A program made the position numbers and the translations under genes. Shown here piece by piece: positions 1-50,714 of a stretch of DNA of 50,714 nucleotides (positions within the stretch are counted from its first letter, which is position 1; each line of letters begins with the position of its first letter). This DNA is from a virus. Lineage: Duplodnaviria; Caudoviricetes. Location: IMG/VR virus record IMGVR_UViG_3300032156_000016, positions 1-50,714 of that record. The stretch is one strand, 5' to 3'. A model generated the notes under the pieces. The model made no database searches and was not told the origin of the DNA. It worked only from the letters and a program-made list of their open reading frames with translations.

Positions 1-145
1 TCGCGGCAGTAGATGGAGCAGTAGCCGTCGATGCGAAACTCCTCGTCCTTGCATCCTTCCCTCGCGCACAAACGTACGCCGTTGACCATGCGAATCGGCC
101 AACCGAAGTCGTCTCTATCGTTCATGGTTTCTCCTTTGCCGCGTC
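1..145. repeat. Direct repeat of 49102-49246 (first 127 bp identical, then 2 mismatches in 18 bp)
   Basis: Direct comparison: 1-127 equals 49102-49228; mismatches at 128 and 134; sequences diverge after 145. Confidence 0.97.
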
Positions 146-506
146 CCTGGCACTCTCGGGTGCAATCGACCGTGTTGGCAAAGGCGCGAAGCAAATCGCT
201 GTCGGCCTCGCATACCCACTTGCCCAATTCGCGCTGGAGGATTAGTTGACGTAGCGCAAGCGCGGCTCGTGCTAGCGGCCCGACGTCGGCGCGGGGGTAG
301 GAGTTTGCGGCCCCGTTGCGAACGACATATTCCAATTTATCGCCCATTACTAATTTATGTCCAGCTAATATTAATGCTTCTTTAATTATGCCATAATGAT
401 TTACATCATATTCTACTGCTTCCATAATATGTTCTCTATCTATTGTCTCATGCATTGATGCTTGTATCATTAAGCCAGCAAATATTTCAGCTTGTCTCTT
501 CAACAT
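1..506 (-). CDS. Partial chimeric hypothetical protein (runs off window; joins the 48786-49226 frame if circular)
   Basis: Not in ORF track. ATG at 506 reads MLKRQAEIFAG...VMGDKLEYVVRNG...RECQGRGKGET-MNDRDDFGW with no stop to the window edge. Confidence 0.6.
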   Translation of the reverse strand, partial: MLKRQAEIFAGLMIQASMHETIDREHIMEAVEYDVNHYGIIKEALILAGHKLVMGDKLEYVVRNGAANSYPRADVGPLARAALALRQLILQRELGKWVCEADSDLLRAFANTVDCTRECQGRGKGETMNDRDDFGWPIRMVNGVRLCAREGCKDEEFRIDGYCSIYCR

Positions 507-753
507 CGGTGCTACCTCTTGACAGTAATTCGGCCTCTGCAATATCTACCAAGTCCATGCTCTTTTCTTTTAACAGTAATGTTAATAAACTACTCTCAGC
601 ATTAATACCTTTCCAATAATTTTTAAACACACTTATAAAAAGAACTAAGCTTTCCTCACTAGATTGTACCATATTCTCTCTATATGTTCCCTTTGGAATA
701 AGCAGTATATTTAGAAGTTCTCCAACACCTTTCCAATCTACATTGCCCATCAA
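487..753 (-). CDS. Hypothetical protein
   Basis: ORF in tightly overlapping minus-strand operon. Confidence 0.65.
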   Translation of the reverse strand: MMGNVDWKGVGELLNILLIPKGTYRENMVQSSEESLVLFISVFKNYWKGINAESSLLTLLLKEKSMDLVDIAEAELLSRGSTDVEETS

Positions 754-1094
754 TTTTTTCCCTTCTTATCAGATATCCACTGAAGGTATGACTTGTAATA
801 AAACATGAACTCAGACTCAGATAATGTTTCTATTTCTTTTCCATTAGGTAATCTATGCATTATAAATTCTCTATTATGATAACAGTAATTTGCTAACGAT
901 AAGAATGTTTTCATTAGTTTATACAGTTTATTGTGCATTGCATATTTAATTGGAATGTCTTGATTATCATGTGCCATATCAAATATATCATCAAATGCTT
1001 CTGCCTCTATCTTATATTGAGATATTAGTATTCCATTATATAAAAACGCAAGATAACATCTAGTAGCATCGTTTATTCTTTCGTAATTATCCAT
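750..1094 (-). CDS. Hypothetical protein
   Basis: ORF with GGAG upstream; stop overlaps next start. Confidence 0.7.
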   Translation of the reverse strand: MDNYERINDATRCYLAFLYNGILISQYKIEAEAFDDIFDMAHDNQDIPIKYAMHNKLYKLMKTFLSLANYCYHNREFIMHRLPNGKEIETLSESEFMFYYKSYLQWISDKKGKN

Positions 1095-1282
1095 GCTATA
1101 ACCACTCCAATTTCGAGTAGTATTACCAAAGACATTCTATATATATTCTTTGTCATTGAATATTTAAAATCTTTTCCTTTAATCACTGGAGAAGAATAGG
1201 TTGCCAGTATTTCGGCAATAAGTATTAATGCTCCTATGCTAGCCAATATAAAAATAATGATCTTATTTATCATGTTCATCAT
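1073..1282 (-). CDS. Small membrane protein (two hydrophobic segments)
   Basis: IIIFILASIGALILIAEILA and MSLVILLEIGVVIAWII; AAGGG SD. Confidence 0.7.
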   Translation of the reverse strand: MMNMINKIIIFILASIGALILIAEILATYSSPVIKGKDFKYSMTKNIYRMSLVILLEIGVVIAWIITKE

Positions 1283-1595
1283 CCCTTCTCATTGAGTCCA
1301 TTATTATCTGAGCATGTTCCGAGCAAGCTTTAACTTCTCTCTTAGGTTTTTTCCCAATCTCGTAAAAGTAATAATAAAGAAGTCTATCATCCAAAATATC
1401 GCCACTAGTGTAAGCAAAATTATCGCGATTAGTAAACTTATTATTCCCTTCACAAGATTTGCTACCATGAATTTTATCCTTTGTCATTACTATTAGCATT
1501 TCATCTATGATCGACCATCCTAAATTTATAATGCCAATAGTATCAGGGTCTATTCCATACCTTTCAATTACGATTTCCTTCTCCATATTGCACAT
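1263..1595 (-). CDS. Hypothetical protein
   Basis: Operonic ORF. Confidence 0.65.
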   Translation of the reverse strand: MCNMEKEIVIERYGIDPDTIGIINLGWSIIDEMLIVMTKDKIHGSKSCEGNNKFTNRDNFAYTSGDILDDRLLYYYFYEIGKKPKREVKACSEHAQIIMDSMRRDDEHDK

Positions 1596-1765
1596 CCTGT
1601 ACTAAGTTTCCTCCACTCGTTTTTCTTAGATATATCAACCATATCTTCTTGCTTATCTACTATTCTACATTCCTTCATTATTTCATCAATTACTTTTAAG
1701 CAATTATTTAAGTGAGAGTTTTCCCTTTCTGCCTGCTCTGCTTCCTTTTTGTTGTGCAAATTCAC
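1568..1765 (-). CDS. Hypothetical protein
   Basis: GTG start with GGGAG upstream; operonic. Confidence 0.55.
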   Translation of the reverse strand: MNLHNKKEAEQAERENSHLNNCLKVIDEIMKECRIVDKQEDMVDISKKNEWRKLSTGCAIWRRKS

Positions 1766-2012
1766 ACTCTCCCATATTAGGAAATCTATTCAGTAATAAT
1801 TTGTATATTTCAGATTGTATCATTGTTCTCTTATCATCATGCGCTCTTCTAAATGCGCTAAGTATCGTATCTTTTCTTAATCCCAATAACCTTATTTCAC
1901 CTGCCATTGACGAACCATAACCATAAACTTCATTTTCAATACATATTACTTGCTCTCTGGTAAGCCAATAGTACTTTATATTTCTACCTTTCCTTAAATC
2001 TGTAGTACCCAT
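1704..2012 (-). CDS. Putative HTH-like DNA-binding protein, paralog of 2104-2349
   Basis: Shares YYxLTxxQVxxI...TxxxAFRR...TxIxxxxYKxLxxxFxxMG with its neighbour. Confidence 0.65.
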   Translation of the reverse strand: MGTTDLRKGRNIKYYWLTREQVICIENEVYGYGSSMAGEIRLLGLRKDTILSAFRRAHDDKRTMIQSEIYKLLLNRFPNMGECEFAQQKGSRAGRKGKLSLK

Positions 2013-2025
2013 ATTGCCTTTCTAT

Positions 2026-2095
2026 AAAGACGTAGGCTGCGAAACGCATTTAACCTAAATGAATAATTATATCTTTTCAGGCACCTACGTCTTTA
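2026..2095 (-). terminator. 12-bp stem with about 46-nt loop (terminator or processing hairpin)
   Basis: TAAAGACGTAGG / CCTACGTCTTTA perfect inverted repeat, intergenic. Confidence 0.5.
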
Positions 2096-2103
2096 CAAAA
2101 TAA

Positions 2104-2349
2104 CTACACTCTTTCGGATTTTCCCATACCGTGAAAAAATCTAATCAGTGGTTTATAAACAAACGTACTAATAGTAGTTTCTCCATTAGCATCTACTCGT
2201 CTAAATGCTTGAACAAATGTACTTGAATTTACTCTTGCTTTTTCTGCTAGTTCTAACATGGTCATTTCTTTTCTTTCCATTTGTTTTCTGATAAACATGA
2301 CTTGTTTTGCTGTAAGTACATAGTACTCTTCACCTGTATGCCTAGCCAT
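2104..2349 (-). CDS. XRE/Cro-like HTH protein
   Basis: MTMLELAEKARVNSSTF HTH pattern; strong RBS AGGAGGATACAATG. Confidence 0.75.
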   Translation of the reverse strand: MARHTGEEYYVLTAKQVMFIRKQMERKEMTMLELAEKARVNSSTFVQAFRRVDANGETTISTFVYKPLIRFFHGMGKSERV

Positions 2350-2421
2350 TGTATCCTCCTACAGTTAAAAGGCTAGTAAGCGCGGGCCTTTCACCCTACC
2401 GGCGATTTGATCGCTACTGGA

Positions 2422-2481
2422 AGGGAAAGACAGAGGCTAGTTATACACTCGCTACCCAGACCTTCTAGCTTGTCCTTCCCT
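2422..2481 (-). ncRNA. Stem-loop related to 11246-11305
   Basis: AGGGAAAGACA..GCTAG / CTAGC..TGTCCTTCCCT; the mismatch reads G-U on the minus strand; loop contains GGGTAGC. Confidence 0.45.
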
Positions 2482-3222
2482 AAACCCTATAAACCCTCTC
2501 TAAACCCTCTCAGAAGGGTTTACGTTGTATTAAACAAATCGTATCTTATGATCGCACGCGATCTTATAAGCTTGTGAAACATTTCACGGAAAACCCTTTT
2601 TACCCTTCCGGTTAGATCAAGGCTTAAAATTCGTGTTGATTCATTAAACTTATTCATTAAAACTACCTTATCTTTTTTATTGATATATGGTTACGCTTAC
2701 CGCAAGGGGGGGGGTATCGGACTGACCCCTTGCGGAAACAGATTCATTAGGCACTTTTCCAATCCTTTGCGGTTAAATAAGTTATCTGATTCATATTTAA
2801 TTAATTCCTTTTACCGCACAGGGTTAGGGTTAAATGCTTATAACTCAACACTTTGGTTATATTATATAGAGTTACACTCAAGTCTTTGCGGTTAAATAAG
2901 TTACTCGTTCCATATTTAAGTAACTCCTTCTACCGCACAGGGTTGTATTTTACTCTAATGAACATTCTTCCGCAAGGGGTACATCCCTGACCCCCCCCTT
3001 GCGGTTCTAATAAGTGATTGCAATATATACATTTAACCCTTGTTTAATGAATGAGTTTAATGAATAACCGTGTAAAAACATAGGGTATCTCCCCAGAAGG
3101 GTAAGAAGGGTTTTCTGTGCAACATTTCACAAGCTCCCAACGCTATACATGCACACTCTTTACCTCTCGATTAATACACCATAAACCCTTCTGAGAGGGT
3201 TTAGAGAGGGTTTAGTAGGGTT
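2481..3222. repeat. About 742-bp interrupted inverted repeat, candidate replication origin
   Basis: About ten block pairs with coordinate sums 5704/5705; 8 CCGCA boxes; internal ~60-bp direct repeat at 2765 and 2884; directly downstream of primase-helicase. Confidence 0.8.
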
Positions 3223-5907
3223 TCAGTCATGGCCGATTCCTTCTGGTATGTCTGAACCTGACCCCTCTATCTCATCGAGTATGTCTTGCGGTATCGGTTC
3301 CTCTTGTGGTTTCTCAATTATATGTTCATCACCAGTGATCGGATCGTAAATCTTTTCTCCATACATATCATTAAATTGTGCCGCAATTTCATTCGCCGTT
3401 GGCAAGAAGCCAGCGTAAAAATCTTTATCAATAGGTATTAATCGTGTTTCTTTTCCACGCCCACCGCCATGATCTAAGTAATCAAGATAGCCATGATCTC
3501 TTAATGGCTTCGACCATTTATAAATTTCTTCTTTCTTCATGTGCATTATTTCTGCTATGTCTTTATATGTTATTGAGAATTGTTCATTAGATTCTACTCT
3601 TTCATATTCATCTCCAAATAAAGTATTATTAACAGAAGGCTCATATTCTTTCCATTTATTTTTTTCCTCTATAATTCTATAATAAATATCTTTAGCCTTC
3701 GGTGGTAATTCATATAGAGTTTCTACAAGTATTTCGTTAAGAAGTATTCTAGCAATATTGTAATCGCACAAATTTGCTATTACAAATCTCCCTTCATCGG
3801 TGTCTATAATTTTTCTACCAGATTGAAACTGGTGGAAAATTGCTATAGTCTCAAGAATAGTAAGAAACCTAACTCTATCACGCATGACGCGGATTGGACT
3901 AGATGGAAATGCATCGAGTATTGATTTAACATATGGTATTCGTACTCTTAATCCCTTTTCTAAACAGCGTTGTGCATTATGAAATAATATAATCTCTTCC
4001 TTAGATAATCCTGCTGCTGTTCCTAAGTACTGTTCTTCGAGAACAACAGCAGTTTCCTGTACCTTCTCTGGACTTACCTGTACAAAGATAGAAAAGTTTC
4101 TCGTTTCATTCTCTGGGTTAATCTCAGGATTTGTAGTAGAAGTAATGAATCCACATGGGCCTTTAACTCTCTTAGTTACAGTTACCATTTCATTAGTGTC
4201 TGAATCTTTCTGCACTGTCATAATAATAAGATCGCCTTCACCTATCCCATCCTGTGCTTCCCTAATAGAATATTCTGAATCTTCAGTGCCATGCATTTCG
4301 CCAATTACTATCATCTTATGCATCAAATCATTCTCTCCAAGATAATAGAATGCTTTGGCGGTAGCTTCTTGAATCATAAATACGCCCTCTGGTGGAAAGA
4401 GGGTCATTGTTTTTTTCATTAAGTGGGTCTTTCCAGAAGATGATAAGCCTTTTACTATTGCTGATATTGGTTGTGGCATGATTCGTGATGTAAATATTAA
4501 GTACACTAAGATTTTATTAATGTCTTCTCCTACTACTTGTTGTTTTCTTAATGCTTCCTTTACTTTAAACAACAATCTACCAGAAGACAAGAACGAAATA
4601 GCCTCGCGTTTTTCATCCTCACTCATTACATATTCTTTTTTGGCTTCCTTGTCTTCCTGTTTTTCCTCCAGTTGTTGTGCGACTCCAATATTTAAATCAT
4701 TAAGTAAAGATTTTAATTGCTTCTTATCTATAGTATTATTTGTATCATACAAGTGAATAGCAAACGACGCTCTTGATCTTACATTTGAAAGATCAACAAC
4801 TCCACGATACTTAAAACCGCCCCTGTATATAACGTCAACCGTTGCACGAATTACTTGTTTTCTTTCTATTATATCTCTGACAGCAAATATTATATCATAA
4901 TCTTTTGGTACGCCATATCCAAAAAGAATTAAATTGTCACCCGATCTAATGTACATTAATTCTTTTTGTACGATACTTTTTCCAACTTGTTTCTCTACTA
5001 TAGAACCACCATTAAATAAATGATCTGATACATCATGTCCTTCTGGTAAATCAACTAAAGTAATTTCTATGTCATGTTCTATTAAGTATTCAATAGCTTT
5101 TGATTTACCAGTAATTCCAGCAGAGTCATTATCAAATATTAATACCGCCGTTTTACCTTTAAATTTTTCTGCTATTTTCTTTGGAAAATTTCCCGCCCCA
5201 AGAACAGCAATACATGAATCATATCCAGCAGTTTCCATTGCTAATGCATCTGGTATACCTTCACATACATAGATTTTTTTGGAACTCCCGCAAAGTAAAT
5301 CATAATTAAATACAGGGATATGCTTACCAAAATTATGTGTGTTAATAAATTTTGCTTCTGGTTTTAATCCAGTACATGATCTACCAGTTACGAATGTCCA
5401 TTGCTCTTGTATCTTTATGGGGAAAATGATACGTCTATAAAATTTGTTAGTATATTTTTCATTATCATAATTCATTAATCCAATCTGTACTGCTATATCT
5501 AAATCGGGATATTTTGGCCTGTCAATACTATGTCCTATACAATACTTCTTAATTATATCCATGTCTACATTACGATTAGTTGAGAAATATTCTTTTAATT
5601 CTTTAGTAATTACTAATGAGTCAATAAGTATTTGTATATACTCATTAAGTACTGTGCTATCTATTGATATTATTTCCTCTTCATACTCCTGAATATCTGC
5701 CGAATTTGCTATCTTTCCAGTTATTCCACAATGAAAACATTGAAACGCTCCCTTGCGTGTTCCTTTATTAACATAGAATTTTAGTTTATGTTTCTCTCTA
5801 CTGCCACATTCTTCATTAGGGCATAAGCATATAGATTCTGGCCCGAATCTTCCATGCTCCACCCTTTCTTCTTCTGTATCTCCGAAGCCAGGAACAATAT
5901 ATTTCAT
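3223..5907 (-). CDS. DNA primase-helicase fusion (Zn finger, TOPRIM, P-loop ATPase, probable C-terminal wHTH)
   Basis: CLCP...CFHCG Zn motif; RIIFPI; YVCEGIPDA and IFDNDSAG TOPRIM motifs; Walker A GLSSSGKT. Confidence 0.9.
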   Translation of the reverse strand: MKYIVPGFGDTEEERVEHGRFGPESICLCPNEECGSREKHKLKFYVNKGTRKGAFQCFHCGITGKIANSADIQEYEEEIISIDSTVLNEYIQILIDSLVITKELKEYFSTNRNVDMDIIKKYCIGHSIDRPKYPDLDIAVQIGLMNYDNEKYTNKFYRRIIFPIKIQEQWTFVTGRSCTGLKPEAKFINTHNFGKHIPVFNYDLLCGSSKKIYVCEGIPDALAMETAGYDSCIAVLGAGNFPKKIAEKFKGKTAVLIFDNDSAGITGKSKAIEYLIEHDIEITLVDLPEGHDVSDHLFNGGSIVEKQVGKSIVQKELMYIRSGDNLILFGYGVPKDYDIIFAVRDIIERKQVIRATVDVIYRGGFKYRGVVDLSNVRSRASFAIHLYDTNNTIDKKQLKSLLNDLNIGVAQQLEEKQEDKEAKKEYVMSEDEKREAISFLSSGRLLFKVKEALRKQQVVGEDINKILVYLIFTSRIMPQPISAIVKGLSSSGKTHLMKKTMTLFPPEGVFMIQEATAKAFYYLGENDLMHKMIVIGEMHGTEDSEYSIREAQDGIGEGDLIIMTVQKDSDTNEMVTVTKRVKGPCGFITSTTNPEINPENETRNFSIFVQVSPEKVQETAVVLEEQYLGTAAGLSKEEIILFHNAQRCLEKGLRVRIPYVKSILDAFPSSPIRVMRDRVRFLTILETIAIFHQFQSGRKIIDTDEGRFVIANLCDYNIARILLNEILVETLYELPPKAKDIYYRIIEEKNKWKEYEPSVNNTLFGDEYERVESNEQFSITYKDIAEIMHMKKEEIYKWSKPLRDHGYLDYLDHGGGRGKETRLIPIDKDFYAGFLPTANEIAAQFNDMYGEKIYDPITGDEHIIEKPQEEPIPQDILDEIEGSGSDIPEGIGHD

Positions 5908-5909
5908 TA

Positions 5910-6929
5910 CTATTCCCCTTCATCGGAATCCTCGTCCTCAACTTCTACTACTTGTGCGTATCCATCTGTTGTACCCATCAAACATAACGAAGAATAATCA
6001 CACATTGATATACACATGCCTGTTTTATTTTTAGTTAGCATCATATTAGAAATTTGATTAAGAGATATTTGTGCTTCATCTAAAAATTCCATACATTCTT
6101 TATATGATATTGGGCGATGGAAAGATTCGACTCCAATTATTCCATCGGTTTCTACTGAGTCAGACGGCTCTCCACTTTTCTTTACCACCGATCTAACTAT
6201 CTTTGTGTTAATAGGCCATTCATACAAACCAATCCCTTTATCTCCAAAACTTTTCCAAGCGGCCCAAGCATAAGATATAACAGCATCATTAGTCCTGGCT
6301 TCACTAATACCATCTTTTACTGCATACTTACGCATTCCAATTTTCCAATCATATACAGATGTAGTTCCGTTACTTGTGTCTATTCCTATCATGTCCACAA
6401 TATTCTTTACTTGTATTTTTGTAGTTAGCGGATAAGTTAATGACAATTCAATCGCCGGAACTCCATTGACAACTACTGGATATATATTTCTACTTGTGAT
6501 ATACTTCCTAAGTAAAAAAATAGAAGTAATCATTTGTTTATGGAACTCTTCCCAAGAATAAAATCCTCGTTTATCATGTGGAAATTCATATCTAGATTGA
6601 ATAGCATCATACACATCATCAGTCCTATATGCATATTCCCAAAGAATAATTTTGACTAATTGTTCTATCGGCATGTCCGCGTACTGTTCCCATCCTGGCA
6701 TTGCAGATTGCTTACTCATTAACCATAACTGCATAGCACGATGAACAACGCGACCACGCAATAATGATGCACTCTCTTTTAATGGCTTAATTCTTTTGAC
6801 ATATTTGTAAAAGAATTTTTGTCCGCAACTCTTACTGGTGGAAAGCATGGTAGGCGACAAATGAAAATGAATAGGATAAAAAGTTTCAGGGCGAGATAGG
6901 TCAATTATTTCTCCGGTCTTTAGTTTCAT
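5910..6929 (-). CDS. PD-(D/E)XK (RecB/AddB/Cas4-like) exonuclease
   Basis: HLSPT...CGQKFFYKY, G..VH, E, IVD, VYDWK and C-terminal CxxxCxYxxxC. Confidence 0.85.
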   Translation of the reverse strand: MKLKTGEIIDLSRPETFYPIHFHLSPTMLSTSKSCGQKFFYKYVKRIKPLKESASLLRGRVVHRAMQLWLMSKQSAMPGWEQYADMPIEQLVKIILWEYAYRTDDVYDAIQSRYEFPHDKRGFYSWEEFHKQMITSIFLLRKYITSRNIYPVVVNGVPAIELSLTYPLTTKIQVKNIVDMIGIDTSNGTTSVYDWKIGMRKYAVKDGISEARTNDAVISYAWAAWKSFGDKGIGLYEWPINTKIVRSVVKKSGEPSDSVETDGIIGVESFHRPISYKECMEFLDEAQISLNQISNMMLTKNKTGMCISMCDYSSLCLMGTTDGYAQVVEVEDEDSDEGE

Positions 6930-6930
6930 T

Positions 6931-7134
6931 TCATACCTTCTTCATTTCTAAATATTCAGATTGGAACTTATACTCTGGATCATAACTTGGAAGTTCATTA
7001 CTATTTAATATTTCAATTCCACATCCTCTACATTTAAAACGATCTGCTGGATATACATGACCATTCCCAAAATCTGCACCCACACTATTTTTATCACAAA
7101 ACATTTCCCTTCTACATTTCACACAAATTTTCAT
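6931..7134 (-). CDS. Small Zn-ribbon protein
   Basis: CVKC ... CRGC. Confidence 0.75.
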   Translation of the reverse strand: MKICVKCRREMFCDKNSVGADFGNGHVYPADRFKCRGCGIEILNSNELPSYDPEYKFQSEYLEMKKV

Positions 7135-7139
7135 CTCTT

Positions 7140-7325
7140 TTATTTTTCCTTCTCTGTGTCTGTCTCTACATTATACTCACACTCAGGGCATATCGACTCA
7201 TCTTCTGGAATATCCACAGCACCACACTTCGGACAATCCCACGGTTTAAATTGATCTTCTCCATAGTGTCCAGTAATATAATTGTCTAACTGATTTCGTT
7301 CGAACTTATTCATATCACTACTCAT
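7140..7325 (-). CDS. Small acidic Zn-ribbon protein
   Basis: CPKC ... CPEC; AGGAG SD. Confidence 0.75.
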   Translation of the reverse strand: MSSDMNKFERNQLDNYITGHYGEDQFKPWDCPKCGAVDIPEDESICPECEYNVETDTEKEK

Positions 7326-7464
7326 GTTTATCTCTCCTATTAATTATTCCAGTAAACTGAAAGATTGTTTTAATGAATGTAAAGAAGAACACGCATACAA
7401 CAGAAAGCGCAAGAACTGAAAATATCACGCCAATGATCATTAAAGCATTTAATATAAATTGCAT
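7318..7464 (-). CDS. 48-aa membrane protein
   Basis: Not in track; MQFILNALMIIGVIFSVLALSVVCVFFFTF...; fills the gap between coupled genes. Confidence 0.6.
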   Translation of the reverse strand: MQFILNALMIIGVIFSVLALSVVCVFFFTFIKTIFQFTGIINRRDKHE

Positions 7465-7727
7465 CATGGTAAATCATCTTCTCCTTCTAATAAAATCGCT
7501 TCATGCTCTTTTTGTTTTCCCTCTAGTAATGCTAGATATGTAACTTTATAATCTCTAGCACAAAGATCACTCATTAGAAATTTATGCACAATACCAGCCG
7601 CCAAATATTCAAATGTACTGAGTGAAGGATAGATAGGTTTTCCCTCTTTATTAATTATTTCAATTGTTTCGCCTTTCAAATATTCCTCAATCACCTGCTG
7701 AAATTCGGTAATCTTTTCTAAGAACAT
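7464..7727 (-). CDS. Hypothetical protein
   Basis: Start overlaps upstream stop; GGAG SD. Confidence 0.7.
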   Translation of the reverse strand: MFLEKITEFQQVIEEYLKGETIEIINKEGKPIYPSLSTFEYLAAGIVHKFLMSDLCARDYKVTYLALLEGKQKEHEAILLEGEDDLP

Positions 7728-7915
7728 TACTCCACTCTCCTAAGCATTTCCAATTCGCTTTCTCGCATTCTCTTTTCCCCTTTTGATGTGAGATATCTAA
7801 TGTAACCTTCAGATTTACAAAGAAGATCAGCGCATTCTCTGTATCCAATGCGCCTAATCATAAGCTTATCATTATTATTCAGATTAACCATCGTATCATT
7901 TATTACTTTCGGCAT
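7727..7915 (-). CDS. Small HTH DNA-binding protein
   Basis: GYRECADLLCKSEGYIRYL HTH pattern. Confidence 0.65.
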   Translation of the reverse strand: MPKVINDTMVNLNNNDKLMIRRIGYRECADLLCKSEGYIRYLTSKGEKRMRESELEMLRRVE

Positions 7916-7958
7916 GTTACCTGTCTACTTTATGGTTAATTAACAACAAGTAACTGAA

Positions 7959-7987
7959 GTGGGGGCCAAAAATATCTTGACCCCCAC
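7959..7987 (-). terminator. Intergenic hairpin, possible terminator
   Basis: GTGGGGG / CCCCCAC stem just after the 8000-8191 stop. Confidence 0.45.
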
Positions 7988-7999
7988 ACCATTAAAGTA

Positions 8000-8191
8000 C
8001 TAAGTAGTAATATACTGCTTAAACTTCTTTGCCTTTTCAGCATATTGCTCAAATGCCCAACCAAATACTAATCCCAACTGTTTCTCAGAAAGATTCTCAA
8101 ACATCCATGAAAGAGATTTCATTCCCTTAATTGTTGGGTCGGTCGGACTTTTTGGCTTCCGCACTTTCCTATCGTCTACCTGAGCAGACAT
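8000..8191 (-). CDS. Hypothetical protein
   Basis: RBS TAGGAGGATACAATG identical to that of the 2349 start. Confidence 0.75.
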   Translation of the reverse strand: MSAQVDDRKVRKPKSPTDPTIKGMKSLSWMFENLSEKQLGLVFGWAFEQYAEKAKKFKQYITT

Positions 8192-8205
8192 TGTATCCTC
8201 CTATA

Positions 8206-9270
8206 CTAAGATTGTTCGGCAGGAAATTCTGTATCCTTATCACTTTTCTCTTTCATTTCCTGAAGAACGAGTGCTTGGTTCCTGATAAATTCGCTTTCCC
8301 TTTCTTCAAACCATTCGACCACAGGTTTCATTACGCTGTAATCAGATTCCTTTCCAGTATTTGTGATTACAGGAATAACGTATGCTGATACAACTTCGAC
8401 TGAAAGAAGAGAAATATATCTATACAATGGTATACCCTTCTTTCCAGTCGGCCCTGAACTTCTTTTAAATCCAGCCAAAAAACTATCAGCCTTACTCAAA
8501 GAAGCTCTCTTATAATACACAACAAAGAGAAGTTTTCTAGTAAGGTGCCAACAATACATAAGTATGTGTTCGTCGCATGATGGTTTTGTCTCTACTGATC
8601 TGATACCATATTTCTTTCTATCTTCTGCTGTCATTGTGTTACCCCAACGGGCGCGGGGGCATTCTCCACAACATTCTATCTTAGTTTCTTTAGGTAAATA
8701 TGAGTAATCTTTGTTTGTAATTACTGACGTGTCGGTGTCAAGAGATTTAACAACTCGTTCACGTTTATTAAACTCTGTTGCTTGTGAACACATAGCATAA
8801 GGTTTGCTGGTGAAAGGATCAATACAGGATTGAAAATATTCTCCTTTGGCGTTCGGTGTTGGCCTGATTCCATCAAGAGAATATCCTACTGTGCGTTCCC
8901 ACGGTTCTAATCCTCTCGATTCATTATAAGGGACACTCTCAATATTCGGGCGTACTCTCTTGAGAACTACACATTCTATGCTGTCCTCTGGTTGAAACTG
9001 AGAGTAATCCCTACCAATACAAAGCTTATGATAGCCTGGATTTTCCTGTCCATTTTCTAAGTATTGATTGTTAGGAATGGTAAGTGTAAAAATATTTCTT
9101 GTTACTTCGCTGTCCCGTCTATCATAAACATCATTCTTTACTTCTTCTGAATCCCAAGGATTTGTTGTTAGGATAACTCCAGGAATATCTTCTGGTTGTT
9201 TCAAGATGTCACCAGCAAGATCATCTTCAATCTTTCCAATATCTTTTGTCTCTCTCTCGTTTTTCATCAT
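8206..9270 (-). CDS. Cys-containing replication-module protein, possibly ssDNA-binding or annealing
   Basis: SLDGIRP...CGECPRARWG...KPSC motif; located with nuclease and primase; function is inference. Confidence 0.5.
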   Translation of the reverse strand: MMKNERETKDIGKIEDDLAGDILKQPEDIPGVILTTNPWDSEEVKNDVYDRRDSEVTRNIFTLTIPNNQYLENGQENPGYHKLCIGRDYSQFQPEDSIECVVLKRVRPNIESVPYNESRGLEPWERTVGYSLDGIRPTPNAKGEYFQSCIDPFTSKPYAMCSQATEFNKRERVVKSLDTDTSVITNKDYSYLPKETKIECCGECPRARWGNTMTAEDRKKYGIRSVETKPSCDEHILMYCWHLTRKLLFVVYYKRASLSKADSFLAGFKRSSGPTGKKGIPLYRYISLLSVEVVSAYVIPVITNTGKESDYSVMKPVVEWFEERESEFIRNQALVLQEMKEKSDKDTEFPAEQS

Positions 9271-9389
9271 GAATCCTTTTCATTTCTTTTATAAAATAAC
9301 TGTTGTCTATCTCTTCGTCCAATTTATTATTACTCTCTCCTAATAAAATAATTATAAACACAACTAGGAATACTAGTATCTCAATACTA

Positions 9390-9713
9390 TCACTCCTCTC
9401 TCGAAGATCGTACTGTATATGTACTAGTAGATTCAGTAGCACACACAAAAGCTACGACCTCCATCCTATCAAGGATACTGTTAATCACTTGATTAACACT
9501 TACCCAATGCCCGTGTTCGAGTGGCCCACCCCCTCTCCGGCGAAACCCATGTATAGTAAAATGATCTTGACGACCCAGAAAAAAATTAACACCAGTGACA
9601 ATAACCTCTATACTGTCCAACTCTAATGCTAGTGATGTACTAAATTCTTTAATAAATTTATTAAAATCTGGGGATGGATTACCCCCTATTGATCTAACTC
9701 GCATTGTATACAT
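9390..9713 (-). CDS. Hypothetical protein
   Basis: GGAG SD; operon strand. Confidence 0.6.
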   Translation of the reverse strand: MYTMRVRSIGGNPSPDFNKFIKEFSTSLALELDSIEVIVTGVNFFLGRQDHFTIHGFRRRGGGPLEHGHWVSVNQVINSILDRMEVVAFVCATESTSTYTVRSSREE

Positions 9714-9779
9714 GATTGCTCCAGGTGCTTAATGAATAACCCTAGTGTAGAGCCAAGGCAAAAATCGGTCAAGATTTAT

Positions 9780-10601
9780 TTATGTTGCAAGTCCAAGTCT
9801 TGTACGGATATAGCGTAATAAACTACGGTATATCTGATGTTTTGCGATATCCCTCCAGTGGTCAAGTGCTTTTGGGTTATAGGGTTCCAGCTTATTCTCT
9901 TTCCAATACCAAATTCTAGCTACAGTATCCTTCGCAACCATGCTCATTAATGCGCGGCTATCTGTCATTGCATTATAAAGTAGAGATGGTACATAATATT
10001 TTTCTTTGATGTGTGACTTGATATGTGACTCTCCAGAGTGGAGCATTCCACTACTATCTCCAAGTGTTTTACCAGTAGCTTGATCTTTCATAGAGCAGAA
10101 GAAACAATCACCGGCTCCAGGTTTTTCTATCTTACCAGCAAGGAATAGCTCAATAAACTTCTTACAATAAGCTACGGCTTTCTTGTCTAACTTTAGTAAA
10201 GCATCGGGATTCTTTCCGGCGTACTTTATTGTACCGCGCCAAGTAATTATCATTCCATCTGCAAATGGAACCGTTCTTTTGCCACATATTACATACCAAA
10301 TCTTTTTATTCTGCCATACATTAATACCACGCCCTGCAAATCTATTGATACGATCTTTAGTAGTAATAATACGCCATCCACCGCTATTCAAAATTACAGA
10401 ATCATTCTCAAGAATCTCAATAATAATAGTATCATGTAATTTTATTCCTATTGATTCATTTGGCATACCTATTACTTTAGTATTATTAGCAATAGGGCGA
10501 GATAATTTATTCTTTCCTTGTTTAAGAAACTCTACCCATGTAGCATATCTGACGCAATAATCTGAATTTATTTTTGGATTAGTATAGGGATTCGTACTCA
10601 T
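9780..10601 (-). CDS. Phage early hypothetical protein with CxxC
   Basis: LNSGGW..TTKDRIN..VWQ..WYV N-domain; GDCFFC. Confidence 0.75.
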   Translation of the reverse strand: MSTNPYTNPKINSDYCVRYATWVEFLKQGKNKLSRPIANNTKVIGMPNESIGIKLHDTIIIEILENDSVILNSGGWRIITTKDRINRFAGRGINVWQNKKIWYVICGKRTVPFADGMIITWRGTIKYAGKNPDALLKLDKKAVAYCKKFIELFLAGKIEKPGAGDCFFCSMKDQATGKTLGDSSGMLHSGESHIKSHIKEKYYVPSLLYNAMTDSRALMSMVAKDTVARIWYWKENKLEPYNPKALDHWRDIAKHQIYRSLLRYIRTRLGLAT

Positions 10602-10602
10602 T

Positions 10603-10887
10603 TTATTCCACTTCCTTTAATGAATCAAAGAAACCCGAATCATCAAACGTAACTGAAGCTCCAGGTTCTTTTAATATTGTTGTAAGCATCGCCCCAAATT
10701 CTTCTTTAAGTCTTGCTTGTGTAATAATTTTACTCTCTCCTTTATTCCTAATTTCATTCTGCCATATACTGTTAAGATGAAACTCATCCTTTCCGAGTAG
10801 AGAAAATTCATCACCATTCGGAAAGTAAACGCGCCAATTTATTCTGCGTCCGTGTGTGGATGGTAATACTTTTATTGTTACTTTCAT
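10603..10887 (-). CDS. Hypothetical protein
   Basis: GAGGAG SD; ATGA overlap. Confidence 0.7.
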   Translation of the reverse strand: MKVTIKVLPSTHGRRINWRVYFPNGDEFSLLGKDEFHLNSIWQNEIRNKGESKIITQARLKEEFGAMLTTILKEPGASVTFDDSGFFDSLKEVE

Positions 10888-11081
10888 TGCTCCTCATATT
10901 CTGCCTTCCGTGATAATTTCCCAGGCTTATGTGTGGTGTTGTAATTATTACAAATAGTACGAGCTTCAAATTCTGTCTTCACATTTTTTCTAATGGTGTG
11001 TTTTTTCCCTGGGCATGGCTCCCGTCTGTCCGGCCAACTTGGATTATTTTTCCACCAGGTTCTAGTGAATACACGGTACAT
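10884..11081 (-). CDS. Small basic hypothetical protein
   Basis: GAAGGGAG SD; clean ORF. Confidence 0.75.
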   Translation of the reverse strand: MYRVFTRTWWKNNPSWPDRREPCPGKKHTIRKNVKTEFEARTICNNYNTTHKPGKLSRKAEYEEQ

Positions 11082-11245
11082 TACTATTCTCCCTTCGCCT
11101 TGGCAATTATCAAACGAGCATACATTAAACCGGCAGTATCTTTACACCAATAATCTCCATCATCTGCCAATTGTCTATTCACTCAATTGGCTTTTTCCTG
11201 AAAGAACAATAACATACATAAAGATTTCCTTTCTAAGAAACCGTA

Positions 11246-11361
11246 GGGCCAATAGAGGCTAGTCTACTTCTGATGGGAGCTACCCTTTCACTAGCATAAT
11301 GGCCCCAAAACAAATTGATATCGGCGCGGCCAGCGAAGGGAGCATACACCAAACCGCGCCG
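11246..11361 (-). ncRNA. Two tandem hairpins with CUCCC-containing loops
   Basis: GGGCCA/TGGCCC plus GCTAGT/ACTAGC; CGGCGCGG/CCGCGCCG; minus-strand loops contain GCTCCC. Confidence 0.5.
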
Positions 11362-11374
11362 TGATAATTCAAAG

Positions 11375-11956
11375 TTAACAGTGAAATAATTCAGTATCTT
11401 TCACTGGAATTAATGGCGGATCAACCGCATCTATAATACTATTCGCTTCCTGTTTTGCAGCATCCACTCCATAATATCCCCAACATGAATCAGAAACTTC
11501 GCCTTCTTTGCCGAAGATTATATAACCATATACATCCCAAACAAGATACTGATTGTAGATTTTTACCTCTTGTTCCATACATTTTAATGCTTTTTCTTCC
11601 AGTTCTTTTTCCGAAAGCTTACTCCCAAATTCTTTTCTCGCATTCTTGCGAGTAATAAATATATACCCAATCATTCCAGAATCCCAGCGACAATTGAATG
11701 GCCATCGTCTACTGGTGGAAATACTTATCCCACTATGGTCGTATATATATACTGGAAGGCGAAAGCAATTGCTCCGCACCATAAAATCTTTAAGACTCTC
11801 CACAGAAAAATCATGCTTATCACCTAAAGTATATTTGTTATGGAAAAGAGCCATAATACAAGCGTTGCTCCAATCTCTAGGAGAATTTGGATTGTCGTCC
11901 TGATGAATTTCTACCTTGTATCCATTATGCATGTAGCGTTCTACTAAAGTATTCAT
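11375..11956 (-). CDS. Conserved phage/MGE hypothetical protein (start re-called to 11956)
   Basis: GGAGG SD before MNTLVER; motifs PVYIYDHSG, WDSG..GYI, DSCWGYYG. Confidence 0.75.
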   Translation of the reverse strand: MNTLVERYMHNGYKVEIHQDDNPNSPRDWSNACIMALFHNKYTLGDKHDFSVESLKDFMVRSNCFRLPVYIYDHSGISISTSRRWPFNCRWDSGMIGYIFITRKNARKEFGSKLSEKELEEKALKCMEQEVKIYNQYLVWDVYGYIIFGKEGEVSDSCWGYYGVDAAKQEANSIIDAVDPPLIPVKDTELFHC

Positions 11957-12156
11957 TATATTTCCTCCGTTTCTTTCTCTATTTTTTCTGTAAGTATTGT
12001 GCGTTCTTCTCTGACCCGTTCTTCCCATTTATGCAATTCATAGAGTAATTCATCTAAATATTCTAATGTTATCTCAAATCTTGGATCGAGAAACCCTGTT
12101 CTTGCCTGACTTATTCTCAACCTTGCGTCATTTGCTATGAATTTTTCTTTTACCAT
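11956..12156 (-). CDS. Hypothetical protein
   Basis: GAAGGGAG SD; coupled to downstream gene. Confidence 0.7.
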   Translation of the reverse strand: MVKEKFIANDARLRISQARTGFLDPRFEITLEYLDELLYELHKWEERVREERTILTEKIEKETEEI

Positions 12157-12184
12157 GATATTATTACTCCCTTCTAAAAAATTC

Positions 12185-12270
12185 TGGTGCCGGAGAAGAG
12201 ACTCGAACTCTTATAGCATTACTGCCGACAGATTTTAAGTCTGTTGTGTCTACCATTCCACCACTCCGGC
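12185..12270 (-). tRNA. tRNA-Leu(UAA)
   Basis: Acceptor GCCGGAG/CTCCGGC with encoded ACCA; D-loop GG; anticodon arm ACAGA-CTTAAAA-TCTGT; long variable arm; T arm AAGAG-TTCGAGT-CTCTT. Confidence 0.96.
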
Positions 12271-12275
12271 AGTAA

Positions 12276-12518
12276 TTATTTGTCGCTTAGATCAGGATAA
12301 AGGGAAAAACACATGCAATTGCGTTCAGTTAAGTACAGATAATCTCTAAGTCCATGCTTAATTGGAACGCAAAATTCATTTGGTCTTGTTTTCCATGTTT
12401 GTATTTTCCCATTAATTCTCCATCTTTGCGGCGAACCATCGGCATTCTTATATACCTTATCGTAAATAATTCTGCCGTGCGTGCAAAGATTAAGTGCCTG
12501 AAATTTTGTGATCATCAC
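12276..12518 (-). CDS. Phage hypothetical protein (start re-called to GTG 12518 or ATG 12515)
   Basis: GAAGGGAG SD; RWRINGKIQTWKTRP..F.VPIKHGL motif. Confidence 0.75.
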   Translation of the reverse strand: MMITKFQALNLCTHGRIIYDKVYKNADGSPQRWRINGKIQTWKTRPNEFCVPIKHGLRDYLYLTERNCMCFSLYPDLSDK

Positions 12519-12541
12519 GTTACTCCCTTCAAAAAAATCTA

Positions 12542-12829
12542 GTGCGGAGTCCATATTCGTCGCGGAAATCACCGCCGCCTACACCCTATATGGTGGGTAT
12601 CTACCTATTGGTCATACATTACAAAGCATTATGCTTTGCGTATGCCTGTGATTAGCAGGAGAATTTTCGCACACTCCGCACATTACTTCAGTAATTTCTG
12701 GCGTGCAACTCCGAAGTAAGTAGACGGCCATCATCTATTATTGTCTTACATAACCCAGGTTGAGTCGCATCCCCTTTCCCCACTCCAGTAACTATTATAG
12801 TGAGCGGATAATTACTGAAGACGCCAGAA
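12542..12829 (-). ncRNA. About 290-nt structured intergenic RNA with two closed multibranch domains
   Basis: Closing stems TTCTGGCGT/ACGCCAGAA (12696-12829) and GTGCGGAGT/ACTCCGCAC (12542-12681); several internal hairpins; U-tract follows on the minus strand. Confidence 0.55.
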
Positions 12830-12853
12830 GAATTTAAGGATAATTTTATATGA

Positions 12854-13177
12854 TTATCCTTTGCTATTCGCCATGAGTTTCAGTTCTTTCTTGATTTTCT
12901 TCGCTGTTTCGCCGCGCCACGTATTCGCATTACTGAGAAAATATAACACGATGGACATACCACTATCCATCATGTAATTGTCAGTAATTTTATCAAGCGT
13001 TTCCATAGCATCAAGGTATGGTTTCGCTGCATAATTTACCTTACTCCCCCAATCTTTGCGAATTTCCCTTGCGATTTCATATAGTGGACGATGAATGGTA
13101 GGCATTTTATTACTCCTTTTACTTGACATAAAATGATTCCAACTTCTAAAATCTCTAAGTAAACTTTTTTGGCTCAT
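12854..13177 (-). CDS. Conserved phage hypothetical protein (alternative start 13105)
   Basis: RPLYEIAREI..DW..VNYAAKPYLDAM...YFLSNA..WRGE motif; SDs at both starts. Confidence 0.8.
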   Translation of the reverse strand: MSQKSLLRDFRSWNHFMSSKRSNKMPTIHRPLYEIAREIRKDWGSKVNYAAKPYLDAMETLDKITDNYMMDSGMSIVLYFLSNANTWRGETAKKIKKELKLMANSKG

Positions 13178-13235
13178 ACACTACTCCCTTCAGAAAATTG
13201 TGTAACGAACGCCAAGTAACTAATAATAAATAATA

Positions 13236-13299
13236 GAAAAATAGGGGGAGTAATCTCGTCGGCTACTTAATCTTTCACCACGATACTCGCTACTCCCCC
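13236..13299 (-). terminator. Terminator-like hairpin with large loop
   Basis: GGGGGAGTA/TACTCCCCC stem followed by a T-rich tract on the minus strand. Confidence 0.55.
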
Positions 13300-13321
13300 C
13301 GTGAGATAGCAGTAACAAAAG

Positions 13322-13432
13322 TACTGGCGAAGTTAATGTCTATAAACTCCGCTTCACGCTGACACGCTGGACGATTTGTACTAAGAATCCTGTCAGGAAT
13401 TCTCGTTTTGTCGTCCCATAATTCAGCCAGTA
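13322..13432 (-). ncRNA. About 110-nt closed stem-loop
   Basis: TACTGGC/GCCAGTA closing stem, inner GGACGA/TCGTCC and a further hairpin; TTTT follows on the minus strand. Confidence 0.45.
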
Positions 13433-13465
13433 ATGACGCTCTCCCAAAAAGTGATAATACTTACA

Positions 13466-13660
13466 TCATTTCGCATGAATTGCCGAAGCAATACGCGCAA
13501 TTTTTTCTGGTTTCATCGGACGAGTACAGACATGGCCCAAAGAATCTTTGGTAATCCCGATAGGAATTACCTTCATTGTTAATTCGTTGATCGTTTTCAC
13601 TATGTCGTCACGCTTGTAACTCCGAAAATTCCTGACATGCAAGCAAAGTTTGCGTGACAT
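13466..13660 (-). CDS. Hypothetical protein
   Basis: AGGAG SD. Confidence 0.6.
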   Translation of the reverse strand: MSRKLCLHVRNFRSYKRDDIVKTINELTMKVIPIGITKDSLGHVCTRPMKPEKIARIASAIHAK

Positions 13661-13663
13661 TTT

Positions 13664-13981
13664 TCACTCTCCTTTCGCAATAAGAAATCCAATGTTGTGA
13701 AGTGCTCTCTCATGATTTAATTCGCCTTTGAAACTACCACCCAATTCACACCAGCTTATTACATTTCCATCATGATCTGCTGGAAAAATGTAAGTCTCAG
13801 GGCCAGAAAACGCGACGCGAAGAGCAGAAACTATCACATATTCTGTGTGTTTCAAGAAAATTTCTGTGTCCCAATCCCAATCATACCCAACTTTTTCACT
13901 GAGTCTGTAAAGTTTTGCGTCACCGCTAAATTTACTACTACCAGTGAAATCTTTGATGAATATCGCTATCTTGTCACTCAT
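13664..13981 (-). CDS. Conserved phage hypothetical protein
   Basis: GAAGGGAG SD; YVIVSA..GPETYIFPAD..G..W.EL.GS motif. Confidence 0.8.
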   Translation of the reverse strand: MSDKIAIFIKDFTGSSKFSGDAKLYRLSEKVGYDWDWDTEIFLKHTEYVIVSALRVAFSGPETYIFPADHDGNVISWCELGGSFKGELNHERALHNIGFLIAKGE

Positions 13982-14136
13982 GATTTTTTCTCCCTTCTAT
14001 AAAAAATTACAGTGTCACCCTACGTTTACTACGTCGCATCCAAATTTTTTCTGCAACTCAATACAGATTAGGTAGCGATACGGAAGCCGGAATTCTGGTA
14101 TGTAGGATAGTCCGGCAACACCCATAACACTGTAAA

Positions 14137-14319
14137 TTATTTCCCTTTCCGTAAAGCAACAAAGAAAAATGCTCCCCAAAGCCCTATAATCATGGGAATA
14201 TTCCATCCCATAATCTGCCACTGAGACTCAAGTAACAATTTAGACGGAAAGCAGAACGCCACGAATGTTACCAAAAAATCTGTAACATTCGCCAAAATAT
14301 TTGTTTTATAACCGTACAT
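14137..14319 (-). CDS. Small membrane protein
   Basis: GGGGAG SD; two hydrophobic segments; preferred over the overlapping 14015-14221 ORF. Confidence 0.5.
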   Translation of the reverse strand: MYGYKTNILANVTDFLVTFVAFCFPSKLLLESQWQIMGWNIPMIIGLWGAFFFVALRKGK

Positions 14320-14584
14320 TTTGACGCTCCCCTGTTAAGATTAATACAGCAACTTCGGGATTTATTGTTTCGATACGCTTGAAAATCCTGGTTCGTTCTG
14401 CAAGTAATCTTTTCATTTCTCCACTGTCGTTCGAGTCCTGAAATTTTTCTAGATTTCTCTCGAAAGCGACCATGAGATTTTCTAGAAGCATTTCATCACG
14501 AAGCGAAACTAAAGTAAACATTACTGCTCTCTTTTCTGGAAAGAAATCCAAAAAACTTGGGAAAATCGCCAAAGTAGTCCCCAA
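14306..14584 (-). CDS. Hypothetical protein (true start probably downstream)
   Basis: Operon-strand ORF with weak TTG start. Confidence 0.5.
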   Translation of the reverse strand: MGTTLAIFPSFLDFFPEKRAVMFTLVSLRDEMLLENLMVAFERNLEKFQDSNDSGEMKRLLAERTRIFKRIETINPEVAVLILTGERQNVRL

Positions 14585-14621
14585 GAAGTAGTTTTTTCAG
14601 CTATATCGCAATTATCTTAAG

Positions 14622-14655
14622 TGGGTTAAAAGACCCAAGTGGGTTAAAAGACCCA
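14622..14655. promoter_or_regulatory. Two tandem TGGGT-N6-ACCCA dyad boxes
   Basis: TGGGTTAAAAGACCCA at 14622 and 14640; same motif recurs at 15529-16090. Confidence 0.7.
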
Positions 14656-14736
14656 TTTGAGATATAGTGCCGTTTTTAAGGTATATCTCAATTGAGATTT
14701 AACATATTAATTACGGTATAGCTGAAGCATAGGCAC

Positions 14737-14767
14737 AAAAAAGAGGAGCTTATTAGACTCCTCTTTT
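14737..14767 (-). terminator. Intrinsic terminator
   Basis: GAGGAG..CTCCTC stem plus T6 on the minus strand, just after the 14785 stop. Confidence 0.8.
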
Positions 14768-14784
14768 CGCGTGCCGAAAGCGCC

Positions 14785-15270
14785 CTATTTCGACTTGAGC
14801 AAAACGGACGCGATTTGATCAGCGTCAAGACCCGCGTCCTGCAAGCTTCTCGCAAGATTCGAGAGCTTGTCGATTGGATCGATGACCTTTTTGAGCGGAC
14901 GATGGTTATCCGCCTCATTGCGAGCCTTTTCCTGCTCTGCTTGCGCCGCGGCCTCGTTCGCCTTACGCTGCGTTTCGATACTTGTCCGGTGTTCGTCGAG
15001 CGCCGCGATGATGTTGTCAACTCCAATTGACTCGACCATCGCTAGCACACCGAGAAGGTTCGGAACCGAACACGAAATGAAGCGCTGCTTAAAGCCACGT
15101 TTCACTTGTACGACTGGGTTAGTTGTACGTTGTGAGATCGCTGCGGTATTCGTGTCATCGAAATACTTGTCGCCGGTATGGAGCAGAACCGATTCCATAC
15201 CTTGCGTCAAGTTTAGTTCTCTCGCAAGATCAACAAGGGTCTGCAAAGTGACGACGATCTTTTTTGGCAT
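14785..15270 (-). CDS. First early gene; GC-rich hypothetical protein with coiled-coil C-terminus
   Basis: GGGGAG SD; own terminator; downstream of sigma54-type promoter. Confidence 0.75.
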   Translation of the reverse strand: MPKKIVVTLQTLVDLARELNLTQGMESVLLHTGDKYFDDTNTAAISQRTTNPVVQVKRGFKQRFISCSVPNLLGVLAMVESIGVDNIIAALDEHRTSIETQRKANEAAAQAEQEKARNEADNHRPLKKVIDPIDKLSNLARSLQDAGLDADQIASVLLKSK

Positions 15271-15406
15271 GTTACACGCTCCCCGTGTAATGGGTTATTG
15301 AAACGTATAGGCGCAACACTTACTAAAGTGTTACGCTTGCGTTTCAGTTATCAATGAACGTACTAACACCGAAGCGCTCACCGCTTCCGGCGTCGCGACG
15401 GGCTAC

Positions 15407-15422
15407 TGCAAGCTGCATGCCA
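15407..15422 (-). promoter_or_regulatory. Sigma54 (RpoN)-type -24/-12 promoter, leftward
   Basis: Minus strand TGGCATGCAGCTTGCA closely matches TGGCAC-N5-TTGCW with GG-N10-GC spacing. Confidence 0.75.
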
Positions 15423-15599
15423 AGCGAAGCGACGATTGCGTAAGTGCTTTGATTGCAACGAGTTAAAGATGCCGGCATGGTTTGGCATGGCTTATGAATT
15501 GCGCTATAGTTGAAAAGCGCGCGTTCATTGGGTACGCAGCCCCAACGCTAAGTGACGTAACGACAACGGTTTAAGTTATACCGTATCTTTTACGCCCCT

Positions 15600-15615
15600 A
15601 GCATATACCGCGCCA
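15600..15615 (-). promoter_or_regulatory. Second sigma54-type promoter, leftward
   Basis: Minus strand TGGCGCGGTATATGCT, GG-N10-GC. Confidence 0.5.
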
Positions 15616-15797
15616 ATCGGGTTCGGGTCATTTGACCCAGGCGAGAGCGGCGCAACCGCTTTAATTGGAACGGGTTGCACTATACCGTAACTTATAGACA
15701 GCAACGATCCACTTGCGTCATTTTACCCATGGGCCAAGTGCTTTGTTTACAATGAGTTGACGATTGGTGTGGGTGCTTTGACCCAAACGGGACGTAT

Positions 15798-15813
15798 CGG
15801 CATGAGATATGCG
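15798..15813 (+). promoter_or_regulatory. Sigma54-like element, rightward
   Basis: CGGCATGAGATATGCG, GG-N10-GC; degenerate copy near 15904. Confidence 0.4.
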
Positions 15814-16275
15814 CCGAGTTAAGTGGAGTGGTGACAAGCAGTTACGGTATATCGGAAGGATTACGACGACGCCGTTTCGTGGGTGCTTTGACCCATTACG
15901 GTATGTCATAAGATATGCGATAAAGACTGATCGCCCGCGCCTGAGCGCAAAGAATACGCGATGATACTTACTAATCACAGCAACGCCATATGTGACAACG
16001 ACTTACAACGACTTCGCGCCTATACGTCACATTAATTATTGCGTCATAGTTTAACCTGCTGTCGCATATAGCGTTGGGTGCGTAGGCCCAGGGGCGATCT
16101 CACACATGGCGACACTCTCGGCGCACCGCTGGTTGAATATACACACCAAAGATAGTTTTGCATTTGAAGTTATTTCTTTACGTTTCTTTATATTCTTTTT
16201 TATTCTATTATTAAAACAAACAAACAGTGCTTATAAGCGCATATAAGCGAATCGTAGTTTCTTTATATAAAAGCA

Positions 16276-16303
16276 TTGACACAAGTAACGTATTTGTTAT
16301 CAT
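16276..16303 (+). promoter_or_regulatory. Sigma70-type promoter
   Basis: TTGACA-16-TATCAT with extended -10 TG and AT-rich upstream tract. Confidence 0.75.
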
Positions 16304-16309
16304 GCGAGT

Positions 16310-16401
16310 AAGGGTTCTCCTCCAGTTCCAGGCTGCGAAACCCTTGTGTGCATGGACGGCGGGTGCCGGTTCGATTTCCTCCCTTCCTCGTTCCGGCACC
16401 C
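16310..16401 (+). ncRNA. Two-hairpin leader or sRNA with anti-SD loops
   Basis: AAGGGTT/AACCCTT with CTCCTCC loop; GGGTGCCGG/CCGGCACCC with TTTCCTCCCTTCC loop; begins at the predicted TSS. Confidence 0.55.
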
Positions 16402-16428
16402 ATTACAAACGAAACAAACATATAACGA

Positions 16429-16839
16429 ATGTATAATGAAACCATTGAATCGTTACGAGATCAGATGAATATAGACCATACATGCTTAGGGAAATATGCA
16501 CTTGATGGATATATACATGATTTAAAAGCGGCGGTAGCGTTATTATTGAAGGAATATAATAGTAGAAAAACTGAAACGAAAAAAGAAGCGAAAGTAACAA
16601 CTAAAGATAAGGCTACTATTAATGATTTGTTAGAGTTATGTCCCGAAGAACATATGATTGAATTAAGAAAGAAATTTGACGGCGCGAAGATTGGTTCTGT
16701 TGAACGGTGGAAGATAGCGAAAGAAGCGTTAGATTTGACGGTAAATGAAGAAACAGGGAAATGGCGCATTGTTTTAGCGAGTAAGTTGTTGAATGTTTCT
16801 TTTCAGACTTTGTATTCACTTGCAAGAAAGAATAAATGA
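16429..16839 (+). CDS. Fis/NtrC-type HTH protein lacking an AAA+ domain
   Basis: C-terminal ERWKIAKEALDLT...IVLASKLLNVSFQTLYSLARK resembles the Fis-family ER..I..AL....A..LG.SR.TLY pattern. Confidence 0.7.
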   Translation: MYNETIESLRDQMNIDHTCLGKYALDGYIHDLKAAVALLLKEYNSRKTETKKEAKVTTKDKATINDLLELCPEEHMIELRKKFDGAKIGSVERWKIAKEALDLTVNEETGKWRIVLASKLLNVSFQTLYSLARKNK

Positions 16840-16895
16840 TAAATATATGTACGATTCATTGTAGAATTATATGCCAATCGTTCGGCAGCCGCGTG

Positions 16896-16946
16896 GGGCG
16901 GTACTTCAGTTTGGGCGTGCTGAGTACCGCCCTATTTCTTTTCTTT
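16896..16946 (+). terminator. Intrinsic terminator
   Basis: GGGCGGTACT../..AGTACCGCCC stem plus TATTTCTTTTCTTT. Confidence 0.75.
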
Positions 16947-16965
16947 AGTAGAGAGGGATTGTAAT

Positions 16966-17469
16966 ATGAAAATGGTGTTTACTGATTCAACGACTTTTGC
17001 GTTCCCAAATTTGGCTACAAGTAATACAGCTATAACGGCGACAATCCCGATGGCGATTAGAAAAGGGAGACACCCACAAGATTGCGATGTTAGTAGTTTA
17101 ATAGATGTTCTTATTTCATATAATTTTAGTCATGCAAATGAAACCGGAAAATTTTTAATTATAACTGGATATGTGGGATATGGGACTTCATATGTTGTAG
17201 GCCCACCTGCTAATGGAGTTCAAGTTTATTTTCGTAAACATTCGCTTATGACAAATCATGCTTCTCCTTTGACATTACAAAATAGTGCAGCACCAGTTAG
17301 CGGAATAGAAAGACTTACAGTTGTTCCTCCAGTTACGGCCCTTGCTGCTACATATTCAGATTCATTTATGAATGCTTCATTATATCCCTGGGATTATCTT
17401 TATCTTTCTGTAGCCCCAACATATACTGTTGGTTCTATTCAAGTAGTTGTTCGTGGGTATTCAATATAA
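16966..17469 (+). CDS. Putative minor virion protein (beta-rich)
   Basis: GAGGG SD; S/T/V/G-rich composition. Confidence 0.55.
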   Translation: MKMVFTDSTTFAFPNLATSNTAITATIPMAIRKGRHPQDCDVSSLIDVLISYNFSHANETGKFLIITGYVGYGTSYVVGPPANGVQVYFRKHSLMTNHASPLTLQNSAAPVSGIERLTVVPPVTALAATYSDSFMNASLYPWDYLYLSVAPTYTVGSIQVVVRGYSI

Positions 17470-17476
17470 ATATAAT

Positions 17477-17710
17477 ATGGCAATTCATTATGATTTAAAA
17501 CGCGACGTTGTAATTATAGACGAACGAGAGATTAAGTCTGAAGTTATTAAATTAGTATTCCCATTATTTCTAAGAGAGGCATGTAATCGAAAAGTTAAGT
17601 ATATTGGAAAGCACACAATAGGAATAGACAATCATTCAATATTAAGAGATATAGCATTCTTTTATCAACTAGACGAAATGTTTCCTGAAATGTTTACAAT
17701 AAATGCGTAG
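17477..17710 (+). CDS. Hypothetical protein (ATG start 17477)
   Basis: Operonic ORF. Confidence 0.55.
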   Translation: MAIHYDLKRDVVIIDEREIKSEVIKLVFPLFLREACNRKVKYIGKHTIGIDNHSILRDIAFFYQLDEMFPEMFTINA

Positions 17711-17805
17711 CGCGGATTATAATATATCCTCGCGAGCAAGCGAATCCTGTTTCTATACTTTTTTGTGGGGAAAAGTGTGGACTGGTGGATTAGTCTGCGC
17801 TACGC
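17705..17805 (+). ncRNA. About 100-nt closed stem-loop
   Basis: 15-bp stem GCGTAGCGCGGATTA/TAGTCTGCGCTACGC with G-U pairs on the plus strand; inner stems. Confidence 0.55.
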
Positions 17806-17829
17806 GCTAAATTTAGACGGAGGATTAAT

Positions 17830-18012
17830 ATGGCGTACATTTGGGCAGAATTTATTGCTGAGATTACAGATCGAAAGGATGCGCTTCAAGCTCAGTATGA
17901 TTCACTTGAAGCGCAAAATGCGATTGTAGAAGCAAATCTTCTTGTTGTAACTAACCGATTAGCAAAACTTGAAGACCTTCTTGATGATGTAGAAACATTT
18001 ACTGAAGGTTAA
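17830..18012 (+). CDS. Acidic coiled-coil peptide 1
   Basis: ACGGAGGATTA RBS; heptad pattern. Confidence 0.8.
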   Translation: MAYIWAEFIAEITDRKDALQAQYDSLEAQNAIVEANLLVVTNRLAKLEDLLDDVETFTEG

Positions 18013-18039
18013 TGATATAATAATTCACGGAGGATTATC

Positions 18040-18219
18040 ATGGCCTTGAAATGGCAAGCATATGCCGATGAAATACAGAACAGAATTGATGCTGCAACTG
18101 CGGCGTCTGATTCACTAGAAGCCCAGAGCCTTGTTCTTGAGGGTCAAATGACTGTGCTTCTGGCCGATATCGTAGAACTTGATGATCTTATTGATGATCT
18201 TGAAACATTTGAATCATAA
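18040..18219 (+). CDS. Acidic coiled-coil peptide 2 (59 aa), paralog of peptide 1
   Basis: Not in track; MALKWQAYADEIQNRIDAATAASDSLEAQ...DDLETFES; same ACGGAGGATTA RBS. Confidence 0.8.
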   Translation: MALKWQAYADEIQNRIDAATAASDSLEAQSLVLEGQMTVLLADIVELDDLIDDLETFES

Positions 18220-18968
18220 TGAAGAGAAATTATTTTAATATCGAAAATAGAAAAGATTTTGCCGACCGCCTTGAAAAGTTAAGAGCAAGAAAAGAAAGAA
18301 TACAAAAGAACAAAGAAGCAAAGCTACAAAAAATAGCTCAACGCAAGGCGGGTATTAAAGAGATTTCTCCACCAGTAGATGTCCATGATTCTGATCTTAA
18401 GGAAGTTATGGGCATTGATGTGAAGAAGTTTATCCGCTTGATTAAGAAACGATCTGGTGGAAACGATCTTCATATGATGGTGGATATGGTACAGGCGCAA
18501 TCTGCGCTTTCTACTTTAGCTATTGTTGAGAGTATACAGAATAATATTAATAGGAAAGGTATTGATAACATATCGACTGATGATAGGGTTAAGATGCTTA
18601 ATTCTATTAAGGGGGCGATATCTTCATCCAATGAAACATTAAAGGCATTAGGTATAAGTAAAATATCACGCGAGTCTGATGCGCCTGATGATAATGCATT
18701 AAAGATACTTCTTGATGAAGATTTAAAGTATAACATACCTCCAAGTTTAAAGCAAGAGTTTCTTTCTTTTAGTGGCGATATAGAGAGAGCGTCGGTTCCT
18801 ACCATCTCTGACATCTCCTCATCAGAGAAATCTGCTGCACCTGACTCGACAGCCGATGCTCTCTCGCTTATTAAGAAGCCAATTGAATCGTATGAAGAAG
18901 AAAATAAAGAAGGTCGTTCTGCTGGAATTATTAATGCTGATAAAGTAACCGTTAGGGAGCTTGGTTAA
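18219..18968 (+). CDS. Hypothetical protein, possible terminase small subunit
   Basis: Basic N-terminus, helical core, LKALGI motif; function is a guess. Confidence 0.4.
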   Translation: MKRNYFNIENRKDFADRLEKLRARKERIQKNKEAKLQKIAQRKAGIKEISPPVDVHDSDLKEVMGIDVKKFIRLIKKRSGGNDLHMMVDMVQAQSALSTLAIVESIQNNINRKGIDNISTDDRVKMLNSIKGAISSSNETLKALGISKISRESDAPDDNALKILLDEDLKYNIPPSLKQEFLSFSGDIERASVPTISDISSSEKSAAPDSTADALSLIKKPIESYEEENKEGRSAGIINADKVTVRELG

Positions 18969-19431
18969 TATGGCTCAACTTTTGGTGTTGCCTACTTTTG
19001 AGATTGCATTACCTAATGACGATGGCGTTCCGAGAGGAAAAAAACAATTATTTAGAGAAGAATCTCCAACATCTCCTGTTACATTTCTTCAGGTGTGGAT
19101 TAAATGGGTTAATGTAACTGGTGGCAATACCGATAGTATTGGAAATTTAAGTGCATTTGTATATGGGACAGCATTTGGTGAATCATATCCTATAGAACTT
19201 TTCTTTTCTGATGTTGATGAAGATGAAGTTACTACTTATCAACCCTTTGAATTATTTGCATTGGCTGATCCGGCAGACGGATTTAAATTACTTCGATTGG
19301 GTAATTTTAATATACAAGACGGAAGATCATTAAGAATGTTTGGAGAGAATATTTATTTTAAGTTAGATGTTGCGGGTACAGCATATACTGGTGGAACGAT
19401 TACAGCATGTCCAGTTGGGTGGATAGAATGA
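18961..19431 (+). CDS. Putative minor virion protein
   Basis: Beta-rich; lies in late operon. Confidence 0.55.
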   Translation: MVNMAQLLVLPTFEIALPNDDGVPRGKKQLFREESPTSPVTFLQVWIKWVNVTGGNTDSIGNLSAFVYGTAFGESYPIELFFSDVDEDEVTTYQPFELFALADPADGFKLLRLGNFNIQDGRSLRMFGENIYFKLDVAGTAYTGGTITACPVGWIE

Positions 19432-19676
19432 ATGAAGTACTTAGTAAATGTTCAATTAGAGATATAGAGTTCAGGTTAGGATTAATTAATGCTGTTATTG
19501 AAGAAGCGCAACAAGCTGGAGATGAACGCTGGAAGAATTTGGTTTCACAGCAAACAGAATTAAGTGAAGCTTTGGTTGAGAAGCGAATTGCTAATGGAGA
19601 AAAACCAGAGCCGATTGTTGTTAACTTAAAAACTCTTAATTTCAAGGCAACAAAAATGCCATTAAAGAAGGAGTAA
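19428..19676 (+). CDS. Hypothetical protein
   Basis: ATGA overlap with the upstream stop. Confidence 0.65.
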   Translation: MNEVLSKCSIRDIEFRLGLINAVIEEAQQAGDERWKNLVSQQTELSEALVEKRIANGEKPEPIVVNLKTLNFKATKMPLKKE

Positions 19677-19680
19677 TAAA

Positions 19681-20112
19681 ATGGCAGAAGGCGACGGAGC
19701 TATATTTAACAATGCGAAAGAACAATTGCTTCTTGGCGCACTTCATTTAACTACGGATACTATTAAGATTATTTTAGTAGCTGCGTGGACGGCTACTGTT
19801 GATGGAGAAATTACATATACTACATTTCAGGGAGTTACGGAACTAACTACTGGTAGTGGGTATAATGTAGGCGGGGAAACTTTAAGTAATAAAGCAGTAA
19901 CACAAGATGATGGTGCTAATACTGCATATTGGGATAATACAGTAGATATTACATGGACAGCGTTAAATAAAGGAACTCCGAGTCACGCAGTTATTTATAG
20001 TGATACTCATGCAAGTAAGGCTGCAATTTGTTATTGGATATTAGGCCGTGCATCAAATGGTAGTGATTACAAAGTAGCATTTGGTAGTGGTGGAATTATA
20101 GTATTATCATAA
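19681..20112 (+). CDS. Minor tail or fibre-associated structural protein
   Basis: TDTIKIIL...E...G.GY..GG.TL....VT...DITWT pattern typical of small phage tail proteins preceding fibres; AAGGAG SD. Confidence 0.7.
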   Translation: MAEGDGAIFNNAKEQLLLGALHLTTDTIKIILVAAWTATVDGEITYTTFQGVTELTTGSGYNVGGETLSNKAVTQDDGANTAYWDNTVDITWTALNKGTPSHAVIYSDTHASKAAICYWILGRASNGSDYKVAFGSGGIIVLS

Positions 20113-20119
20113 GGAAATT

Positions 20120-22375
20120 ATGGCCTTTCCCGCAGTATCAGGAACTCCTGCTGAGGGAGCCGTTACTTCGGCAGGCACTAGCCATGCCGTTACGTTTACG
20201 CAGACGACGGGGCATCTTGTCGTTATCGTAATCGCAACGGCGGTCACTGTCGAGGTGGTCAGCACCGATGAGGTATTCACTAATCTATTTCCAACCGTAG
20301 GGAATACTCACCGTCTCCATATCTTTTATCGGTATTTAACCGGCTCCGAGGGCGGGACGCACACATTTACGACGGCAAGCACGAAGTCGGCGTGGATTTC
20401 GTTTAACATTACGGGAGCGGATACGGTATTGACGCCTATGGTCGGCACCGTTGCAACTGCGACAAGTAATGCTCCAGATTCTCCGTCATTATCTCCAACA
20501 GGAGGTAGTAAAGATTATCTCTGGATCGCGTGTTTTCAGCAAAACGGCGAAGAAGACGATGACAACACTTGGCAGAATAATACACCGACTGGAACAGGCG
20601 GTGGGTCGTATTCTCCCGCGCTAGGTTATCAGAAAACTACGGGTATCGCTTCAGCCGCTACTACTAATACCCAGGTATGCGCGGCGTATCGTCAATATAC
20701 GGGCGCAACCGAAGACCCGTCAGCATGGAGTACCGATCAATCATTAGCTTGGCGGGCGCAGACAATTGCAATTTATCCCGAAACTCTTATTACTATTTCA
20801 GCACAAAGTATTCCACTTGCAGGATCAGTACCATCATCTACTATTACTGCTCCAGGCACGGCAACTATTAATACTGCTGCTATTTCATTAGCAGGGTCGA
20901 TACCATCTTCTGTTGTTACTGTTCCTGGCGTAGCGACAGTTACAACTACCGCTCTTCCACTAACAGGGTCAATATTATCATCTGTTATTACTACTCCAGG
21001 TATAGCTACGGTTAACGCTGCTGCTATTTCATTAGCAGGGTCGATACCATCTTCTATTATTACCGTCCCAGGAACAGCCACAATAACATTAGATGATTTA
21101 TCTCTAGTAAGTACAATAAATAATATTGCTATATGGATTACGGAGACTATTAGTTTAAATAGTTTGTCTCTAGCGTCTTCTGTAGAAAATTCTGTTATTA
21201 CAACACCAGGAATAGCGACGATAACATTAAGTAATATTTCACTTATAGGATCAATACCAAGTTCTTCAATAACTGTTCCTGGTGTTGCCACTATGACTCT
21301 TAGCGAATTAACCGCCGCGCTTGCTATTCAGAATACTATTGTTTCTGTCCCAGGAGTGGCAAGTATTCCTTTGAATTCTCTTAGTTTAAGTAGCATTGTC
21401 GGAAATATAACTATAGTTCCAATTGGTACAGTTACAATAAACCTTAATGGATTGTCATTAATATCTAGTATTGAATCAGTTATGGTAACTCCACTTGGAA
21501 CCGCAACGGTAACATTAAGTGCGTTATCTATTGGTAGCGCGGTGTATACGATAACAATTGAAATTGGTGGCGGTGAATTAGTTGAGATATCTCTTGATCA
21601 ACTTGATCTTACTTCTTCTATAAATAACTTAATTGTTAGTGTTCCTGGTACTGCAACAATACAATTAACTGGATTGATTGCTAGTTTATCACTAGAAGAT
21701 ATAAGCGTTGTTGGTGTTGGTAGTACAATTATAAGTCTTGATGAATTGTCTTTAATTGCTGATTGTAGAAATATAGCAATATATAGTGTTGGTACTGCAA
21801 TTATAGGATTAAATACTCTTGATTTAATATCTTCAGTAGAAACTATTACTGTTGCGTTAACATACTTACCATTATCTGAAAGATTACCAGCCACCACAGA
21901 AGCAATAATGCCGATTGGGGACATTTCTAAAGAATGGAATATTGCAGTTCCGAATTCAGATCATTTTTCTAACATTAATACGGGAGTAGAAGGCCCAAGC
22001 GCGCCCGATGATGCTTCTTATAATATGACTAATGCTGCTAATAAAACAGATTCTTACGTCTTAAGTGCGGGCATGAGTGGAAAAACAAGAATAGATGAAT
22101 TTACCTGGCAGTTTAGATATGCTGGAGAAGTTATTAATAAAGCCCCAGGTCTTACAATAGAACTTTGGGTAAAAGGAATATTAAGAGCTACATCTTCTGT
22201 TGATGTTAGTACGAATGGTCTTACTGATTATGTCAATGGTCAGGTATCATGGACTGGTTTGAACATAAGCGGAATAGATTGGTATGATGGGCCTAGAATA
22301 ATTAAGCACATAAGTACTTGGAATGTTCCACATGAGCTTGATGAACCAGAAGTATATTATGTTCCGGTGGAATAA
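20120..22375 (+). CDS. Fibre/adhesin-like virion protein with ~24-aa repeats
   Basis: Repeats xPGTATIxLxxLSLxxSIxxxxIT; 38-bp DNA repeat at 20874 and 21018 (144-bp spacing). Confidence 0.7.
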   Translation: MAFPAVSGTPAEGAVTSAGTSHAVTFTQTTGHLVVIVIATAVTVEVVSTDEVFTNLFPTVGNTHRLHIFYRYLTGSEGGTHTFTTASTKSAWISFNITGADTVLTPMVGTVATATSNAPDSPSLSPTGGSKDYLWIACFQQNGEEDDDNTWQNNTPTGTGGGSYSPALGYQKTTGIASAATTNTQVCAAYRQYTGATEDPSAWSTDQSLAWRAQTIAIYPETLITISAQSIPLAGSVPSSTITAPGTATINTAAISLAGSIPSSVVTVPGVATVTTTALPLTGSILSSVITTPGIATVNAAAISLAGSIPSSIITVPGTATITLDDLSLVSTINNIAIWITETISLNSLSLASSVENSVITTPGIATITLSNISLIGSIPSSSITVPGVATMTLSELTAALAIQNTIVSVPGVASIPLNSLSLSSIVGNITIVPIGTVTINLNGLSLISSIESVMVTPLGTATVTLSALSIGSAVYTITIEIGGGELVEISLDQLDLTSSINNLIVSVPGTATIQLTGLIASLSLEDISVVGVGSTIISLDELSLIADCRNIAIYSVGTAIIGLNTLDLISSVETITVALTYLPLSERLPATTEAIMPIGDISKEWNIAVPNSDHFSNINTGVEGPSAPDDASYNMTNAANKTDSYVLSAGMSGKTRIDEFTWQFRYAGEVINKAPGLTIELWVKGILRATSSVDVSTNGLTDYVNGQVSWTGLNISGIDWYDGPRIIKHISTWNVPHELDEPEVYYVPVE

Positions 22376-22560
22376 TGGCAGATGCATCTATTAAAATAAC
22401 AGAAGTGCAGGGGATTGGTAGGTATTCTATTGATCCCCCAAGAAAACCAATTGACATTATAGTTAATAATCCCAGCGTGGTAAATGAATGTGTTTCTATA
22501 AAGTGTTGTGATATTTGTGAATCGTTCCCTCCAACTAATCTAGAGATATCAGTACAATGA
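22375..22560 (+). CDS. Hypothetical protein
   Basis: Coupled on both sides. Confidence 0.6.
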   Translation: MADASIKITEVQGIGRYSIDPPRKPIDIIVNNPSVVNECVSIKCCDICESFPPTNLEISVQ

Positions 22561-22940
22561 TTAAGCTAGAAGATATGACATATGGTGATCGTTGGCCGTT
22601 CCCATACTTTAGATTGTGGGAATGGAAGTTTTCTGGTGGACAGTTCTCAAAAGTAGAAATGTCTTTAGCTTCAGATTTTTCTGTGTTAAAGTTTTCTACT
22701 AGACATGAAGATAATAGAGAAGATATTAATGATCATTCAAAGGATAATATATATTCTGACATGACTTCTGATGGAGACGGTCTTTGTCATTATCAATGGG
22801 GAGCAAATGATACAAATAAAGTTGGAAAGTTTATAGGCAGATTAACAGGGACGAGATCAGATGGTAGATTATGGCATTCTAAAACTTGGTTTTATTATTA
22901 TGTGACTCCTAAATCAAGAGTAGGCACGGAAAGTATTTAG
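22557..22940 (+). CDS. BppU-like Ig-fold protein
   Basis: GD..P...DG.C.YQW...DT...G.F pattern. Confidence 0.5.
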   Translation: MIKLEDMTYGDRWPFPYFRLWEWKFSGGQFSKVEMSLASDFSVLKFSTRHEDNREDINDHSKDNIYSDMTSDGDGLCHYQWGANDTNKVGKFIGRLTGTRSDGRLWHSKTWFYYYVTPKSRVGTESI

Positions 22941-22956
22941 TATTTTAGGAGATAAT

Positions 22957-23298
22957 GTGAAGAATAAAACAATTGTACTTAATGGTAATGTAGCAACATT
23001 ACTTAATTTGCTTAAAATTGGAACGATGATTGCAGCGGCATTCATTGTTGTGAGTCACTTTGTTAATAAAACAAATAATATGGCGAAACAGTTAGATACG
23101 ATAGAGCAAAACCAAATTGTGATGCAGACGGGATTGACCGCCCTAGCCACGACAATGACCAATCATTTAGCGTGGACGGACGCCCGCAATGCTCAGATTG
23201 ACCAGACGTTTGAATCTCATTTAAAGAGGATCGAACGAATAGAACAAACACTTAGTTTAAAAGATGCACTGGACAGAACAGAAAAATATAGGAATTAG
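22957..23298 (+). CDS. Membrane-anchored coiled-coil protein (lysis cassette)
   Basis: N-terminal TM; directly upstream of endolysin. Confidence 0.6.
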   Translation: MKNKTIVLNGNVATLLNLLKIGTMIAAAFIVVSHFVNKTNNMAKQLDTIEQNQIVMQTGLTALATTMTNHLAWTDARNAQIDQTFESHLKRIERIEQTLSLKDALDRTEKYRN

Positions 23299-23311
23299 AA
23301 GTTGGTGAATT

Positions 23312-23725
23312 ATGCCTAAGTTTGGAAAAGGATCATTGGCTCAACTTGAAACCGTACATGATGATTTATCTAAAATTGCAGAAGTACTTATAAGGTATTA
23401 TGATTTTACTGTGGTGTGTGGTTTTAGAAATGAACAACAACAAAACGAAGCATATGAAAAAGGATTTAGTACTAAGAAATGGCCAAAAAGTATGCACAAT
23501 AAGTATCCATCATTGGCTATGGATTGTGTTCCATATCCTTCTATGTGGGAAGACAAAGATAAACTTTTGATTATGTCTGGGTTAATCATTGGAGTGGCAA
23601 TAAACTTATTTGAAGAAGGTAGGATTTGTCATTTGATTCGATGGGGTGGAGATTGGAATAGAAATTGGGAAATCAAAGACGAAAAGTTTTTCGACGTAGC
23701 TCATTTCGAGTTAGTAAGCGTGTAA
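23312..23725 (+). CDS. Endolysin, M15 family (L-Ala-D-Glu peptidase-like)
   Basis: GFR...Q, SMH..AMD, RWGGDW, D.AHFE motifs. Confidence 0.92.
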   Translation: MPKFGKGSLAQLETVHDDLSKIAEVLIRYYDFTVVCGFRNEQQQNEAYEKGFSTKKWPKSMHNKYPSLAMDCVPYPSMWEDKDKLLIMSGLIIGVAINLFEEGRICHLIRWGGDWNRNWEIKDEKFFDVAHFELVSV

Positions 23726-24069
23726 TTATATGGTTGATTATAGTTATATCTTATTTCTTATTTAGTATTATTCGCGCAAAAGAACCAAGTAAGAAATTGG
23801 TTCCGATGTATACTCCATATCGTATAGAGAATAGTGAAAGTTTATTTAATATTGGATACAACACGAGATGGAGAACAAAGGCAGGGGTTGAAGGATTTCT
23901 TTTCACCAGAAATCCTCATGCCTTAATTAGTAGTTTACCAAAGAATATGTATATCTTTGAAATTATAGCAGTAAATAAATCTGGATTTATTAGTGAGTCT
24001 AATTGTAGTTTATTAGAAATACTTCACCCACTTACTAAGTACGGAAGAGTACAAAAAGAAAATAAGTAA
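23665..24069 (+). CDS. Membrane protein with FN3-like fragment (start uncertain)
   Basis: TM VIIWLIIVISYFLFSII; YIFEIIAVNKSG motif. Confidence 0.45.
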   Translation: MGNQRRKVFRRSSFRVSKRVIIWLIIVISYFLFSIIRAKEPSKKLVPMYTPYRIENSESLFNIGYNTRWRTKAGVEGFLFTRNPHALISSLPKNMYIFEIIAVNKSGFISESNCSLLEILHPLTKYGRVQKENK

Positions 24070-25358
24070 TGTCTATTTTTTATATAAAGCAAGACGGAGA
24101 TGATTTAAAGTCTGGAAACAGTTGGACAAACGCATGGAAAACGCTTGATAGACTTACTATATATCATACACTTGTTGATAATGATGTTGTTGTTGTTCGA
24201 CCTGGCATAAACGGATCACCATATTATCCATCATTAACTATTAGATGGTGGTGTCAGAATGTAATTTATATTAGTGAAGAGCGAGCTTTAATTACCGGCG
24301 TTATTAGTACGAAAGATAATTATTATATTGGTGGTATGGTTAAAGTAGACGGTACTTATTCTACTGATGTCGGAGATGGAGAGGGAGATATCTTCGGTAG
24401 TGATATTCAAGGTATATGGATACCAGGCGGGCCACATAATTGTAGTGGATTTATACTTGATGGATTTGATTTTAATAATGCAAATCGTTCAGCCGTCTGG
24501 TCTTCAATGCCAGTTTCATATAGTAGAAGTTTATCACAAGATTATGAAATGAGATATTGTAAAATTGATAAAACTGGAAGTAATGGATTATATATTAGGA
24601 ACGCTGATGGGTTTTTATTAGAACGTTGTGAATTTACTAGATGTGCTAAAGAAGATTATTTGCTGGGTCATGCTACTTATTTTCAATGTTGTGATAACAT
24701 TATAATGCAAGATAATGTAAGTCATCATAATACAGGGCGTAATGGATTTTACATTAATGGTGGGCATGCTCCAGAAACAGGAGCGCAAACATTTTGTACT
24801 AATCCAATAGTTCGTAGAAATATATCATTTAGTAATCCTTCTAATGGAATGACATTTGTAAATGTGATAGGTGGAAGATGTGAAAGTAATCTTGTGTATG
24901 ATGTTCTTCCATTATTTACCGATGCAGATGCAGGGATTCGTGTTTGTACTGATAAACTTGCATCTCCTAGTGATCCTACAGATGGATTGATATTATGTAA
25001 TAATACGGTAGCTGTCAATGGAATAAGCATGAGAGGAATATGGTTACAAGGCGCACTTAGTAATCCGAGTATTGTAACAGAAACTAAAAATTGTATTGTG
25101 TTTAATAATATAGCTTTTAGTTATAATGCAGGTGTTGCTATTTTGGATTCATCTCCAGGTGGCTTAAATTTTATAGATACTGTTAGTAATAAAAAATTAA
25201 GATATAGTATGTCATTACTTAGAGAATATTTCATTGATCCTGATAATGGAAATTATAAATTAAGATTAGATTCTCCGGCAAGAAACTTTGCAGTATCTAA
25301 TTATCATGGAGCAAATTCTGCTTCTGATGATTTAGATCGAGTGATAAGGCAGGTATAA
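24069..25358 (+). CDS. Right-handed parallel beta-helix (pectate-lyase-like) protein
   Basis: FYI..GDD..SG.SW..AWKTL N-motif; repeated I.NN..N..G turns; F.DP..G.Y.L..DSPA tail. Confidence 0.85.
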   Translation: MSIFYIKQDGDDLKSGNSWTNAWKTLDRLTIYHTLVDNDVVVVRPGINGSPYYPSLTIRWWCQNVIYISEERALITGVISTKDNYYIGGMVKVDGTYSTDVGDGEGDIFGSDIQGIWIPGGPHNCSGFILDGFDFNNANRSAVWSSMPVSYSRSLSQDYEMRYCKIDKTGSNGLYIRNADGFLLERCEFTRCAKEDYLLGHATYFQCCDNIIMQDNVSHHNTGRNGFYINGGHAPETGAQTFCTNPIVRRNISFSNPSNGMTFVNVIGGRCESNLVYDVLPLFTDADAGIRVCTDKLASPSDPTDGLILCNNTVAVNGISMRGIWLQGALSNPSIVTETKNCIVFNNIAFSYNAGVAILDSSPGGLNFIDTVSNKKLRYSMSLLREYFIDPDNGNYKLRLDSPARNFAVSNYHGANSASDDLDRVIRQV

Positions 25359-25359
25359 T

Positions 25360-25533
25360 ATGCCTAATATAAAAGACCTTGCCCCAAAAGATAGACAAAG
25401 ATTATTAGGTTGTGTTGCTAATAAGAATAGTAAATGGAGAAAGGAGAATAAAAAAACAGATAACGACAAAGTTCCACAAGAAGTAAATCAGAAACATTAT
25501 TCAGAATGTGCAAAAGATTTAGGATTGGAGTAA
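25360..25533 (+). CDS. 57-aa hypothetical protein
   Basis: Not in track; MPNIKDLAPKDRQRLLGC...LGLE fills the gap. Confidence 0.6.
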   Translation: MPNIKDLAPKDRQRLLGCVANKNSKWRKENKKTDNDKVPQEVNQKHYSECAKDLGLE

Positions 25534-25535
25534 TC

Positions 25536-25775
25536 ATGGCAAACGTAGATGGTCTTCATAATGTTGGAAAGAAAGTTTGGGATGTTATCCAAGCTGCACG
25601 CGACGGGGTACAGTTTAAAGATGCAGTTGAAGTACAAGAATTATTTATGGCCTGTATTGCCGTTAAAGATGATCTCGATACAAAACCGGAGCTTGTTGCT
25701 TCTGCATTAAATATTGAAGCTGGATTTGCTGATGCCATTGCTGATATGTTACGCGGAAGCGCGACTCCAGTATAA
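25536..25775 (+). CDS. Hypothetical protein (start 25536)
   Basis: GGAG SD before MANVDG. Confidence 0.7.
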   Translation: MANVDGLHNVGKKVWDVIQAARDGVQFKDAVEVQELFMACIAVKDDLDTKPELVASALNIEAGFADAIADMLRGSATPV

Positions 25776-25786
25776 AGGAAGTTACA

Positions 25787-26071
25787 ATGACAATTCCAAA
25801 CGAAGGAAGAGATATCATTTGGGTTGCAGTTTCCACTGTTGCTTCAATGTTATTAGGATGGTTACAGAAGAAGATTAAGAAACCCGACCCGAAAATTCCT
25901 AATAGTACTATTCCACTTGTGAATACTACTGCATCCGGCGTAGTCGGTACGTTGGCCGGTGGGCCTATCGGTGGATTGTTAGCTATTGGCGGGTCTGTAA
26001 TTGGTAATATTGTTCATGAAGTTTATAAGAGTAGACAGGTCGCTGACGCTGTTACTCCAGATAGTAAATAA
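25787..26071 (+). CDS. Holin-like membrane protein with glycine zipper
   Basis: Hydrophobic segments; GxxxG repeats. Confidence 0.55.
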   Translation: MTIPNEGRDIIWVAVSTVASMLLGWLQKKIKKPDPKIPNSTIPLVNTTASGVVGTLAGGPIGGLLAIGGSVIGNIVHEVYKSRQVADAVTPDSK

Positions 26072-27795
26072 TGAAATCAAATTGGGCATCAAGGAATCTT
26101 ACTTCAGTTGACAGACTGGAGAAGATTCATAATCCTAAGATATTTGCAAAGACATTTGGTTTAAAAGAGCCATTTATGTTTTGTGCGAATGAGGATTGTA
26201 TTTATATGCCCAAGTCAGCGTGTCCTGCTGGTAAGTTGAAAGATTCGTGTCAAAACTGTTCTTCATTAGACTATGCATTTGGATGTGATCACTTTATAGG
26301 TAAGCCCTTTCAATCTGCTGTTCTATCTTCATCTGTATCTGGCAAGTATAATATTATTACTATAGTAACAGGAAGAGGAACCGGAAAATCTAGTGTTATT
26401 AATACACAAAAAGCAATAATGGAATCTACAACAGAGCCGTATATAAGGGCTTACCTATCTAAATCTAGAATTCCAATACCAGCAAAGATTCTTGTTGTTG
26501 GAAATACTAAGGCAACATCTTTATTACTTAGACATTCTATACATAATACATTTCAATCCAGTGAAAGTTTATATAGCTTTGTTAAGGATGATACTAAAAC
26601 TTATATATCTACTAATGATGGATCGTGTGAGATGTTCTTCCTTACTGCCGGAGTGGATGGCCGTGGTCTTCGCGGACATCATGCAGAGGTAGTTCGTAAT
26701 ATAGAAAAGCTTTCTGTTAAATCGACTATAATATTTATACTCGATGAAGGTATGTTTACAAGAGCAACGAATGTTATAAGTGAAGTAATGATGCCATCAT
26801 TACAAGTTGGAAATATATTCTCCCAAGTTCTTACCACCAGTACTCCGTATGGAAACAAAAATGAAATATCAGAAATGCGTAAGAATCCGATAAAGTCTCA
26901 GCTTGATTTACAATTTGCTTCTTACCATAATAGATTTACTAATTTAAAACTATTACATAGTTTAAGAGAAAAGATGGTCAATGCTGGTCAAGGTACTATA
27001 TATAATAGAGAAGTACTTGGCCTTGAAGTATCAGATGATTCATTGTATTGGTCTTTTAAGGTTTGGTCTAAATCAATAGATGATTCAGTTGATTGGCTAG
27101 ACATAGAAGAAGTAGAAGAATTAAAACGGTCTGCTTCTTCTCTTCCTATACCTGGAGCATATTATTGCGGTATTGATCCTAACAAGTTCAGGCAAATACA
27201 AGGTGGAGATTTTGCAGCATATCATTTAGTGCAAGTAACACAAGATAGAAGAAGAGTAAGGGCATTATCTTTTGGAAAGTATTTAATGGATACTGATGAT
27301 AAATTTATTGATAAACTTGAAATAATTAATGATGTGTTTCGTCCAGTATTTTGTGTTGATGAAAATAGTGGATATGCTCAAAAGCTTAGGTCTAGGGGAT
27401 TTGATGTTCGCAACTGTTCTAATAAACGAAGTGAAATGAATCCAGCAATGAGAATTTGGAAACAAGATATCATTGATGGTATATATAAGCAACCATTTTC
27501 TCAAGCATGGGAAGATGAGAGGCAATGTTTCGTTCCAAAGGAAGATGGTATATCAAACATTCCAATATTAGATCATAAAGGAAATTGGGGACAAGGATTC
27601 TCTAGTGATTTAATGAGAAGCTGTGGATATATATATGAACAGTTAGTGAAAGATTATTCAATAGATGGTTCTAGTCAGATTGTCGTACATTCTTTTGAAG
27701 ATAATGTTGATATTGTACGTCCTAATCTTTCCGATAATGTGTTTGATAGAATTCTCAAATCGTCAGAATCAAGATTCACAAGGCTAAAAAAATGA
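26071..27795 (+). CDS. terL: Terminase large subunit
   Basis: Walker A TGRGTGKS, GLRG, Walker B FILDE, TSTP, nuclease GID..D; precedes portal. Confidence 0.9.
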   Translation: MKSNWASRNLTSVDRLEKIHNPKIFAKTFGLKEPFMFCANEDCIYMPKSACPAGKLKDSCQNCSSLDYAFGCDHFIGKPFQSAVLSSSVSGKYNIITIVTGRGTGKSSVINTQKAIMESTTEPYIRAYLSKSRIPIPAKILVVGNTKATSLLLRHSIHNTFQSSESLYSFVKDDTKTYISTNDGSCEMFFLTAGVDGRGLRGHHAEVVRNIEKLSVKSTIIFILDEGMFTRATNVISEVMMPSLQVGNIFSQVLTTSTPYGNKNEISEMRKNPIKSQLDLQFASYHNRFTNLKLLHSLREKMVNAGQGTIYNREVLGLEVSDDSLYWSFKVWSKSIDDSVDWLDIEEVEELKRSASSLPIPGAYYCGIDPNKFRQIQGGDFAAYHLVQVTQDRRRVRALSFGKYLMDTDDKFIDKLEIINDVFRPVFCVDENSGYAQKLRSRGFDVRNCSNKRSEMNPAMRIWKQDIIDGIYKQPFSQAWEDERQCFVPKEDGISNIPILDHKGNWGQGFSSDLMRSCGYIYEQLVKDYSIDGSSQIVVHSFEDNVDIVRPNLSDNVFDRILKSSESRFTRLKK

Positions 27796-29210
27796 GCTTC
27801 ATTTCTGATCTTATGGATAGAATAAGGCCAGTAGAAGTATATCCGGTTGAACCGGATAGTACTAGTAAGTTGGTAGGCTCTGCTGATCCACTTTCGATAT
27901 CTTATGGTTTCTTCAGTAAGATGAATGAAGTAGTAAGAAACTATGATAGATCAAAGTTTCTTGCATCAATAAAAGATATGACTACTGATTTTGCTATAGC
28001 AGATAAAGCATTGGGTAGACTTTGCGAAGATGCTACATGCAAACCAATTTCAGTAGATGCTCCAGGAAGAAGAAAAAGAATTATAGAAGATATGATTAAA
28101 CAAATAGGATACGAAGAACACCGAATGTCATGGATATATGGGATGCTTAGTCAAGGAGATTTATTTTTACAAAAAGAATATGTTAAGTCTGTTCAACCTG
28201 GCAGGATGGCATTTATATCGCGTGTATTAAAAATGCCAACCGAAACAATGATTAGGAATACCGATGATCGTGATGAATTTTATAATCCGAACGAAGCATT
28301 TTATCAAGTAAATGATATATCAAATATGTCTTCTACAATAAAGACTCCATTCTCAATAGGAAAGATACAACACGCCAGAAATGACTGGGAGCGTAGTGAA
28401 TATTTTAGATATGGAAGATCAATATGGCATAGCGCGGTAAGAGTATTTAATATGGCAGTAATGACCCTTGAAGATTCTGCAATACAAAGACATCAAAGTA
28501 CACAGAATGTATTGTGGCATTTTGTTGGCCGTCATTCAGAAACAAGACCAGGCGAAACTGTTATTAATGAATATGCCAGGAGAGTTAAAAACTCATATAC
28601 AGAATCTACTAATCAAATGTTTGTAGATGGAAGTACACAAGTAGAACAAATTGGCGGTACTAAAAATATAATTGGAACCGTAGATGATATCAGATTAATA
28701 CTTTCTATTCTTGCTATTGCTCTTGATTATCCTCTTGATTTATTGAGTGTGGGTTTGACTGGGCAAAGTGGCGGTGAAGAATTGTTTAGGAAAGAAGTAG
28801 TATTAAAAAGAACCGTAGAAAGTATAATCAAAAGAGAAATTAATTATATATTAAAACCACTAATTGATACTGAGCTTCATCTTGCTGGACAAACAGGAAA
28901 GTATAATTTAATTGCATTTCCAGCTTCATTTGAAGATGCAAACAAGAGAGCGACACGCGGCATATTAGAAGTACAAGCTGGATTGAAATCGTTTCAAACA
29001 TATCACGAAGAAAACAATCCAGAAATATCATTTGAAGAAGAACAAAAGAGAATAAAAAAATGGCAAGCATTCAAAAAAGAATTTGAGGTCGAACCCGAAC
29101 CGACAGAGGCTAGTCCATCAGCGGGAGAGCGTGGGGCGACGGCTGATAAAGAAGATCAGCAGCAACGTCTTACCCCTGGTTCTTTAGGTACTGACAATAG
29201 GAGCGATTAA
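27792..29210 (+). CDS. Portal protein
   Basis: Follows TerL; GD.F, YGRS motifs; size. Confidence 0.85.
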   Translation: MSFISDLMDRIRPVEVYPVEPDSTSKLVGSADPLSISYGFFSKMNEVVRNYDRSKFLASIKDMTTDFAIADKALGRLCEDATCKPISVDAPGRRKRIIEDMIKQIGYEEHRMSWIYGMLSQGDLFLQKEYVKSVQPGRMAFISRVLKMPTETMIRNTDDRDEFYNPNEAFYQVNDISNMSSTIKTPFSIGKIQHARNDWERSEYFRYGRSIWHSAVRVFNMAVMTLEDSAIQRHQSTQNVLWHFVGRHSETRPGETVINEYARRVKNSYTESTNQMFVDGSTQVEQIGGTKNIIGTVDDIRLILSILAIALDYPLDLLSVGLTGQSGGEELFRKEVVLKRTVESIIKREINYILKPLIDTELHLAGQTGKYNLIAFPASFEDANKRATRGILEVQAGLKSFQTYHEENNPEISFEEEQKRIKKWQAFKKEFEVEPEPTEASPSAGERGATADKEDQQQRLTPGSLGTDNRSD

Positions 29211-29212
29211 CT

Positions 29213-30583
29213 ATGATAGTTATACCCATGAACGAAATTCATTCTGGAGATACGAAACAAATCGAGCTTGTTGCTGGTGGAAAGGTAGTAGCGAATATCT
29301 CATTAGACAATGGAAGTATAGTTAGTTTTGCTTTTAATGGTTCTGATTGGAACGAAGCTAAAGCTAGAAAATGGATTAAGAATAAAGGAATCAATGAGAT
29401 CATGTATAGAAAGCATAAAGATGGATCGGTTATGATTAACACAATTAGAATGTCTTCTTCTCCAGTATCTTTAATGACTGGTGAGGCGGAAAAAATACTA
29501 GGTTCTGAAGTGTATATGAAGTTAATGAAAATAGAATCTTCGCATGGAAGTGATAAGCCATTCCTTGTTAATAATCTAGCTATGGATTTTAAGGGCGAAG
29601 ATTTTATAGTTGGCAATGGATTGCGTTTTGATCGCAAGAAAACAATTAGGATGATAGACAAGTTTGGTGGACTTCCTATATATCCTGGCCATATTGGTTT
29701 CTTTGAGGGTCACAAGGAACCGATTGGAAATACGGTAAGCCCATATGTAGATGAAGCTGGAAATCCAGCTAATTATATGTACATTTACCCGCATGGTAAC
29801 GGAAAGGTTTATCGAGAGAATCTTCGTATTGCTGAAGCTCAAGGATTGCTCAAGAATTATCCGGTATCAATGGCCGGTCGTCCTATTAAAATGAAGATAT
29901 TGGATGAAGAAGAGCTAAAAGAGTGCGGTTTCAAATTCCATGCTGAGGTTAATGAATGGGAACCGAAGACTATGGATATTGTAATCGAACCAGCATTAGA
30001 AGGAAGCGGCCCTGTTTCAATAGTAAATCAGTTGATATCAGATGATGGAAGGAGACATAAGATGGATGGTTCGATGAGCGAGATTCTCGCTGCTCTTTCT
30101 GATCATTCTGTCATTGCGCTTAGTGATTTAATGAAGGTTGATGCTGTTAAGAAAGCAATAGAATCTTACGTTGAAGAAAGAATTAGTGTATCTAATAACA
30201 CTATTCTTAATGATGAAAAGATTTCTATTATTATGGCATCGAAACTCCCTAAAGATAAACTTGCTTCTCTTGATTTAGTGAAATCTATCGTTGACGAATC
30301 TATCAAATCAAAACTTGAGCAGATTGAATTAACGAGAGATATGGTTACTAAAGTAGCCGCTAACTCTAAGATTGAGTTAAGTAAGACTCAGGAGCTTTTC
30401 CTTCGTGGAAATATTAAGGACGCAATGAGTGAACAAGATGTTCTTAGGATGATCACGAAAGAAAAAGAGACTGGTAATCTTGATAAGGTTAATGAATTCA
30501 CTCTTGAACATAAAGATGCTGAATCATTAGATGGTGTAGTAATCACAGAAGTAACACTTGAAGAAGTAATGAAGCATATCTAA
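29213..30583 (+). CDS. Prohead protease/scaffold fusion
   Basis: GH...PIG, VS, D.V.EPA motifs plus helical C-terminus; between portal and capsid. Confidence 0.7.
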   Translation: MIVIPMNEIHSGDTKQIELVAGGKVVANISLDNGSIVSFAFNGSDWNEAKARKWIKNKGINEIMYRKHKDGSVMINTIRMSSSPVSLMTGEAEKILGSEVYMKLMKIESSHGSDKPFLVNNLAMDFKGEDFIVGNGLRFDRKKTIRMIDKFGGLPIYPGHIGFFEGHKEPIGNTVSPYVDEAGNPANYMYIYPHGNGKVYRENLRIAEAQGLLKNYPVSMAGRPIKMKILDEEELKECGFKFHAEVNEWEPKTMDIVIEPALEGSGPVSIVNQLISDDGRRHKMDGSMSEILAALSDHSVIALSDLMKVDAVKKAIESYVEERISVSNNTILNDEKISIIMASKLPKDKLASLDLVKSIVDESIKSKLEQIELTRDMVTKVAANSKIELSKTQELFLRGNIKDAMSEQDVLRMITKEKETGNLDKVNEFTLEHKDAESLDGVVITEVTLEEVMKHI

Positions 30584-30595
30584 GGAGGGATTACA

Positions 30596-32236
30596 TTGGA
30601 CGGAAAGCCGTTTGTTGGAAGTGAATTTCAAATGATGTCCAATAGAATCGCTTTATGGGATATGCAGAATCCTAATGCCAAACCTAGAGAACGACTTCGC
30701 TTTTTACTTGCTCAATATGAGAAGCATAACTGGGGAGTATCATCTAGGGATTTAGCACTTGGCAAATCAGTTGATTATGTCAAGGATGGGGATAAGTATC
30801 TTAAAGTCGAATCCGATGTTCGTGGATACTTCTACTGCAATCCAAATACAAAAGGCGATCTTCCTGAGTGTCATGTTGAGAGAACTCGGTTCAAACTTGC
30901 TAATGGTAAGAGAATGTCTGAAAAGGAATATCTTATTGATAGTAGGCGTGAACAAGATGGAAGGAACTTTAAATTAACTTATACTATTACTCCTGATGTT
31001 CATACTACTGGAGAGCAAACTGACGTTTCATCTAAGTCAGTTATGGAATCTGCTATTCCTACTGGTTTTGGAAGTACGTCTGGTATTATTACTCCTGTAT
31101 ATATGAATATGCTTATGGAATTAATGTCTCTTCATGCATTTATGACTCCGTTTGTTACTGTTCAGCCAATGCCTAGTATGTCTTTTTACTTTCCTATTAA
31201 GCTTACGAAAGTAGAAAGTGATCCTGATTATCAGCTTGCTTCTAAGCCTACCCCTGAAGGACGAGCCGGTATGAGTGGATATGAAATTGACTGGACAAAA
31301 TGGGAAGTCAATGGATGGAAATATCTTCGTCATTTTGAACTTACAGATGAAATATCTGAACTTATGGGTCAGTTTTTACCTGTTACTCAAAAGTATATTG
31401 AAGATATGGGTATTGGAATGGCGATGCTTTGGGACTATTCAATCGTTGAGGGTATGCAGCAAATGTTATTATCTGGGTATTGGAGATATCCTAAATATAC
31501 TGCTGGTACTCCTGGTGATTATGCATGGGTAGTCAATGAGAAAGAAATTCCGTGGGGTAAAGCAAGCGTACTAACGACAAATGCAAAATATAATTATTTA
31601 TTTCAAGACCTTAGTGGTGGAACTTATGATGGAAAAATTTATTATCCAGGTTCAACCACCGGAGATGAATTCGAGTATCAGACATCTGGATATGCGCGTT
31701 TGCAGACTACCACAGCAGACGATCTTATTGAAGGAATTCTTGCTTTGGGTACATTGCTTAAGAATAAGGGTTCTACTCTTGAGTATGTTATCCTTACTGA
31801 TTCCTTACAAACAGAGAGGCTTTTTAGGGATGCTAATATGAGGAACCTACAGATTCGTACTGGCGATCTTAAGTTCCAAGATGCTACTGGATATCTTGGC
31901 AAGCTCGCTATTGGTGGATCGGTTTCTTATGTTGATCTTTGGGAAGCTCCTGTTGGACATATTCCTTCGCGTGCTACTACTGACGCTGCTCCTATTACTG
32001 TCTATCCTATTATTGGTGGAAAGTATGGGATGGCATGGAATCAAGGAATCTTTAGTCCATTAACAATGAGAATTGATGAAGGGTTTGAAGCAGTAGCAGA
32101 CGCGGGTTCTGTTGCTCGTCTTCGTCCTACTCAGTCAAAGGTTACGACGGCTTCTAGTAAGGGGTCGTCATGGCCTGGAGATTATCATCATTTAGTTATT
32201 CTCTGGACAAGTAATACTACTCGTCTTAGTGCTTAA
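30596..32236 (+). CDS. Major capsid protein (HK97-like) with N-terminal extension
   Basis: G.ITP, V.VQPM, EG, EL.DE patterns; synteny; AAGGAGG SD with TTG start. Confidence 0.75.
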   Translation: MDGKPFVGSEFQMMSNRIALWDMQNPNAKPRERLRFLLAQYEKHNWGVSSRDLALGKSVDYVKDGDKYLKVESDVRGYFYCNPNTKGDLPECHVERTRFKLANGKRMSEKEYLIDSRREQDGRNFKLTYTITPDVHTTGEQTDVSSKSVMESAIPTGFGSTSGIITPVYMNMLMELMSLHAFMTPFVTVQPMPSMSFYFPIKLTKVESDPDYQLASKPTPEGRAGMSGYEIDWTKWEVNGWKYLRHFELTDEISELMGQFLPVTQKYIEDMGIGMAMLWDYSIVEGMQQMLLSGYWRYPKYTAGTPGDYAWVVNEKEIPWGKASVLTTNAKYNYLFQDLSGGTYDGKIYYPGSTTGDEFEYQTSGYARLQTTTADDLIEGILALGTLLKNKGSTLEYVILTDSLQTERLFRDANMRNLQIRTGDLKFQDATGYLGKLAIGGSVSYVDLWEAPVGHIPSRATTDAAPITVYPIIGGKYGMAWNQGIFSPLTMRIDEGFEAVADAGSVARLRPTQSKVTTASSKGSSWPGDYHHLVILWTSNTTRLSA

Positions 32237-32245
32237 CTAATGATT

Positions 32246-32308
32246 GGGAATGTGGGAGAGGGCAATGTATCCTCCTAATAATACATTTCTTCGCCCTCTC
32301 CCCTTCCC
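32246..32308 (+). ncRNA. Post-capsid hairpin with anti-SD loop
   Basis: GGGAGAGGGC/GCCCTCTCCC plus AATGTAT/ATACATT; loop CCTCCTAATA. Confidence 0.6.
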
Positions 32309-32331
32309 TACTAATATAAAGGTGGTAAATC

Positions 32332-32592
32332 ATGGCCGGTGGACACATGACTTTTCTAGCAATATGGACAGGTCGTGGGAAGAGACAGAAGAAGTTTGTC
32401 AGAGGAAGAGTGCTTAACTTATATGGAATGAAACTTGAGTTAAATAAAAAGACAATTCTTACTAGTGCATTTGTAGAGGCGTGTAGTCTTGATACGGTAG
32501 CTACACATGATGCAGTAAAAGAAAATCTAAGAACAGATTACGGAATAACAATTCTAAAGCCTATTTCTCCGTTAGATGCAGAGGTTGGTTAG
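32332..32592 (+). CDS. Hypothetical protein
   Basis: AAGGTGG SD. Confidence 0.65.
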   Translation: MAGGHMTFLAIWTGRGKRQKKFVRGRVLNLYGMKLELNKKTILTSAFVEACSLDTVATHDAVKENLRTDYGITILKPISPLDAEVG

Positions 32593-32594
32593 TA

Positions 32595-33509
32595 ATGTTA
32601 AGACAATCTTTGTTTACCGATTTAGTTAATGAAGTAAAAGATAATATAGCTGATGTTACAGGTCAGGAAAAGTATAATCCACAGTATATAATGAAGGAAA
32701 TAAAAAGATGTTTGGGCGATCTTCCTTTAGTATATGGACTATCTAATAATACTAGAGTGTCATTTTTATTCGAGCCAATTAGTATGACAGATGTTCTACT
32801 ATATAATAAAGACGTATATGAAAATGCATCTAACATAGAAGTAAATTATTATTTAAAATTATCTAATATTGCATTGCCTGGCCATATAGAATGCAAAGCA
32901 TGGACTATTAATAGTATGAGCCTTGCATTATTAACGCTTAGATGGAATCAAACTGGTACTATAAAGCCACCCACTATTGATATATCATTAGATAAAGATG
33001 TAACTTCTGGTGATTACTTATCAGGAACATGGTTAGTAAGTGGGGCAAGAATAGACCCAATAGTATCGGATAAAGAAATTGACTTAACAGCTTTTCCTTC
33101 CTCCAGTTTTTCTATTAGGTGGAATTTTGAAGCAACATCGGATTATAAGATTCATGATACTATGGCTGACATTGTTCTTATTGATAGAGCAAGATTAATG
33201 GAACATAAAGAGAATATTGTGTATACATGCGCTTCAAATATCTATTCAAAAGAAGCGGCAATAGAAGCAAAGAATGGTGCAATACAGTATGCAGAATTTT
33301 TGAGTAAACAATCAGAGTTATTACTTGCAAGAGCTAAAGGCAGTCGTGGTGGCGGTAAAAGTGTTTCAGTATATGCTGATTCAATGGATAGTGGGTATGA
33401 TAGAGATACTAGATCAAATAAAGTATTTGGACGTAAACTAGAAGCTGGAGATTGGGTAGAGATAGTCGGTAATACAGTAATTGGAAGGCGTATTAGAAGG
33501 ATTTATTGA
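32595..33509 (+). CDS. Head-tail adaptor-like protein
   Basis: Synteny after capsid. Confidence 0.5.
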   Translation: MLRQSLFTDLVNEVKDNIADVTGQEKYNPQYIMKEIKRCLGDLPLVYGLSNNTRVSFLFEPISMTDVLLYNKDVYENASNIEVNYYLKLSNIALPGHIECKAWTINSMSLALLTLRWNQTGTIKPPTIDISLDKDVTSGDYLSGTWLVSGARIDPIVSDKEIDLTAFPSSSFSIRWNFEATSDYKIHDTMADIVLIDRARLMEHKENIVYTCASNIYSKEAAIEAKNGAIQYAEFLSKQSELLLARAKGSRGGGKSVSVYADSMDSGYDRDTRSNKVFGRKLEAGDWVEIVGNTVIGRRIRRIY

Positions 33510-34084
33510 TGCTTCAAGCAACAAATCAAGTTATAACTGTTAGATTCAAAAGAGAGGATATCATTTTAGTAATGAAAGTAGTTAAGGGCGCGTGTAATAT
33601 GTCTCATATATTTAATTCAACAGAGTTACACGGAGATTATCAGAGAGCATTTAGAATGATGCGCGATACTACAATGGTTGCTACTGGAGAACTAAGAAGC
33701 AAAGCTTTCATAACTAGATCAATAGAAGGAACTGGAGCTAAATTTGTAATGGGATATGATAGAACTTCTAATAATCAATCAGAGTTACAAGAATTTGAAG
33801 GTGGAAGAGTACATAGAACAGAGAAGTCTCATTATTTTAATGGCGTATATCCAATGTGTTCGAGATATCCAGAAGATTTATTTAAGAAGTTTGGTGGGTA
33901 TACTTCTAATCCAAGAGCTTCAAGAAGAGCTATGGCAACGTCAATACAAATAGCATTTAACACAAGAGTAAGAAGCGCAACAAGAAGTGGAAGTGATTTA
34001 TATTATACTCCAAATCTTTCATTATATGTAATGAGAAGAGCAGATAGAACAGCCAAACTATTTAAGACGGTTGGTTTAACATGA
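33506..34084 (+). CDS. Neck/tail-completion protein (HK97 gp10-like)
   Basis: V.TGELR motif; basic; synteny. Confidence 0.55.
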   Translation: MMLQATNQVITVRFKREDIILVMKVVKGACNMSHIFNSTELHGDYQRAFRMMRDTTMVATGELRSKAFITRSIEGTGAKFVMGYDRTSNNQSELQEFEGGRVHRTEKSHYFNGVYPMCSRYPEDLFKKFGGYTSNPRASRRAMATSIQIAFNTRVRSATRSGSDLYYTPNLSLYVMRRADRTAKLFKTVGLT

Positions 34085-34635
34085 GTATAGAGGCAATACA
34101 TTCTTACCAAGTATGCATTGGTGATGAATTTATTTATAATGTTAAGTGGACTATCTTATCTCATCTAAGATATATGATGTTATCTGAACCACTCAATTAT
34201 ATTTGGGGAGAAGAGAGATTATCGGATGAAAGTTTTGTAGATTCTACTCCAGCTAGGTTATCATCAAGGCCATTATTCGGAGTAGAGTTTATGGGGTTGG
34301 AGAGAGTAATAGCCAAGAATACTTTTAATGAAGGATTAGTATTTGTAATATCATATAGATCAAGGCGTGGTAATGTAAGACTGGAATCAGAATATGGAAC
34401 TATTAGTGATAGTAGAAAACTAATATTAATACACGATACTATAATTACTAATTTTGGTATGCTTAGTGGTGAAAATAAATTAGAAGTATGGGATTTTAGA
34501 TCAGAAGCAGACATACCAAGAAAACTAAACAAACTTATTAAGATGGATTTACGCGAGTCTTCATTCGACATGGATGAAGTAACTGGCGAACGTGCTAATG
34601 GAGTAGACTTTGTATATGCAGTTAATGAAGGTTGA
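34081..34635 (+). CDS. Putative tail terminator
   Basis: Synteny before tail tube. Confidence 0.5.
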   Translation: MSIEAIHSYQVCIGDEFIYNVKWTILSHLRYMMLSEPLNYIWGEERLSDESFVDSTPARLSSRPLFGVEFMGLERVIAKNTFNEGLVFVISYRSRRGNVRLESEYGTISDSRKLILIHDTIITNFGMLSGENKLEVWDFRSEADIPRKLNKLIKMDLRESSFDMDEVTGERANGVDFVYAVNEG

Positions 34636-34729
34636 TCTGTCCACCAACATAGATCGATATTGCTATAGTCTATTTAATTCCGGCCAACTTAATTGTAGTG
34701 AATTGACACCCGAAAGGAAGGATAGATAG

Positions 34730-35731
34730 ATGAAGACGAAACCTTTCTCTCCGGTGCCTGGACTGGCAGAGAATACATATGTATATGTATTTAACTATGC
34801 CGGTAGTGAAATTGATTTCGTTGCTGACAAGGCAGCATATTTAGCTGAATTAGACAAACATTTTGCAGGTTCATCTGCTTATACAGGGATGAAAGAAAAT
34901 GGTATCGCTGTAACTGGTACTGCTGTTGCTGGCGTTGATCTTACTGTTGGTTCTTCTGGTAATAACGCAACAATAGCTATTGGCGCAGGAGCAGTAGTTA
35001 CTACAGCTATGCAATATGGTTCTGAATCAGCCAAGAAGATTATTCCAATTGTTTTGTATAAAGGTTCTGCTGTTCCGTTTAGTGATTATGTTTTGATTGA
35101 TGAAGCTACCTCAAAAATTACATTAAAGAATAGTGTAATTAATGTTCCTTATAGCACTACGTCAGCAGTAGATTATATAATATATTGGTCTGATCATTTG
35201 TCGGGATATCTTGTCAGTATTGAAGCTCCTAATATTTCATTACCGATTGAATCATCTTCGTTTAGTGCCGTTGGCCATTCTGAGCCAGTCATTAAAATTA
35301 CTAAACGTGGAGAGCCAGAGGCAACCGGAAGTTTGACTGTCATGGAACACATGACGGCATTCATGGATAGTACTAATGCTTTACTTAACGTGCCAGGTGA
35401 AGAGTTACTTTATCGTATTTATGGGCCTGATTGGACTACTCCTAGTAACGCAGGATATACTCAATCACTCTGGAATACATTAAAGGCTCCGACTAGACCG
35501 TTCGGTATTGCTATCTTAACTGTTACCGGCAATCCGTTTGATGGTGGATCAACCGCTTATCAGAACAAGCTTTGGGGAACAATGAACTTTATCTACCATT
35601 GCAAGGTAACAAGCATTGGCCCAAAGCAGAATATTTCTAATGACAGTACCGATCCCATTCTTCGGACTGTTGAATTTACTTGTGCATGGCCCGACCAGAA
35701 TGCTCAGACTAGTATTCTGTGCGGCGTTTAA
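34730..35731 (+). CDS. Major tail (tube) protein
   Basis: Synteny upstream of chaperone and tape measure; composition. Confidence 0.7.
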   Translation: MKTKPFSPVPGLAENTYVYVFNYAGSEIDFVADKAAYLAELDKHFAGSSAYTGMKENGIAVTGTAVAGVDLTVGSSGNNATIAIGAGAVVTTAMQYGSESAKKIIPIVLYKGSAVPFSDYVLIDEATSKITLKNSVINVPYSTTSAVDYIIYWSDHLSGYLVSIEAPNISLPIESSSFSAVGHSEPVIKITKRGEPEATGSLTVMEHMTAFMDSTNALLNVPGEELLYRIYGPDWTTPSNAGYTQSLWNTLKAPTRPFGIAILTVTGNPFDGGSTAYQNKLWGTMNFIYHCKVTSIGPKQNISNDSTDPILRTVEFTCAWPDQNAQTSILCGV

Positions 35732-35762
35732 TGTTCTCTAAGTAATAAAGCAGGAGGATACC

Positions 35763-36236
35763 ATGAGTAGCGAAGTAAAAATTATTTCTATTGGAGATTA
35801 TGTCAAAGATGTTGATAACATCATTACGATTCCCGTAATGCAAAAGAGCCAAGTCTATAATGTTGAACTAAGAATTAAGAAACCTATGGCAGAACATTCG
35901 CATAGGATTATGAATCTCTTAGCTGAGACATTTGGAGATAGATTAGAATCTCTTGCTAATCGTGGAGAGATAACAAATATAATGACATTACCATTAGAAG
36001 AACGCAAGGAAGTATTATTATTTTCTTGGCTTAACTCTGCTACTTTGATATCCTCCTGCTGTTATCATCCAGATCGCAATGAGGATGGTACTCCTATTGA
36101 CGATCCGCGTAGAATTTGGGAAACGGCAGATGAAGTAGGTAAACAATGCCCTAAAGATTTGTTTGATGGGATTAGATCATATCTTGAAGGCGTTGGTATA
36201 GATAAAACAGTAAGCGAAATCGAAGCAAAAAAATAG
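35763..36236 (+). CDS. Tail assembly chaperone (gpG-like)
   Basis: Ends GCA-AAA-AAA-TAG slippery site; upstream of tape measure. Confidence 0.85.
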   Translation: MSSEVKIISIGDYVKDVDNIITIPVMQKSQVYNVELRIKKPMAEHSHRIMNLLAETFGDRLESLANRGEITNIMTLPLEERKEVLLFSWLNSATLISSCCYHPDRNEDGTPIDDPRRIWETADEVGKQCPKDLFDGIRSYLEGVGIDKTVSEIEAKK

Positions 36237-36625
36237 CACGCCACCCGATTGTACGACTGGCCTACATGATGTGCAAGCATGGTCATTCAGGTGGCAAGAA
36301 TTTATTTGAGGTTTTGTATTGTAGGCCGTACATACCACTCGATTATAATTTACAAAGAATAATAGTAGAGTGTATATCATATGATAGTGACATAGAGGCC
36401 GACCACTATGAGCAAGCAAGAACTATTCAAAATGACTCTAATGAGAAATATATAGTAAGAAGTAAAAAGGGAGTGAGAGAACTAAGAAGTGAATTGAAGA
36501 TGGCAACAAAATATCCTCAGTATGTAAATGCTGAAGTCACGCTCCTAACTACAAAGGAGTACAATAGCATTGGTAAATCCGCGAATTACTATAGAGACAT
36601 TACTTCAGCGCGTACAGCCAGGTGA
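36227..36625 (+). CDS. -1 frameshift extension (gpGT-like)
   Basis: A-AAA-AAA at 36227-36233; -1 frame is open from the slip site (KIARHPIVRLAYMMCK...) to 36625. Confidence 0.8.
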   Translation, partial: KKIARHPIVRLAYMMCKHGHSGGKNLFEVLYCRPYIPLDYNLQRIIVECISYDSDIEADHYEQARTIQNDSNEKYIVRSKKGVRELRSELKMATKYPQYVNAEVTLLTTKEYNSIGKSANYYRDITSARTAR

Positions 36626-39600
36626 TATTAACGCACTAGAGCGGCAGCTTGCTTCTGTTTCGGCTTCGTCAAATGTCGGGATGAAGGCTTTGACGGACAA
36701 ACAGTTAATAGCTGCCGCTTCTGTTCAAGAACTTTCGCGTGCGTATAGCTTAGGGCTTAATCGACAAATGATAGTCAATTCCGCTAAAGTAAGAATAGCT
36801 ACTGGCGAAATAGCCGATATGAGAGAAGGATTACAATTAACTAGTATTGTACTAAAGAATATGTCTACTCCTCTTGGTATGCTAAATGCCGCTCTTAATA
36901 TTGTTATATCACGATTCGGAACTATGGTTCTTGTATTCGGTGTTTTCAGAGCTATAAGTAGTTTTATCGCAAGAATGAAAGAAGGTTTTGAGGCAATAGA
37001 TTCTGAAATGAGAAAGGTAGCTTCTGTTGTTATTCCCACCAGTGGTGATATGTCAAAGGCCATGACGACTCTTGGTATTGACATGATTACATTTGCAATG
37101 AAGACCGGCGTAGCATTGAAAGAGGCCGGAGATGCTATGTACTATATGGCATCTGCTGGAATGCAATCAGATAGAATTCATCGCAACTTTATACCAGTAA
37201 TGAAGTTGATTATATCTACATCAAAAGATTTAGCTGCTACTACAGAAGAAACTAAAAAAGTATCTGAAATCTTCATGGGATTAGTAAAAGTATTTGGAGA
37301 AGATGTATATCCAAGATTTAATAGCGAACAAAAAGCTACTGAGTATATGGCTGGAGTTATGTATAAGACATTTCAAAGAGAACAAATATTACTTGAAGAA
37401 CTTGCAATGAGTTTGACCTATTCTTCAGAAGAAGCACATAAAGCTGGAATATCATATGAAGAATTAGTTGTTACATTAGGATTTCTTAATACTTATATGC
37501 TTAAAGGATCGAAAGCTGGAACATCATATGCTAATTCTATTCGCGATGCAATACAGAATGCAGATAAACTTCAGTCTGTGTTTGGTGTTAATCTAAAGAA
37601 TGTTGGACAAGAAGGGTTTAGTTTTATTAATGAAGTTATTGTTCCTCTTAATAAGAAGTTTAAGGAGACTGGATTTAACTTAAAAACAATAACCGACTTG
37701 ATGCAAATATGGAATCTTCGATCTATTAGAGCTATGTCATTAATGATTTCGCTTGCTGACCAATTAAATATTAAATTAAATGATGTTGTTACTGGCGAAG
37801 AGGCTATGAATAAAGCGTTTGAGATTATTAATGATAGTTATAAAATACAGAAGCAAAGAACAGATGCATTAACTAATGCATATGCAACTATGTTTGCTGT
37901 TGGAATTACTGGAGGAAAGGGATTTGGATTAGTATTAAAAGATATTAATAATAATTTGGAACATACCGATAGGGTTATGGCTAGACTTGCGGCTACAATT
38001 GGTATGTGTGTAGTAATGTTGAAAAGCATATTTAAACTTTTGTTTGAAATCATAAGACTACCAGGAAAAGGATTAGATTTAATACTTAAAATTAATCAAC
38101 GCTTAGAAAAAACATTAAGTATCTTTAGTAAGATTAATGAATTTAATAAAAATTTACATGAGTGGATAAATCTTATTGGTTGGGCAGAGAAACTAGCAGA
38201 AAAATTATCTATTGTTGGAGATAAAACAGGAAACATATATAGATTAATAAAATATGCAAAAGGTGATATGTCTAAACTTGTTGAAGTGGTAAGTGATATT
38301 ACTCCAGAAGCAGAAAAAGCACTTAAAAAATTTCAGGAGTTTGAGGATACCACTGATCATGTGGCCGATTCTGTTCGATCATGGAATACATTATTAGATA
38401 GTAGTTATAAAATAGTAAGTAAGATATCTGGTGTGAGAATTACTGGACAGGAATTAACTACTGATCTAAAGGCTAGTCTTGCTAGTCAGAAACAATTTGC
38501 AGTAGAACTTTCTAAAACCTATGGGGCTATGTATGATTCTGGTCTTTCTGGAGCAGAGAATTATCAAGATGTTCTTAATAAGGTAACTGATTTAATAAAG
38601 AAACAGAGTATAGATTTAACTGTTCTTGGTGCAGCAGAAGCAAATCAGCTTAATCAATTATTTGACGCCCTTGAGAATTCTTCTTCTACTGCTGCTAAAG
38701 CACTAAGAGATACATTTACTGTGGAGAAAAAGACAAGAGCAGAATCTATTCATGATTTAGATATATCATTAAGAAATAAATTGCAATTATTAGATACTGA
38801 GTATCAAGCAGAATTACAGAAGCTAGATTTATTCCAAATAGACAAAGATATTCTTGAAATGAAACATCAGAGAGATAGAACCATTGCACTTGAAGAGTGG
38901 CTTAAATCCCTTAGTGAATTGAACATTCAATATTTAGATAAGTTAATATCAGATATGCAATCTAAATGGGATAAGATAGATTCACAATTCAAGAGATTTC
39001 GCGAGAACTTTAATAAACATATACTTGGGATTCCGTTAAGCGATATTACTATTGATCTTGGATTCAAGATTAATTGGGATATGATTGTTCCACCAGATAT
39101 GAGTCAATTTCAGAAAGAGATATATGAATCTCTAGCTTTATTTGAAGTTAAAGATGATCTTGAAACAGCGTGGAAAACAGATATAGCAGATATAATTGAT
39201 GCTGGACTTTCTATAATGAATGAGAATGTAAGAACCAGGGGAAGGGAAAGAGCTAAACTTACCGAAGATCAAGAAGAACTAATAAGAAATATGTATTATG
39301 CTTCAATGAAAGACATAAACGCGATGATTGAAGCTAAATATAAGGAACGCGGGAAAATATTACTAGATAGTTTATATGAATTTATTGATGCATCAAAAGA
39401 ATTTAACGAAGAACAAAAGAGACTTTCCAAGGCTGTGTTAGGCGGGATTTCCATTACAGACGAAGAAAGAAGAAAAGGAACTAAAGCGTTAGACGAAATC
39501 ATGTCGGGACAAAATCAAACAATGAAGGATGCCATATTACAAGTTAGATCATTGGGCGAAGAGATGGATGCTATCAAAAAGAAACTTGGTGATTTGGGTC

Positions 39601-40199
39601 TTAGTGATGTATGGGAGCAATTGGCAGTATCACTTGGAATTATTACTGCTGGAGTAAGAGAAGACCGCAAAGAATTAGAAGATTTTACTAGAAAGTGGGA
39701 AGGGATAAATGATGCAATAAGTAATACAATAAGAATCTTTAGTAGTTTAGCAACCATAATGGATGCTGATATAAGTCCAGCCACAGAAAGATTTTTAAAA
39801 ATAATGGATGCGCTTGCTGGTACAATTAATGATGTCACTGGTGCTATGGAAAGATTAAAAGATGCTAAAATAAAAGATGATATATTTGGACAAATAGCAG
39901 GAATTACTGGAATTATATCTGGAGTAGCCGGTGGAATAGCTGCAATATTCAGTGCTATGCATAAAGAAAAAGAAGACATAGAGAAACTTGCACAAGAATA
40001 TATACCAGAAGATTTTACAAAACAAATCGCTCCAGACTTCGGACAAGCGAGAGTAATTCAAAATAGGATCACTCTTCAGCCAGTCTTTCAATTCTTAGAT
40101 GCTGAACAGTTGACTCCAGCACGGCAGAGAAGTCTTGCCGAAACTATTTGGGATGAATTAGTAGAGATATCCAAATCAAAGGGTGAGGCATTTGTCTAA
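36570..40199 (+). CDS. Tape measure protein
   Basis: 1209 aa, helical; Y.MASAG, GI.YEE, KGSKAGTS TP901-type motifs. Confidence 0.9.
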   Translation: MVNPRITIETLLQRVQPGDINALERQLASVSASSNVGMKALTDKQLIAAASVQELSRAYSLGLNRQMIVNSAKVRIATGEIADMREGLQLTSIVLKNMSTPLGMLNAALNIVISRFGTMVLVFGVFRAISSFIARMKEGFEAIDSEMRKVASVVIPTSGDMSKAMTTLGIDMITFAMKTGVALKEAGDAMYYMASAGMQSDRIHRNFIPVMKLIISTSKDLAATTEETKKVSEIFMGLVKVFGEDVYPRFNSEQKATEYMAGVMYKTFQREQILLEELAMSLTYSSEEAHKAGISYEELVVTLGFLNTYMLKGSKAGTSYANSIRDAIQNADKLQSVFGVNLKNVGQEGFSFINEVIVPLNKKFKETGFNLKTITDLMQIWNLRSIRAMSLMISLADQLNIKLNDVVTGEEAMNKAFEIINDSYKIQKQRTDALTNAYATMFAVGITGGKGFGLVLKDINNNLEHTDRVMARLAATIGMCVVMLKSIFKLLFEIIRLPGKGLDLILKINQRLEKTLSIFSKINEFNKNLHEWINLIGWAEKLAEKLSIVGDKTGNIYRLIKYAKGDMSKLVEVVSDITPEAEKALKKFQEFEDTTDHVADSVRSWNTLLDSSYKIVSKISGVRITGQELTTDLKASLASQKQFAVELSKTYGAMYDSGLSGAENYQDVLNKVTDLIKKQSIDLTVLGAAEANQLNQLFDALENSSSTAAKALRDTFTVEKKTRAESIHDLDISLRNKLQLLDTEYQAELQKLDLFQIDKDILEMKHQRDRTIALEEWLKSLSELNIQYLDKLISDMQSKWDKIDSQFKRFRENFNKHILGIPLSDITIDLGFKINWDMIVPPDMSQFQKEIYESLALFEVKDDLETAWKTDIADIIDAGLSIMNENVRTRGRERAKLTEDQEELIRNMYYASMKDINAMIEAKYKERGKILLDSLYEFIDASKEFNEEQKRLSKAVLGGISITDEERRKGTKALDEIMSGQNQTMKDAILQVRSLGEEMDAIKKKLGDLGLSDVWEQLAVSLGIITAGVREDRKELEDFTRKWEGINDAISNTIRIFSSLATIMDADISPATERFLKIMDALAGTINDVTGAMERLKDAKIKDDIFGQIAGITGIISGVAGGIAAIFSAMHKEKEDIEKLAQEYIPEDFTKQIAPDFGQARVIQNRITLQPVFQFLDAEQLTPARQRSLAETIWDELVEISKSKGEAFV

Positions 40200-42798
40200 T
40201 CAATTAAAGATCGGTGGAGATCGTCCAATACCATTTATATTTGCAAGTATGAATTATGCATCGTTATCTAATGGTGCTACTGTAACCGATGCTACTTCTG
40301 GAACAGCAGACTTTGATTCTCTGTATCCATTAGAAAATATGTTTAAACCCAACAAGCATTCTTTCACCAGAATGTCAGGACTAGCATCTCGAACTGGTAA
40401 TCATATAACAATTAGACTTAATCTTTCTGCTACTATATTTGCCACTAGTGCCGGAGTAGATGGAGAACTTAATTTAGTGTGTGTTGATAGTAATTTATTT
40501 AATGGAGTTAGGGCATTTAGATTAAGATCATATACCGATGCTAACTATAGTGCTAATGTTGTATACCATACCAATAGCGCAATATCTATCGACTCTGGAT
40601 TTTTTAAGTATGGAGCGGAACCAAGAATTGATACTAAACAAGGGCATAGAGCATTCTACGATTTGTGGGGAACTGGAGGAAATAAGAATACGTTCGATGG
40701 ATTTGATGGGAAGAATTCTGTAATACTATTATCTAATGGAATACAATATGATCATCCATACGTCGTACTCGAACTGATAGCTGGTTCGTATAATATGTTT
40801 GGACACGATGGAACATTTGATAATGGACTTTGGGATTCTGCGTGGAGAGATTATGCAAAGACTACTAGACAAAATAACACAGATGAGAATTCAAACTGTT
40901 CTCATCAGGTGTTAGGTACAACTTTACCATGTACTACTAATCATGGCACTACAGACAATTATATATATCTTTCTAGTACTAGTAAGACAGTACATCAAAC
41001 TACTGAATGGATTAGAATACCCATGAGAAGTAATCACGAATATGTACTAAAGTTTTGGGAAAAAACCATTGGCACTGAAAGTAGCGGAAGACACCCATAT
41101 GAGATAGAAGCTGTTGTTAACCCACTCTTTTATAGTAGCGGTGGAAAATATCAAGAGCTAAACAAAAGAGACATATGGTTTGATCACGGAGAACTGAGTA
41201 GCAATATTTATTATGTGGAGACAGAAGAAGCCTCTCCATATAATACTATTATATATAAATATAATGAAGAGGGAGGTTCGTCTTATACTCTTAAGCCAAG
41301 TGGAGCGAGTTATAAGTATTGTAAGGTTGACGAGAGTAATGGTGTTATGTTTTATGTGTGGAATAATGTAATATGCAAACTTAATCTATCTACGCTTAGT
41401 ATTACTCAAATTAAGAATGTCGGAGCGGCCATAGGTGGAATCGCATTAGATAGGTCTGGTAAGAAAGTATATTATACAGTTACGGGAAGCTCGACAATGT
41501 ATTGTGTCGGGTATGATTCTCCATATACTACTGTACAAATAACAATTACTGGTCTTTCTAGTCCATATGGGTTGTGCCTAGATATAACTGGAAACAAGAT
41601 TTATTGGATTAATGGTACTTCGATATGGAAATGTAATCTTGATGGAAGTAGTCCAGCATCGGTGGTATCAGTCACATCTGGTTCATATAATATAGATGTA
41701 GATTTAACTAGTTCTCCAAACAAATTATATTGGACTGATACTACTAATGATCGAATTAATAGAATTAATGTTGACGGTACTACCAACGAAATATTTGCGA
41801 CAGAACTTAGTCAAGTTACAGATGTATCAATTCCAGAGAGCGGAACATATTGTTATTATTCTACTAAAGGTAACAGTGATATAAAGAAAAGTCTCAGGTC
41901 TGCATCTGCGCCAAGAGAACAATTTCTAGTTATGTCTGGAGTGAATACAGTATTCCAATTACATAAGATGATCGGGTCTGAGCATACATCATGGACTCAA
42001 AGCGTTTTATACTTTAACATTTTAGATTCAGATAATACTAGAGTAATATTTCATTCAATAGCAGGAGCCACTCCAGCTACAGATATTGGATATGTAAAGT
42101 TTAATCCAGATCGAATCGGAACATTAATGGATGTATGGATTAGATTTAAAATATATAATCAGATTAACTTTTCTCCATCATCATATCAATGGTACATTGA
42201 TGAACTTGAATGTTATGATGCTAATAAATTCTTTCCTCCAGAAACTTATGAGTATGTAAGAATTAAGAAATCTGCATCTGAATTTCTTGATAAGAATCTA
42301 CCGAACAGTCACGATTTCACTGGCTCTGCTGACATAGCAAGATTTGGTTTGTTCTCTTTTAAGTTTGCTTTATCTTCATCAGCCAGAAAATCACAATTAT
42401 TACAAGACCTTGCTGGAAATTCGGGGATTATAACTAATATACAAGATACTGTTGAGGGCGGTGTCACATCTAATAATGTTCATGGAGATGTAGTTGGTAC
42501 ATTTATATCATCATCTGGAACAAAGAGAGCATTTAATATTGATACATTAGGCAACGCAATATGGAAAGCATACCTTGAAAGTACTTGTTCTATTTCTAAA
42601 ACTATTACTATCATAGACCCAAAGGGAGAGTTTACTGAATGTATTATACTTCCTGGTTCTATCCAATCTGTCAATACGGACACACAGAGCGAAACTGTAG
42701 AAAAAGTTTCGTTTACTCCACCAATAAGCGATACTTATAAAGTTAGAAGTGCATTAGAATATATGTATCAAATTACTTTTACGGCGAAGGAAGTATAA
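40183..42798 (+). CDS. Tail protein with inserted YWTD-type beta-propeller
   Basis: GIALD..KVYYT, GLCLD..KIYWI, IDVD..KLYWTD repeats; follows tape measure. Confidence 0.75.
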   Translation: MRHLSNQLKIGGDRPIPFIFASMNYASLSNGATVTDATSGTADFDSLYPLENMFKPNKHSFTRMSGLASRTGNHITIRLNLSATIFATSAGVDGELNLVCVDSNLFNGVRAFRLRSYTDANYSANVVYHTNSAISIDSGFFKYGAEPRIDTKQGHRAFYDLWGTGGNKNTFDGFDGKNSVILLSNGIQYDHPYVVLELIAGSYNMFGHDGTFDNGLWDSAWRDYAKTTRQNNTDENSNCSHQVLGTTLPCTTNHGTTDNYIYLSSTSKTVHQTTEWIRIPMRSNHEYVLKFWEKTIGTESSGRHPYEIEAVVNPLFYSSGGKYQELNKRDIWFDHGELSSNIYYVETEEASPYNTIIYKYNEEGGSSYTLKPSGASYKYCKVDESNGVMFYVWNNVICKLNLSTLSITQIKNVGAAIGGIALDRSGKKVYYTVTGSSTMYCVGYDSPYTTVQITITGLSSPYGLCLDITGNKIYWINGTSIWKCNLDGSSPASVVSVTSGSYNIDVDLTSSPNKLYWTDTTNDRINRINVDGTTNEIFATELSQVTDVSIPESGTYCYYSTKGNSDIKKSLRSASAPREQFLVMSGVNTVFQLHKMIGSEHTSWTQSVLYFNILDSDNTRVIFHSIAGATPATDIGYVKFNPDRIGTLMDVWIRFKIYNQINFSPSSYQWYIDELECYDANKFFPPETYEYVRIKKSASEFLDKNLPNSHDFTGSADIARFGLFSFKFALSSSARKSQLLQDLAGNSGIITNIQDTVEGGVTSNNVHGDVVGTFISSSGTKRAFNIDTLGNAIWKAYLESTCSISKTITIIDPKGEFTECIILPGSIQSVNTDTQSETVEKVSFTPPISDTYKVRSALEYMYQITFTAKEV

Positions 42799-45700
42799 TG
42801 AATACTGTTTTTCCATCCAGCTTAACAAGCAATGAAATAAATAATATTAATCTCTTTGGCAAAAAGTATGAGTTCAGAGTTTTGCTTTGGAGAAACGTAG
42901 CGGCTTCTCATGAATTAGATCAAACTAATAGATACAATACATCGAGTGGTGAATACACTTTTGAATGGATTGATCAATATAATAATAATCCTAGTCCAGT
43001 ATGGATTAAATCTTTGACATATACTCAGTCTAGTGCCGTTACATATCCAGTACATCGTATGGAGTACATGGATGAAAATGGAAATTTTATATTACTAAAG
43101 GAATGGTATAGTAAAGTCACTTCTTCATCATTAGTTATTATAGACAATCCTGTATTTGCTAGTACATATAGAATTAGATCATATAGTGAATCTAATTTAT
43201 CATCATGGATTGTTATGAATAGTGTTACGTTTTATTCAGATACTTTTTTTGATATTACAAAATATGTAAGTTCTATTGATATAGATCAGAATGCTTCTGC
43301 TTTTATTAGTGACTTTGATATTCCATATACATCATTAGGATTAATAAATTCTAACGGAATGTGGAATAAAAATACTGATGCTAGTCTTATCCCATACTGT
43401 GACCGCAGGAACACAGACGGAACGTGGCAATGGATATCATACGCCGCTACTAATATAAAAACTTACAAGGTTCAAGGATCGCGCATAACAATAGAAATAA
43501 AATTCTTAGGAGATAATTTTGAAGAATCTAATTTTATTATACTTTCTTGTTTTAACGCTAGGAACTGGAAAGGAAATTCTGTATCAGGCGAATCTGGATG
43601 GACAGCCAAAGTAAAGATTGATACTCCGTTGATAGAGGGAATGGCCGTTGATGATATAATAGAAAATTATATAGTAAAGAAAGAAGACGGAACATTATTA
43701 TTGCAATTAAATAAAGATAGAAAAAAAGAAATAGTGACCGTAGTTAATGAAATAGTTGGCGATGCTACTCTTAATCCAGAAAATCCAGTAAGATTAATTG
43801 AGGGGTCGCAAGTACTATCTCATTGCTCTGATGGGACGTTTACTTACTATGCGATAAGAGGAAGTACAGATCATGCAGATACATCTCCAGGTGTGGGCAT
43901 AGACATATGGCGGGGAATGATCGGTGGTGTGCAGGAGTTTCTTGGAACTATAAGACCAAAGTATCCAACAACAATAACGTGGGGTGGATACAATTATAGT
44001 TTCTGGAGTATATTATATAATCAACACTCGTCTTTTTATGGTGGGAATGTATCTAGGTATGTTGCTCATATTTTCCAAATGTCAGTAGATCAAGAGTACT
44101 TATATATCCCATGTGTTCATTATATGTATGGAGATTATCGCGCTGCCGGTGGTTCTCCTGTTCAATGGCTTTGTGAGATTACAGATAGTGTATTATATAA
44201 ACTTCCTAAGAATGGAGCATGGGGAAATATATTTAGCACTAGTGCAGAAAGTTCATTATTATCTGGCTCTTATCCTCTTACGGCATCTTCTACATATAAC
44301 TTATCTCTTGGTAGTAATTGTTATGCCATAAGTACGGCATTAAATATACAAGCATCTGCATTTGCAGGATGGCCAGTACCCGATCCACTAGAAAGTGGCA
44401 ATTCTATATTAGCATGGATGGGATGTGAGTTAATAAATGATGGCGGTACTGAAAAATTATTGGTAATGAAGAAATTAAAAGATAGAGCCAATATAACTAC
44501 ATCTCCATTAACAGGATTCATTAAAATTAATAAGAACTTTTCATCAGCAACACAAATAGGAACATCCGGTGGAAGAGAACTTGTTCTATGCGCTAAGAAA
44601 ATGGGAGATTCTATTTCTGATACATCTTTATTTTGTTCATATTATGACGAACAATACTTAATTAATTACTTAAGCATGATTGATATCATTGGGTCAACAT
44701 ATGTATTACAAAATACTATGCATGCCGATCTCGGAAAACGGATAATGTCATTAACTAGACAATCAGATGGATTATATGGCTCTGGACAAGGATATCAATT
44801 TGATGCAGAATTCTCATTACCTAGTACGGAAAGTCCATATGGTATAGTACAATTATATAACACAGTATTTAATATTAATGCATGTAATATATGTCATATT
44901 AGCGACCCATATAACAATGAATATGTATCGTATCCAGTTCCAGAAATAACATCAGGAGCAGATAGACTTGACAATAATTATATTAGATATGGATCATACT
45001 CATATAAAGATGGAATATATAGTACGCTTGGTTTTAAGCTTAATACCAAGACTGGAGAATTAGTATTAAGAGATATAATTCCATCATCATCTCCAAAACA
45101 AATAAGAGCTAGTTATGATTTTGTTAATTCAATAAAGTTTTATGAATCTAATGAAAAGTCCAGACTAAGCAATAATGTTATTGGAAAGCTACAAGAGACT
45201 ACTGATAAAATATATTTTATAAATGAGTATGGTGCATTATCAAATCTTCCTTCATTAAAATCACAGGCCATATCAATGAAGAGCGTGTCTAATGAATATT
45301 TAACCACGTTCCCATCTGATGAAGTTACCAATCCAGAATCAGAACAGTTCTTTCGTATTACGGAGGTTGGAGTACAATTAAATTCTGTTAGCGCAATAGA
45401 GTTTTGTCCACTCCATACCGGAATATTAAACTCAGTATCTATTGCATTCGCATTAAGAAATATGCCACCTAATGCTATAAAAACTAACTTTAGTGTTAAG
45501 CTTGGTATTTCAAATAATAATACTGACAACGTATTTTTAACAAGAGACACAGGAACAAGTAAGCCAATTCTTCCACCAGTAACAGCAAACATAACTGAGA
45601 TACTATCATCAACGATGGTATTTCATAACGCAGCAAAATTATATTCCAGAACTGGTGGATATAATCAGAGTGAATACTATTGGAATAAATTTGACGTTTC

Positions 45701-47606
45701 CGCTGCTAATTTTACTGTTAGTAAGGGACAACATTATTCAATTTTAATCATGCAAGCAGCAGAAGTTAATACTGGTAATTATTTTGGGATACTCGCAAAG
45801 AAAGCTTTAACCGAAAGTCCTATCTCTGGATATTGCGATGCGGGAGCATATGAATATAATGAAGGATTTTTAAATAAGGGGTGTTATCAATTAATAAATG
45901 ATACTGCATGGACTAGTTTGGTATCTGGAAATTGGTACTGTGGGTGTGGAGATGGACTTGGGGCTACCTATGATTCTGTTCCAATGATGGAAATAAATAT
46001 TAGGAAAAAAATTCAGACATTAGATGCTGTTAATATGATAGACCCTACTAATAAAAACATTACTGGTGATTACAATTCATTAATGTTTGGAAGTAATACA
46101 GCATTAGTAGTTAGAAATACTGACTTTACTACAACTTATACAAGGAACACTCATTATACTATATCTAATATTGGTGGAGAATTTACACTGAACTTTCCTG
46201 CTGGTACAGGAACATTAACTATTAATGATAATATTGTCGCTCAGTGGCTAGAAAGTAAACATGACTTATTATCTATTATAGATAGTAGATATAAAAATAA
46301 AACCTCTCTACTCACAGAATCTTCTTCGTTCGGTGATGATACTAGATATCTAAGAACTACTATTAATGGTTTAGTATTAATGCCATCTTCTATTAGCACT
46401 GGAATAAATAGACGGTTTGATATGTTCCCTGGAATGAGTAAGCTAATAGAAGCTACAGTACAAGAATCTAAGAAGATTGAATCCGTTGGAATGTATAAGT
46501 GGGATGATCAGCAGAACAAATTCATAGCAGTAGATGATGATTTTTCTAGCGAGTCTAAAAATTTCGTTGTAGAATTTTCAGACCCTATGTTAGTTGGTAC
46601 TACTAAATATATAGTAAGAGAAGGTAAATGGAAAAGTACTGATACTCTTAATATTGGGTCTAAATCTGGCACATCGAAGGATGTTCCATATTTCTTTAGA
46701 GTAACATTGTCAAGTGCATTAGATTTACCATACAATATAATGATAAAACCAGAACATTGTGTTGAGTGGAGGGTCGCCACCGATGCCGATTGGAATGATA
46801 TGACAGTAAGTAGCAATGCATACTGTGATTATCCACCTACCGACCCTACAAACATAAAAACATCTACACAATTTTATTTAAAGCATATGAATAAAAGGTA
46901 TGGATTTAATACTTGTGATTATGTGGCGTATAATGTACATGATATAGTATTCTTCGTAGATGACAACGGCACAGTAATTGAAGACCAATCATTTAATAAC
47001 AATGATCAGAGGAACCCAATATCAACATCTTATTCTGACAAGAGAATATTTGTACGACTATCTCCAGTTGATATATATGGAAACCCTTTGCTTAGATATC
47101 ATAAGTATGTCTCTCAAACTAATGGATATAGTTCAGAAGCATATACAGGAATCATGCCGTGGATGTCCGGAAATATTCAAAGAGCAGACATAAATAATTA
47201 TGGCGTTAATGCTATATATAATAATTATGATATGGTTAATAAGAAATTTCTTGACATAGAAGTAGTGGGATATATTTTAAATAACATTACTAACATAATG
47301 TGTGACATAAAAAACCCTGGATATACTCATGCTGACGCAAGTACAATAACTATAACTAATGAATTTATGCAGAATATACCACAGTTAGAGCTAAGGACTA
47401 GAACTATTAATGCATTTTGGAATCTTAATAGAATAGAATACTCAGCATCTTCTACATATGACCCAAGACTCAGACCTGGGACAATAGTTAGAATTACTTC
47501 AGAACGAGAAAATCTTAACAATGCTTTGTTTATCATACTAAAGCCGAAACATTCTATGAGCAATAGTCAATTAATAACTAATCTTGGAGATATGCTTCAG
47601 TTATGA
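42798..47606 (+). CDS. Large tail tip or central fibre protein
   Basis: 1602 aa; C-terminal DPRLRPG.IV.I motif typical of tail hub proteins. Confidence 0.7.
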   Translation: MNTVFPSSLTSNEINNINLFGKKYEFRVLLWRNVAASHELDQTNRYNTSSGEYTFEWIDQYNNNPSPVWIKSLTYTQSSAVTYPVHRMEYMDENGNFILLKEWYSKVTSSSLVIIDNPVFASTYRIRSYSESNLSSWIVMNSVTFYSDTFFDITKYVSSIDIDQNASAFISDFDIPYTSLGLINSNGMWNKNTDASLIPYCDRRNTDGTWQWISYAATNIKTYKVQGSRITIEIKFLGDNFEESNFIILSCFNARNWKGNSVSGESGWTAKVKIDTPLIEGMAVDDIIENYIVKKEDGTLLLQLNKDRKKEIVTVVNEIVGDATLNPENPVRLIEGSQVLSHCSDGTFTYYAIRGSTDHADTSPGVGIDIWRGMIGGVQEFLGTIRPKYPTTITWGGYNYSFWSILYNQHSSFYGGNVSRYVAHIFQMSVDQEYLYIPCVHYMYGDYRAAGGSPVQWLCEITDSVLYKLPKNGAWGNIFSTSAESSLLSGSYPLTASSTYNLSLGSNCYAISTALNIQASAFAGWPVPDPLESGNSILAWMGCELINDGGTEKLLVMKKLKDRANITTSPLTGFIKINKNFSSATQIGTSGGRELVLCAKKMGDSISDTSLFCSYYDEQYLINYLSMIDIIGSTYVLQNTMHADLGKRIMSLTRQSDGLYGSGQGYQFDAEFSLPSTESPYGIVQLYNTVFNINACNICHISDPYNNEYVSYPVPEITSGADRLDNNYIRYGSYSYKDGIYSTLGFKLNTKTGELVLRDIIPSSSPKQIRASYDFVNSIKFYESNEKSRLSNNVIGKLQETTDKIYFINEYGALSNLPSLKSQAISMKSVSNEYLTTFPSDEVTNPESEQFFRITEVGVQLNSVSAIEFCPLHTGILNSVSIAFALRNMPPNAIKTNFSVKLGISNNNTDNVFLTRDTGTSKPILPPVTANITEILSSTMVFHNAAKLYSRTGGYNQSEYYWNKFDVSAANFTVSKGQHYSILIMQAAEVNTGNYFGILAKKALTESPISGYCDAGAYEYNEGFLNKGCYQLINDTAWTSLVSGNWYCGCGDGLGATYDSVPMMEINIRKKIQTLDAVNMIDPTNKNITGDYNSLMFGSNTALVVRNTDFTTTYTRNTHYTISNIGGEFTLNFPAGTGTLTINDNIVAQWLESKHDLLSIIDSRYKNKTSLLTESSSFGDDTRYLRTTINGLVLMPSSISTGINRRFDMFPGMSKLIEATVQESKKIESVGMYKWDDQQNKFIAVDDDFSSESKNFVVEFSDPMLVGTTKYIVREGKWKSTDTLNIGSKSGTSKDVPYFFRVTLSSALDLPYNIMIKPEHCVEWRVATDADWNDMTVSSNAYCDYPPTDPTNIKTSTQFYLKHMNKRYGFNTCDYVAYNVHDIVFFVDDNGTVIEDQSFNNNDQRNPISTSYSDKRIFVRLSPVDIYGNPLLRYHKYVSQTNGYSSEAYTGIMPWMSGNIQRADINNYGVNAIYNNYDMVNKKFLDIEVVGYILNNITNIMCDIKNPGYTHADASTITITNEFMQNIPQLELRTRTINAFWNLNRIEYSASSTYDPRLRPGTIVRITSERENLNNALFIILKPKHSMSNSQLITNLGDMLQL

Positions 47607-47613
47607 GTTTTCG

Positions 47614-48288
47614 TTAGCCTTCTCCCCCATTCTTATATTGTAAATACCTAGTTCTTACTTCATCAGCAACACCATGAAAGCGATGATCAAACATCATCTG
47701 ATTCATAGCATTACGTTCATATGTTTTAATTTTTAAGGATGATGGACTAATGCAATACGCAACAAAATATCTTGCAACATGAACAGCACACAAAGCATCA
47801 TACTGATGCTCATCTGGCATAGAAGTTTTATATATATTCCATATAGCCTTAATCATTTTTACTTTTTCTGAGTGTCCAAATCCTGTTACAAAATATTTCA
47901 TCAATGATGCTGATGGTTTGATAACTGGTATCTCCATCTTAGCAAGAGCAGCTAGTATTACTCCATGTGTTTCTGCTAACTGAAGTGGACTTCTATCCCT
48001 ATTCTTTACATCTTCATCTGTTGCGTCTTTATCGCCATAGATATAATCTTCAACTGAGGCAAGTATTATTTCTTTGCCTAAATTAGACAGTATTCCTACT
48101 AACATTGATGCTATTAAATTATTCCTAAAATGTTCAGAGTTATAATCACGAATAGACCTTGCCTCTCCAAGAGAAATGTTTATGGTTTCATTATGATCCA
48201 CTTTTTTCTCCAGCAGATTCCAAGATACTACTCCGGTATGTTGCCTTCCTACATCTATGCCTATGATTCGCATTTGCGTGCCTCTCAT
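47614..48288 (-). CDS. RuvC-like Holliday junction resolvase (start probably 48273)
   Basis: IIGIDVG..TG, VED, E..GV, K.FVTG.G...K, DEH.YDA. Confidence 0.88.
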   Translation of the reverse strand: MRGTQMRIIGIDVGRQHTGVVSWNLLEKKVDHNETINISLGEARSIRDYNSEHFRNNLIASMLVGILSNLGKEIILASVEDYIYGDKDATDEDVKNRDRSPLQLAETHGVILAALAKMEIPVIKPSASLMKYFVTGFGHSEKVKMIKAIWNIYKTSMPDEHQYDALCAVHVARYFVAYCISPSSLKIKTYERNAMNQMMFDHRFHGVADEVRTRYLQYKNGGEG

Positions 48289-48319
48289 AAGGAAAAGTCC
48301 AGGCTACCCTCCTACTGGC

Positions 48320-48484
48320 CTATCTTACAATATCTGGTCCCTGCTCCGTCCGTTTGTAGTGTACGTCCTCGAATGGCACACCCCATTCCCACTGACACCC
48401 CATCGTTGGACAACGCCACCCAATCCAGTCGCGCCTAAGCTTTGCGCCACAGAACTTGCAATAGATCAATCGTTCTCGCTTCAT
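48320..48484 (-). CDS. 54-aa Zn-finger protein
   Basis: Not in track; MKRERLIYCKFCGAKL...WRCPTMGCQW...; ATGA-coupled. Confidence 0.65.
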   Translation of the reverse strand: MKRERLIYCKFCGAKLRRDWIGWRCPTMGCQWEWGVPFEDVHYKRTEQGPDIVR

Positions 48485-48825
48485 GTCTTGTCCTGCTCCG
48501 TCAGGCGACCAACCGCCGACATAAGCGGGTCAACCATCCCTTTGATATTCGCCTCGTATGTCATCTGGTCATCATGTCTCGCAAGGAAGGCAACGAAGTC
48601 CTTCGCCGCCTCGATCACGTCCTTGACTCTCTCCGCGTGGGCGTCCCAACCACGTTTAGCGTGAAAGTGGGCGTCCTCGTGATACCGCGAAGCTGTACGA
48701 AGGGAGCTTGTTCCGCCGTTATCCCACCATGCCTCAAACTCCTCATCCTTCTGGGCTGATTGGGCCGTTTCTGAGCCGTTGTTGTTCATGGCTTGGCCTC
48801 CGGTTCTTTTCCTGTTCCCATGCAC
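48481..48825 (-). CDS. Hypothetical protein (likely start 48789)
   Basis: GGAGG SD before MNNNG; EFEAWW motif; GC-rich. Confidence 0.65.
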   Translation of the reverse strand: MHGNRKRTGGQAMNNNGSETAQSAQKDEEFEAWWDNGGTSSLRTASRYHEDAHFHAKRGWDAHAERVKDVIEAAKDFVAFLARHDDQMTYEANIKGMVDPLMSAVGRLTEQDKT

Positions 48826-49226
48826 TGGTAGCAGTTCATTGTTCCAAGTTGACTAGATACGGTTAGCTTGCCGTTACAAACTCGACACGGTTTCTCTTCC
48901 TCTCCATGTGGTTGAAGTTTCTGGCACTCGCGGGAGGCGGCGACGGTTTGGCGCAGGTGGTCGTATGATGCTTGTTTCGCCACTCCACAACGTATTGACT
49001 CAATAAGCGACAGCGTCGCCCTCAACACCGGCTCCACGTCGGCGCGGTAGGCGGCGAAGGCTTGCTCAATCTCGCGCTTCTCGATCTCGGCATCATTCTG
49101 ATCGCGGCAGTAGATGGAGCAGTAGCCGTCGATGCGAAACTCCTCGTCCTTGCATCCTTCCCTCGCGCACAAACGTACGCCGTTGACCATGCGAATCGGC
49201 CAACCGAAGTCGTCTCTATCGTTCAT
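48786..49226 (-). CDS. Cys-rich hypothetical protein
   Basis: C..C/YCS.YC and DnaJ-like CxxCxG pairs. Confidence 0.7.
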   Translation of the reverse strand: MNDRDDFGWPIRMVNGVRLCAREGCKDEEFRIDGYCSIYCRDQNDAEIEKREIEQAFAAYRADVEPVLRATLSLIESIRCGVAKQASYDHLRQTVAASRECQKLQPHGEEEKPCRVCNGKLTVSSQLGTMNCYQCMGTGKEPEAKP

Positions 49227-49374
49227 GGCTTCTCTTTTGCCGCGTCGTCATCATCGTCGTCGTCATTGGGTCGTTCTCGTTTCCGAACGTCTCTGTCGGT
49301 ATCTCTTCCGCTCACAGCGTCAGCAATTGCCTTCCCGGGATTGCTTAACAATTTCCATAGCCACCATTCTCCCA

Positions 49375-49701
49375 TTAGCTTTTCTCCTTTGCGTCGAGGG
49401 CGGGCCGCAGAATGTTGGCCGCTTGCTCCATTCCAGTGTCAACGCCATAGCCATACACGTCGTCAGAGTTGCCCCAATCCCCATATTCGCAGTCCGCTTC
49501 GTAATTCTTAGGAGCGCGAGACAGCACTTCCCGTGCTGCGCTCTCAATCCCCCGTAGCCTCTCGATCTCTGCGCGTTGAAGGGCGTCGTGGGCGCGTATC
49601 GCGTTGCGGTGTTCTGCTATCCACGGGGGCCAGTAACTACCAGCCCCAAGCATTTTCTCTAGCTCATCCTCCGTCAGAATCTTGCTCTTGTCGGTCATCA
49701 C
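49375..49701 (-). CDS. Hypothetical protein (GC-rich branch)
   Basis: GAGGAG SD; coupled. Confidence 0.65.
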   Translation of the reverse strand: MMTDKSKILTEDELEKMLGAGSYWPPWIAEHRNAIRAHDALQRAEIERLRGIESAAREVLSRAPKNYEADCEYGDWGNSDDVYGYGVDTGMEQAANILRPALDAKEKS

Positions 49702-49982
49702 AGCTCCTCGGTTTCCGTTACGCCGTAAAGGCGGACACTCTCCCTAACGATTGTTGGGCTGTTGTCAACGTGCTCGATGATTGAACTCACGGGCGTATCG
49801 CCTGGAATAATCCAGTGATGCGTCTCGCGTGTGAGACCATCAAGGATGTCGTACTGGAACAGCACTTTGTCTTTTACCGCGTCGCTCACTTCTTCCTCCG
49901 TTTCTCGACGACCCTCACGCAGCCGTCCTCTCAATTCTTGGTGGCGCTGGCCGCTAGTCCATCTAGCGTGAGCTGGCAGCAT
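49698..49982 (-). CDS. Hypothetical protein (start probably downstream)
   Basis: GGAGG precedes internal GTG (VSDAVK). Confidence 0.45.
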   Translation of the reverse strand: MLPAHARWTSGQRHQELRGRLREGRRETEEEVSDAVKDKVLFQYDILDGLTRETHHWIIPGDTPVSSIIEHVDNSPTIVRESVRLYGVTETEEL

Positions 49983-50002
49983 CCAGATACCAGCGCCATG
50001 TC

Positions 50003-50440
50003 TTAGCTCTCCCCACGCTTCCAGCCGTGAACCTCGCAGATGATCTTCCGCTTGAGCGAGGCGATCTTGTCACCGTCTCGTTGAATCGGCGGGTAAAGGG
50101 CCACAAGCCACAGCCGGTCGCCTTTCCATTGACTCGGATTGAACGTTCCGTGAAGAGCGCGCGGAGTGCAAATCTCTAGTGGCCCAGCAATCTCCTGCAC
50201 GCTTCCGGGTATCACGGGCACGCCCTTTCCGCCGTTGCAGGCTTTCCCTTCGGCGTCCGAGAACCAGAACGCATACTCAGCGTCGGTGTCGGTTTCTCCG
50301 CGTTCCCTTGCTAAGTGCTCTGCAAAAGTTTTATAGCCGTCGCCGTAGCCGTCGCCGGAGCCGTCGCCGTCGCCGGAGCCGTAGCCGGAGCCGGAGCCGT
50401 AGCCGTAGCCGTAGCCGTAGCCGGAGATTTCCGCTCTCAT
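50003..50440 (-). CDS. Phage protein with GY/GS/GD dipeptide repeat
   Basis: 6-bp tandem repeats at about 50335-50425. Confidence 0.75.
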   Translation of the reverse strand: MRAEISGYGYGYGYGSGSGYGSGDGDGSGDGYGDGYKTFAEHLARERGETDTDAEYAFWFSDAEGKACNGGKGVPVIPGSVQEIAGPLEICTPRALHGTFNPSQWKGDRLWLVALYPPIQRDGDKIASLKRKIICEVHGWKRGES

Positions 50441-50714
50441 TGTTTATATGTTTCCGCTGAGATCCACGCTTGCTCAGCACCAGACGTGCATTTCACAACC
50501 GCAGTCACTTTTCGAAGTTCGATATCTGCCGCTGCTCCGATCCTGCATTTTTTTGTTGGACCAGTGCTAGCGAGGCCCATAAATCCGCCGACATCGGATG
50601 ACCAGTAAATTGCACACCTCGCATCCTCGAGTGTGATTATATCTCCAGCCGTGTCCGCAGCGTACCCGGCGAACACGCCGCGAAATTCTGTTGTCACAAG
50701 AACGAAACGCTTTT
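50437..50714 (-). CDS. Phage hypothetical protein, 5'-truncated
   Basis: RGVFAG...L.DAR..IYW..G..GLA..GP motif; coupled to the GY-repeat gene. Confidence 0.7.
   Translation of the reverse strand, partial: KRFVLVTTEFRGVFAGYAADTAGDIITLEDARCAIYWSSDVGGFMGLASTGPTKKCRIGAAADIELRKVTAVVKCTSGAEQAWISAETYKQ

What the first reader, a model, noticed from the sequence alone, without database searches (positions are those of the whole stretch)
2481..3222. 742-bp register-locked dyad next to the primase-helicase
Seen: complementary blocks pair at a constant register, for example 2526/3178, 2569/3135, 2589/3115, 2639/3065, 2699/3005 (sum 5704), then 2725/2980, 2743/2962, 2761/2944 (sum 5705 after a G9 versus C8 run). 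The spacers keep equal length but are not complementary. Eight CCGCA boxes form four nested inverted pairs, with AAACCCT triplets at both ends. Inference: selection acts on spacing of protein sites rather than RNA pairing, consistent with a mirror-symmetric bidirectional origin. A cruciform, resolution site or invertible segment are alternatives.
Basis: partly seen in the sequence, partly recalled or inferred. Interest (0 to 1): 0.8.

Follow-up and report, generated by a model that had tools for sequence, protein, structure and literature searches.

The report
Mirror-image replication origin beside phage helicase
A 742-base mirror-symmetric stretch right after a phage primase-helicase gene is most likely the phage's replication origin, made of two opposed sets of short docking sites for that helicase; this is a larger variant of a known origin type.

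Summary
Positions 2481-3222 form the strongest long-range dyad in this 50.7-kb phage record: register sum 5704 ranks first of 99,946 registers, z 10.7. Conserved blocks are 75-100% complementary. The spacers between them have equal length but only random complementarity (11-30%).

The dyad starts at the stop codon of an 894-aa protein. That protein is a DnaG-type primase fused to an MCM-like AAA+ helicase (VIA Z 21.7), ending in a winged-helix domain. Each arm carries AAACCCT heptamers arranged as three direct, one inverted, a gap, then two direct.

Both independent close relatives carry a comparable dyad after their primase-helicase gene. Among 72 distant helicase homologues, mostly from Bacteroidota, 24 have their top heptamer cluster at the stop codon (3.9 expected). 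Several show the same 3+1+2 arrangement, but one-sided.

This matches the pri-rep-ori layout described for staphylococcal SaPI islands. My best reading (about 0.7) is an origin with two mirrored landing pads for a self-loading helicase.

Nothing functional was tested. GC skew shows no inflection at the dyad, and a second repeat-rich non-coding region lies at 15-16 kb. I rate it a new variant of a known kind, of moderate interest.

The parts
2481..3222 (.). Whole register-locked dyad, the proposed two-pad replication origin. It is non-coding and lies between the primase-helicase stop codon and the next gene.
3223..5907 (-). 894-aa DnaG-type primase (zinc finger and Toprim) fused to an MCM-like AAA+ helicase (PF27228), with a C-terminal winged helix. 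Proposed initiator and self-loading helicase.
3183..3223 (-). Gene-proximal outer heptamer array. Three direct AAACCCT (3217, 3207, 3196 on the - strand) plus one inverted (3183). The first heptamer overlaps the last base of the stop codon.
3087..3135 (-). Gene-proximal inner block: palindrome TGTGCAACATTTCACA followed by two heptamers (AAACCCT and TTACCCT, 9 nt apart).
2482..2521 (+). Distal outer heptamer array, the mirror image of the proximal one: AAACCCT at 2482, 2491 and 2502, plus an inverted copy at 2515.
2569..2617 (+). Distal inner block: palindrome TGTGAAACATTTCAC followed by two heptamers. It resembles the box-plus-heptamer block of relative L003.
2639..2690 (.). AT-rich stretch (82% AT, about the 99th percentile of duplex instability in the genome). 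It holds two tandem 13-mers, ATTCATTAAAC(T/A)(T/C). Candidate unwinding element of the distal pad.
3010..3080 (.). Mirror AT-rich stretch (75% AT) with the two 13-mers in inverted orientation (3043-3065).
2699..2736 (.). GC-rich local hairpin CCGCAAGGGG...CCCCTTGCGG with a 10-bp stem. DNA folding energy -12.7 kcal/mol, z -4.0.
2969..3005 (.). Mirror GC-rich hairpin with a 10-bp stem. DNA folding energy -11.9 kcal/mol, z -5.2.
2760..2944 (.). Centre of the dyad. Two direct 66-nt units (2760-2825 and 2879-2944, period 119, 85% identical), each with its own TGCGG/CCGCA dyad, around an AT-rich core at 2830-2869.
2104..2349 (-). 81-aa protein with a weak winged-HTH match and a strong Shine-Dalgarno sequence. 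It is the first gene of the variable block downstream of the dyad and has no homologue in the relatives.

Best explanation
The dyad is the phage's replication origin for its own primase-helicase. It consists of two mirror-image landing pads. Read inward from its outer edge, each pad has:
- three direct and one inverted AAACCCT heptamer;
- a 16-bp palindrome, TGTGAA-N4-TTTCAC;
- two more heptamers;
- an AT-rich stretch with two tandem 13-mers;
- a GC-rich hairpin.

Proposed mechanism:
1. The 894-aa protein forms an MCM-like hexamer.
2. Its C-terminal winged-helix domains dock on the heptamers of one pad.
3. A second hexamer docks on the mirrored pad in the opposite orientation.
4. The AT-rich 13-mer stretches melt.
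5. The fused DnaG-type primase lays the first primers, and forks leave in both directions.

Shown here: the sequence anatomy, its position at the stop codon, the predicted protein folds, and the conservation of the arrangement in relatives.

Inferred: heptamer binding, hexamer number and orientation, melting, bidirectionality, and any role for the palindromes, hairpins and central 119-bp units.
For: 1. Statistics. It is the strongest dyad in the genome, z 10.7. Blocks are conserved while spacers are random in sequence but equal in length. AAACCCT is about 40-fold enriched in the region.

2. The adjacent protein.
- The N-terminus matches DnaG primases: PDB 2au3 at 1e-24, plus Toprim and DNAG_N in Pfam.
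- The C-terminal 555 aa were modelled at pLDDT 81.5. All 50 listed Foldseek hits are MCM chains, best E 3e-9. VIA gives Z 21.7, rmsd 2.9 A over 274 residues.
- The last 160 aa, modelled alone at pLDDT 77, match only winged-helix proteins in the 50 entries shown, Z 7.9-9.3.

3. Close relatives (43-53% identical helicases).
- In L003 the top dyad of the locus lies about 460-840 nt after the gene (59-nt arms, 92% complementary, z 6.2).
- In L006/L007 it lies about 310-800 nt after the gene (83-nt arms).
- Their heptamers are AAACCGT. L003 also shares the TGTGAA-N3-TTTCAC-N-GAAAACC block.
- All three centres hold two direct units of period 107-119.

4. Distant PF27228 homologues.
- One search returned 80 genome loci, of which 78 were usable and 72 were unique genes.
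- The top 7-mer cluster (4 or more copies) lies within -100 to +300 nt of the helicase stop in 24, elsewhere in 25, and 23 have none. If placement were uniform, 3.9 would be expected near the stop.
- L034, L070, L062 and L082 share the window's arrangement: three direct (8-11 nt apart), one inverted, a gap of 41-76 nt, then two direct.

5. Winged-helix residues. In the predicted recognition helix they track heptamer type across these loci. The window has YK where both close relatives, which carry AAACCGT, have RR.

6. Literature.
- In SaPIs the ori lies immediately downstream of rep, with 5-7-nt iterons opposed around an AT-rich centre and read by a C-terminal winged helix (PMC9371898, passages).
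- A preprint shows four C-terminal domains of PriRep5 bound to three direct and one inverted iteron (10.64898/2026.10.17.759575, introduction and first results section).
- Phage SF6 helicases fused to primases, with a C-terminal wHTH, are described in PMC4889955 (passages).
Against: - No functional data of any kind exist for this element.
- GC skew is uniformly negative across the dyad. Its turning points, at about 15 kb and 47 kb, coincide with switches of transcription direction.
- A second repeat-rich non-coding region of 1.15 kb sits at the skew minimum (15271-16428). It could be the origin instead, or a second one.
- The element is about 2.5 times longer than the ~300-bp SaPI ori. Its inner heptamers are about 500 bp apart, which is far for a head-to-head double hexamer.
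- The palindromes, hairpins and central tandem units have no assigned role.
- The close relatives are only two independent lineages, since L006 and L007 differ at 4 of 855 nt. Their arms carry four heptamers, not six.
- 25 of 72 distant loci have their top cluster elsewhere and 23 have none.
- The two distant viral loci show no 4-copy cluster at the stop codon (L004, L011).
- The match between winged-helix residues and heptamer type is confounded by phylogeny.
Confidence: 0.7

Rival explanations
1. The dyad is a transcription control region. It would combine a terminator for the primase-helicase operon with operators and a promoter for the variable gene block downstream. The palindromes and heptamers would be bound by regulators, phage or host, and not by the helicase.
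For: - The region must contain a promoter for the 81-aa winged-HTH gene and the genes after it, all on the - strand.
- TGTGAA-N4-TTTCAC is a palindrome of the kind bound by dimeric HTH regulators. It resembles the CRP consensus TGTGA-N6-TCACA, which I recall and did not test.
- The small winged-HTH gene lies next door.
Against: - The 81-aa protein has no homologue in the relatives, although L003 shares the palindrome and both lineages share the heptamers.
- The consensus scan finds no sigma-70-like promoter inside the dyad and only two weak terminator-like sites.
- The heptamer cluster tracks the helicase stop codon across distant elements with quite different downstream genes.
- The two functions are not exclusive, because origins often overlap promoters.
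Confidence: 0.12
2. The dyad is a recombination substrate. It could be an invertible segment between the 33-nt perfect inverted repeats, a cruciform or resolution site for the phage RuvC-like nuclease, or a hotspot where accessory gene cassettes are exchanged.
For: - The perfect 33-nt inverted repeats 2490-2522 and 3182-3214 flank the interior.
- The independent contig of run X1 breaks exactly there, so contigs cannot fix the orientation of the interior.
- The dyad marks the border between the conserved replication module and a block with no homologues in the relatives. In the window that block includes genes of 49-56% GC.
- A RuvC-like gene lies at 47614-48288.
Against: - No invertase, integrase or protelomerase was found among the 32 ORFs scanned with Pfam. 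The three largest tail genes and many small ORFs were not scanned.
- The interior has no coding content or promoter that a flip would switch.
- The centre is not a perfect palindrome, which a hairpin-telomere site requires.
- Overall complementarity is only about 50%, so the whole 742 bp cannot extrude as a cruciform. Only the short local hairpins fold.
Confidence: 0.08
3. The dyad is a partition (centromere-like) site or a packaging site made of repeated protein-binding boxes.
For: Clustered short repeats in both orientations are also typical of parS-like and pac sites. This is general knowledge and was not tested here.
Against: - No ParA or ParB-like protein was found among the ORFs scanned.
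- The terminase gene is 23 kb away at 26071-27795.
- The cluster is tied to the helicase gene across the family.
Confidence: 0.04
4. The dyad is an assembly fold-back artefact.
For: None beyond the symmetry itself.
Against: - The arms are only about 50% complementary, with diverged spacers.
- An independent contig reproduces 2493-3211 exactly, at the same depth as the flank: 8.28 against 8.02.
- The relatives carry analogous elements.
Confidence: 0.01

Closest known systems
SaPI (Staphylococcus aureus pathogenicity island) pri-rep-ori replicon. Examples are SaPI5 PriRep5 with its ori, and the MCM-like (SF6) Rep of SaPI2 and its SaPIbov1 homologue.
   Same: - The origin lies immediately downstream of the helicase ORF.
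- Iterons of 5-7 nt stand in opposite orientation on either side of AT-rich DNA.
- The helicase is a self-loading AAA+ hexamer with a C-terminal winged helix, sometimes fused to the primase.
- A group of three direct plus one inverted iteron is bound by four C-terminal domains.

Sources: PMC9371898, passages; bioRxiv 10.64898/2026.10.17.759575, introduction and first results section.
   Different: - The element is 742 bp, against about 300 bp.
- Each arm has two tiers of heptamers separated by a palindrome.
- It also has mirrored 13-mers, GC hairpins and a central pair of 119-bp direct units.
- The spacers are strictly locked in length.
- The helicase belongs to PF27228 and is fused to a DnaG-type primase.
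- The carrier is a 50-kb tailed phage, not a satellite.
- No sequence similarity to SaPI proteins was tested.
- The iteron map in the preprint's supplementary figure could not be seen.
Phage P4 gp-alpha with its ori and crr sites
   Same: One polypeptide combines a DnaG-type primase, an AAA+ helicase and a C-terminal origin-binding domain (PMC4889955, passages). It binds short repeats present in both orientations (recalled).
   Different: The P4 helicase is SF3 (D5-like), not MCM-like. P4 ori and crr are separate sites kilobases apart, and crr holds two direct repeats of about 120 bp. These details are recalled and come from no call. No P4 sequence was compared here.
Phage SF6 helicases (MCM-related, DUF3987) associated with primases (Kazlauskas et al. 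2016, PMC4889955)
   Same: The protein class is the same: a helicase distantly related to MCM, fused to or next to a DnaG or AEP primase, with a C-terminal wHTH.
   Different: The passages I read name no origin for these phages. The window protein carries PF27228 in the precomputed annotation, and its relation to DUF3987 was not tested.
Dyad-symmetric viral origins (SV40, papillomavirus) and MCM double-hexamer loading
   Same: A mirror-symmetric origin positions two AAA+ hexamers in opposite orientation. This is general knowledge; head-to-head MCM loading is mentioned in PMC9371898.
   Different: Those cores span tens of bp and use an unrelated origin-binding domain or separate loaders. Here the pads are hundreds of bp apart.
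telRL target of protelomerase in N15-like phages
   Same: A large palindromic non-coding site lies in a phage genome next to a DNA-processing gene (recalled).
   Different: This dyad has no perfect central palindrome, and no protelomerase was found among the ORFs scanned.

Membership tests
Iteron origin of a self-loading helicase (SaPI pri-rep-ori type) | Lies immediately downstream of the helicase or initiator ORF | tested here: met
   The first heptamer overlaps the last base of the stop codon at 3223. Among 72 distant homologues, 24 place their top cluster at the stop, against 3.9 expected.
Iteron origin of a self-loading helicase (SaPI pri-rep-ori type) | Multiple short (5-7 nt) iterons, at least two on each side pointing in opposite directions | tested here: met
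   Ten exact AAACCCT copies lie in the region, plus two TTACCCT, giving six per arm in mirror orientation.
Iteron origin of a self-loading helicase (SaPI pri-rep-ori type) | AT-rich region between the opposed iteron sets | tested here: met
   AT content is 82% at 2640-2690, 75% at 3010-3080 and 78% at 2770-2809 and 2830-2869. These stretches are interrupted by GC hairpins, unlike a single AT-rich core.
Iteron origin of a self-loading helicase (SaPI pri-rep-ori type) | Helicase carries a C-terminal winged-helix domain | tested here: met
   The last 160 aa were modelled at pLDDT 77. All 50 entries shown by VIA are winged-helix proteins, Z 7.9-9.3. Pfam gives HTH_36 only below threshold, E 0.022. 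This rests on a predicted structure.
Iteron origin of a self-loading helicase (SaPI pri-rep-ori type) | The helicase binds the iterons, melts the DNA and supports autonomous replication | not testable with these tools
   Needs EMSA or footprinting and a minireplicon assay.
MCM-like (SF6) AAA+ helicase | MCM-type AAA+ fold | tested here: met
   All 50 listed Foldseek hits are MCM2-7 or archaeal MCM chains, best E 3e-9. VIA gives Z 21.7, rmsd 2.9 A, 274 residues aligned, model residues 79-393. Sequence identity is only 10-15%, and Pfam MCM was not matched.
MCM-like (SF6) AAA+ helicase | Walker A motif and a conserved arginine after sensor 1 | tested here: inconclusive
   GLSSSGKT and the invariant ETRNF are conserved in 13 homologues. 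Assigning R603 as the arginine finger is my own reading and was not tested on the structure.
DnaG-type primase | Zinc finger, RNA-polymerase core and Toprim domain | tested here: met
   Toprim_2, Toprim_4, Toprim_3 and DNAG_N in Pfam. PDB primases 2au3 at 1e-24 and 5guj at 6.5e-24. TIGR01391 at 1.2e-23, but below its curated cutoff.
Protelomerase target (telRL) | Perfect palindrome at the centre, and a protelomerase gene | tested here: not met
   The centre 2826-2852 is 48% complementary to its mirror. No protelomerase was found among the 32 ORFs scanned with Pfam.
Invertible DNA segment (Gin/Hin/Cin type) | Adjacent serine invertase, and a switchable gene or promoter inside | tested here: not met
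   No recombinase was found among the ORFs scanned. The interior has no ORF with family support and no consensus promoter. The orientation of the interior could not be read from contigs.
Structured RNA or intrinsic terminator | Rfam match, or a GC stem followed by a U-run | tested here: not met
   The only Rfam hit in 2000-3700 lies outside the dyad and is a chance-level miRNA model, E 0.17. Neither GC hairpin is followed by a T-run on either strand.

The most novel reading that the evidence does not exclude
The dyad is a loader-free licensing platform in a bacterial virus. Two MCM-like primase-helicase hexamers would each read a six-heptamer pad (3 direct, 1 inverted, 2 direct) with their six winged-helix domains, and would be held in fixed mirror geometry by the length-locked spacers. 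The one-sided pad found at the stop codon of PF27228 helicase genes in Bacteroidota mobile elements would be the ancestral single-hexamer form. The phage lineage would then have duplicated and inverted it to gain bidirectional firing. The mirrored hairpins would serve as the first priming sites for the fused DnaG primase.
Probability: 0.3. Interest if true: 0.7.

Novelty: new variant of a known kind. Interest (0 to 1): 0.5.

Why it matters
Papers on SaPI helicases state that it is still open how self-loading helicases get onto duplex DNA, and whether two hexamers load head-to-head (PMC9371898 discussion; preprint introduction).

This phage offers a natural substrate for that question. It has two complete landing pads in exact mirror register. 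The pads can be compared with one-sided versions of the same arrangement in many Bacteroidota elements.

The finding also gives a predicted origin and initiator to a phage lineage in which most proteins match no family. Finally, it gives a simple rule for locating candidate origins next to PF27228 helicase genes: look for a heptamer cluster at the stop codon.

Tried and rejected
- **DNA search in phages.** blastn of 2350-3230 against the phage collection found nothing.
- **First relative search.** A single-protein scan of viral contigs found no relative. An alignment-based scan was needed.
- **Genome contigs.** The first scan, with the close-relative alignment, found nothing. The second, with the broader alignment, gave 80 loci.
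- **Motif scan.** The box-plus-heptamer motif in viral contigs returned only the contig of L003.
- **Distant viral loci.** L004 and L011 showed no 4-copy 7-mer cluster at the helicase stop. L004 has two copies of TTTCCCGTTTCGGGG about 270-325 nt downstream.
- **Rfam.** Nothing in the dyad.
- **Promoter and terminator scan.** No promoter-like site inside the dyad, and counts no higher than in shuffles.
- **Sequencing runs.** One DNA holder (X1), kept as contigs only, and no RNA holder listed. Coverage inflection, inversion and expression therefore could not be read.
- **GC skew.** It does not mark the dyad.
- **Literature.** A search for the Pfam name MTBMA_p00010 found no paper. A search for P4 ori/crr details returned nothing usable, so those details are recalled.
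- **Closed supplements.** The iteron map of SaPI5 ori (Supplementary Figure 1 of the preprint) and the supplementary tables of PMC4889955 were not seen.
- **Rejected readings.** A telRL-type site, a whole-element cruciform, an sRNA and an assembly fold-back, for the reasons given under the rival explanations.

Full report
**Context**

The window is a complete IMG/VR virus record of 50,714 bp. It is a tailed phage. It has a large terminase gene at 26071-27795 and long tail genes on the + strand. Early and replication genes lie on the - strand from about 15 kb down to 1, continuing at 48-50.7 kb.

Synteny with relatives runs primase-helicase, dyad, variable genes, RuvC-like gene, then a convergent tail-fibre gene. 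This shows that the two ends of the record join. Most proteins match no family.

Positions 2481-3222 are non-coding. They lie between the stop codon of an 894-aa gene (3223-5907, - strand) and the start of an 81-aa gene (2104-2349, - strand).

- Register sum 5704 gives 208 of 412 complementary positions and sum 5705 gives 176 of 413. Neighbouring registers give 92-134.
- The one-base shift between the two registers comes from a G9 run facing a C8 run.
- Genome-wide, register 5704 is first of 99,946 (z 10.7). The next unrelated register scores 151 against 200.
- One thousand dinucleotide-preserving shuffles of the region reach at most 260 self-complementary positions, against 400 observed.
- Blocks are 75-100% complementary. 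Spacers of 35, 21, 37 and 9 nt are 11-30% complementary, which is random, yet have identical length in both arms.
- Apart from the single G/C-run base, there is no indel in about 370 nt per arm although the spacers are saturated with substitutions. Distances are therefore under selection, and pairing is not.
- The eight CCGCA boxes form four nested mirror pairs, and AAACCCT is about 40-fold enriched, 10 of 16 genome copies.
- An independent contig of run X1 reproduces 2493-3211 without a difference and at the same depth as the flank. That rules out a fold-back artefact.

**Anatomy**

Reading inward from either end:

1. Three direct AAACCCT heptamers (9-10 and 11 nt apart) and one inverted copy 13 nt further on.
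2. A spacer.
3. A 16-bp palindrome, TGTGAA-N4-TTTCAC, followed directly by two more heptamers 9 nt apart.
4. An AT-rich stretch (82% AT on the left) holding two tandem 13-mers.
5. A GC-rich hairpin with a 10-bp stem (-12.7 and -11.9 kcal/mol as DNA; no shuffle folds as well).
6. At the centre, two direct 66-nt units with a 119-nt period, each with its own TGCGG/CCGCA dyad, around an AT-rich core.

The first heptamer of the gene-proximal arm overlaps the last base of the stop codon.

**The neighbouring protein**

- The N-terminal third is a DnaG-type primase.
- The C-terminal 555 residues were modelled with a 34-sequence alignment (pLDDT 81.5). They match only MCM chains in the 50 listed Foldseek hits. 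VIA aligns them to MCM AAA+ modules at Z 21.7, rmsd 2.9 A, over 274 residues.
- The precomputed annotation and the Atlas place this part in PF27228.
- The last 160 residues, modelled alone (pLDDT 77), match winged-helix DNA-binding proteins in all 50 entries shown (Z 7.9-9.3).

The protein is therefore a primase, MCM-like helicase and winged-helix fusion. That class was described for phages by Kazlauskas et al. (PMC4889955, passages).

**Close relatives**

Twelve homologues at 43-53% identity exist. DNA downstream of the gene could be fetched for two independent lineages. These are L003 (also fetched as L005, L009 and L010) and L006/L007, which differ at 4 of 855 nt. L008 ends inside the gene.

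- In both lineages the strongest dyad of the locus lies just after the gene and a small extra ORF. L003 has 59-nt arms, 92% complementary (z 6.2). L006/L007 have 83-nt arms, 82-86% complementary.
- Their heptamers are AAACCGT.
- L003 also has the same palindrome-plus-heptamer block as the window.
- All three centres contain two direct units of period 107-119 with unrelated sequence.
- The genes after the dyad share no homology between phages.

**Distant relatives**

A scan with the broader alignment returned 80 loci from bacterial genomes, mostly Bacteroidota. Of these, 78 were usable and 72 carried unique genes.

- The top cluster of a 7-mer (at least four copies in 250 bp, either strand) lies within -100 to +300 nt of the helicase stop in 24 loci, elsewhere in 25, and is absent in 23. 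Uniform placement would give 3.9 near the stop.
- The heptamers differ between groups. Even so, L034, L070, L062 and L082 show the same layout as one arm of the window: three direct, one inverted, a gap of 41-76 nt, then two direct.
- In those elements the pad is one-sided. In the window and its close relatives it is mirrored.
- Residues of the predicted recognition helix track heptamer type across these loci. The window has YK where the AAACCGT phages have RR. This is suggestive only, because it is confounded by relatedness.

**Comparison with what is known**

The layout is that of the SaPI pri-rep-ori replicon. There the ori lies immediately downstream of rep. Iterons of 5-7 nt are opposed around an AT-rich centre. 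They are read by the C-terminal winged helix of a self-loading SF3 or MCM-like helicase that can be fused to the primase (PMC9371898, passages).

A 2026 preprint shows four C-terminal domains of one PriRep5 hexamer on three direct and one inverted iteron (10.64898/2026.10.17.759575, introduction and first results section). Phage P4 gp-alpha is a second analogue (the ori/crr details are recalled).

The present element differs in several ways. It is 742 bp against about 300 bp. Its arms are two-tiered, and it carries additional palindromes, 13-mers and hairpins. Its centre holds a tandem pair of units, its spacers are locked in length, and its helicase belongs to a different family.

**What speaks against the origin reading**

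- Nothing functional was tested.
- GC skew shows no turn at the dyad. It turns at about 15 kb and 47 kb, where transcription changes strand.
- A 1.15-kb GC-rich non-coding region full of GGGT-N7-ACCC palindromes and TTACGGTATA repeats sits at the 15-kb turn. It could be a regulatory switch or another origin.
- The inner heptamers of the two pads are about 500 bp apart, so a contacting double hexamer is not obvious.
- The relatives' arms carry four heptamers, not six.
- Half of the distant loci do not show a cluster at the stop codon by the simple exact 7-mer test.

**Rivals**

- A transcription control region is plausible as an overlapping function. It is unlikely as the sole function, because the neighbouring 81-aa winged-HTH protein is not conserved while the sites are.
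- Inversion between the 33-nt perfect repeats cannot be excluded from contigs. However, no recombinase was found among the 32 ORFs scanned, and nothing inside would be switched by a flip.
- A hairpin-telomere site is excluded, because there is no perfect central palindrome.

**Verdict**

The best explanation is a two-pad origin for a self-loading primase-helicase, with confidence about 0.7. I rate it a new variant of a known kind, of moderate interest. Its main value is as a natural substrate for studying how two self-loading hexamers are placed, and as a rule for finding origins next to PF27228 helicase genes.

Noticed in passing
window 14560-16450: A repeat-rich control region surrounds the 161-aa gene at 14785-15270 (- strand). 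It includes a 1.15-kb non-coding stretch of about 50% GC (15271-16428), located at the switch of transcription direction and at the cumulative GC-skew minimum. It holds at least six GGGT-N7-ACCC palindromes, counting a perfect 18-nt tandem at 14619-14654. It also holds at least six TTACGGTATA-like boxes in both orientations. It may be an immunity or regulatory switch, or a second origin.
   Followed up: partly
window 48300-50714: A block of small - strand ORFs has 49-56% GC in a genome of 33-39% GC. It lies in the variable region between the dyad and the RuvC-like gene, with no homologues in the relatives, and looks recently acquired. It contains a (TAGCCG)x15 repeat at 50334-50423 inside ORF 50003-50440.
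   Followed up: no
L012-L091, for example L034 3318-3412, L070 1508-1611, L062 5305-5399, L082 1434-1522: In Bacteroidota mobile elements, PF27228 helicase genes end in a one-sided pad of six short repeats starting at or just before the stop codon: three direct, one inverted, a gap, then two direct. The repeat sequence differs between groups and tracks residues of the predicted recognition helix. In the examples I viewed, the next ORF begins like a tyrosine-recombinase N-terminus; that is my reading and was not tested.
   Followed up: partly
L006 3600-3607 versus L007 4028-4035: Two nearly identical contigs differ at 4 of 855 nt. Three of the four are adjacent and change the outermost heptamer from AAACCGTT in L007 to AAACCCCC in L006.
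   Followed up: no
window 47614-48288 (- strand): A RuvC-like Holliday-junction resolvase gene (Pfam RuvC at 4.3e-05, NCBIfam at 1e-07). It is conserved in the relatives next to the convergent tail-fibre gene.
   Followed up: no
window 20829-21063: A 72-nt tandem repeat (3.3 copies, 71% matches) lies inside the 751-aa ORF 20120-22375, which matches no family. This GC-richer area also gives the second-highest dyad scores in the genome (centres at about 21.2-21.5 kb).
   Followed up: no
window 12185-12270 (- strand): A tRNA-Leu(TAA) gene lies among the early genes.
   Followed up: no
L004 4526-4578: In a distant high-GC viral relative (26-29% identical helicase), two exact copies of TTTCCCGTTTCGGGG, 23 nt apart, lie about 270-325 nt after the helicase stop, beyond a 91-aa ORF.
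   Followed up: no
window 2493-3211: The independent contig of run X1 ends 3 nt inside each 33-nt perfect inverted repeat (2490-2522 and 3182-3214). Short-word assemblies therefore cannot fix the orientation of the interior.
   Followed up: partly

Follow-up and report, generated by a model that had tools for sequence, protein, structure and literature searches.

Divergent intergenic region and its sigma-54 promoter match

The window analysed here, the whole stretch of 50,714 bp, is a complete IMG/VR virus record (CheckV completeness 100%) with a GC content of ~35%. The phage looks like a siphovirus, and its proteins include a tape-measure protein, a large terminase, an endolysin, a primase-type protein of 894 aa, and an exonuclease. 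No integrase was found in the phage with PF00589, and an Rfam search of the window matched a tRNA alone. Leftward genes start at 15270 and rightward genes at 16429, and no convincing ORF was found in the 1,158-bp gap between them, which has a GC content of roughly 47-50%, above that of the rest of the genome. Contigs from a second study were identical to the window across this region and showed zero variation, and no RNA run was listed as containing the sequence. The promoters and first genes of the two arms are listed below.

14732-14775, minus strand: intrinsic terminator with a 12-bp stem and U6, directly 3' of the 161-aa gene
14785-15270, minus strand: 161-aa orphan gene, the sole gene in the predicted sigma-54 unit
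15271-15396, minus strand: predicted structured leader of 126 nt, its 5' end placed from the promoter
15407-15422, minus strand: exact sigma-54 -24/-12 consensus TGGCATGCAGCTTGCA, with a predicted start near 15396
16229-16248, unstranded: palindromic box GCTTATAAGCGCATATAAGC of 20 nt, conserved in the relative G001, ~30-40 bp 5' of the rightward promoter
16276-16303, plus strand: sigma-70-like promoter of the right arm, TTGACA-16-TATCAT, 11/12 positions, with TG before the second hexamer
16429-16839, plus strand: first right-arm gene, 136 aa, a candidate phage regulator with a weak C-terminal helix-turn-helix (HTH) and family matches below cut-off

Scanning used the sigma-54 consensus TGGCAYNNNNNTTGCW (TGGCAY-N5-TTGCW, with GG at -24, GC at -12, and fixed spacing). 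An earlier note on this DNA, made from the letters alone, had described a near-consensus -24/-12 element on the minus strand; the element at 15407-15422 is an exact match and the only one with zero mismatches in the window, where 0.07 exact matches are expected. In simulations of an intergenic region of the same size and composition, an exact match arose by chance in 63 of 20,000. In the comparison with shuffled sequence that the note had proposed, the window had seven matches at ≤1 mismatch, where shuffles averaged 2.88 (2/100 shuffles reached seven). As the note had stated, the element points at the first early gene: it aims at the ATG (15270) of the ORF at 14785-15270, on the same strand and 137 bp away. 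The two additional GG-N10-GC elements that the note described were found only as weak matches, at 15600-15615 (minus), 15488-15503 (plus), and 15798-15813 (plus), when scored with a weighting of our own.

The predicted leader folds at -49.9 kcal/mol (z -4.9), and none of 200 shuffles folded equally well. The terminator at 14732-14775 is a strong one (-25.6 kcal/mol, z -4.07). Since it closes the unit after the first gene, the predicted transcript comprises one gene and not the whole early arm that the element had been thought to drive. Three large searches assigned the 161-aa protein neither a family nor a homologue, a coiled-coil stretch aside, and its predicted fold is of low confidence. The note had also seen no AAA+ activator in the phage, and the Sigma54_activat domain (PF00158) was indeed not found in six frames of the window, nor in G001, which fits an activator supplied by the host.

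Comparison with relatives was made with G001 alone, the single long relative (50,071 bp), which is syntenic with the window and has a large terminase 50% identical and a primase 47% identical to those of the window phage. The intergenic DNA of the two phages is not alignable. In a test set beforehand, the equivalent divergent region of G001 contained an exact sigma-54 match, TGGCATAATAATTGCA, an outcome seen by chance in 35 of 20,000 simulations (~0.2%). On conservation of the motifs in relatives, on which the note had made its reading depend, G001 points both ways: it has the exact consensus in the equivalent region, but the match faces the structural arm, opposite to that of the window, and the TGGGT-N6-ACCCA dyads described below were absent from the 47.9 kb of G001 scanned. 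A second exact consensus in G001 lies antisense inside an ORF, so exact matches also occur without serving any gene. The first left-arm genes of G001 are unrelated to those of the window.

Other relatives were few. The phage collection gave no match to the window by DNA or by large terminase. Viral contig scans with two flanking proteins, the terminase, a terminase profile, and a 354-aa protein returned G001 and two 4-kb contigs only. A metagenome scan yielded 12 loci, none of which reaches the region except G001's own contig, and 28 terminase homologues were found, some on contigs of 20-52 kb. The search with the 20-nt palindromic box matched G001 and one unrelated 7.6-kb contig.

Repeats around the promoter

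Three kinds of repeat surround the promoter. Dyad positions are given relative to the predicted start.

14622-14655, unstranded: two exact tandem dyads TGGGTTAAAAGACCCA (starts 14622 and 14640, 18 bp start to start)
15529-15544, unstranded: dyad 1 TGGGTACGCAGCCCCA, one mismatch, centre -140
15624-15639, unstranded: dyad 2 CGGGTCATTTGACCCA, centre -235
15714-15729, unstranded: dyad 3 TGCGTCATTTTACCCA, centre -325
15770-15785, unstranded: dyad 4 TGGGTGCTTTGACCCA, exact, centre -381
15880-15895, unstranded: dyad 5 TGGGTGCTTTGACCCA, exact, centre -491
16075-16090, unstranded: dyad 6 TGGGTGCGTAGGCCCA, centre about -686
15442-15470, plus strand: 29-nt repeat copy 1, the IHF-like site of the earlier note, 20-48 bp upstream of the -24 element, centre ~ -60
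15654-15682 and 15736-15764: other copies of the 29-nt repeat, from a repeat search
15577, 15604, and 15681 (minus), 15845 and 15899 (plus), spanning 15577-15905, and also 14714: CGGTATR repeats

With ≤1 mismatch allowed, TGGGT-N6-ACCCA occurs at nine sites in the window, eight of which lie within 14622-16090, around the promoter. These eight comprise four exact and four one-mismatch copies with half-sites TGGGT and ACCCA and a 6-nt spacer. The six dyad boxes that had been reported are thus present at this tolerance, and two further exact copies at 14622/14640 fall outside the interval the note had considered. Measured from the -24 element, the nearest dyad begins 107 bp upstream, in agreement with the distance of about 110 bp claimed for it. 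The six intergenic dyads are 56-195 bp apart and have no tandem partner. Dyad 1, the closest to the promoter, is the most degenerate, and its spacer is GC-rich. Two of the eight phage spacers are strictly NAWWTN, four are A/T-rich with one deviation, and two are GC-rich.

The claim of six 25-bp IHF-like sites did not survive the repeat search, which gave three copies of 29 nt with 66-83% identity. A copy does lie 20-48 bp upstream of the -24 element, where the note had put an IHF-like site at 20-45 bp, so the position stood; its identity as an IHF site did not, since all three copies have 2-3 mismatches to the IHF consensus used (WATCAANNNNTTR). The intergenic region matched this consensus nowhere exactly and once with one mismatch, where shuffles averaged 1.08, and the suggested scan against shuffled sequence therefore gave IHF matches no better than chance. 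The spacers of dyads 4 and 5 contain the centre of the 29-nt repeat, GTGCTTTG, so these repeats may be related to the dyad unit in decayed form.

Just past the terminator that ends the 161-aa unit, and immediately ahead of the next gene, comes the exact tandem pair at 14622/14640, a place where one would look for an operator of the following transcription unit. This operator-like position bears on an alternative that we consider unlikely but deserving of attention, namely that a repressor or regulator encoded by the phage uses the dyads as its operators and controls the divergent early and late promoters. The sigma-54 match would then be coincidental, or else a real but unrelated promoter. Scattering of the dyads over the entire inter-arm region and the occurrence of ACCCATTACA half-sites in both leaders are compatible with such operators, as is the combination in G001 of missing dyads and unrelated first left-arm genes, expected if binder and site co-vary. 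The 136-aa product of the first right-arm gene would be a candidate for the binder. Its C-terminal HTH scored 12.7 bits with HTH_8 and E 0.018-0.079 with HTH_17, but every match is under the family cut-off, and its presumed recognition-helix residues are unlike those of bacterial enhancer-binding proteins (EBPs). Furthermore, no sigma-70-like promoter was flagged at the tandem pair, where a by-eye candidate -35 has only 3/6 positions.

CGGTATR has 14 matches in the window versus 7.5 expected, and seven of the 14 fall within 14714-15905 in an inverted arrangement. The related motif GCGGTAT recurs in G001, whose primase is among the conserved proteins. In a replication origin, the dyads and CGGTATR would be iterons for the 894-aa primase-type initiator, and the unwinding element would be the AT-rich, partly palindromic stretch of 130 bp at 16140-16270, which adjoins these dense mixed repeats. 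Such an origin may also contain promoters. The cumulative GC skew of the window turns at ~15 kb, but this is also the point at which gene direction switches, so the turn is not independent evidence of an origin. G001 has no dyads despite its conserved replication genes, the irregular dyad spacing is unlike that of phased iterons, and an origin would not explain why both phages carry an exact sigma-54 consensus. We regard an origin as a poor bet.

The weakest of the alternatives, and in our view very improbable, is a packaging site (cos or pac) with a layout like that of lambda cosB, in which the repeats would be small-terminase binding sites alternating with bending sites. Repeats interleaved with bend-like sites do resemble cosB, and the gene first beside the region in G001 is a homologue of the window gene at 18219-18968, whose 249-aa product has nearest language-model neighbors that include small-terminase clusters (0.87-0.89, under the 0.9 bar). 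Against this, Pfam, a PDB profile search, and a fold search gave no support to the 249-aa protein as a small terminase, and its model is of low confidence. In the window, this gene is separated from the region by 1.8 kb and from the large terminase by 7 kb. Public contigs cross the region with no end inside it, though contigs cannot show termini.

The dyad upstream of bacterial sigma-54 promoters

We scanned one genome per species from 185,579 species for a dyad followed after 85-115 nt by an exact sigma-54 consensus. The scan recovered at least 79 loci, compared with a chance estimate of ~34 under uniform composition. The note had proposed looking for TGGGT-N6-ACCCA upstream of RpoN promoters in the predicted host; the arrangement exists in bacteria, as found in this species-wide collection rather than in one assigned host. 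Spacers were not random: among the loci listed, A occupied position 2 in 53/79 and T position 5 in 53/79, and NAWWTN spacers were found in 33/79 versus about 1-3 expected. Recurrent spacer forms were TGGGTGATATCACCCA, TGGGTTATATCACCCA, TGGGTCATTTCACCCA, and TGGGTGATTTGACCCA.

The genes at these loci also had features in common. A downstream ORF was called in 72 of the 79 loci listed, and 17 of these 72 start with a homologous stand-alone receiver protein of 120-140 aa. Other downstream-gene clusters had 5, 4, 2, and 2 members, and 42 ORFs were singletons. Multihaem cytochromes followed the receiver gene in all three annotated loci (L026, L074, and L024). Directly upstream in L026, and on the same strand, are a HAMP histidine kinase and a REC-Sigma54_activat-HTH_8 protein (4118-5479). 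L074 and L096 have the same kind of EBP. An NtrC-type EBP gene is directly upstream in at least three bacterial loci. An EBP-like gene was present in the examined stretch of 16 of the 79 loci listed, many of which are cut close to the promoter. The EBP is of the generic NtrC/AtoC class and scored under every NCBIfam equivalog cut-off, and a literature search for the dyad motif in several spellings found no description of it. In the class of G002, an Aminicenantes-labelled genome, 10/301 genomes contained the composite pattern and 0/301 contained the reversed-pattern control, while in the class of G006 the pattern occurred in 1/301 genomes, G006 itself.

The non-random spacers, the receiver/cytochrome operons, and the adjacent EBP genes together indicate that the TGGGT-N6-ACCCA dyad is a genuine bacterial enhancer site, at a promoter distance like that in the phage. 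Because the scan required dyad and promoter together, it demonstrates that the regulon exists and not that the phage dyads belong to it. A by-product of the scan would be the DNA target of an NtrC-type regulator that is widespread but has no name, and that is encoded next to cytochrome operons in Aminicenantes-labelled, Desulfobacterales, and Acidobacteriota genomes.

The phage copies share much with the bacterial kinase-EBP operons that have TGGGT-NAWWTN-ACCCA sites (L024, L026, L033, L039, L040, L051, L074, and others). The half-sites and the 6-nt spacer are the same, the spacer is AT-rich in several phage copies, and the distance to the exact sigma-54 consensus falls in the bacterial range of 101-115 nt: 106 nt separate dyad 1 from the promoter, and the gaps in the bacterial NAWWTN loci group at 101-108 and 112-115 nt. 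Three of the phage spacers, CATTTG, GCTTTG, and TAAAAG, differ by at most one change from TGGGTGATTTGACCCA, TGGGTCATTTCACCCA, and TGGGTCAAAAGACCCA of the bacteria. These ties weigh against operators of a phage regulator, since half-sites and spacing associated specifically with bacterial sigma-54 promoters and EBP genes would then be a second coincidence in addition to the exact promoter match.

There were also differences. In 17 selected loci, the bacterial site is a perfect dyad, usually followed 19-22 bp on by a degenerate second dyad (~ -145/-125), whereas the intergenic phage dyads are singletons across 550 bp, and in this respect the canonical promoter-IHF-UAS layout that had been claimed for the phage is not supported. 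The first gene of the bacterial operons encodes a receiver protein, while the downstream gene in the phage is an orphan. An IHF consensus (≤1 mismatch) lay between site and promoter in 15/33 bacterial NAWWTN loci versus 5/46 of the other loci listed, with the matches in the NAWWTN loci mostly centred at -49 to -71. A bend site at this position is typical of the bacterial regulon, and the phage copy falls short of the consensus. Thus, the proposal of an RpoN promoter requiring a host EBP gains from the G001 consensus and the bacterial dyad regulon, but its IHF component and canonical layout were not borne out.

Phage DNA and proteins had no homology to the 79 loci listed beyond the dyad motif, so the region is not a recent capture of host DNA, and we rejected the idea that it is a GC-rich island taken from the host. 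Searches bearing on the host returned little. One terminase homologue was on a 4-kb contig of an Ignavibacteria MAG. The TerL profile was not found in the 301 genomes of the regulon-carrying class (that of G002) or in five single records, and had no match in the species-genome collection. A DNA search with window positions 1-20000 against the same 301 genomes found almost only tRNA-Leu, with three short matches at 16167-16211 and 16564-16612.

A proposed host-gated phage gene and its parallels

Our preferred explanation, to which we give a probability of roughly 0.55, is that one orphan gene is transcribed from a sigma-54 promoter, which would be served by an NtrC-type activator of the host, with the activator's site present in eight copies on the phage. 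The element at 15407-15422 would be a working sigma-54 (RpoN) promoter, and its transcript would consist of the 126-nt structured leader, the 161-aa gene, and the terminator. The dyads would bind a host NtrC-family two-component response regulator composed of a receiver, an AAA+ sigma-54 activation domain, and a Fis-type HTH. Expression of the 161-aa gene would then require host RpoN as well as one of the host's signalling systems in its active, phosphorylated form, the system that in bacteria adjoins, and apparently controls, receiver-first operons with multihaem cytochromes next. We infer that the host possesses this EBP, that it binds the phage dyads, and that transcription starts near 15396. 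With an exact sigma-54 promoter match amid dyads that resemble a bacterial activator site, the 161-aa gene is probably switched on only during activity of the host signalling system.

A promoter of the sigma-54 kind stays off until its specific activator hydrolyses ATP, and a phage gene placed behind one therefore has an on/off switch set by host physiology. To our knowledge, phages almost always begin transcription with the host housekeeping sigma factor or with their own polymerase. A published account (PMC10914365, citing Ceyssens et al. 2008) describes a sigma-54-like promoter with a mapped start site and promoter-trap support in Pseudomonas phage YuA, and sigma-54 use by a phage is thus already known. 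YuA is a tailed phage that uses host sigma-54 for at least one promoter, as the window phage would, but the YuA start was mapped and the promoter trapped, while the window promoter is predicted from sequence. The two phages are unrelated, and the window phage is without a match in the phage collection.

NtrC-family response regulators acting on enhancer-dependent sigma-54 at promoters of the glnAp2 type offer a second parallel. The window resembles these promoters in its exactly spaced -24/-12 element, in a candidate dyad activator site ~100-150 bp upstream, and in an activator that would be encoded elsewhere, and action at a distance is possible in this type. It differs in that the promoter is on a phage, in having eight scattered sites flanking the gene instead of one tandem pair, in not matching the IHF consensus, and in being a case read off the DNA letters. 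The lambda ori iterons and cosB are arrays of short dyad-like protein sites by an AT-rich stretch or bending sites, and the window likewise has arrays of short sites in a non-coding hub of the genome. Unlike in lambda, the spacing is irregular, the motif matches a bacterial enhancer site, and the initiator and small terminase are candidates only.

A broader scenario is speculative, and we think it doubtful as a whole. The phage may have copied the enhancer sites through which a two-component system of the host governs multihaem cytochrome operons (respiratory or extracellular electron transfer) and wired an early orphan gene to that system via sigma-54, such that an infection decision would be read from the respiratory state of the host. 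The array of eight sites may also soak up the activator and so silence the activator's own regulon while infection proceeds.

If the preferred explanation of a host-activated sigma-54 promoter is true, this phage would clearly exemplify how a virus of uncultured sediment bacteria can directly read a signalling pathway of its host. It would also open a sequence-based route to host assignment, via the bacterium whose activator binds TGGGT-N6-ACCCA.

Dyad-associated operons in bacterial genomes

Among the bacterial loci carrying the dyad box (TGGGT-N6-ACCCA) 85–115 nt from a sigma-54 consensus, one operon type had a conserved gene order of HAMP histidine kinase, NtrC-type enhancer-binding protein (EBP) and, further along, receiver and cytochromes. 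Tandem TGGGT-NAWWTN-ACCCA sites and then an exact sigma-54 promoter lay between the EBP and receiver genes, with the promoter followed 3' by a stand-alone receiver protein and then multihaem cytochromes. Loci of this type on genome contigs include L024, L026, L033, L039, L040, L041, L051, L074, L091, and others, and we found no published description of it in the literature. The 'Eubacteriales'-labelled genomes belong to the same class as the Aminicenantes-labelled genomes. The window contains a tRNA gene:

12185–12270, minus strand: tRNA-Leu (anticodon TAA)

It shared about 73–80% identity over its length with tRNA genes of many genomes in the class of G002, an Aminicenantes-labelled genome, which says nothing about the phage host.

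Promoter-like elements and other features of the phage genomes

Further elements were located in the window, in G001, its long syntenic phage relative, and on one other viral contig:

Window 14567–14582, minus strand: weak GG-N10-GC element GGGGACTACTTTGGCG
G001, contig C1, 32730–32745, minus strand: sigma-54 consensus match TGGCACGGCTCTTGCA
Window 16229–16248; locus L004, about 4866–4885; locus L006, 5655–5674: palindromic box GCTTATAAGCGCWTATAAGC

The window has a single tandem dyad pair; the weak element GGGGACTACTTTGGCG lies downstream of it at a distance of 39 nt, and no sigma-70-like promoter was flagged at this place. TGGCACGGCTCTTGCA, the second sigma-54 consensus of G001 and a better one still, is antisense within a 107-aa ORF. 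The GCTTATAAGCGCWTATAAGC box, conserved in both the window and G001, is 5' of a rightward sigma-70-like promoter. An identical 20-mer was also found on an unrelated 7.6-kb viral contig, adjoining an array of TAAGAAGCGTATAA repeats.

The 249-aa protein (18219–18968) has basic N-terminal stretches, and in G001 the right arm opens with the gene for its homologue. Language-model scores placed it near small terminases, though below the threshold, and no search confirmed this likeness. Against a genome GC of about 35%, positions 48000–50714 reached 49–56% and contained small minus-strand ORFs without family, and positions 20001–21000 (47%) fell inside a 751-aa protein that also has a 144-bp repeat.

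Leaders of the divergent first genes

A 10-mer that contains a dyad half-site occurs in the leader of each of the two divergent first genes, in the sense orientation and 15 and 28 nt 5' of the start codons:

15286–15295 and 16398–16407, sense in both leaders: ACCCATTACA

For the 161-aa gene, the predicted leader (15271–15396, minus strand), which includes an 11-bp hairpin, folded far more strongly than shuffled sequences (z = −4.9), and this strong fold suggests possible regulation of the gene at the RNA level.

Follow-up and report, generated by a model that had tools for sequence, protein, structure and literature searches.

A long stem-loop downstream of the putative capsid gene

The window, by which we mean the whole stretch of DNA analysed here, is a complete phage record of 50,714 bases with 37% G+C. 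Genes on the minus strand extend up to ∼16 kb and include those for a DnaG-type primase and a PD-(D/E)XK nuclease, while a long plus-strand block from ∼17 to 47.6 kb carries the gene for the terminase large subunit (phrog_2 match, E 1.3e-9) and the virion genes. The terminase gene precedes a plus-strand ORF of 546 aa with a TTG start (30596–32236), which is probably the major capsid gene. This ORF had no match in Pfam or PHROG, and the label is taken from leads: in a language-model feature search (Atlas), the best clusters (0.96) were Phage_capsid_4 / SU10_MCP, and the top rows of a Foldseek search were HK97-type capsid proteins, with a weak E value of 1.4e-3 obtained from a poor AF2 model (pLDDT 59.2). 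The start region of the putative capsid gene, from the Shine-Dalgarno (SD) sequence through the TTG, is AGGAGGGATTACATTG (30583–30598, plus strand), and its stop codon is at 32234–32236. The next gene on the same strand (32332–32592) encodes an 86-aa protein with a basic N-terminal region, for which we found no PHROG match and no Foldseek match at E ≤ 0.001 (AF2 pLDDT 68.2). Among 50,697 named phage records, neither the DNA nor the capsid protein had a relative (megablast, tblastn), and scans of genome contigs found no prophage relatives.

Between these two genes lies a 63-nt imperfect stem-loop (32246–32308, plus strand), which begins 10 nt after the capsid stop codon and ends 23 nt before the next ATG; the SD sequence of the 86-aa gene, AAAGGTGG, is found ∼10 nt 3′ of the hairpin. 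The region folds as one stem-loop of 23 pairs with a G/purine-rich 5′ arm and a C/U-rich 3′ arm. In the outer stem, GGGAA (32246–32250) pairs with TTCCC (32304–32308) and G 32252 pairs with C 32303; in the middle stem, GGGAGAGGGC (32254–32263) pairs with GCCCTCTCCC (32293–32302); in the inner stem, AATGTAT (32264–32270) pairs with ATACATT (32281–32287), leaving a 10-nt apical loop (32271–32280) that reads CCTCCTAATA/CCUCCUAAUA. The predicted minimum free energy is −33.4 kcal/mol (z −3.98), and none of 200 shuffled sequences folds as well; ranked by stability, the hairpin is second among the 10,129 70-nt windows of the plus strand. The corresponding minus-strand fold is more stable (−35.6 versus −33.4 kcal/mol). 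The hairpin stretch was found in two DNA sequencing runs from sediment, whose contigs showed no differences, and no RNA run was among the holders in this search.

The apical loop contains CCUCCU, the core of the anti-SD sequence of 16S rRNA, 35 nt after the stop codon (32271–32276, plus strand). The first-pass annotation of this DNA, made from the sequence alone, had described this hexamer as exposed in the loop, and we find the same: its bases are unpaired with a probability of 0.98 on average, and opening it would cost 0.08 kcal/mol. The late region carries one other sense-strand CCUCCU, at 36052, but that copy is largely paired, and no CCUCCU besides the one in the loop is exposed there.

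Conservation of the stem-loop and its apical hexamer

The capsid protein has 18 homologs in a collection of 5.8 billion proteins, of which P0002–P0009 are at 48–55% identity. Scans of IMG/VR yielded a single contig, G001, which is a complete record of 50,071 bases. A metagenome scan yielded five loci and two new phages; L006 and L008 proved to be G001 again (L002 and L006 have 0 mismatches in 2734 nt) and L007 was without the region. The comparison set consists of the window and three distinct phages (G001/L002, L004 and L005) with readable DNA after the capsid gene. These phages are distant from the window, with capsid identities of 37–41% between the window and the others and of 50–63% among the others.

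In all four phages, a long hairpin begins 10–25 nt after the capsid stop codon and ends 17–31 nt before the gene for a small protein of 81–103 aa with a basic N-terminal patch (G-K-K..K-R). All four hairpins have a G/purine-rich 5′ arm and a C/U-rich 3′ arm, lack a U tract and carry CCUCCU at the apex. Conservation of the loop had been set beforehand as a test of the first-pass reading, and in this respect the reading was borne out. The apices read AUCCUCCUA in the window, AUCCUCCUCGGC in G001 and L004, and GCCCUCCUCGGC in L005, and the four apical regions have no hexamer in common except CCUCCU. When the apices were shuffled, a hexamer of any sequence common to all four was obtained in 0 of 200,000 trials; in the most conservative test, in which the three relatives are counted as one lineage, the motif occurred in the shuffled window apex in 1564 of 200,000 trials (0.8%).

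The exposure of the hexamer and the stability of the hairpin vary among the four phages. CCUCCU is as accessible in L005 (unpaired probability 0.97) as in the window, and is partly paired in G001 and L004 (0.58 in each), where opening it costs 3.5–4.0 kcal/mol. Among 10,001 windows of G001, that of the hairpin ranks first in stability. The hairpin of L005, which has two further copies of CCUCC in its 3′ arm, is unremarkable given its composition (z −1.50, with 17 of 200 shuffled sequences folding equally well). The fold of the plus strand is more stable than that of the minus strand in three of the four phages.

With a covariance model of the three relatives, the window hairpin came first (minus strand, E 0.57) and third (plus strand, E 2.6) among all positions, neither of which is significant. 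RNAalifold, applied to a MAFFT alignment of the three relatives, gave a covariation term of +1.45, which lends no support, with compensatory changes at 8 of 24 pairs. An alignment of all four sequences by MAFFT misplaces the window loop by three columns, and the stems are not alignable column by column. We infer homology of the hairpins across the four phages from their position, architecture and loop hexamer, rather than from a significant model match. Because three distant relatives share the same design, the hairpin is probably a real regulatory element.

We compared the element with several known classes of sequence. Rfam 15, which includes curated phage RNA families, was compared with both strands of L001, L002, L004 and L005 (23,950 bases), and none of its covariance models matched at E ≤ 1. 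The GC-rich hairpin of an intrinsic terminator is present, but the U run 3′ of the stem is missing: the tail of the window hairpin is CTACTAATAT, there is no T run in G001, L004 or L005 either, and a terminator scan of 26000–45000 made no call at the hairpin. Since it lacks a U tract, the stem is not a canonical intrinsic terminator; a classical hairpin followed by a T run does occur elsewhere in the phage genome, at 16891–16950. Processing sites for RNase III of the T7 type are imperfect double-stranded stems of about 20 bp or more, and the imperfect stems of the four phages are of this length, with 23 pairs in the window and 22–27 in the relatives. A read-through extension of the capsid protein was rejected, as continuing in frame past the stop codon gives 13 codons in the window and 3 in G001 before the next one.

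Complementarity of the apex to translation start regions

The proposal of the first-pass annotation was that the hairpin is antisense to the ribosome-binding sites of early genes. The 15-mer CAATGTATCCTCCTA (32263–32277, plus strand), of which 32264–32270 is paired in the inner stem, is indeed complementary at 14 of 15 positions to TAGGAGGATACAATG, which forms the SD sequence and ATG of two minus-strand genes, an 81-aa ORF (2104–2349; site at 2347–2361) and a 63-aa ORF (8000–8191; site at 8189–8203); every coordinate and count in the first-pass annotation proved correct. The start regions of these two genes are of the TAGGAGGATAC type. ORF 2104–2349 has a match to Pfam HTH_35 that is below the curated cut-off (E 1e-4, 22.6 versus 25 bits), and no family was found for ORF 8000–8191. 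These are the only two minus-strand genes that bear the site. Besides the two exact copies, TAGGAGGATACAATG occurs with one mismatch at 32263–32277 (minus strand) and with two mismatches at 35751–35765 (plus strand), for a total of 4 matches at ≤2 mismatches, compared to 0.17 expected from shuffles.

The two sites form the best duplexes with the hairpin among 71 start regions, at −22.1 kcal/mol for ORF 8000–8191 and −21.6 kcal/mol for ORF 2104–2349. The 7-nt seed, UAGGAGG / CCUCCUA, falls wholly within the exposed loop, and the seven extra pairs of the 15-mer need the inner stem to be opened. Opening costs of +11.1 kcal/mol for the hairpin segment and +6.5 to +7.0 kcal/mol for the targets reduce the net energy to about −4 kcal/mol (−4.0 for each site). 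Two further matches had been claimed, and both are present. The start region of a 157-aa gene (35763–36236, plus strand), in which CAGGAGGATACCATG spans the SD sequence and ATG (35751–35765), has ten contiguous bases complementary to the hairpin (duplex −17.7, net −1.1 kcal/mol); this gene, earlier labelled ‘chaperone’, lies upstream of a 1209-aa ORF and had no match in Pfam or PHROG. A bulged duplex between the apex and the start region of the putative capsid gene itself has an energy of −18.4 kcal/mol, the third best of the 71, and a net energy of −2.6 kcal/mol.

As controls, we generated apices with shuffled flanks around an unchanged CCUCCU core and paired them with the same 71 start regions. 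Of 1000 such sequences, 23 reached the best duplex energy seen for the window (−22.1 kcal/mol; control mean −17.3) and 14 reached 14 of 15 matches; both values are nominal and include no correction for the freedom to pick the original match from anywhere in the 50-kb window. The excess over shuffled controls seen in the window does not extend to G001, in which the best pairing of the apex with any of 77 start regions is −23.1 kcal/mol, compared to −23.2 for flank-shuffled apices (p 0.50). Likewise, among seven late genes common to the loci, we found no complementarity of the flanks beyond the core (Fisher p about 0.20–0.98).

Neither ORF 2104–2349 nor ORF 8000–8191 has a homolog in G001 at E ≤ 1e-3, and gene 8000–8191 is flanked by genes whose G001 homologs adjoin each other; the two genes therefore cannot explain the conservation of the element. 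Nor do loop and ribosome-binding site co-vary as the first-pass reading would have it: the core is invariant, and thus unable to co-vary, and the flanks follow no binding site. Only in the window, among the four phages, is the hairpin antisense to a whole SD-spacer-start unit, and the extended complementarity to targets that characterizes trans-acting small RNAs is not kept in the relatives, even though the unpaired C-rich loop motif of such RNAs is found in all four. The site at the 157-aa gene was rejected as a conserved partner, with 10 nt of complementarity in the window and in G001 but only 5 nt in L004, where the site is GGAGGTGA. What is conserved, then, is a generic anti-SD sequence rather than one directed against specific genes. 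Of the trans-repressor proposal, then, the conserved loop and a nominal excess match stand, and the co-variation and the presence of the targets in G001 do not; silencing of the two particular early genes by the hairpin is weakly supported.

The start region of the capsid gene was compared to the apex in each phage in the same way. The strong SD sequence of the capsid gene, UAAGGAGGG, is kept in the window, G001 and L004. The duplex energies are −18.4 kcal/mol in the window (p 0.050), −16.7 in L004 (p 0.24), −10.8 in G001 (p 0.99) and −10.6 in L005 (p 0.49), where the start used is possibly 24 nt too far upstream; combined over the four phages, the Fisher p value is 0.245. Complementarity to the capsid start beyond 6 bp is confined to the window and, in part, L004.

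Candidate roles of the stem-loop in late mRNA

The individual parts of this element are already known, namely stem-loops that follow capsid genes and anti-SD motifs that act in cis (icaR) or in trans (C-rich loops of small RNAs). The usual rationale for hairpins after capsid genes is that the capsid message is more abundant than the messages of its low-copy neighbors, and such stem-loops are thought to set the level of capsid mRNA relative to that of downstream genes; T7 T-phi and RNase III sites are further examples after capsid genes or in late units. In SPP1, a terminator is predicted at 8775–8815, right after capsid gene 13, which ends at 8777 (PMC6316719). It resembles the element described here as a stable stem-loop after the major capsid gene in a late unit; however, it has a short stem and a U run (PMC6316719), whereas in the phages compared here a stem of about 23–30 bp carries a conserved anti-SD loop and lacks the U run.

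With respect to anti-SD motifs in cis, the closest precedent is the 3′ UTR of icaR in Staphylococcus aureus, in which UCCCCUG pairs with the mRNA's own SD sequence and creates a substrate for RNase III (PMC3868564). In both systems, an anti-SD motif rich in pyrimidines follows the coding region, as it does in all four phages, and the icaR duplex has been proposed to prevent initiation and to provide RNase III with a substrate (PMC3868564). The two differ in that the partner and effect in icaR were shown experimentally, and that the icaR mRNA is monocistronic, with UCCCCUG in its long 3′ UTR (PMC3868564), while CCUCCU in the phages is at the apex of an intercistronic hairpin, of 23 bp in the window, and its anti-SD role is predicted. 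Likewise, in Bacillus subtilis, anti-SD-like sequences hundreds of nucleotides away, one of them in a 3′ UTR, pair with the SD sequence in cis; such long-range pairing lowers mRNA level or stability and translation, and sequences of this kind are depleted from genes (PMC12697547). The pyrimidine-rich anti-SD motif is common to these sequences and the phage loop, but the B. subtilis sequences are engineered 8- to 12-mers in reporters (PMC12697547). [quoted passage not shown]

The explanation that we favor, tentatively and at a little less than an even chance, is that the element is an intercistronic stem-loop of the late mRNA which forms a barrier to decay or a site of processing, and whose generic anti-SD loop acts mainly in cis. 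The stem-loop would stand in the late plus-strand operon between the probable capsid gene and the gene for the small basic protein, and its very stable stem of ∼23 bp, which could block 3′ exonucleases or be a substrate for a double-strand RNase, would set the capsid cistron, whose product is heavily needed, apart from the low-copy downstream genes. The apical CCUCCU would base-pair with strong SD sites of the AGGAGG type, most probably on the same late transcript, where the partner may be the SD sequence of the next gene (45–60 nt away) or that of the capsid gene itself, and this pairing would tune translation or decay. That the element works at the RNA level, with a loop that pairs with SD sites in vivo and in cis rather than in trans, is our inference from the sequences, as is the direction of the effect. 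Given the cis-acting anti-SD precedents, a conserved and exposed CCUCCU on a late RNA is most simply read as an element that pairs with SD sequences on that RNA. The longer match to the two early-gene starts is a property of this phage only, and would be at most a secondary, lineage-specific use.

Some observations bear on how a cis-acting loop might reach its partner. Pairing of the apex with the SD sequence of the next gene amounts to only 5–6 bp, and in L004 the foot of the stem and this SD sequence are separated by ∼4 nt, a distance that on geometric grounds looks too short for pairing with the apex. In B. subtilis, moreover, anti-RBS 8-mers placed between two pairable segments or two hairpins lost most of their effect (PMC12697547), and this is the situation of the phage loop. 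By analogy, the position of the loop between pairing segments may shield the motif rather than present it.

For this arrangement, in which the genome's strongest hairpin bears an anti-SD hexamer at its tip, we found no match in Rfam and no description in open-access papers or bioRxiv; this suggests, from four sequences, that phage late operons contain a type of RNA element not described before. The anti-SD motif has been kept after the most heavily expressed late gene (the probable capsid gene) in four phages with little other similarity in nucleotide sequence, and since anti-SD-like sequences are normally selected against, a conserved one deserves note. If the loop truly pairs with SD sites, the element would be a compact and portable module that sets expression ratios within an operon. 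The proposed interaction is simple Watson-Crick pairing of 6–15 bp and is therefore directly testable with reporters.

The readings in which the loop acts in trans share part of this evidence. C-rich hairpin loops are found in staphylococcal regulatory RNAs such as RNAIII. The staphylococcal Rsa RNAs use an unpaired C-rich loop as the seed for SD pairing in trans, and thus provide a known case of small RNAs that target SD sequences in this way (PMC2790875). They are separate, stable small transcripts with verified targets, whereas the phage loop is predicted and its targets are putative. The specific proposal that the hairpin, on the abundant late capsid mRNA or released from it, represses ORFs 2104–2349 and 8000–8191, with the loop as a toehold and subsequent opening of the inner stem, has in its favor the match to the identical 15-nt unit of both genes, its nominal excess over controls, the seed in the exposed loop and the retention of the anti-SD loop in all four phages. 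We nevertheless consider it quite improbable: the apex pairs no better than its controls in G001, where both targets are missing, the relatives' apices are not antisense to a full start unit, the net energy is small once opening costs are paid, the site is found in just two minus-strand genes, and no terminator features mark a 3′ end at the hairpin. A broader version, which we also think improbable, is that the capsid mRNA of a family of uncultured sediment phages is an anti-SD mimic, in which CCUCCU on a rigid stem captures AGGAGG-type sites in trans, on phage early and possibly host mRNAs, so that translation shifts away from them as the capsid message accumulates; in the window, the loop flanks would in addition have evolved to fit the 15-nt start region that the two early genes share. 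If this bolder reading were true, the element would shut down earlier messages. Phages are known to act on the ribosome-binding sites of their own earlier genes: P22 sar and the P1/P7 c4 RNA serve solely as antisense RNAs and match a single target over a long stretch or at several places, and T4 RegB is a protein nuclease that cuts GGAG; none of these is a loop on a capsid mRNA.

Other explanations dispense with SD pairing altogether. A purely structural role, as a factor-dependent or leaky terminator, an attenuator or a 3′ stabilizer in which CCUCCU has no partner and is kept for loop geometry or C/U-richness, is unlikely in our estimate. In its favor, hairpins and terminators after capsid genes are ordinary in tailed phages (for example, after SPP1 gene 13), and in six Pseudomonas phages most mapped transcript 3′ ends are at stable structures, with predicted intrinsic terminators at only 84 of 268 (PMC10914365). 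The C/U-rich 3′ halves of all four hairpins, and the additional CCUCC copies in L005, are consistent with such a role; however, the exact apical hexamer in four of four phages is not expected from composition in either shuffling test, the hexamer that is conserved is the anti-SD core, for which the prior is 1 in 4096 for a given hexamer, and no U tract follows the hairpin. The loop could instead be a binding site for a protein or for the ribosome. It might serve a phage protein, such as the adjacent small basic protein, as an operator, or it might imitate the 3′ end of 16S rRNA and thereby titrate a factor that binds or cuts there. That the loop sequence is kept while the stems diverge, and that the downstream basic protein is conserved in all four phages, would fit with this idea, as would the presence in three of the four loops of AUCCUCCU, which resembles the 3′ end of 16S rRNA. 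The small protein had no PHROG family or Foldseek match that would tie it to RNA binding, and we regard a site of this kind as quite improbable. Finally, the signal might belong to the minus strand or to the DNA, as the ribosome-binding site and TTG of a tiny minus-strand ORF or as a cruciform or protein site. The minus strand of the window does read TAGGAGGATACATTG, followed by a frame of 10 codons, and its fold is slightly more stable there, but we rejected a minus-strand gene start because in G001, L004 and L005 no start codon is found at a usable spacing after GAGGAGG; mini-ORFs over the hairpin, considered on both strands, encode unrelated peptides and read CCTCCT in three phases. A minus-strand or DNA signal thus seems very unlikely, given also that the plus-strand fold is the more stable in three of the four phages, and that the element is located inside the long, uniformly plus-strand late block.

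Start regions with an extended Shine-Dalgarno sequence

The start regions that contain GGAGG in the window are mostly of an extended type, with AU as the next two nucleotides in five of six (GGAGGAU; 17830, 18040 and 35763 on the plus strand, 2104 and 8000 on the minus strand). A Shine-Dalgarno (SD) sequence of the GGAGGAU type would pair better with AUCCUCCU of the post-capsid hairpin, the stem-loop at 32246-32308 (+) with CCUCCU in its apical loop, than with the canonical tail of 16S rRNA. The start region of the capsid gene carries GGAGGGAU.

One of these genes, the 63-aa ORF at 8000-8191 (-), has a perfect 15-nt start region. We found no homolog of this ORF in G001, a complete related phage genome, and the genes that flank it in the window have G001 homologs that adjoin each other. 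Thus, the ORF looks like an inserted, moron-like gene.

The putative major capsid gene begins with TTG in the window (30596), in L004 (1785) and in L005 (about 3911), the latter two being metagenome loci of further phages, and with ATG in G001; a strong UAAGGAGGG lies ahead of the start in three of the four phages. The gene for a virion's most abundant protein does not usually start with TTG.

Short ORFs over the post-capsid hairpin

In all four phages, a short plus-strand ORF begins at the 5' foot of the post-capsid hairpin (32240-32278 in the window, about 838 in L002, the G001 locus, about 3430 in L004 and about 5557 in L005), with ATG as the start codon in three phages and GTG in L005. The ORFs of G001 and L004 end at or beside the start of the next gene. 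We did not accept these ORFs as a conserved peptide, because CCTCCT is read in three different phases across the four phages and an SD sequence is absent from three of the four ORFs.

Terminator-like hairpins and the tRNA

The most stable 70-nt fold on the plus strand of the window (-36.2 kcal/mol) lies at 16891-16950, between the short plus-strand genes at 16227-16839 and the gene at 16966, and consists of a GC hairpin with a T-rich run behind it. This hairpin resembles a classical intrinsic terminator, unlike the post-capsid hairpin. A hairpin in G001 (35136-35205, reversed coordinates), with GACATCCTCC and GGAGGATGTC in its arms, is followed on the early strand by a T run and a GTG start; this terminator-like structure would also sequester an SD-like run.

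The sole tRNA of the window record is a tRNA-Leu (anticodon TAA) at 12185-12270 on the minus strand.
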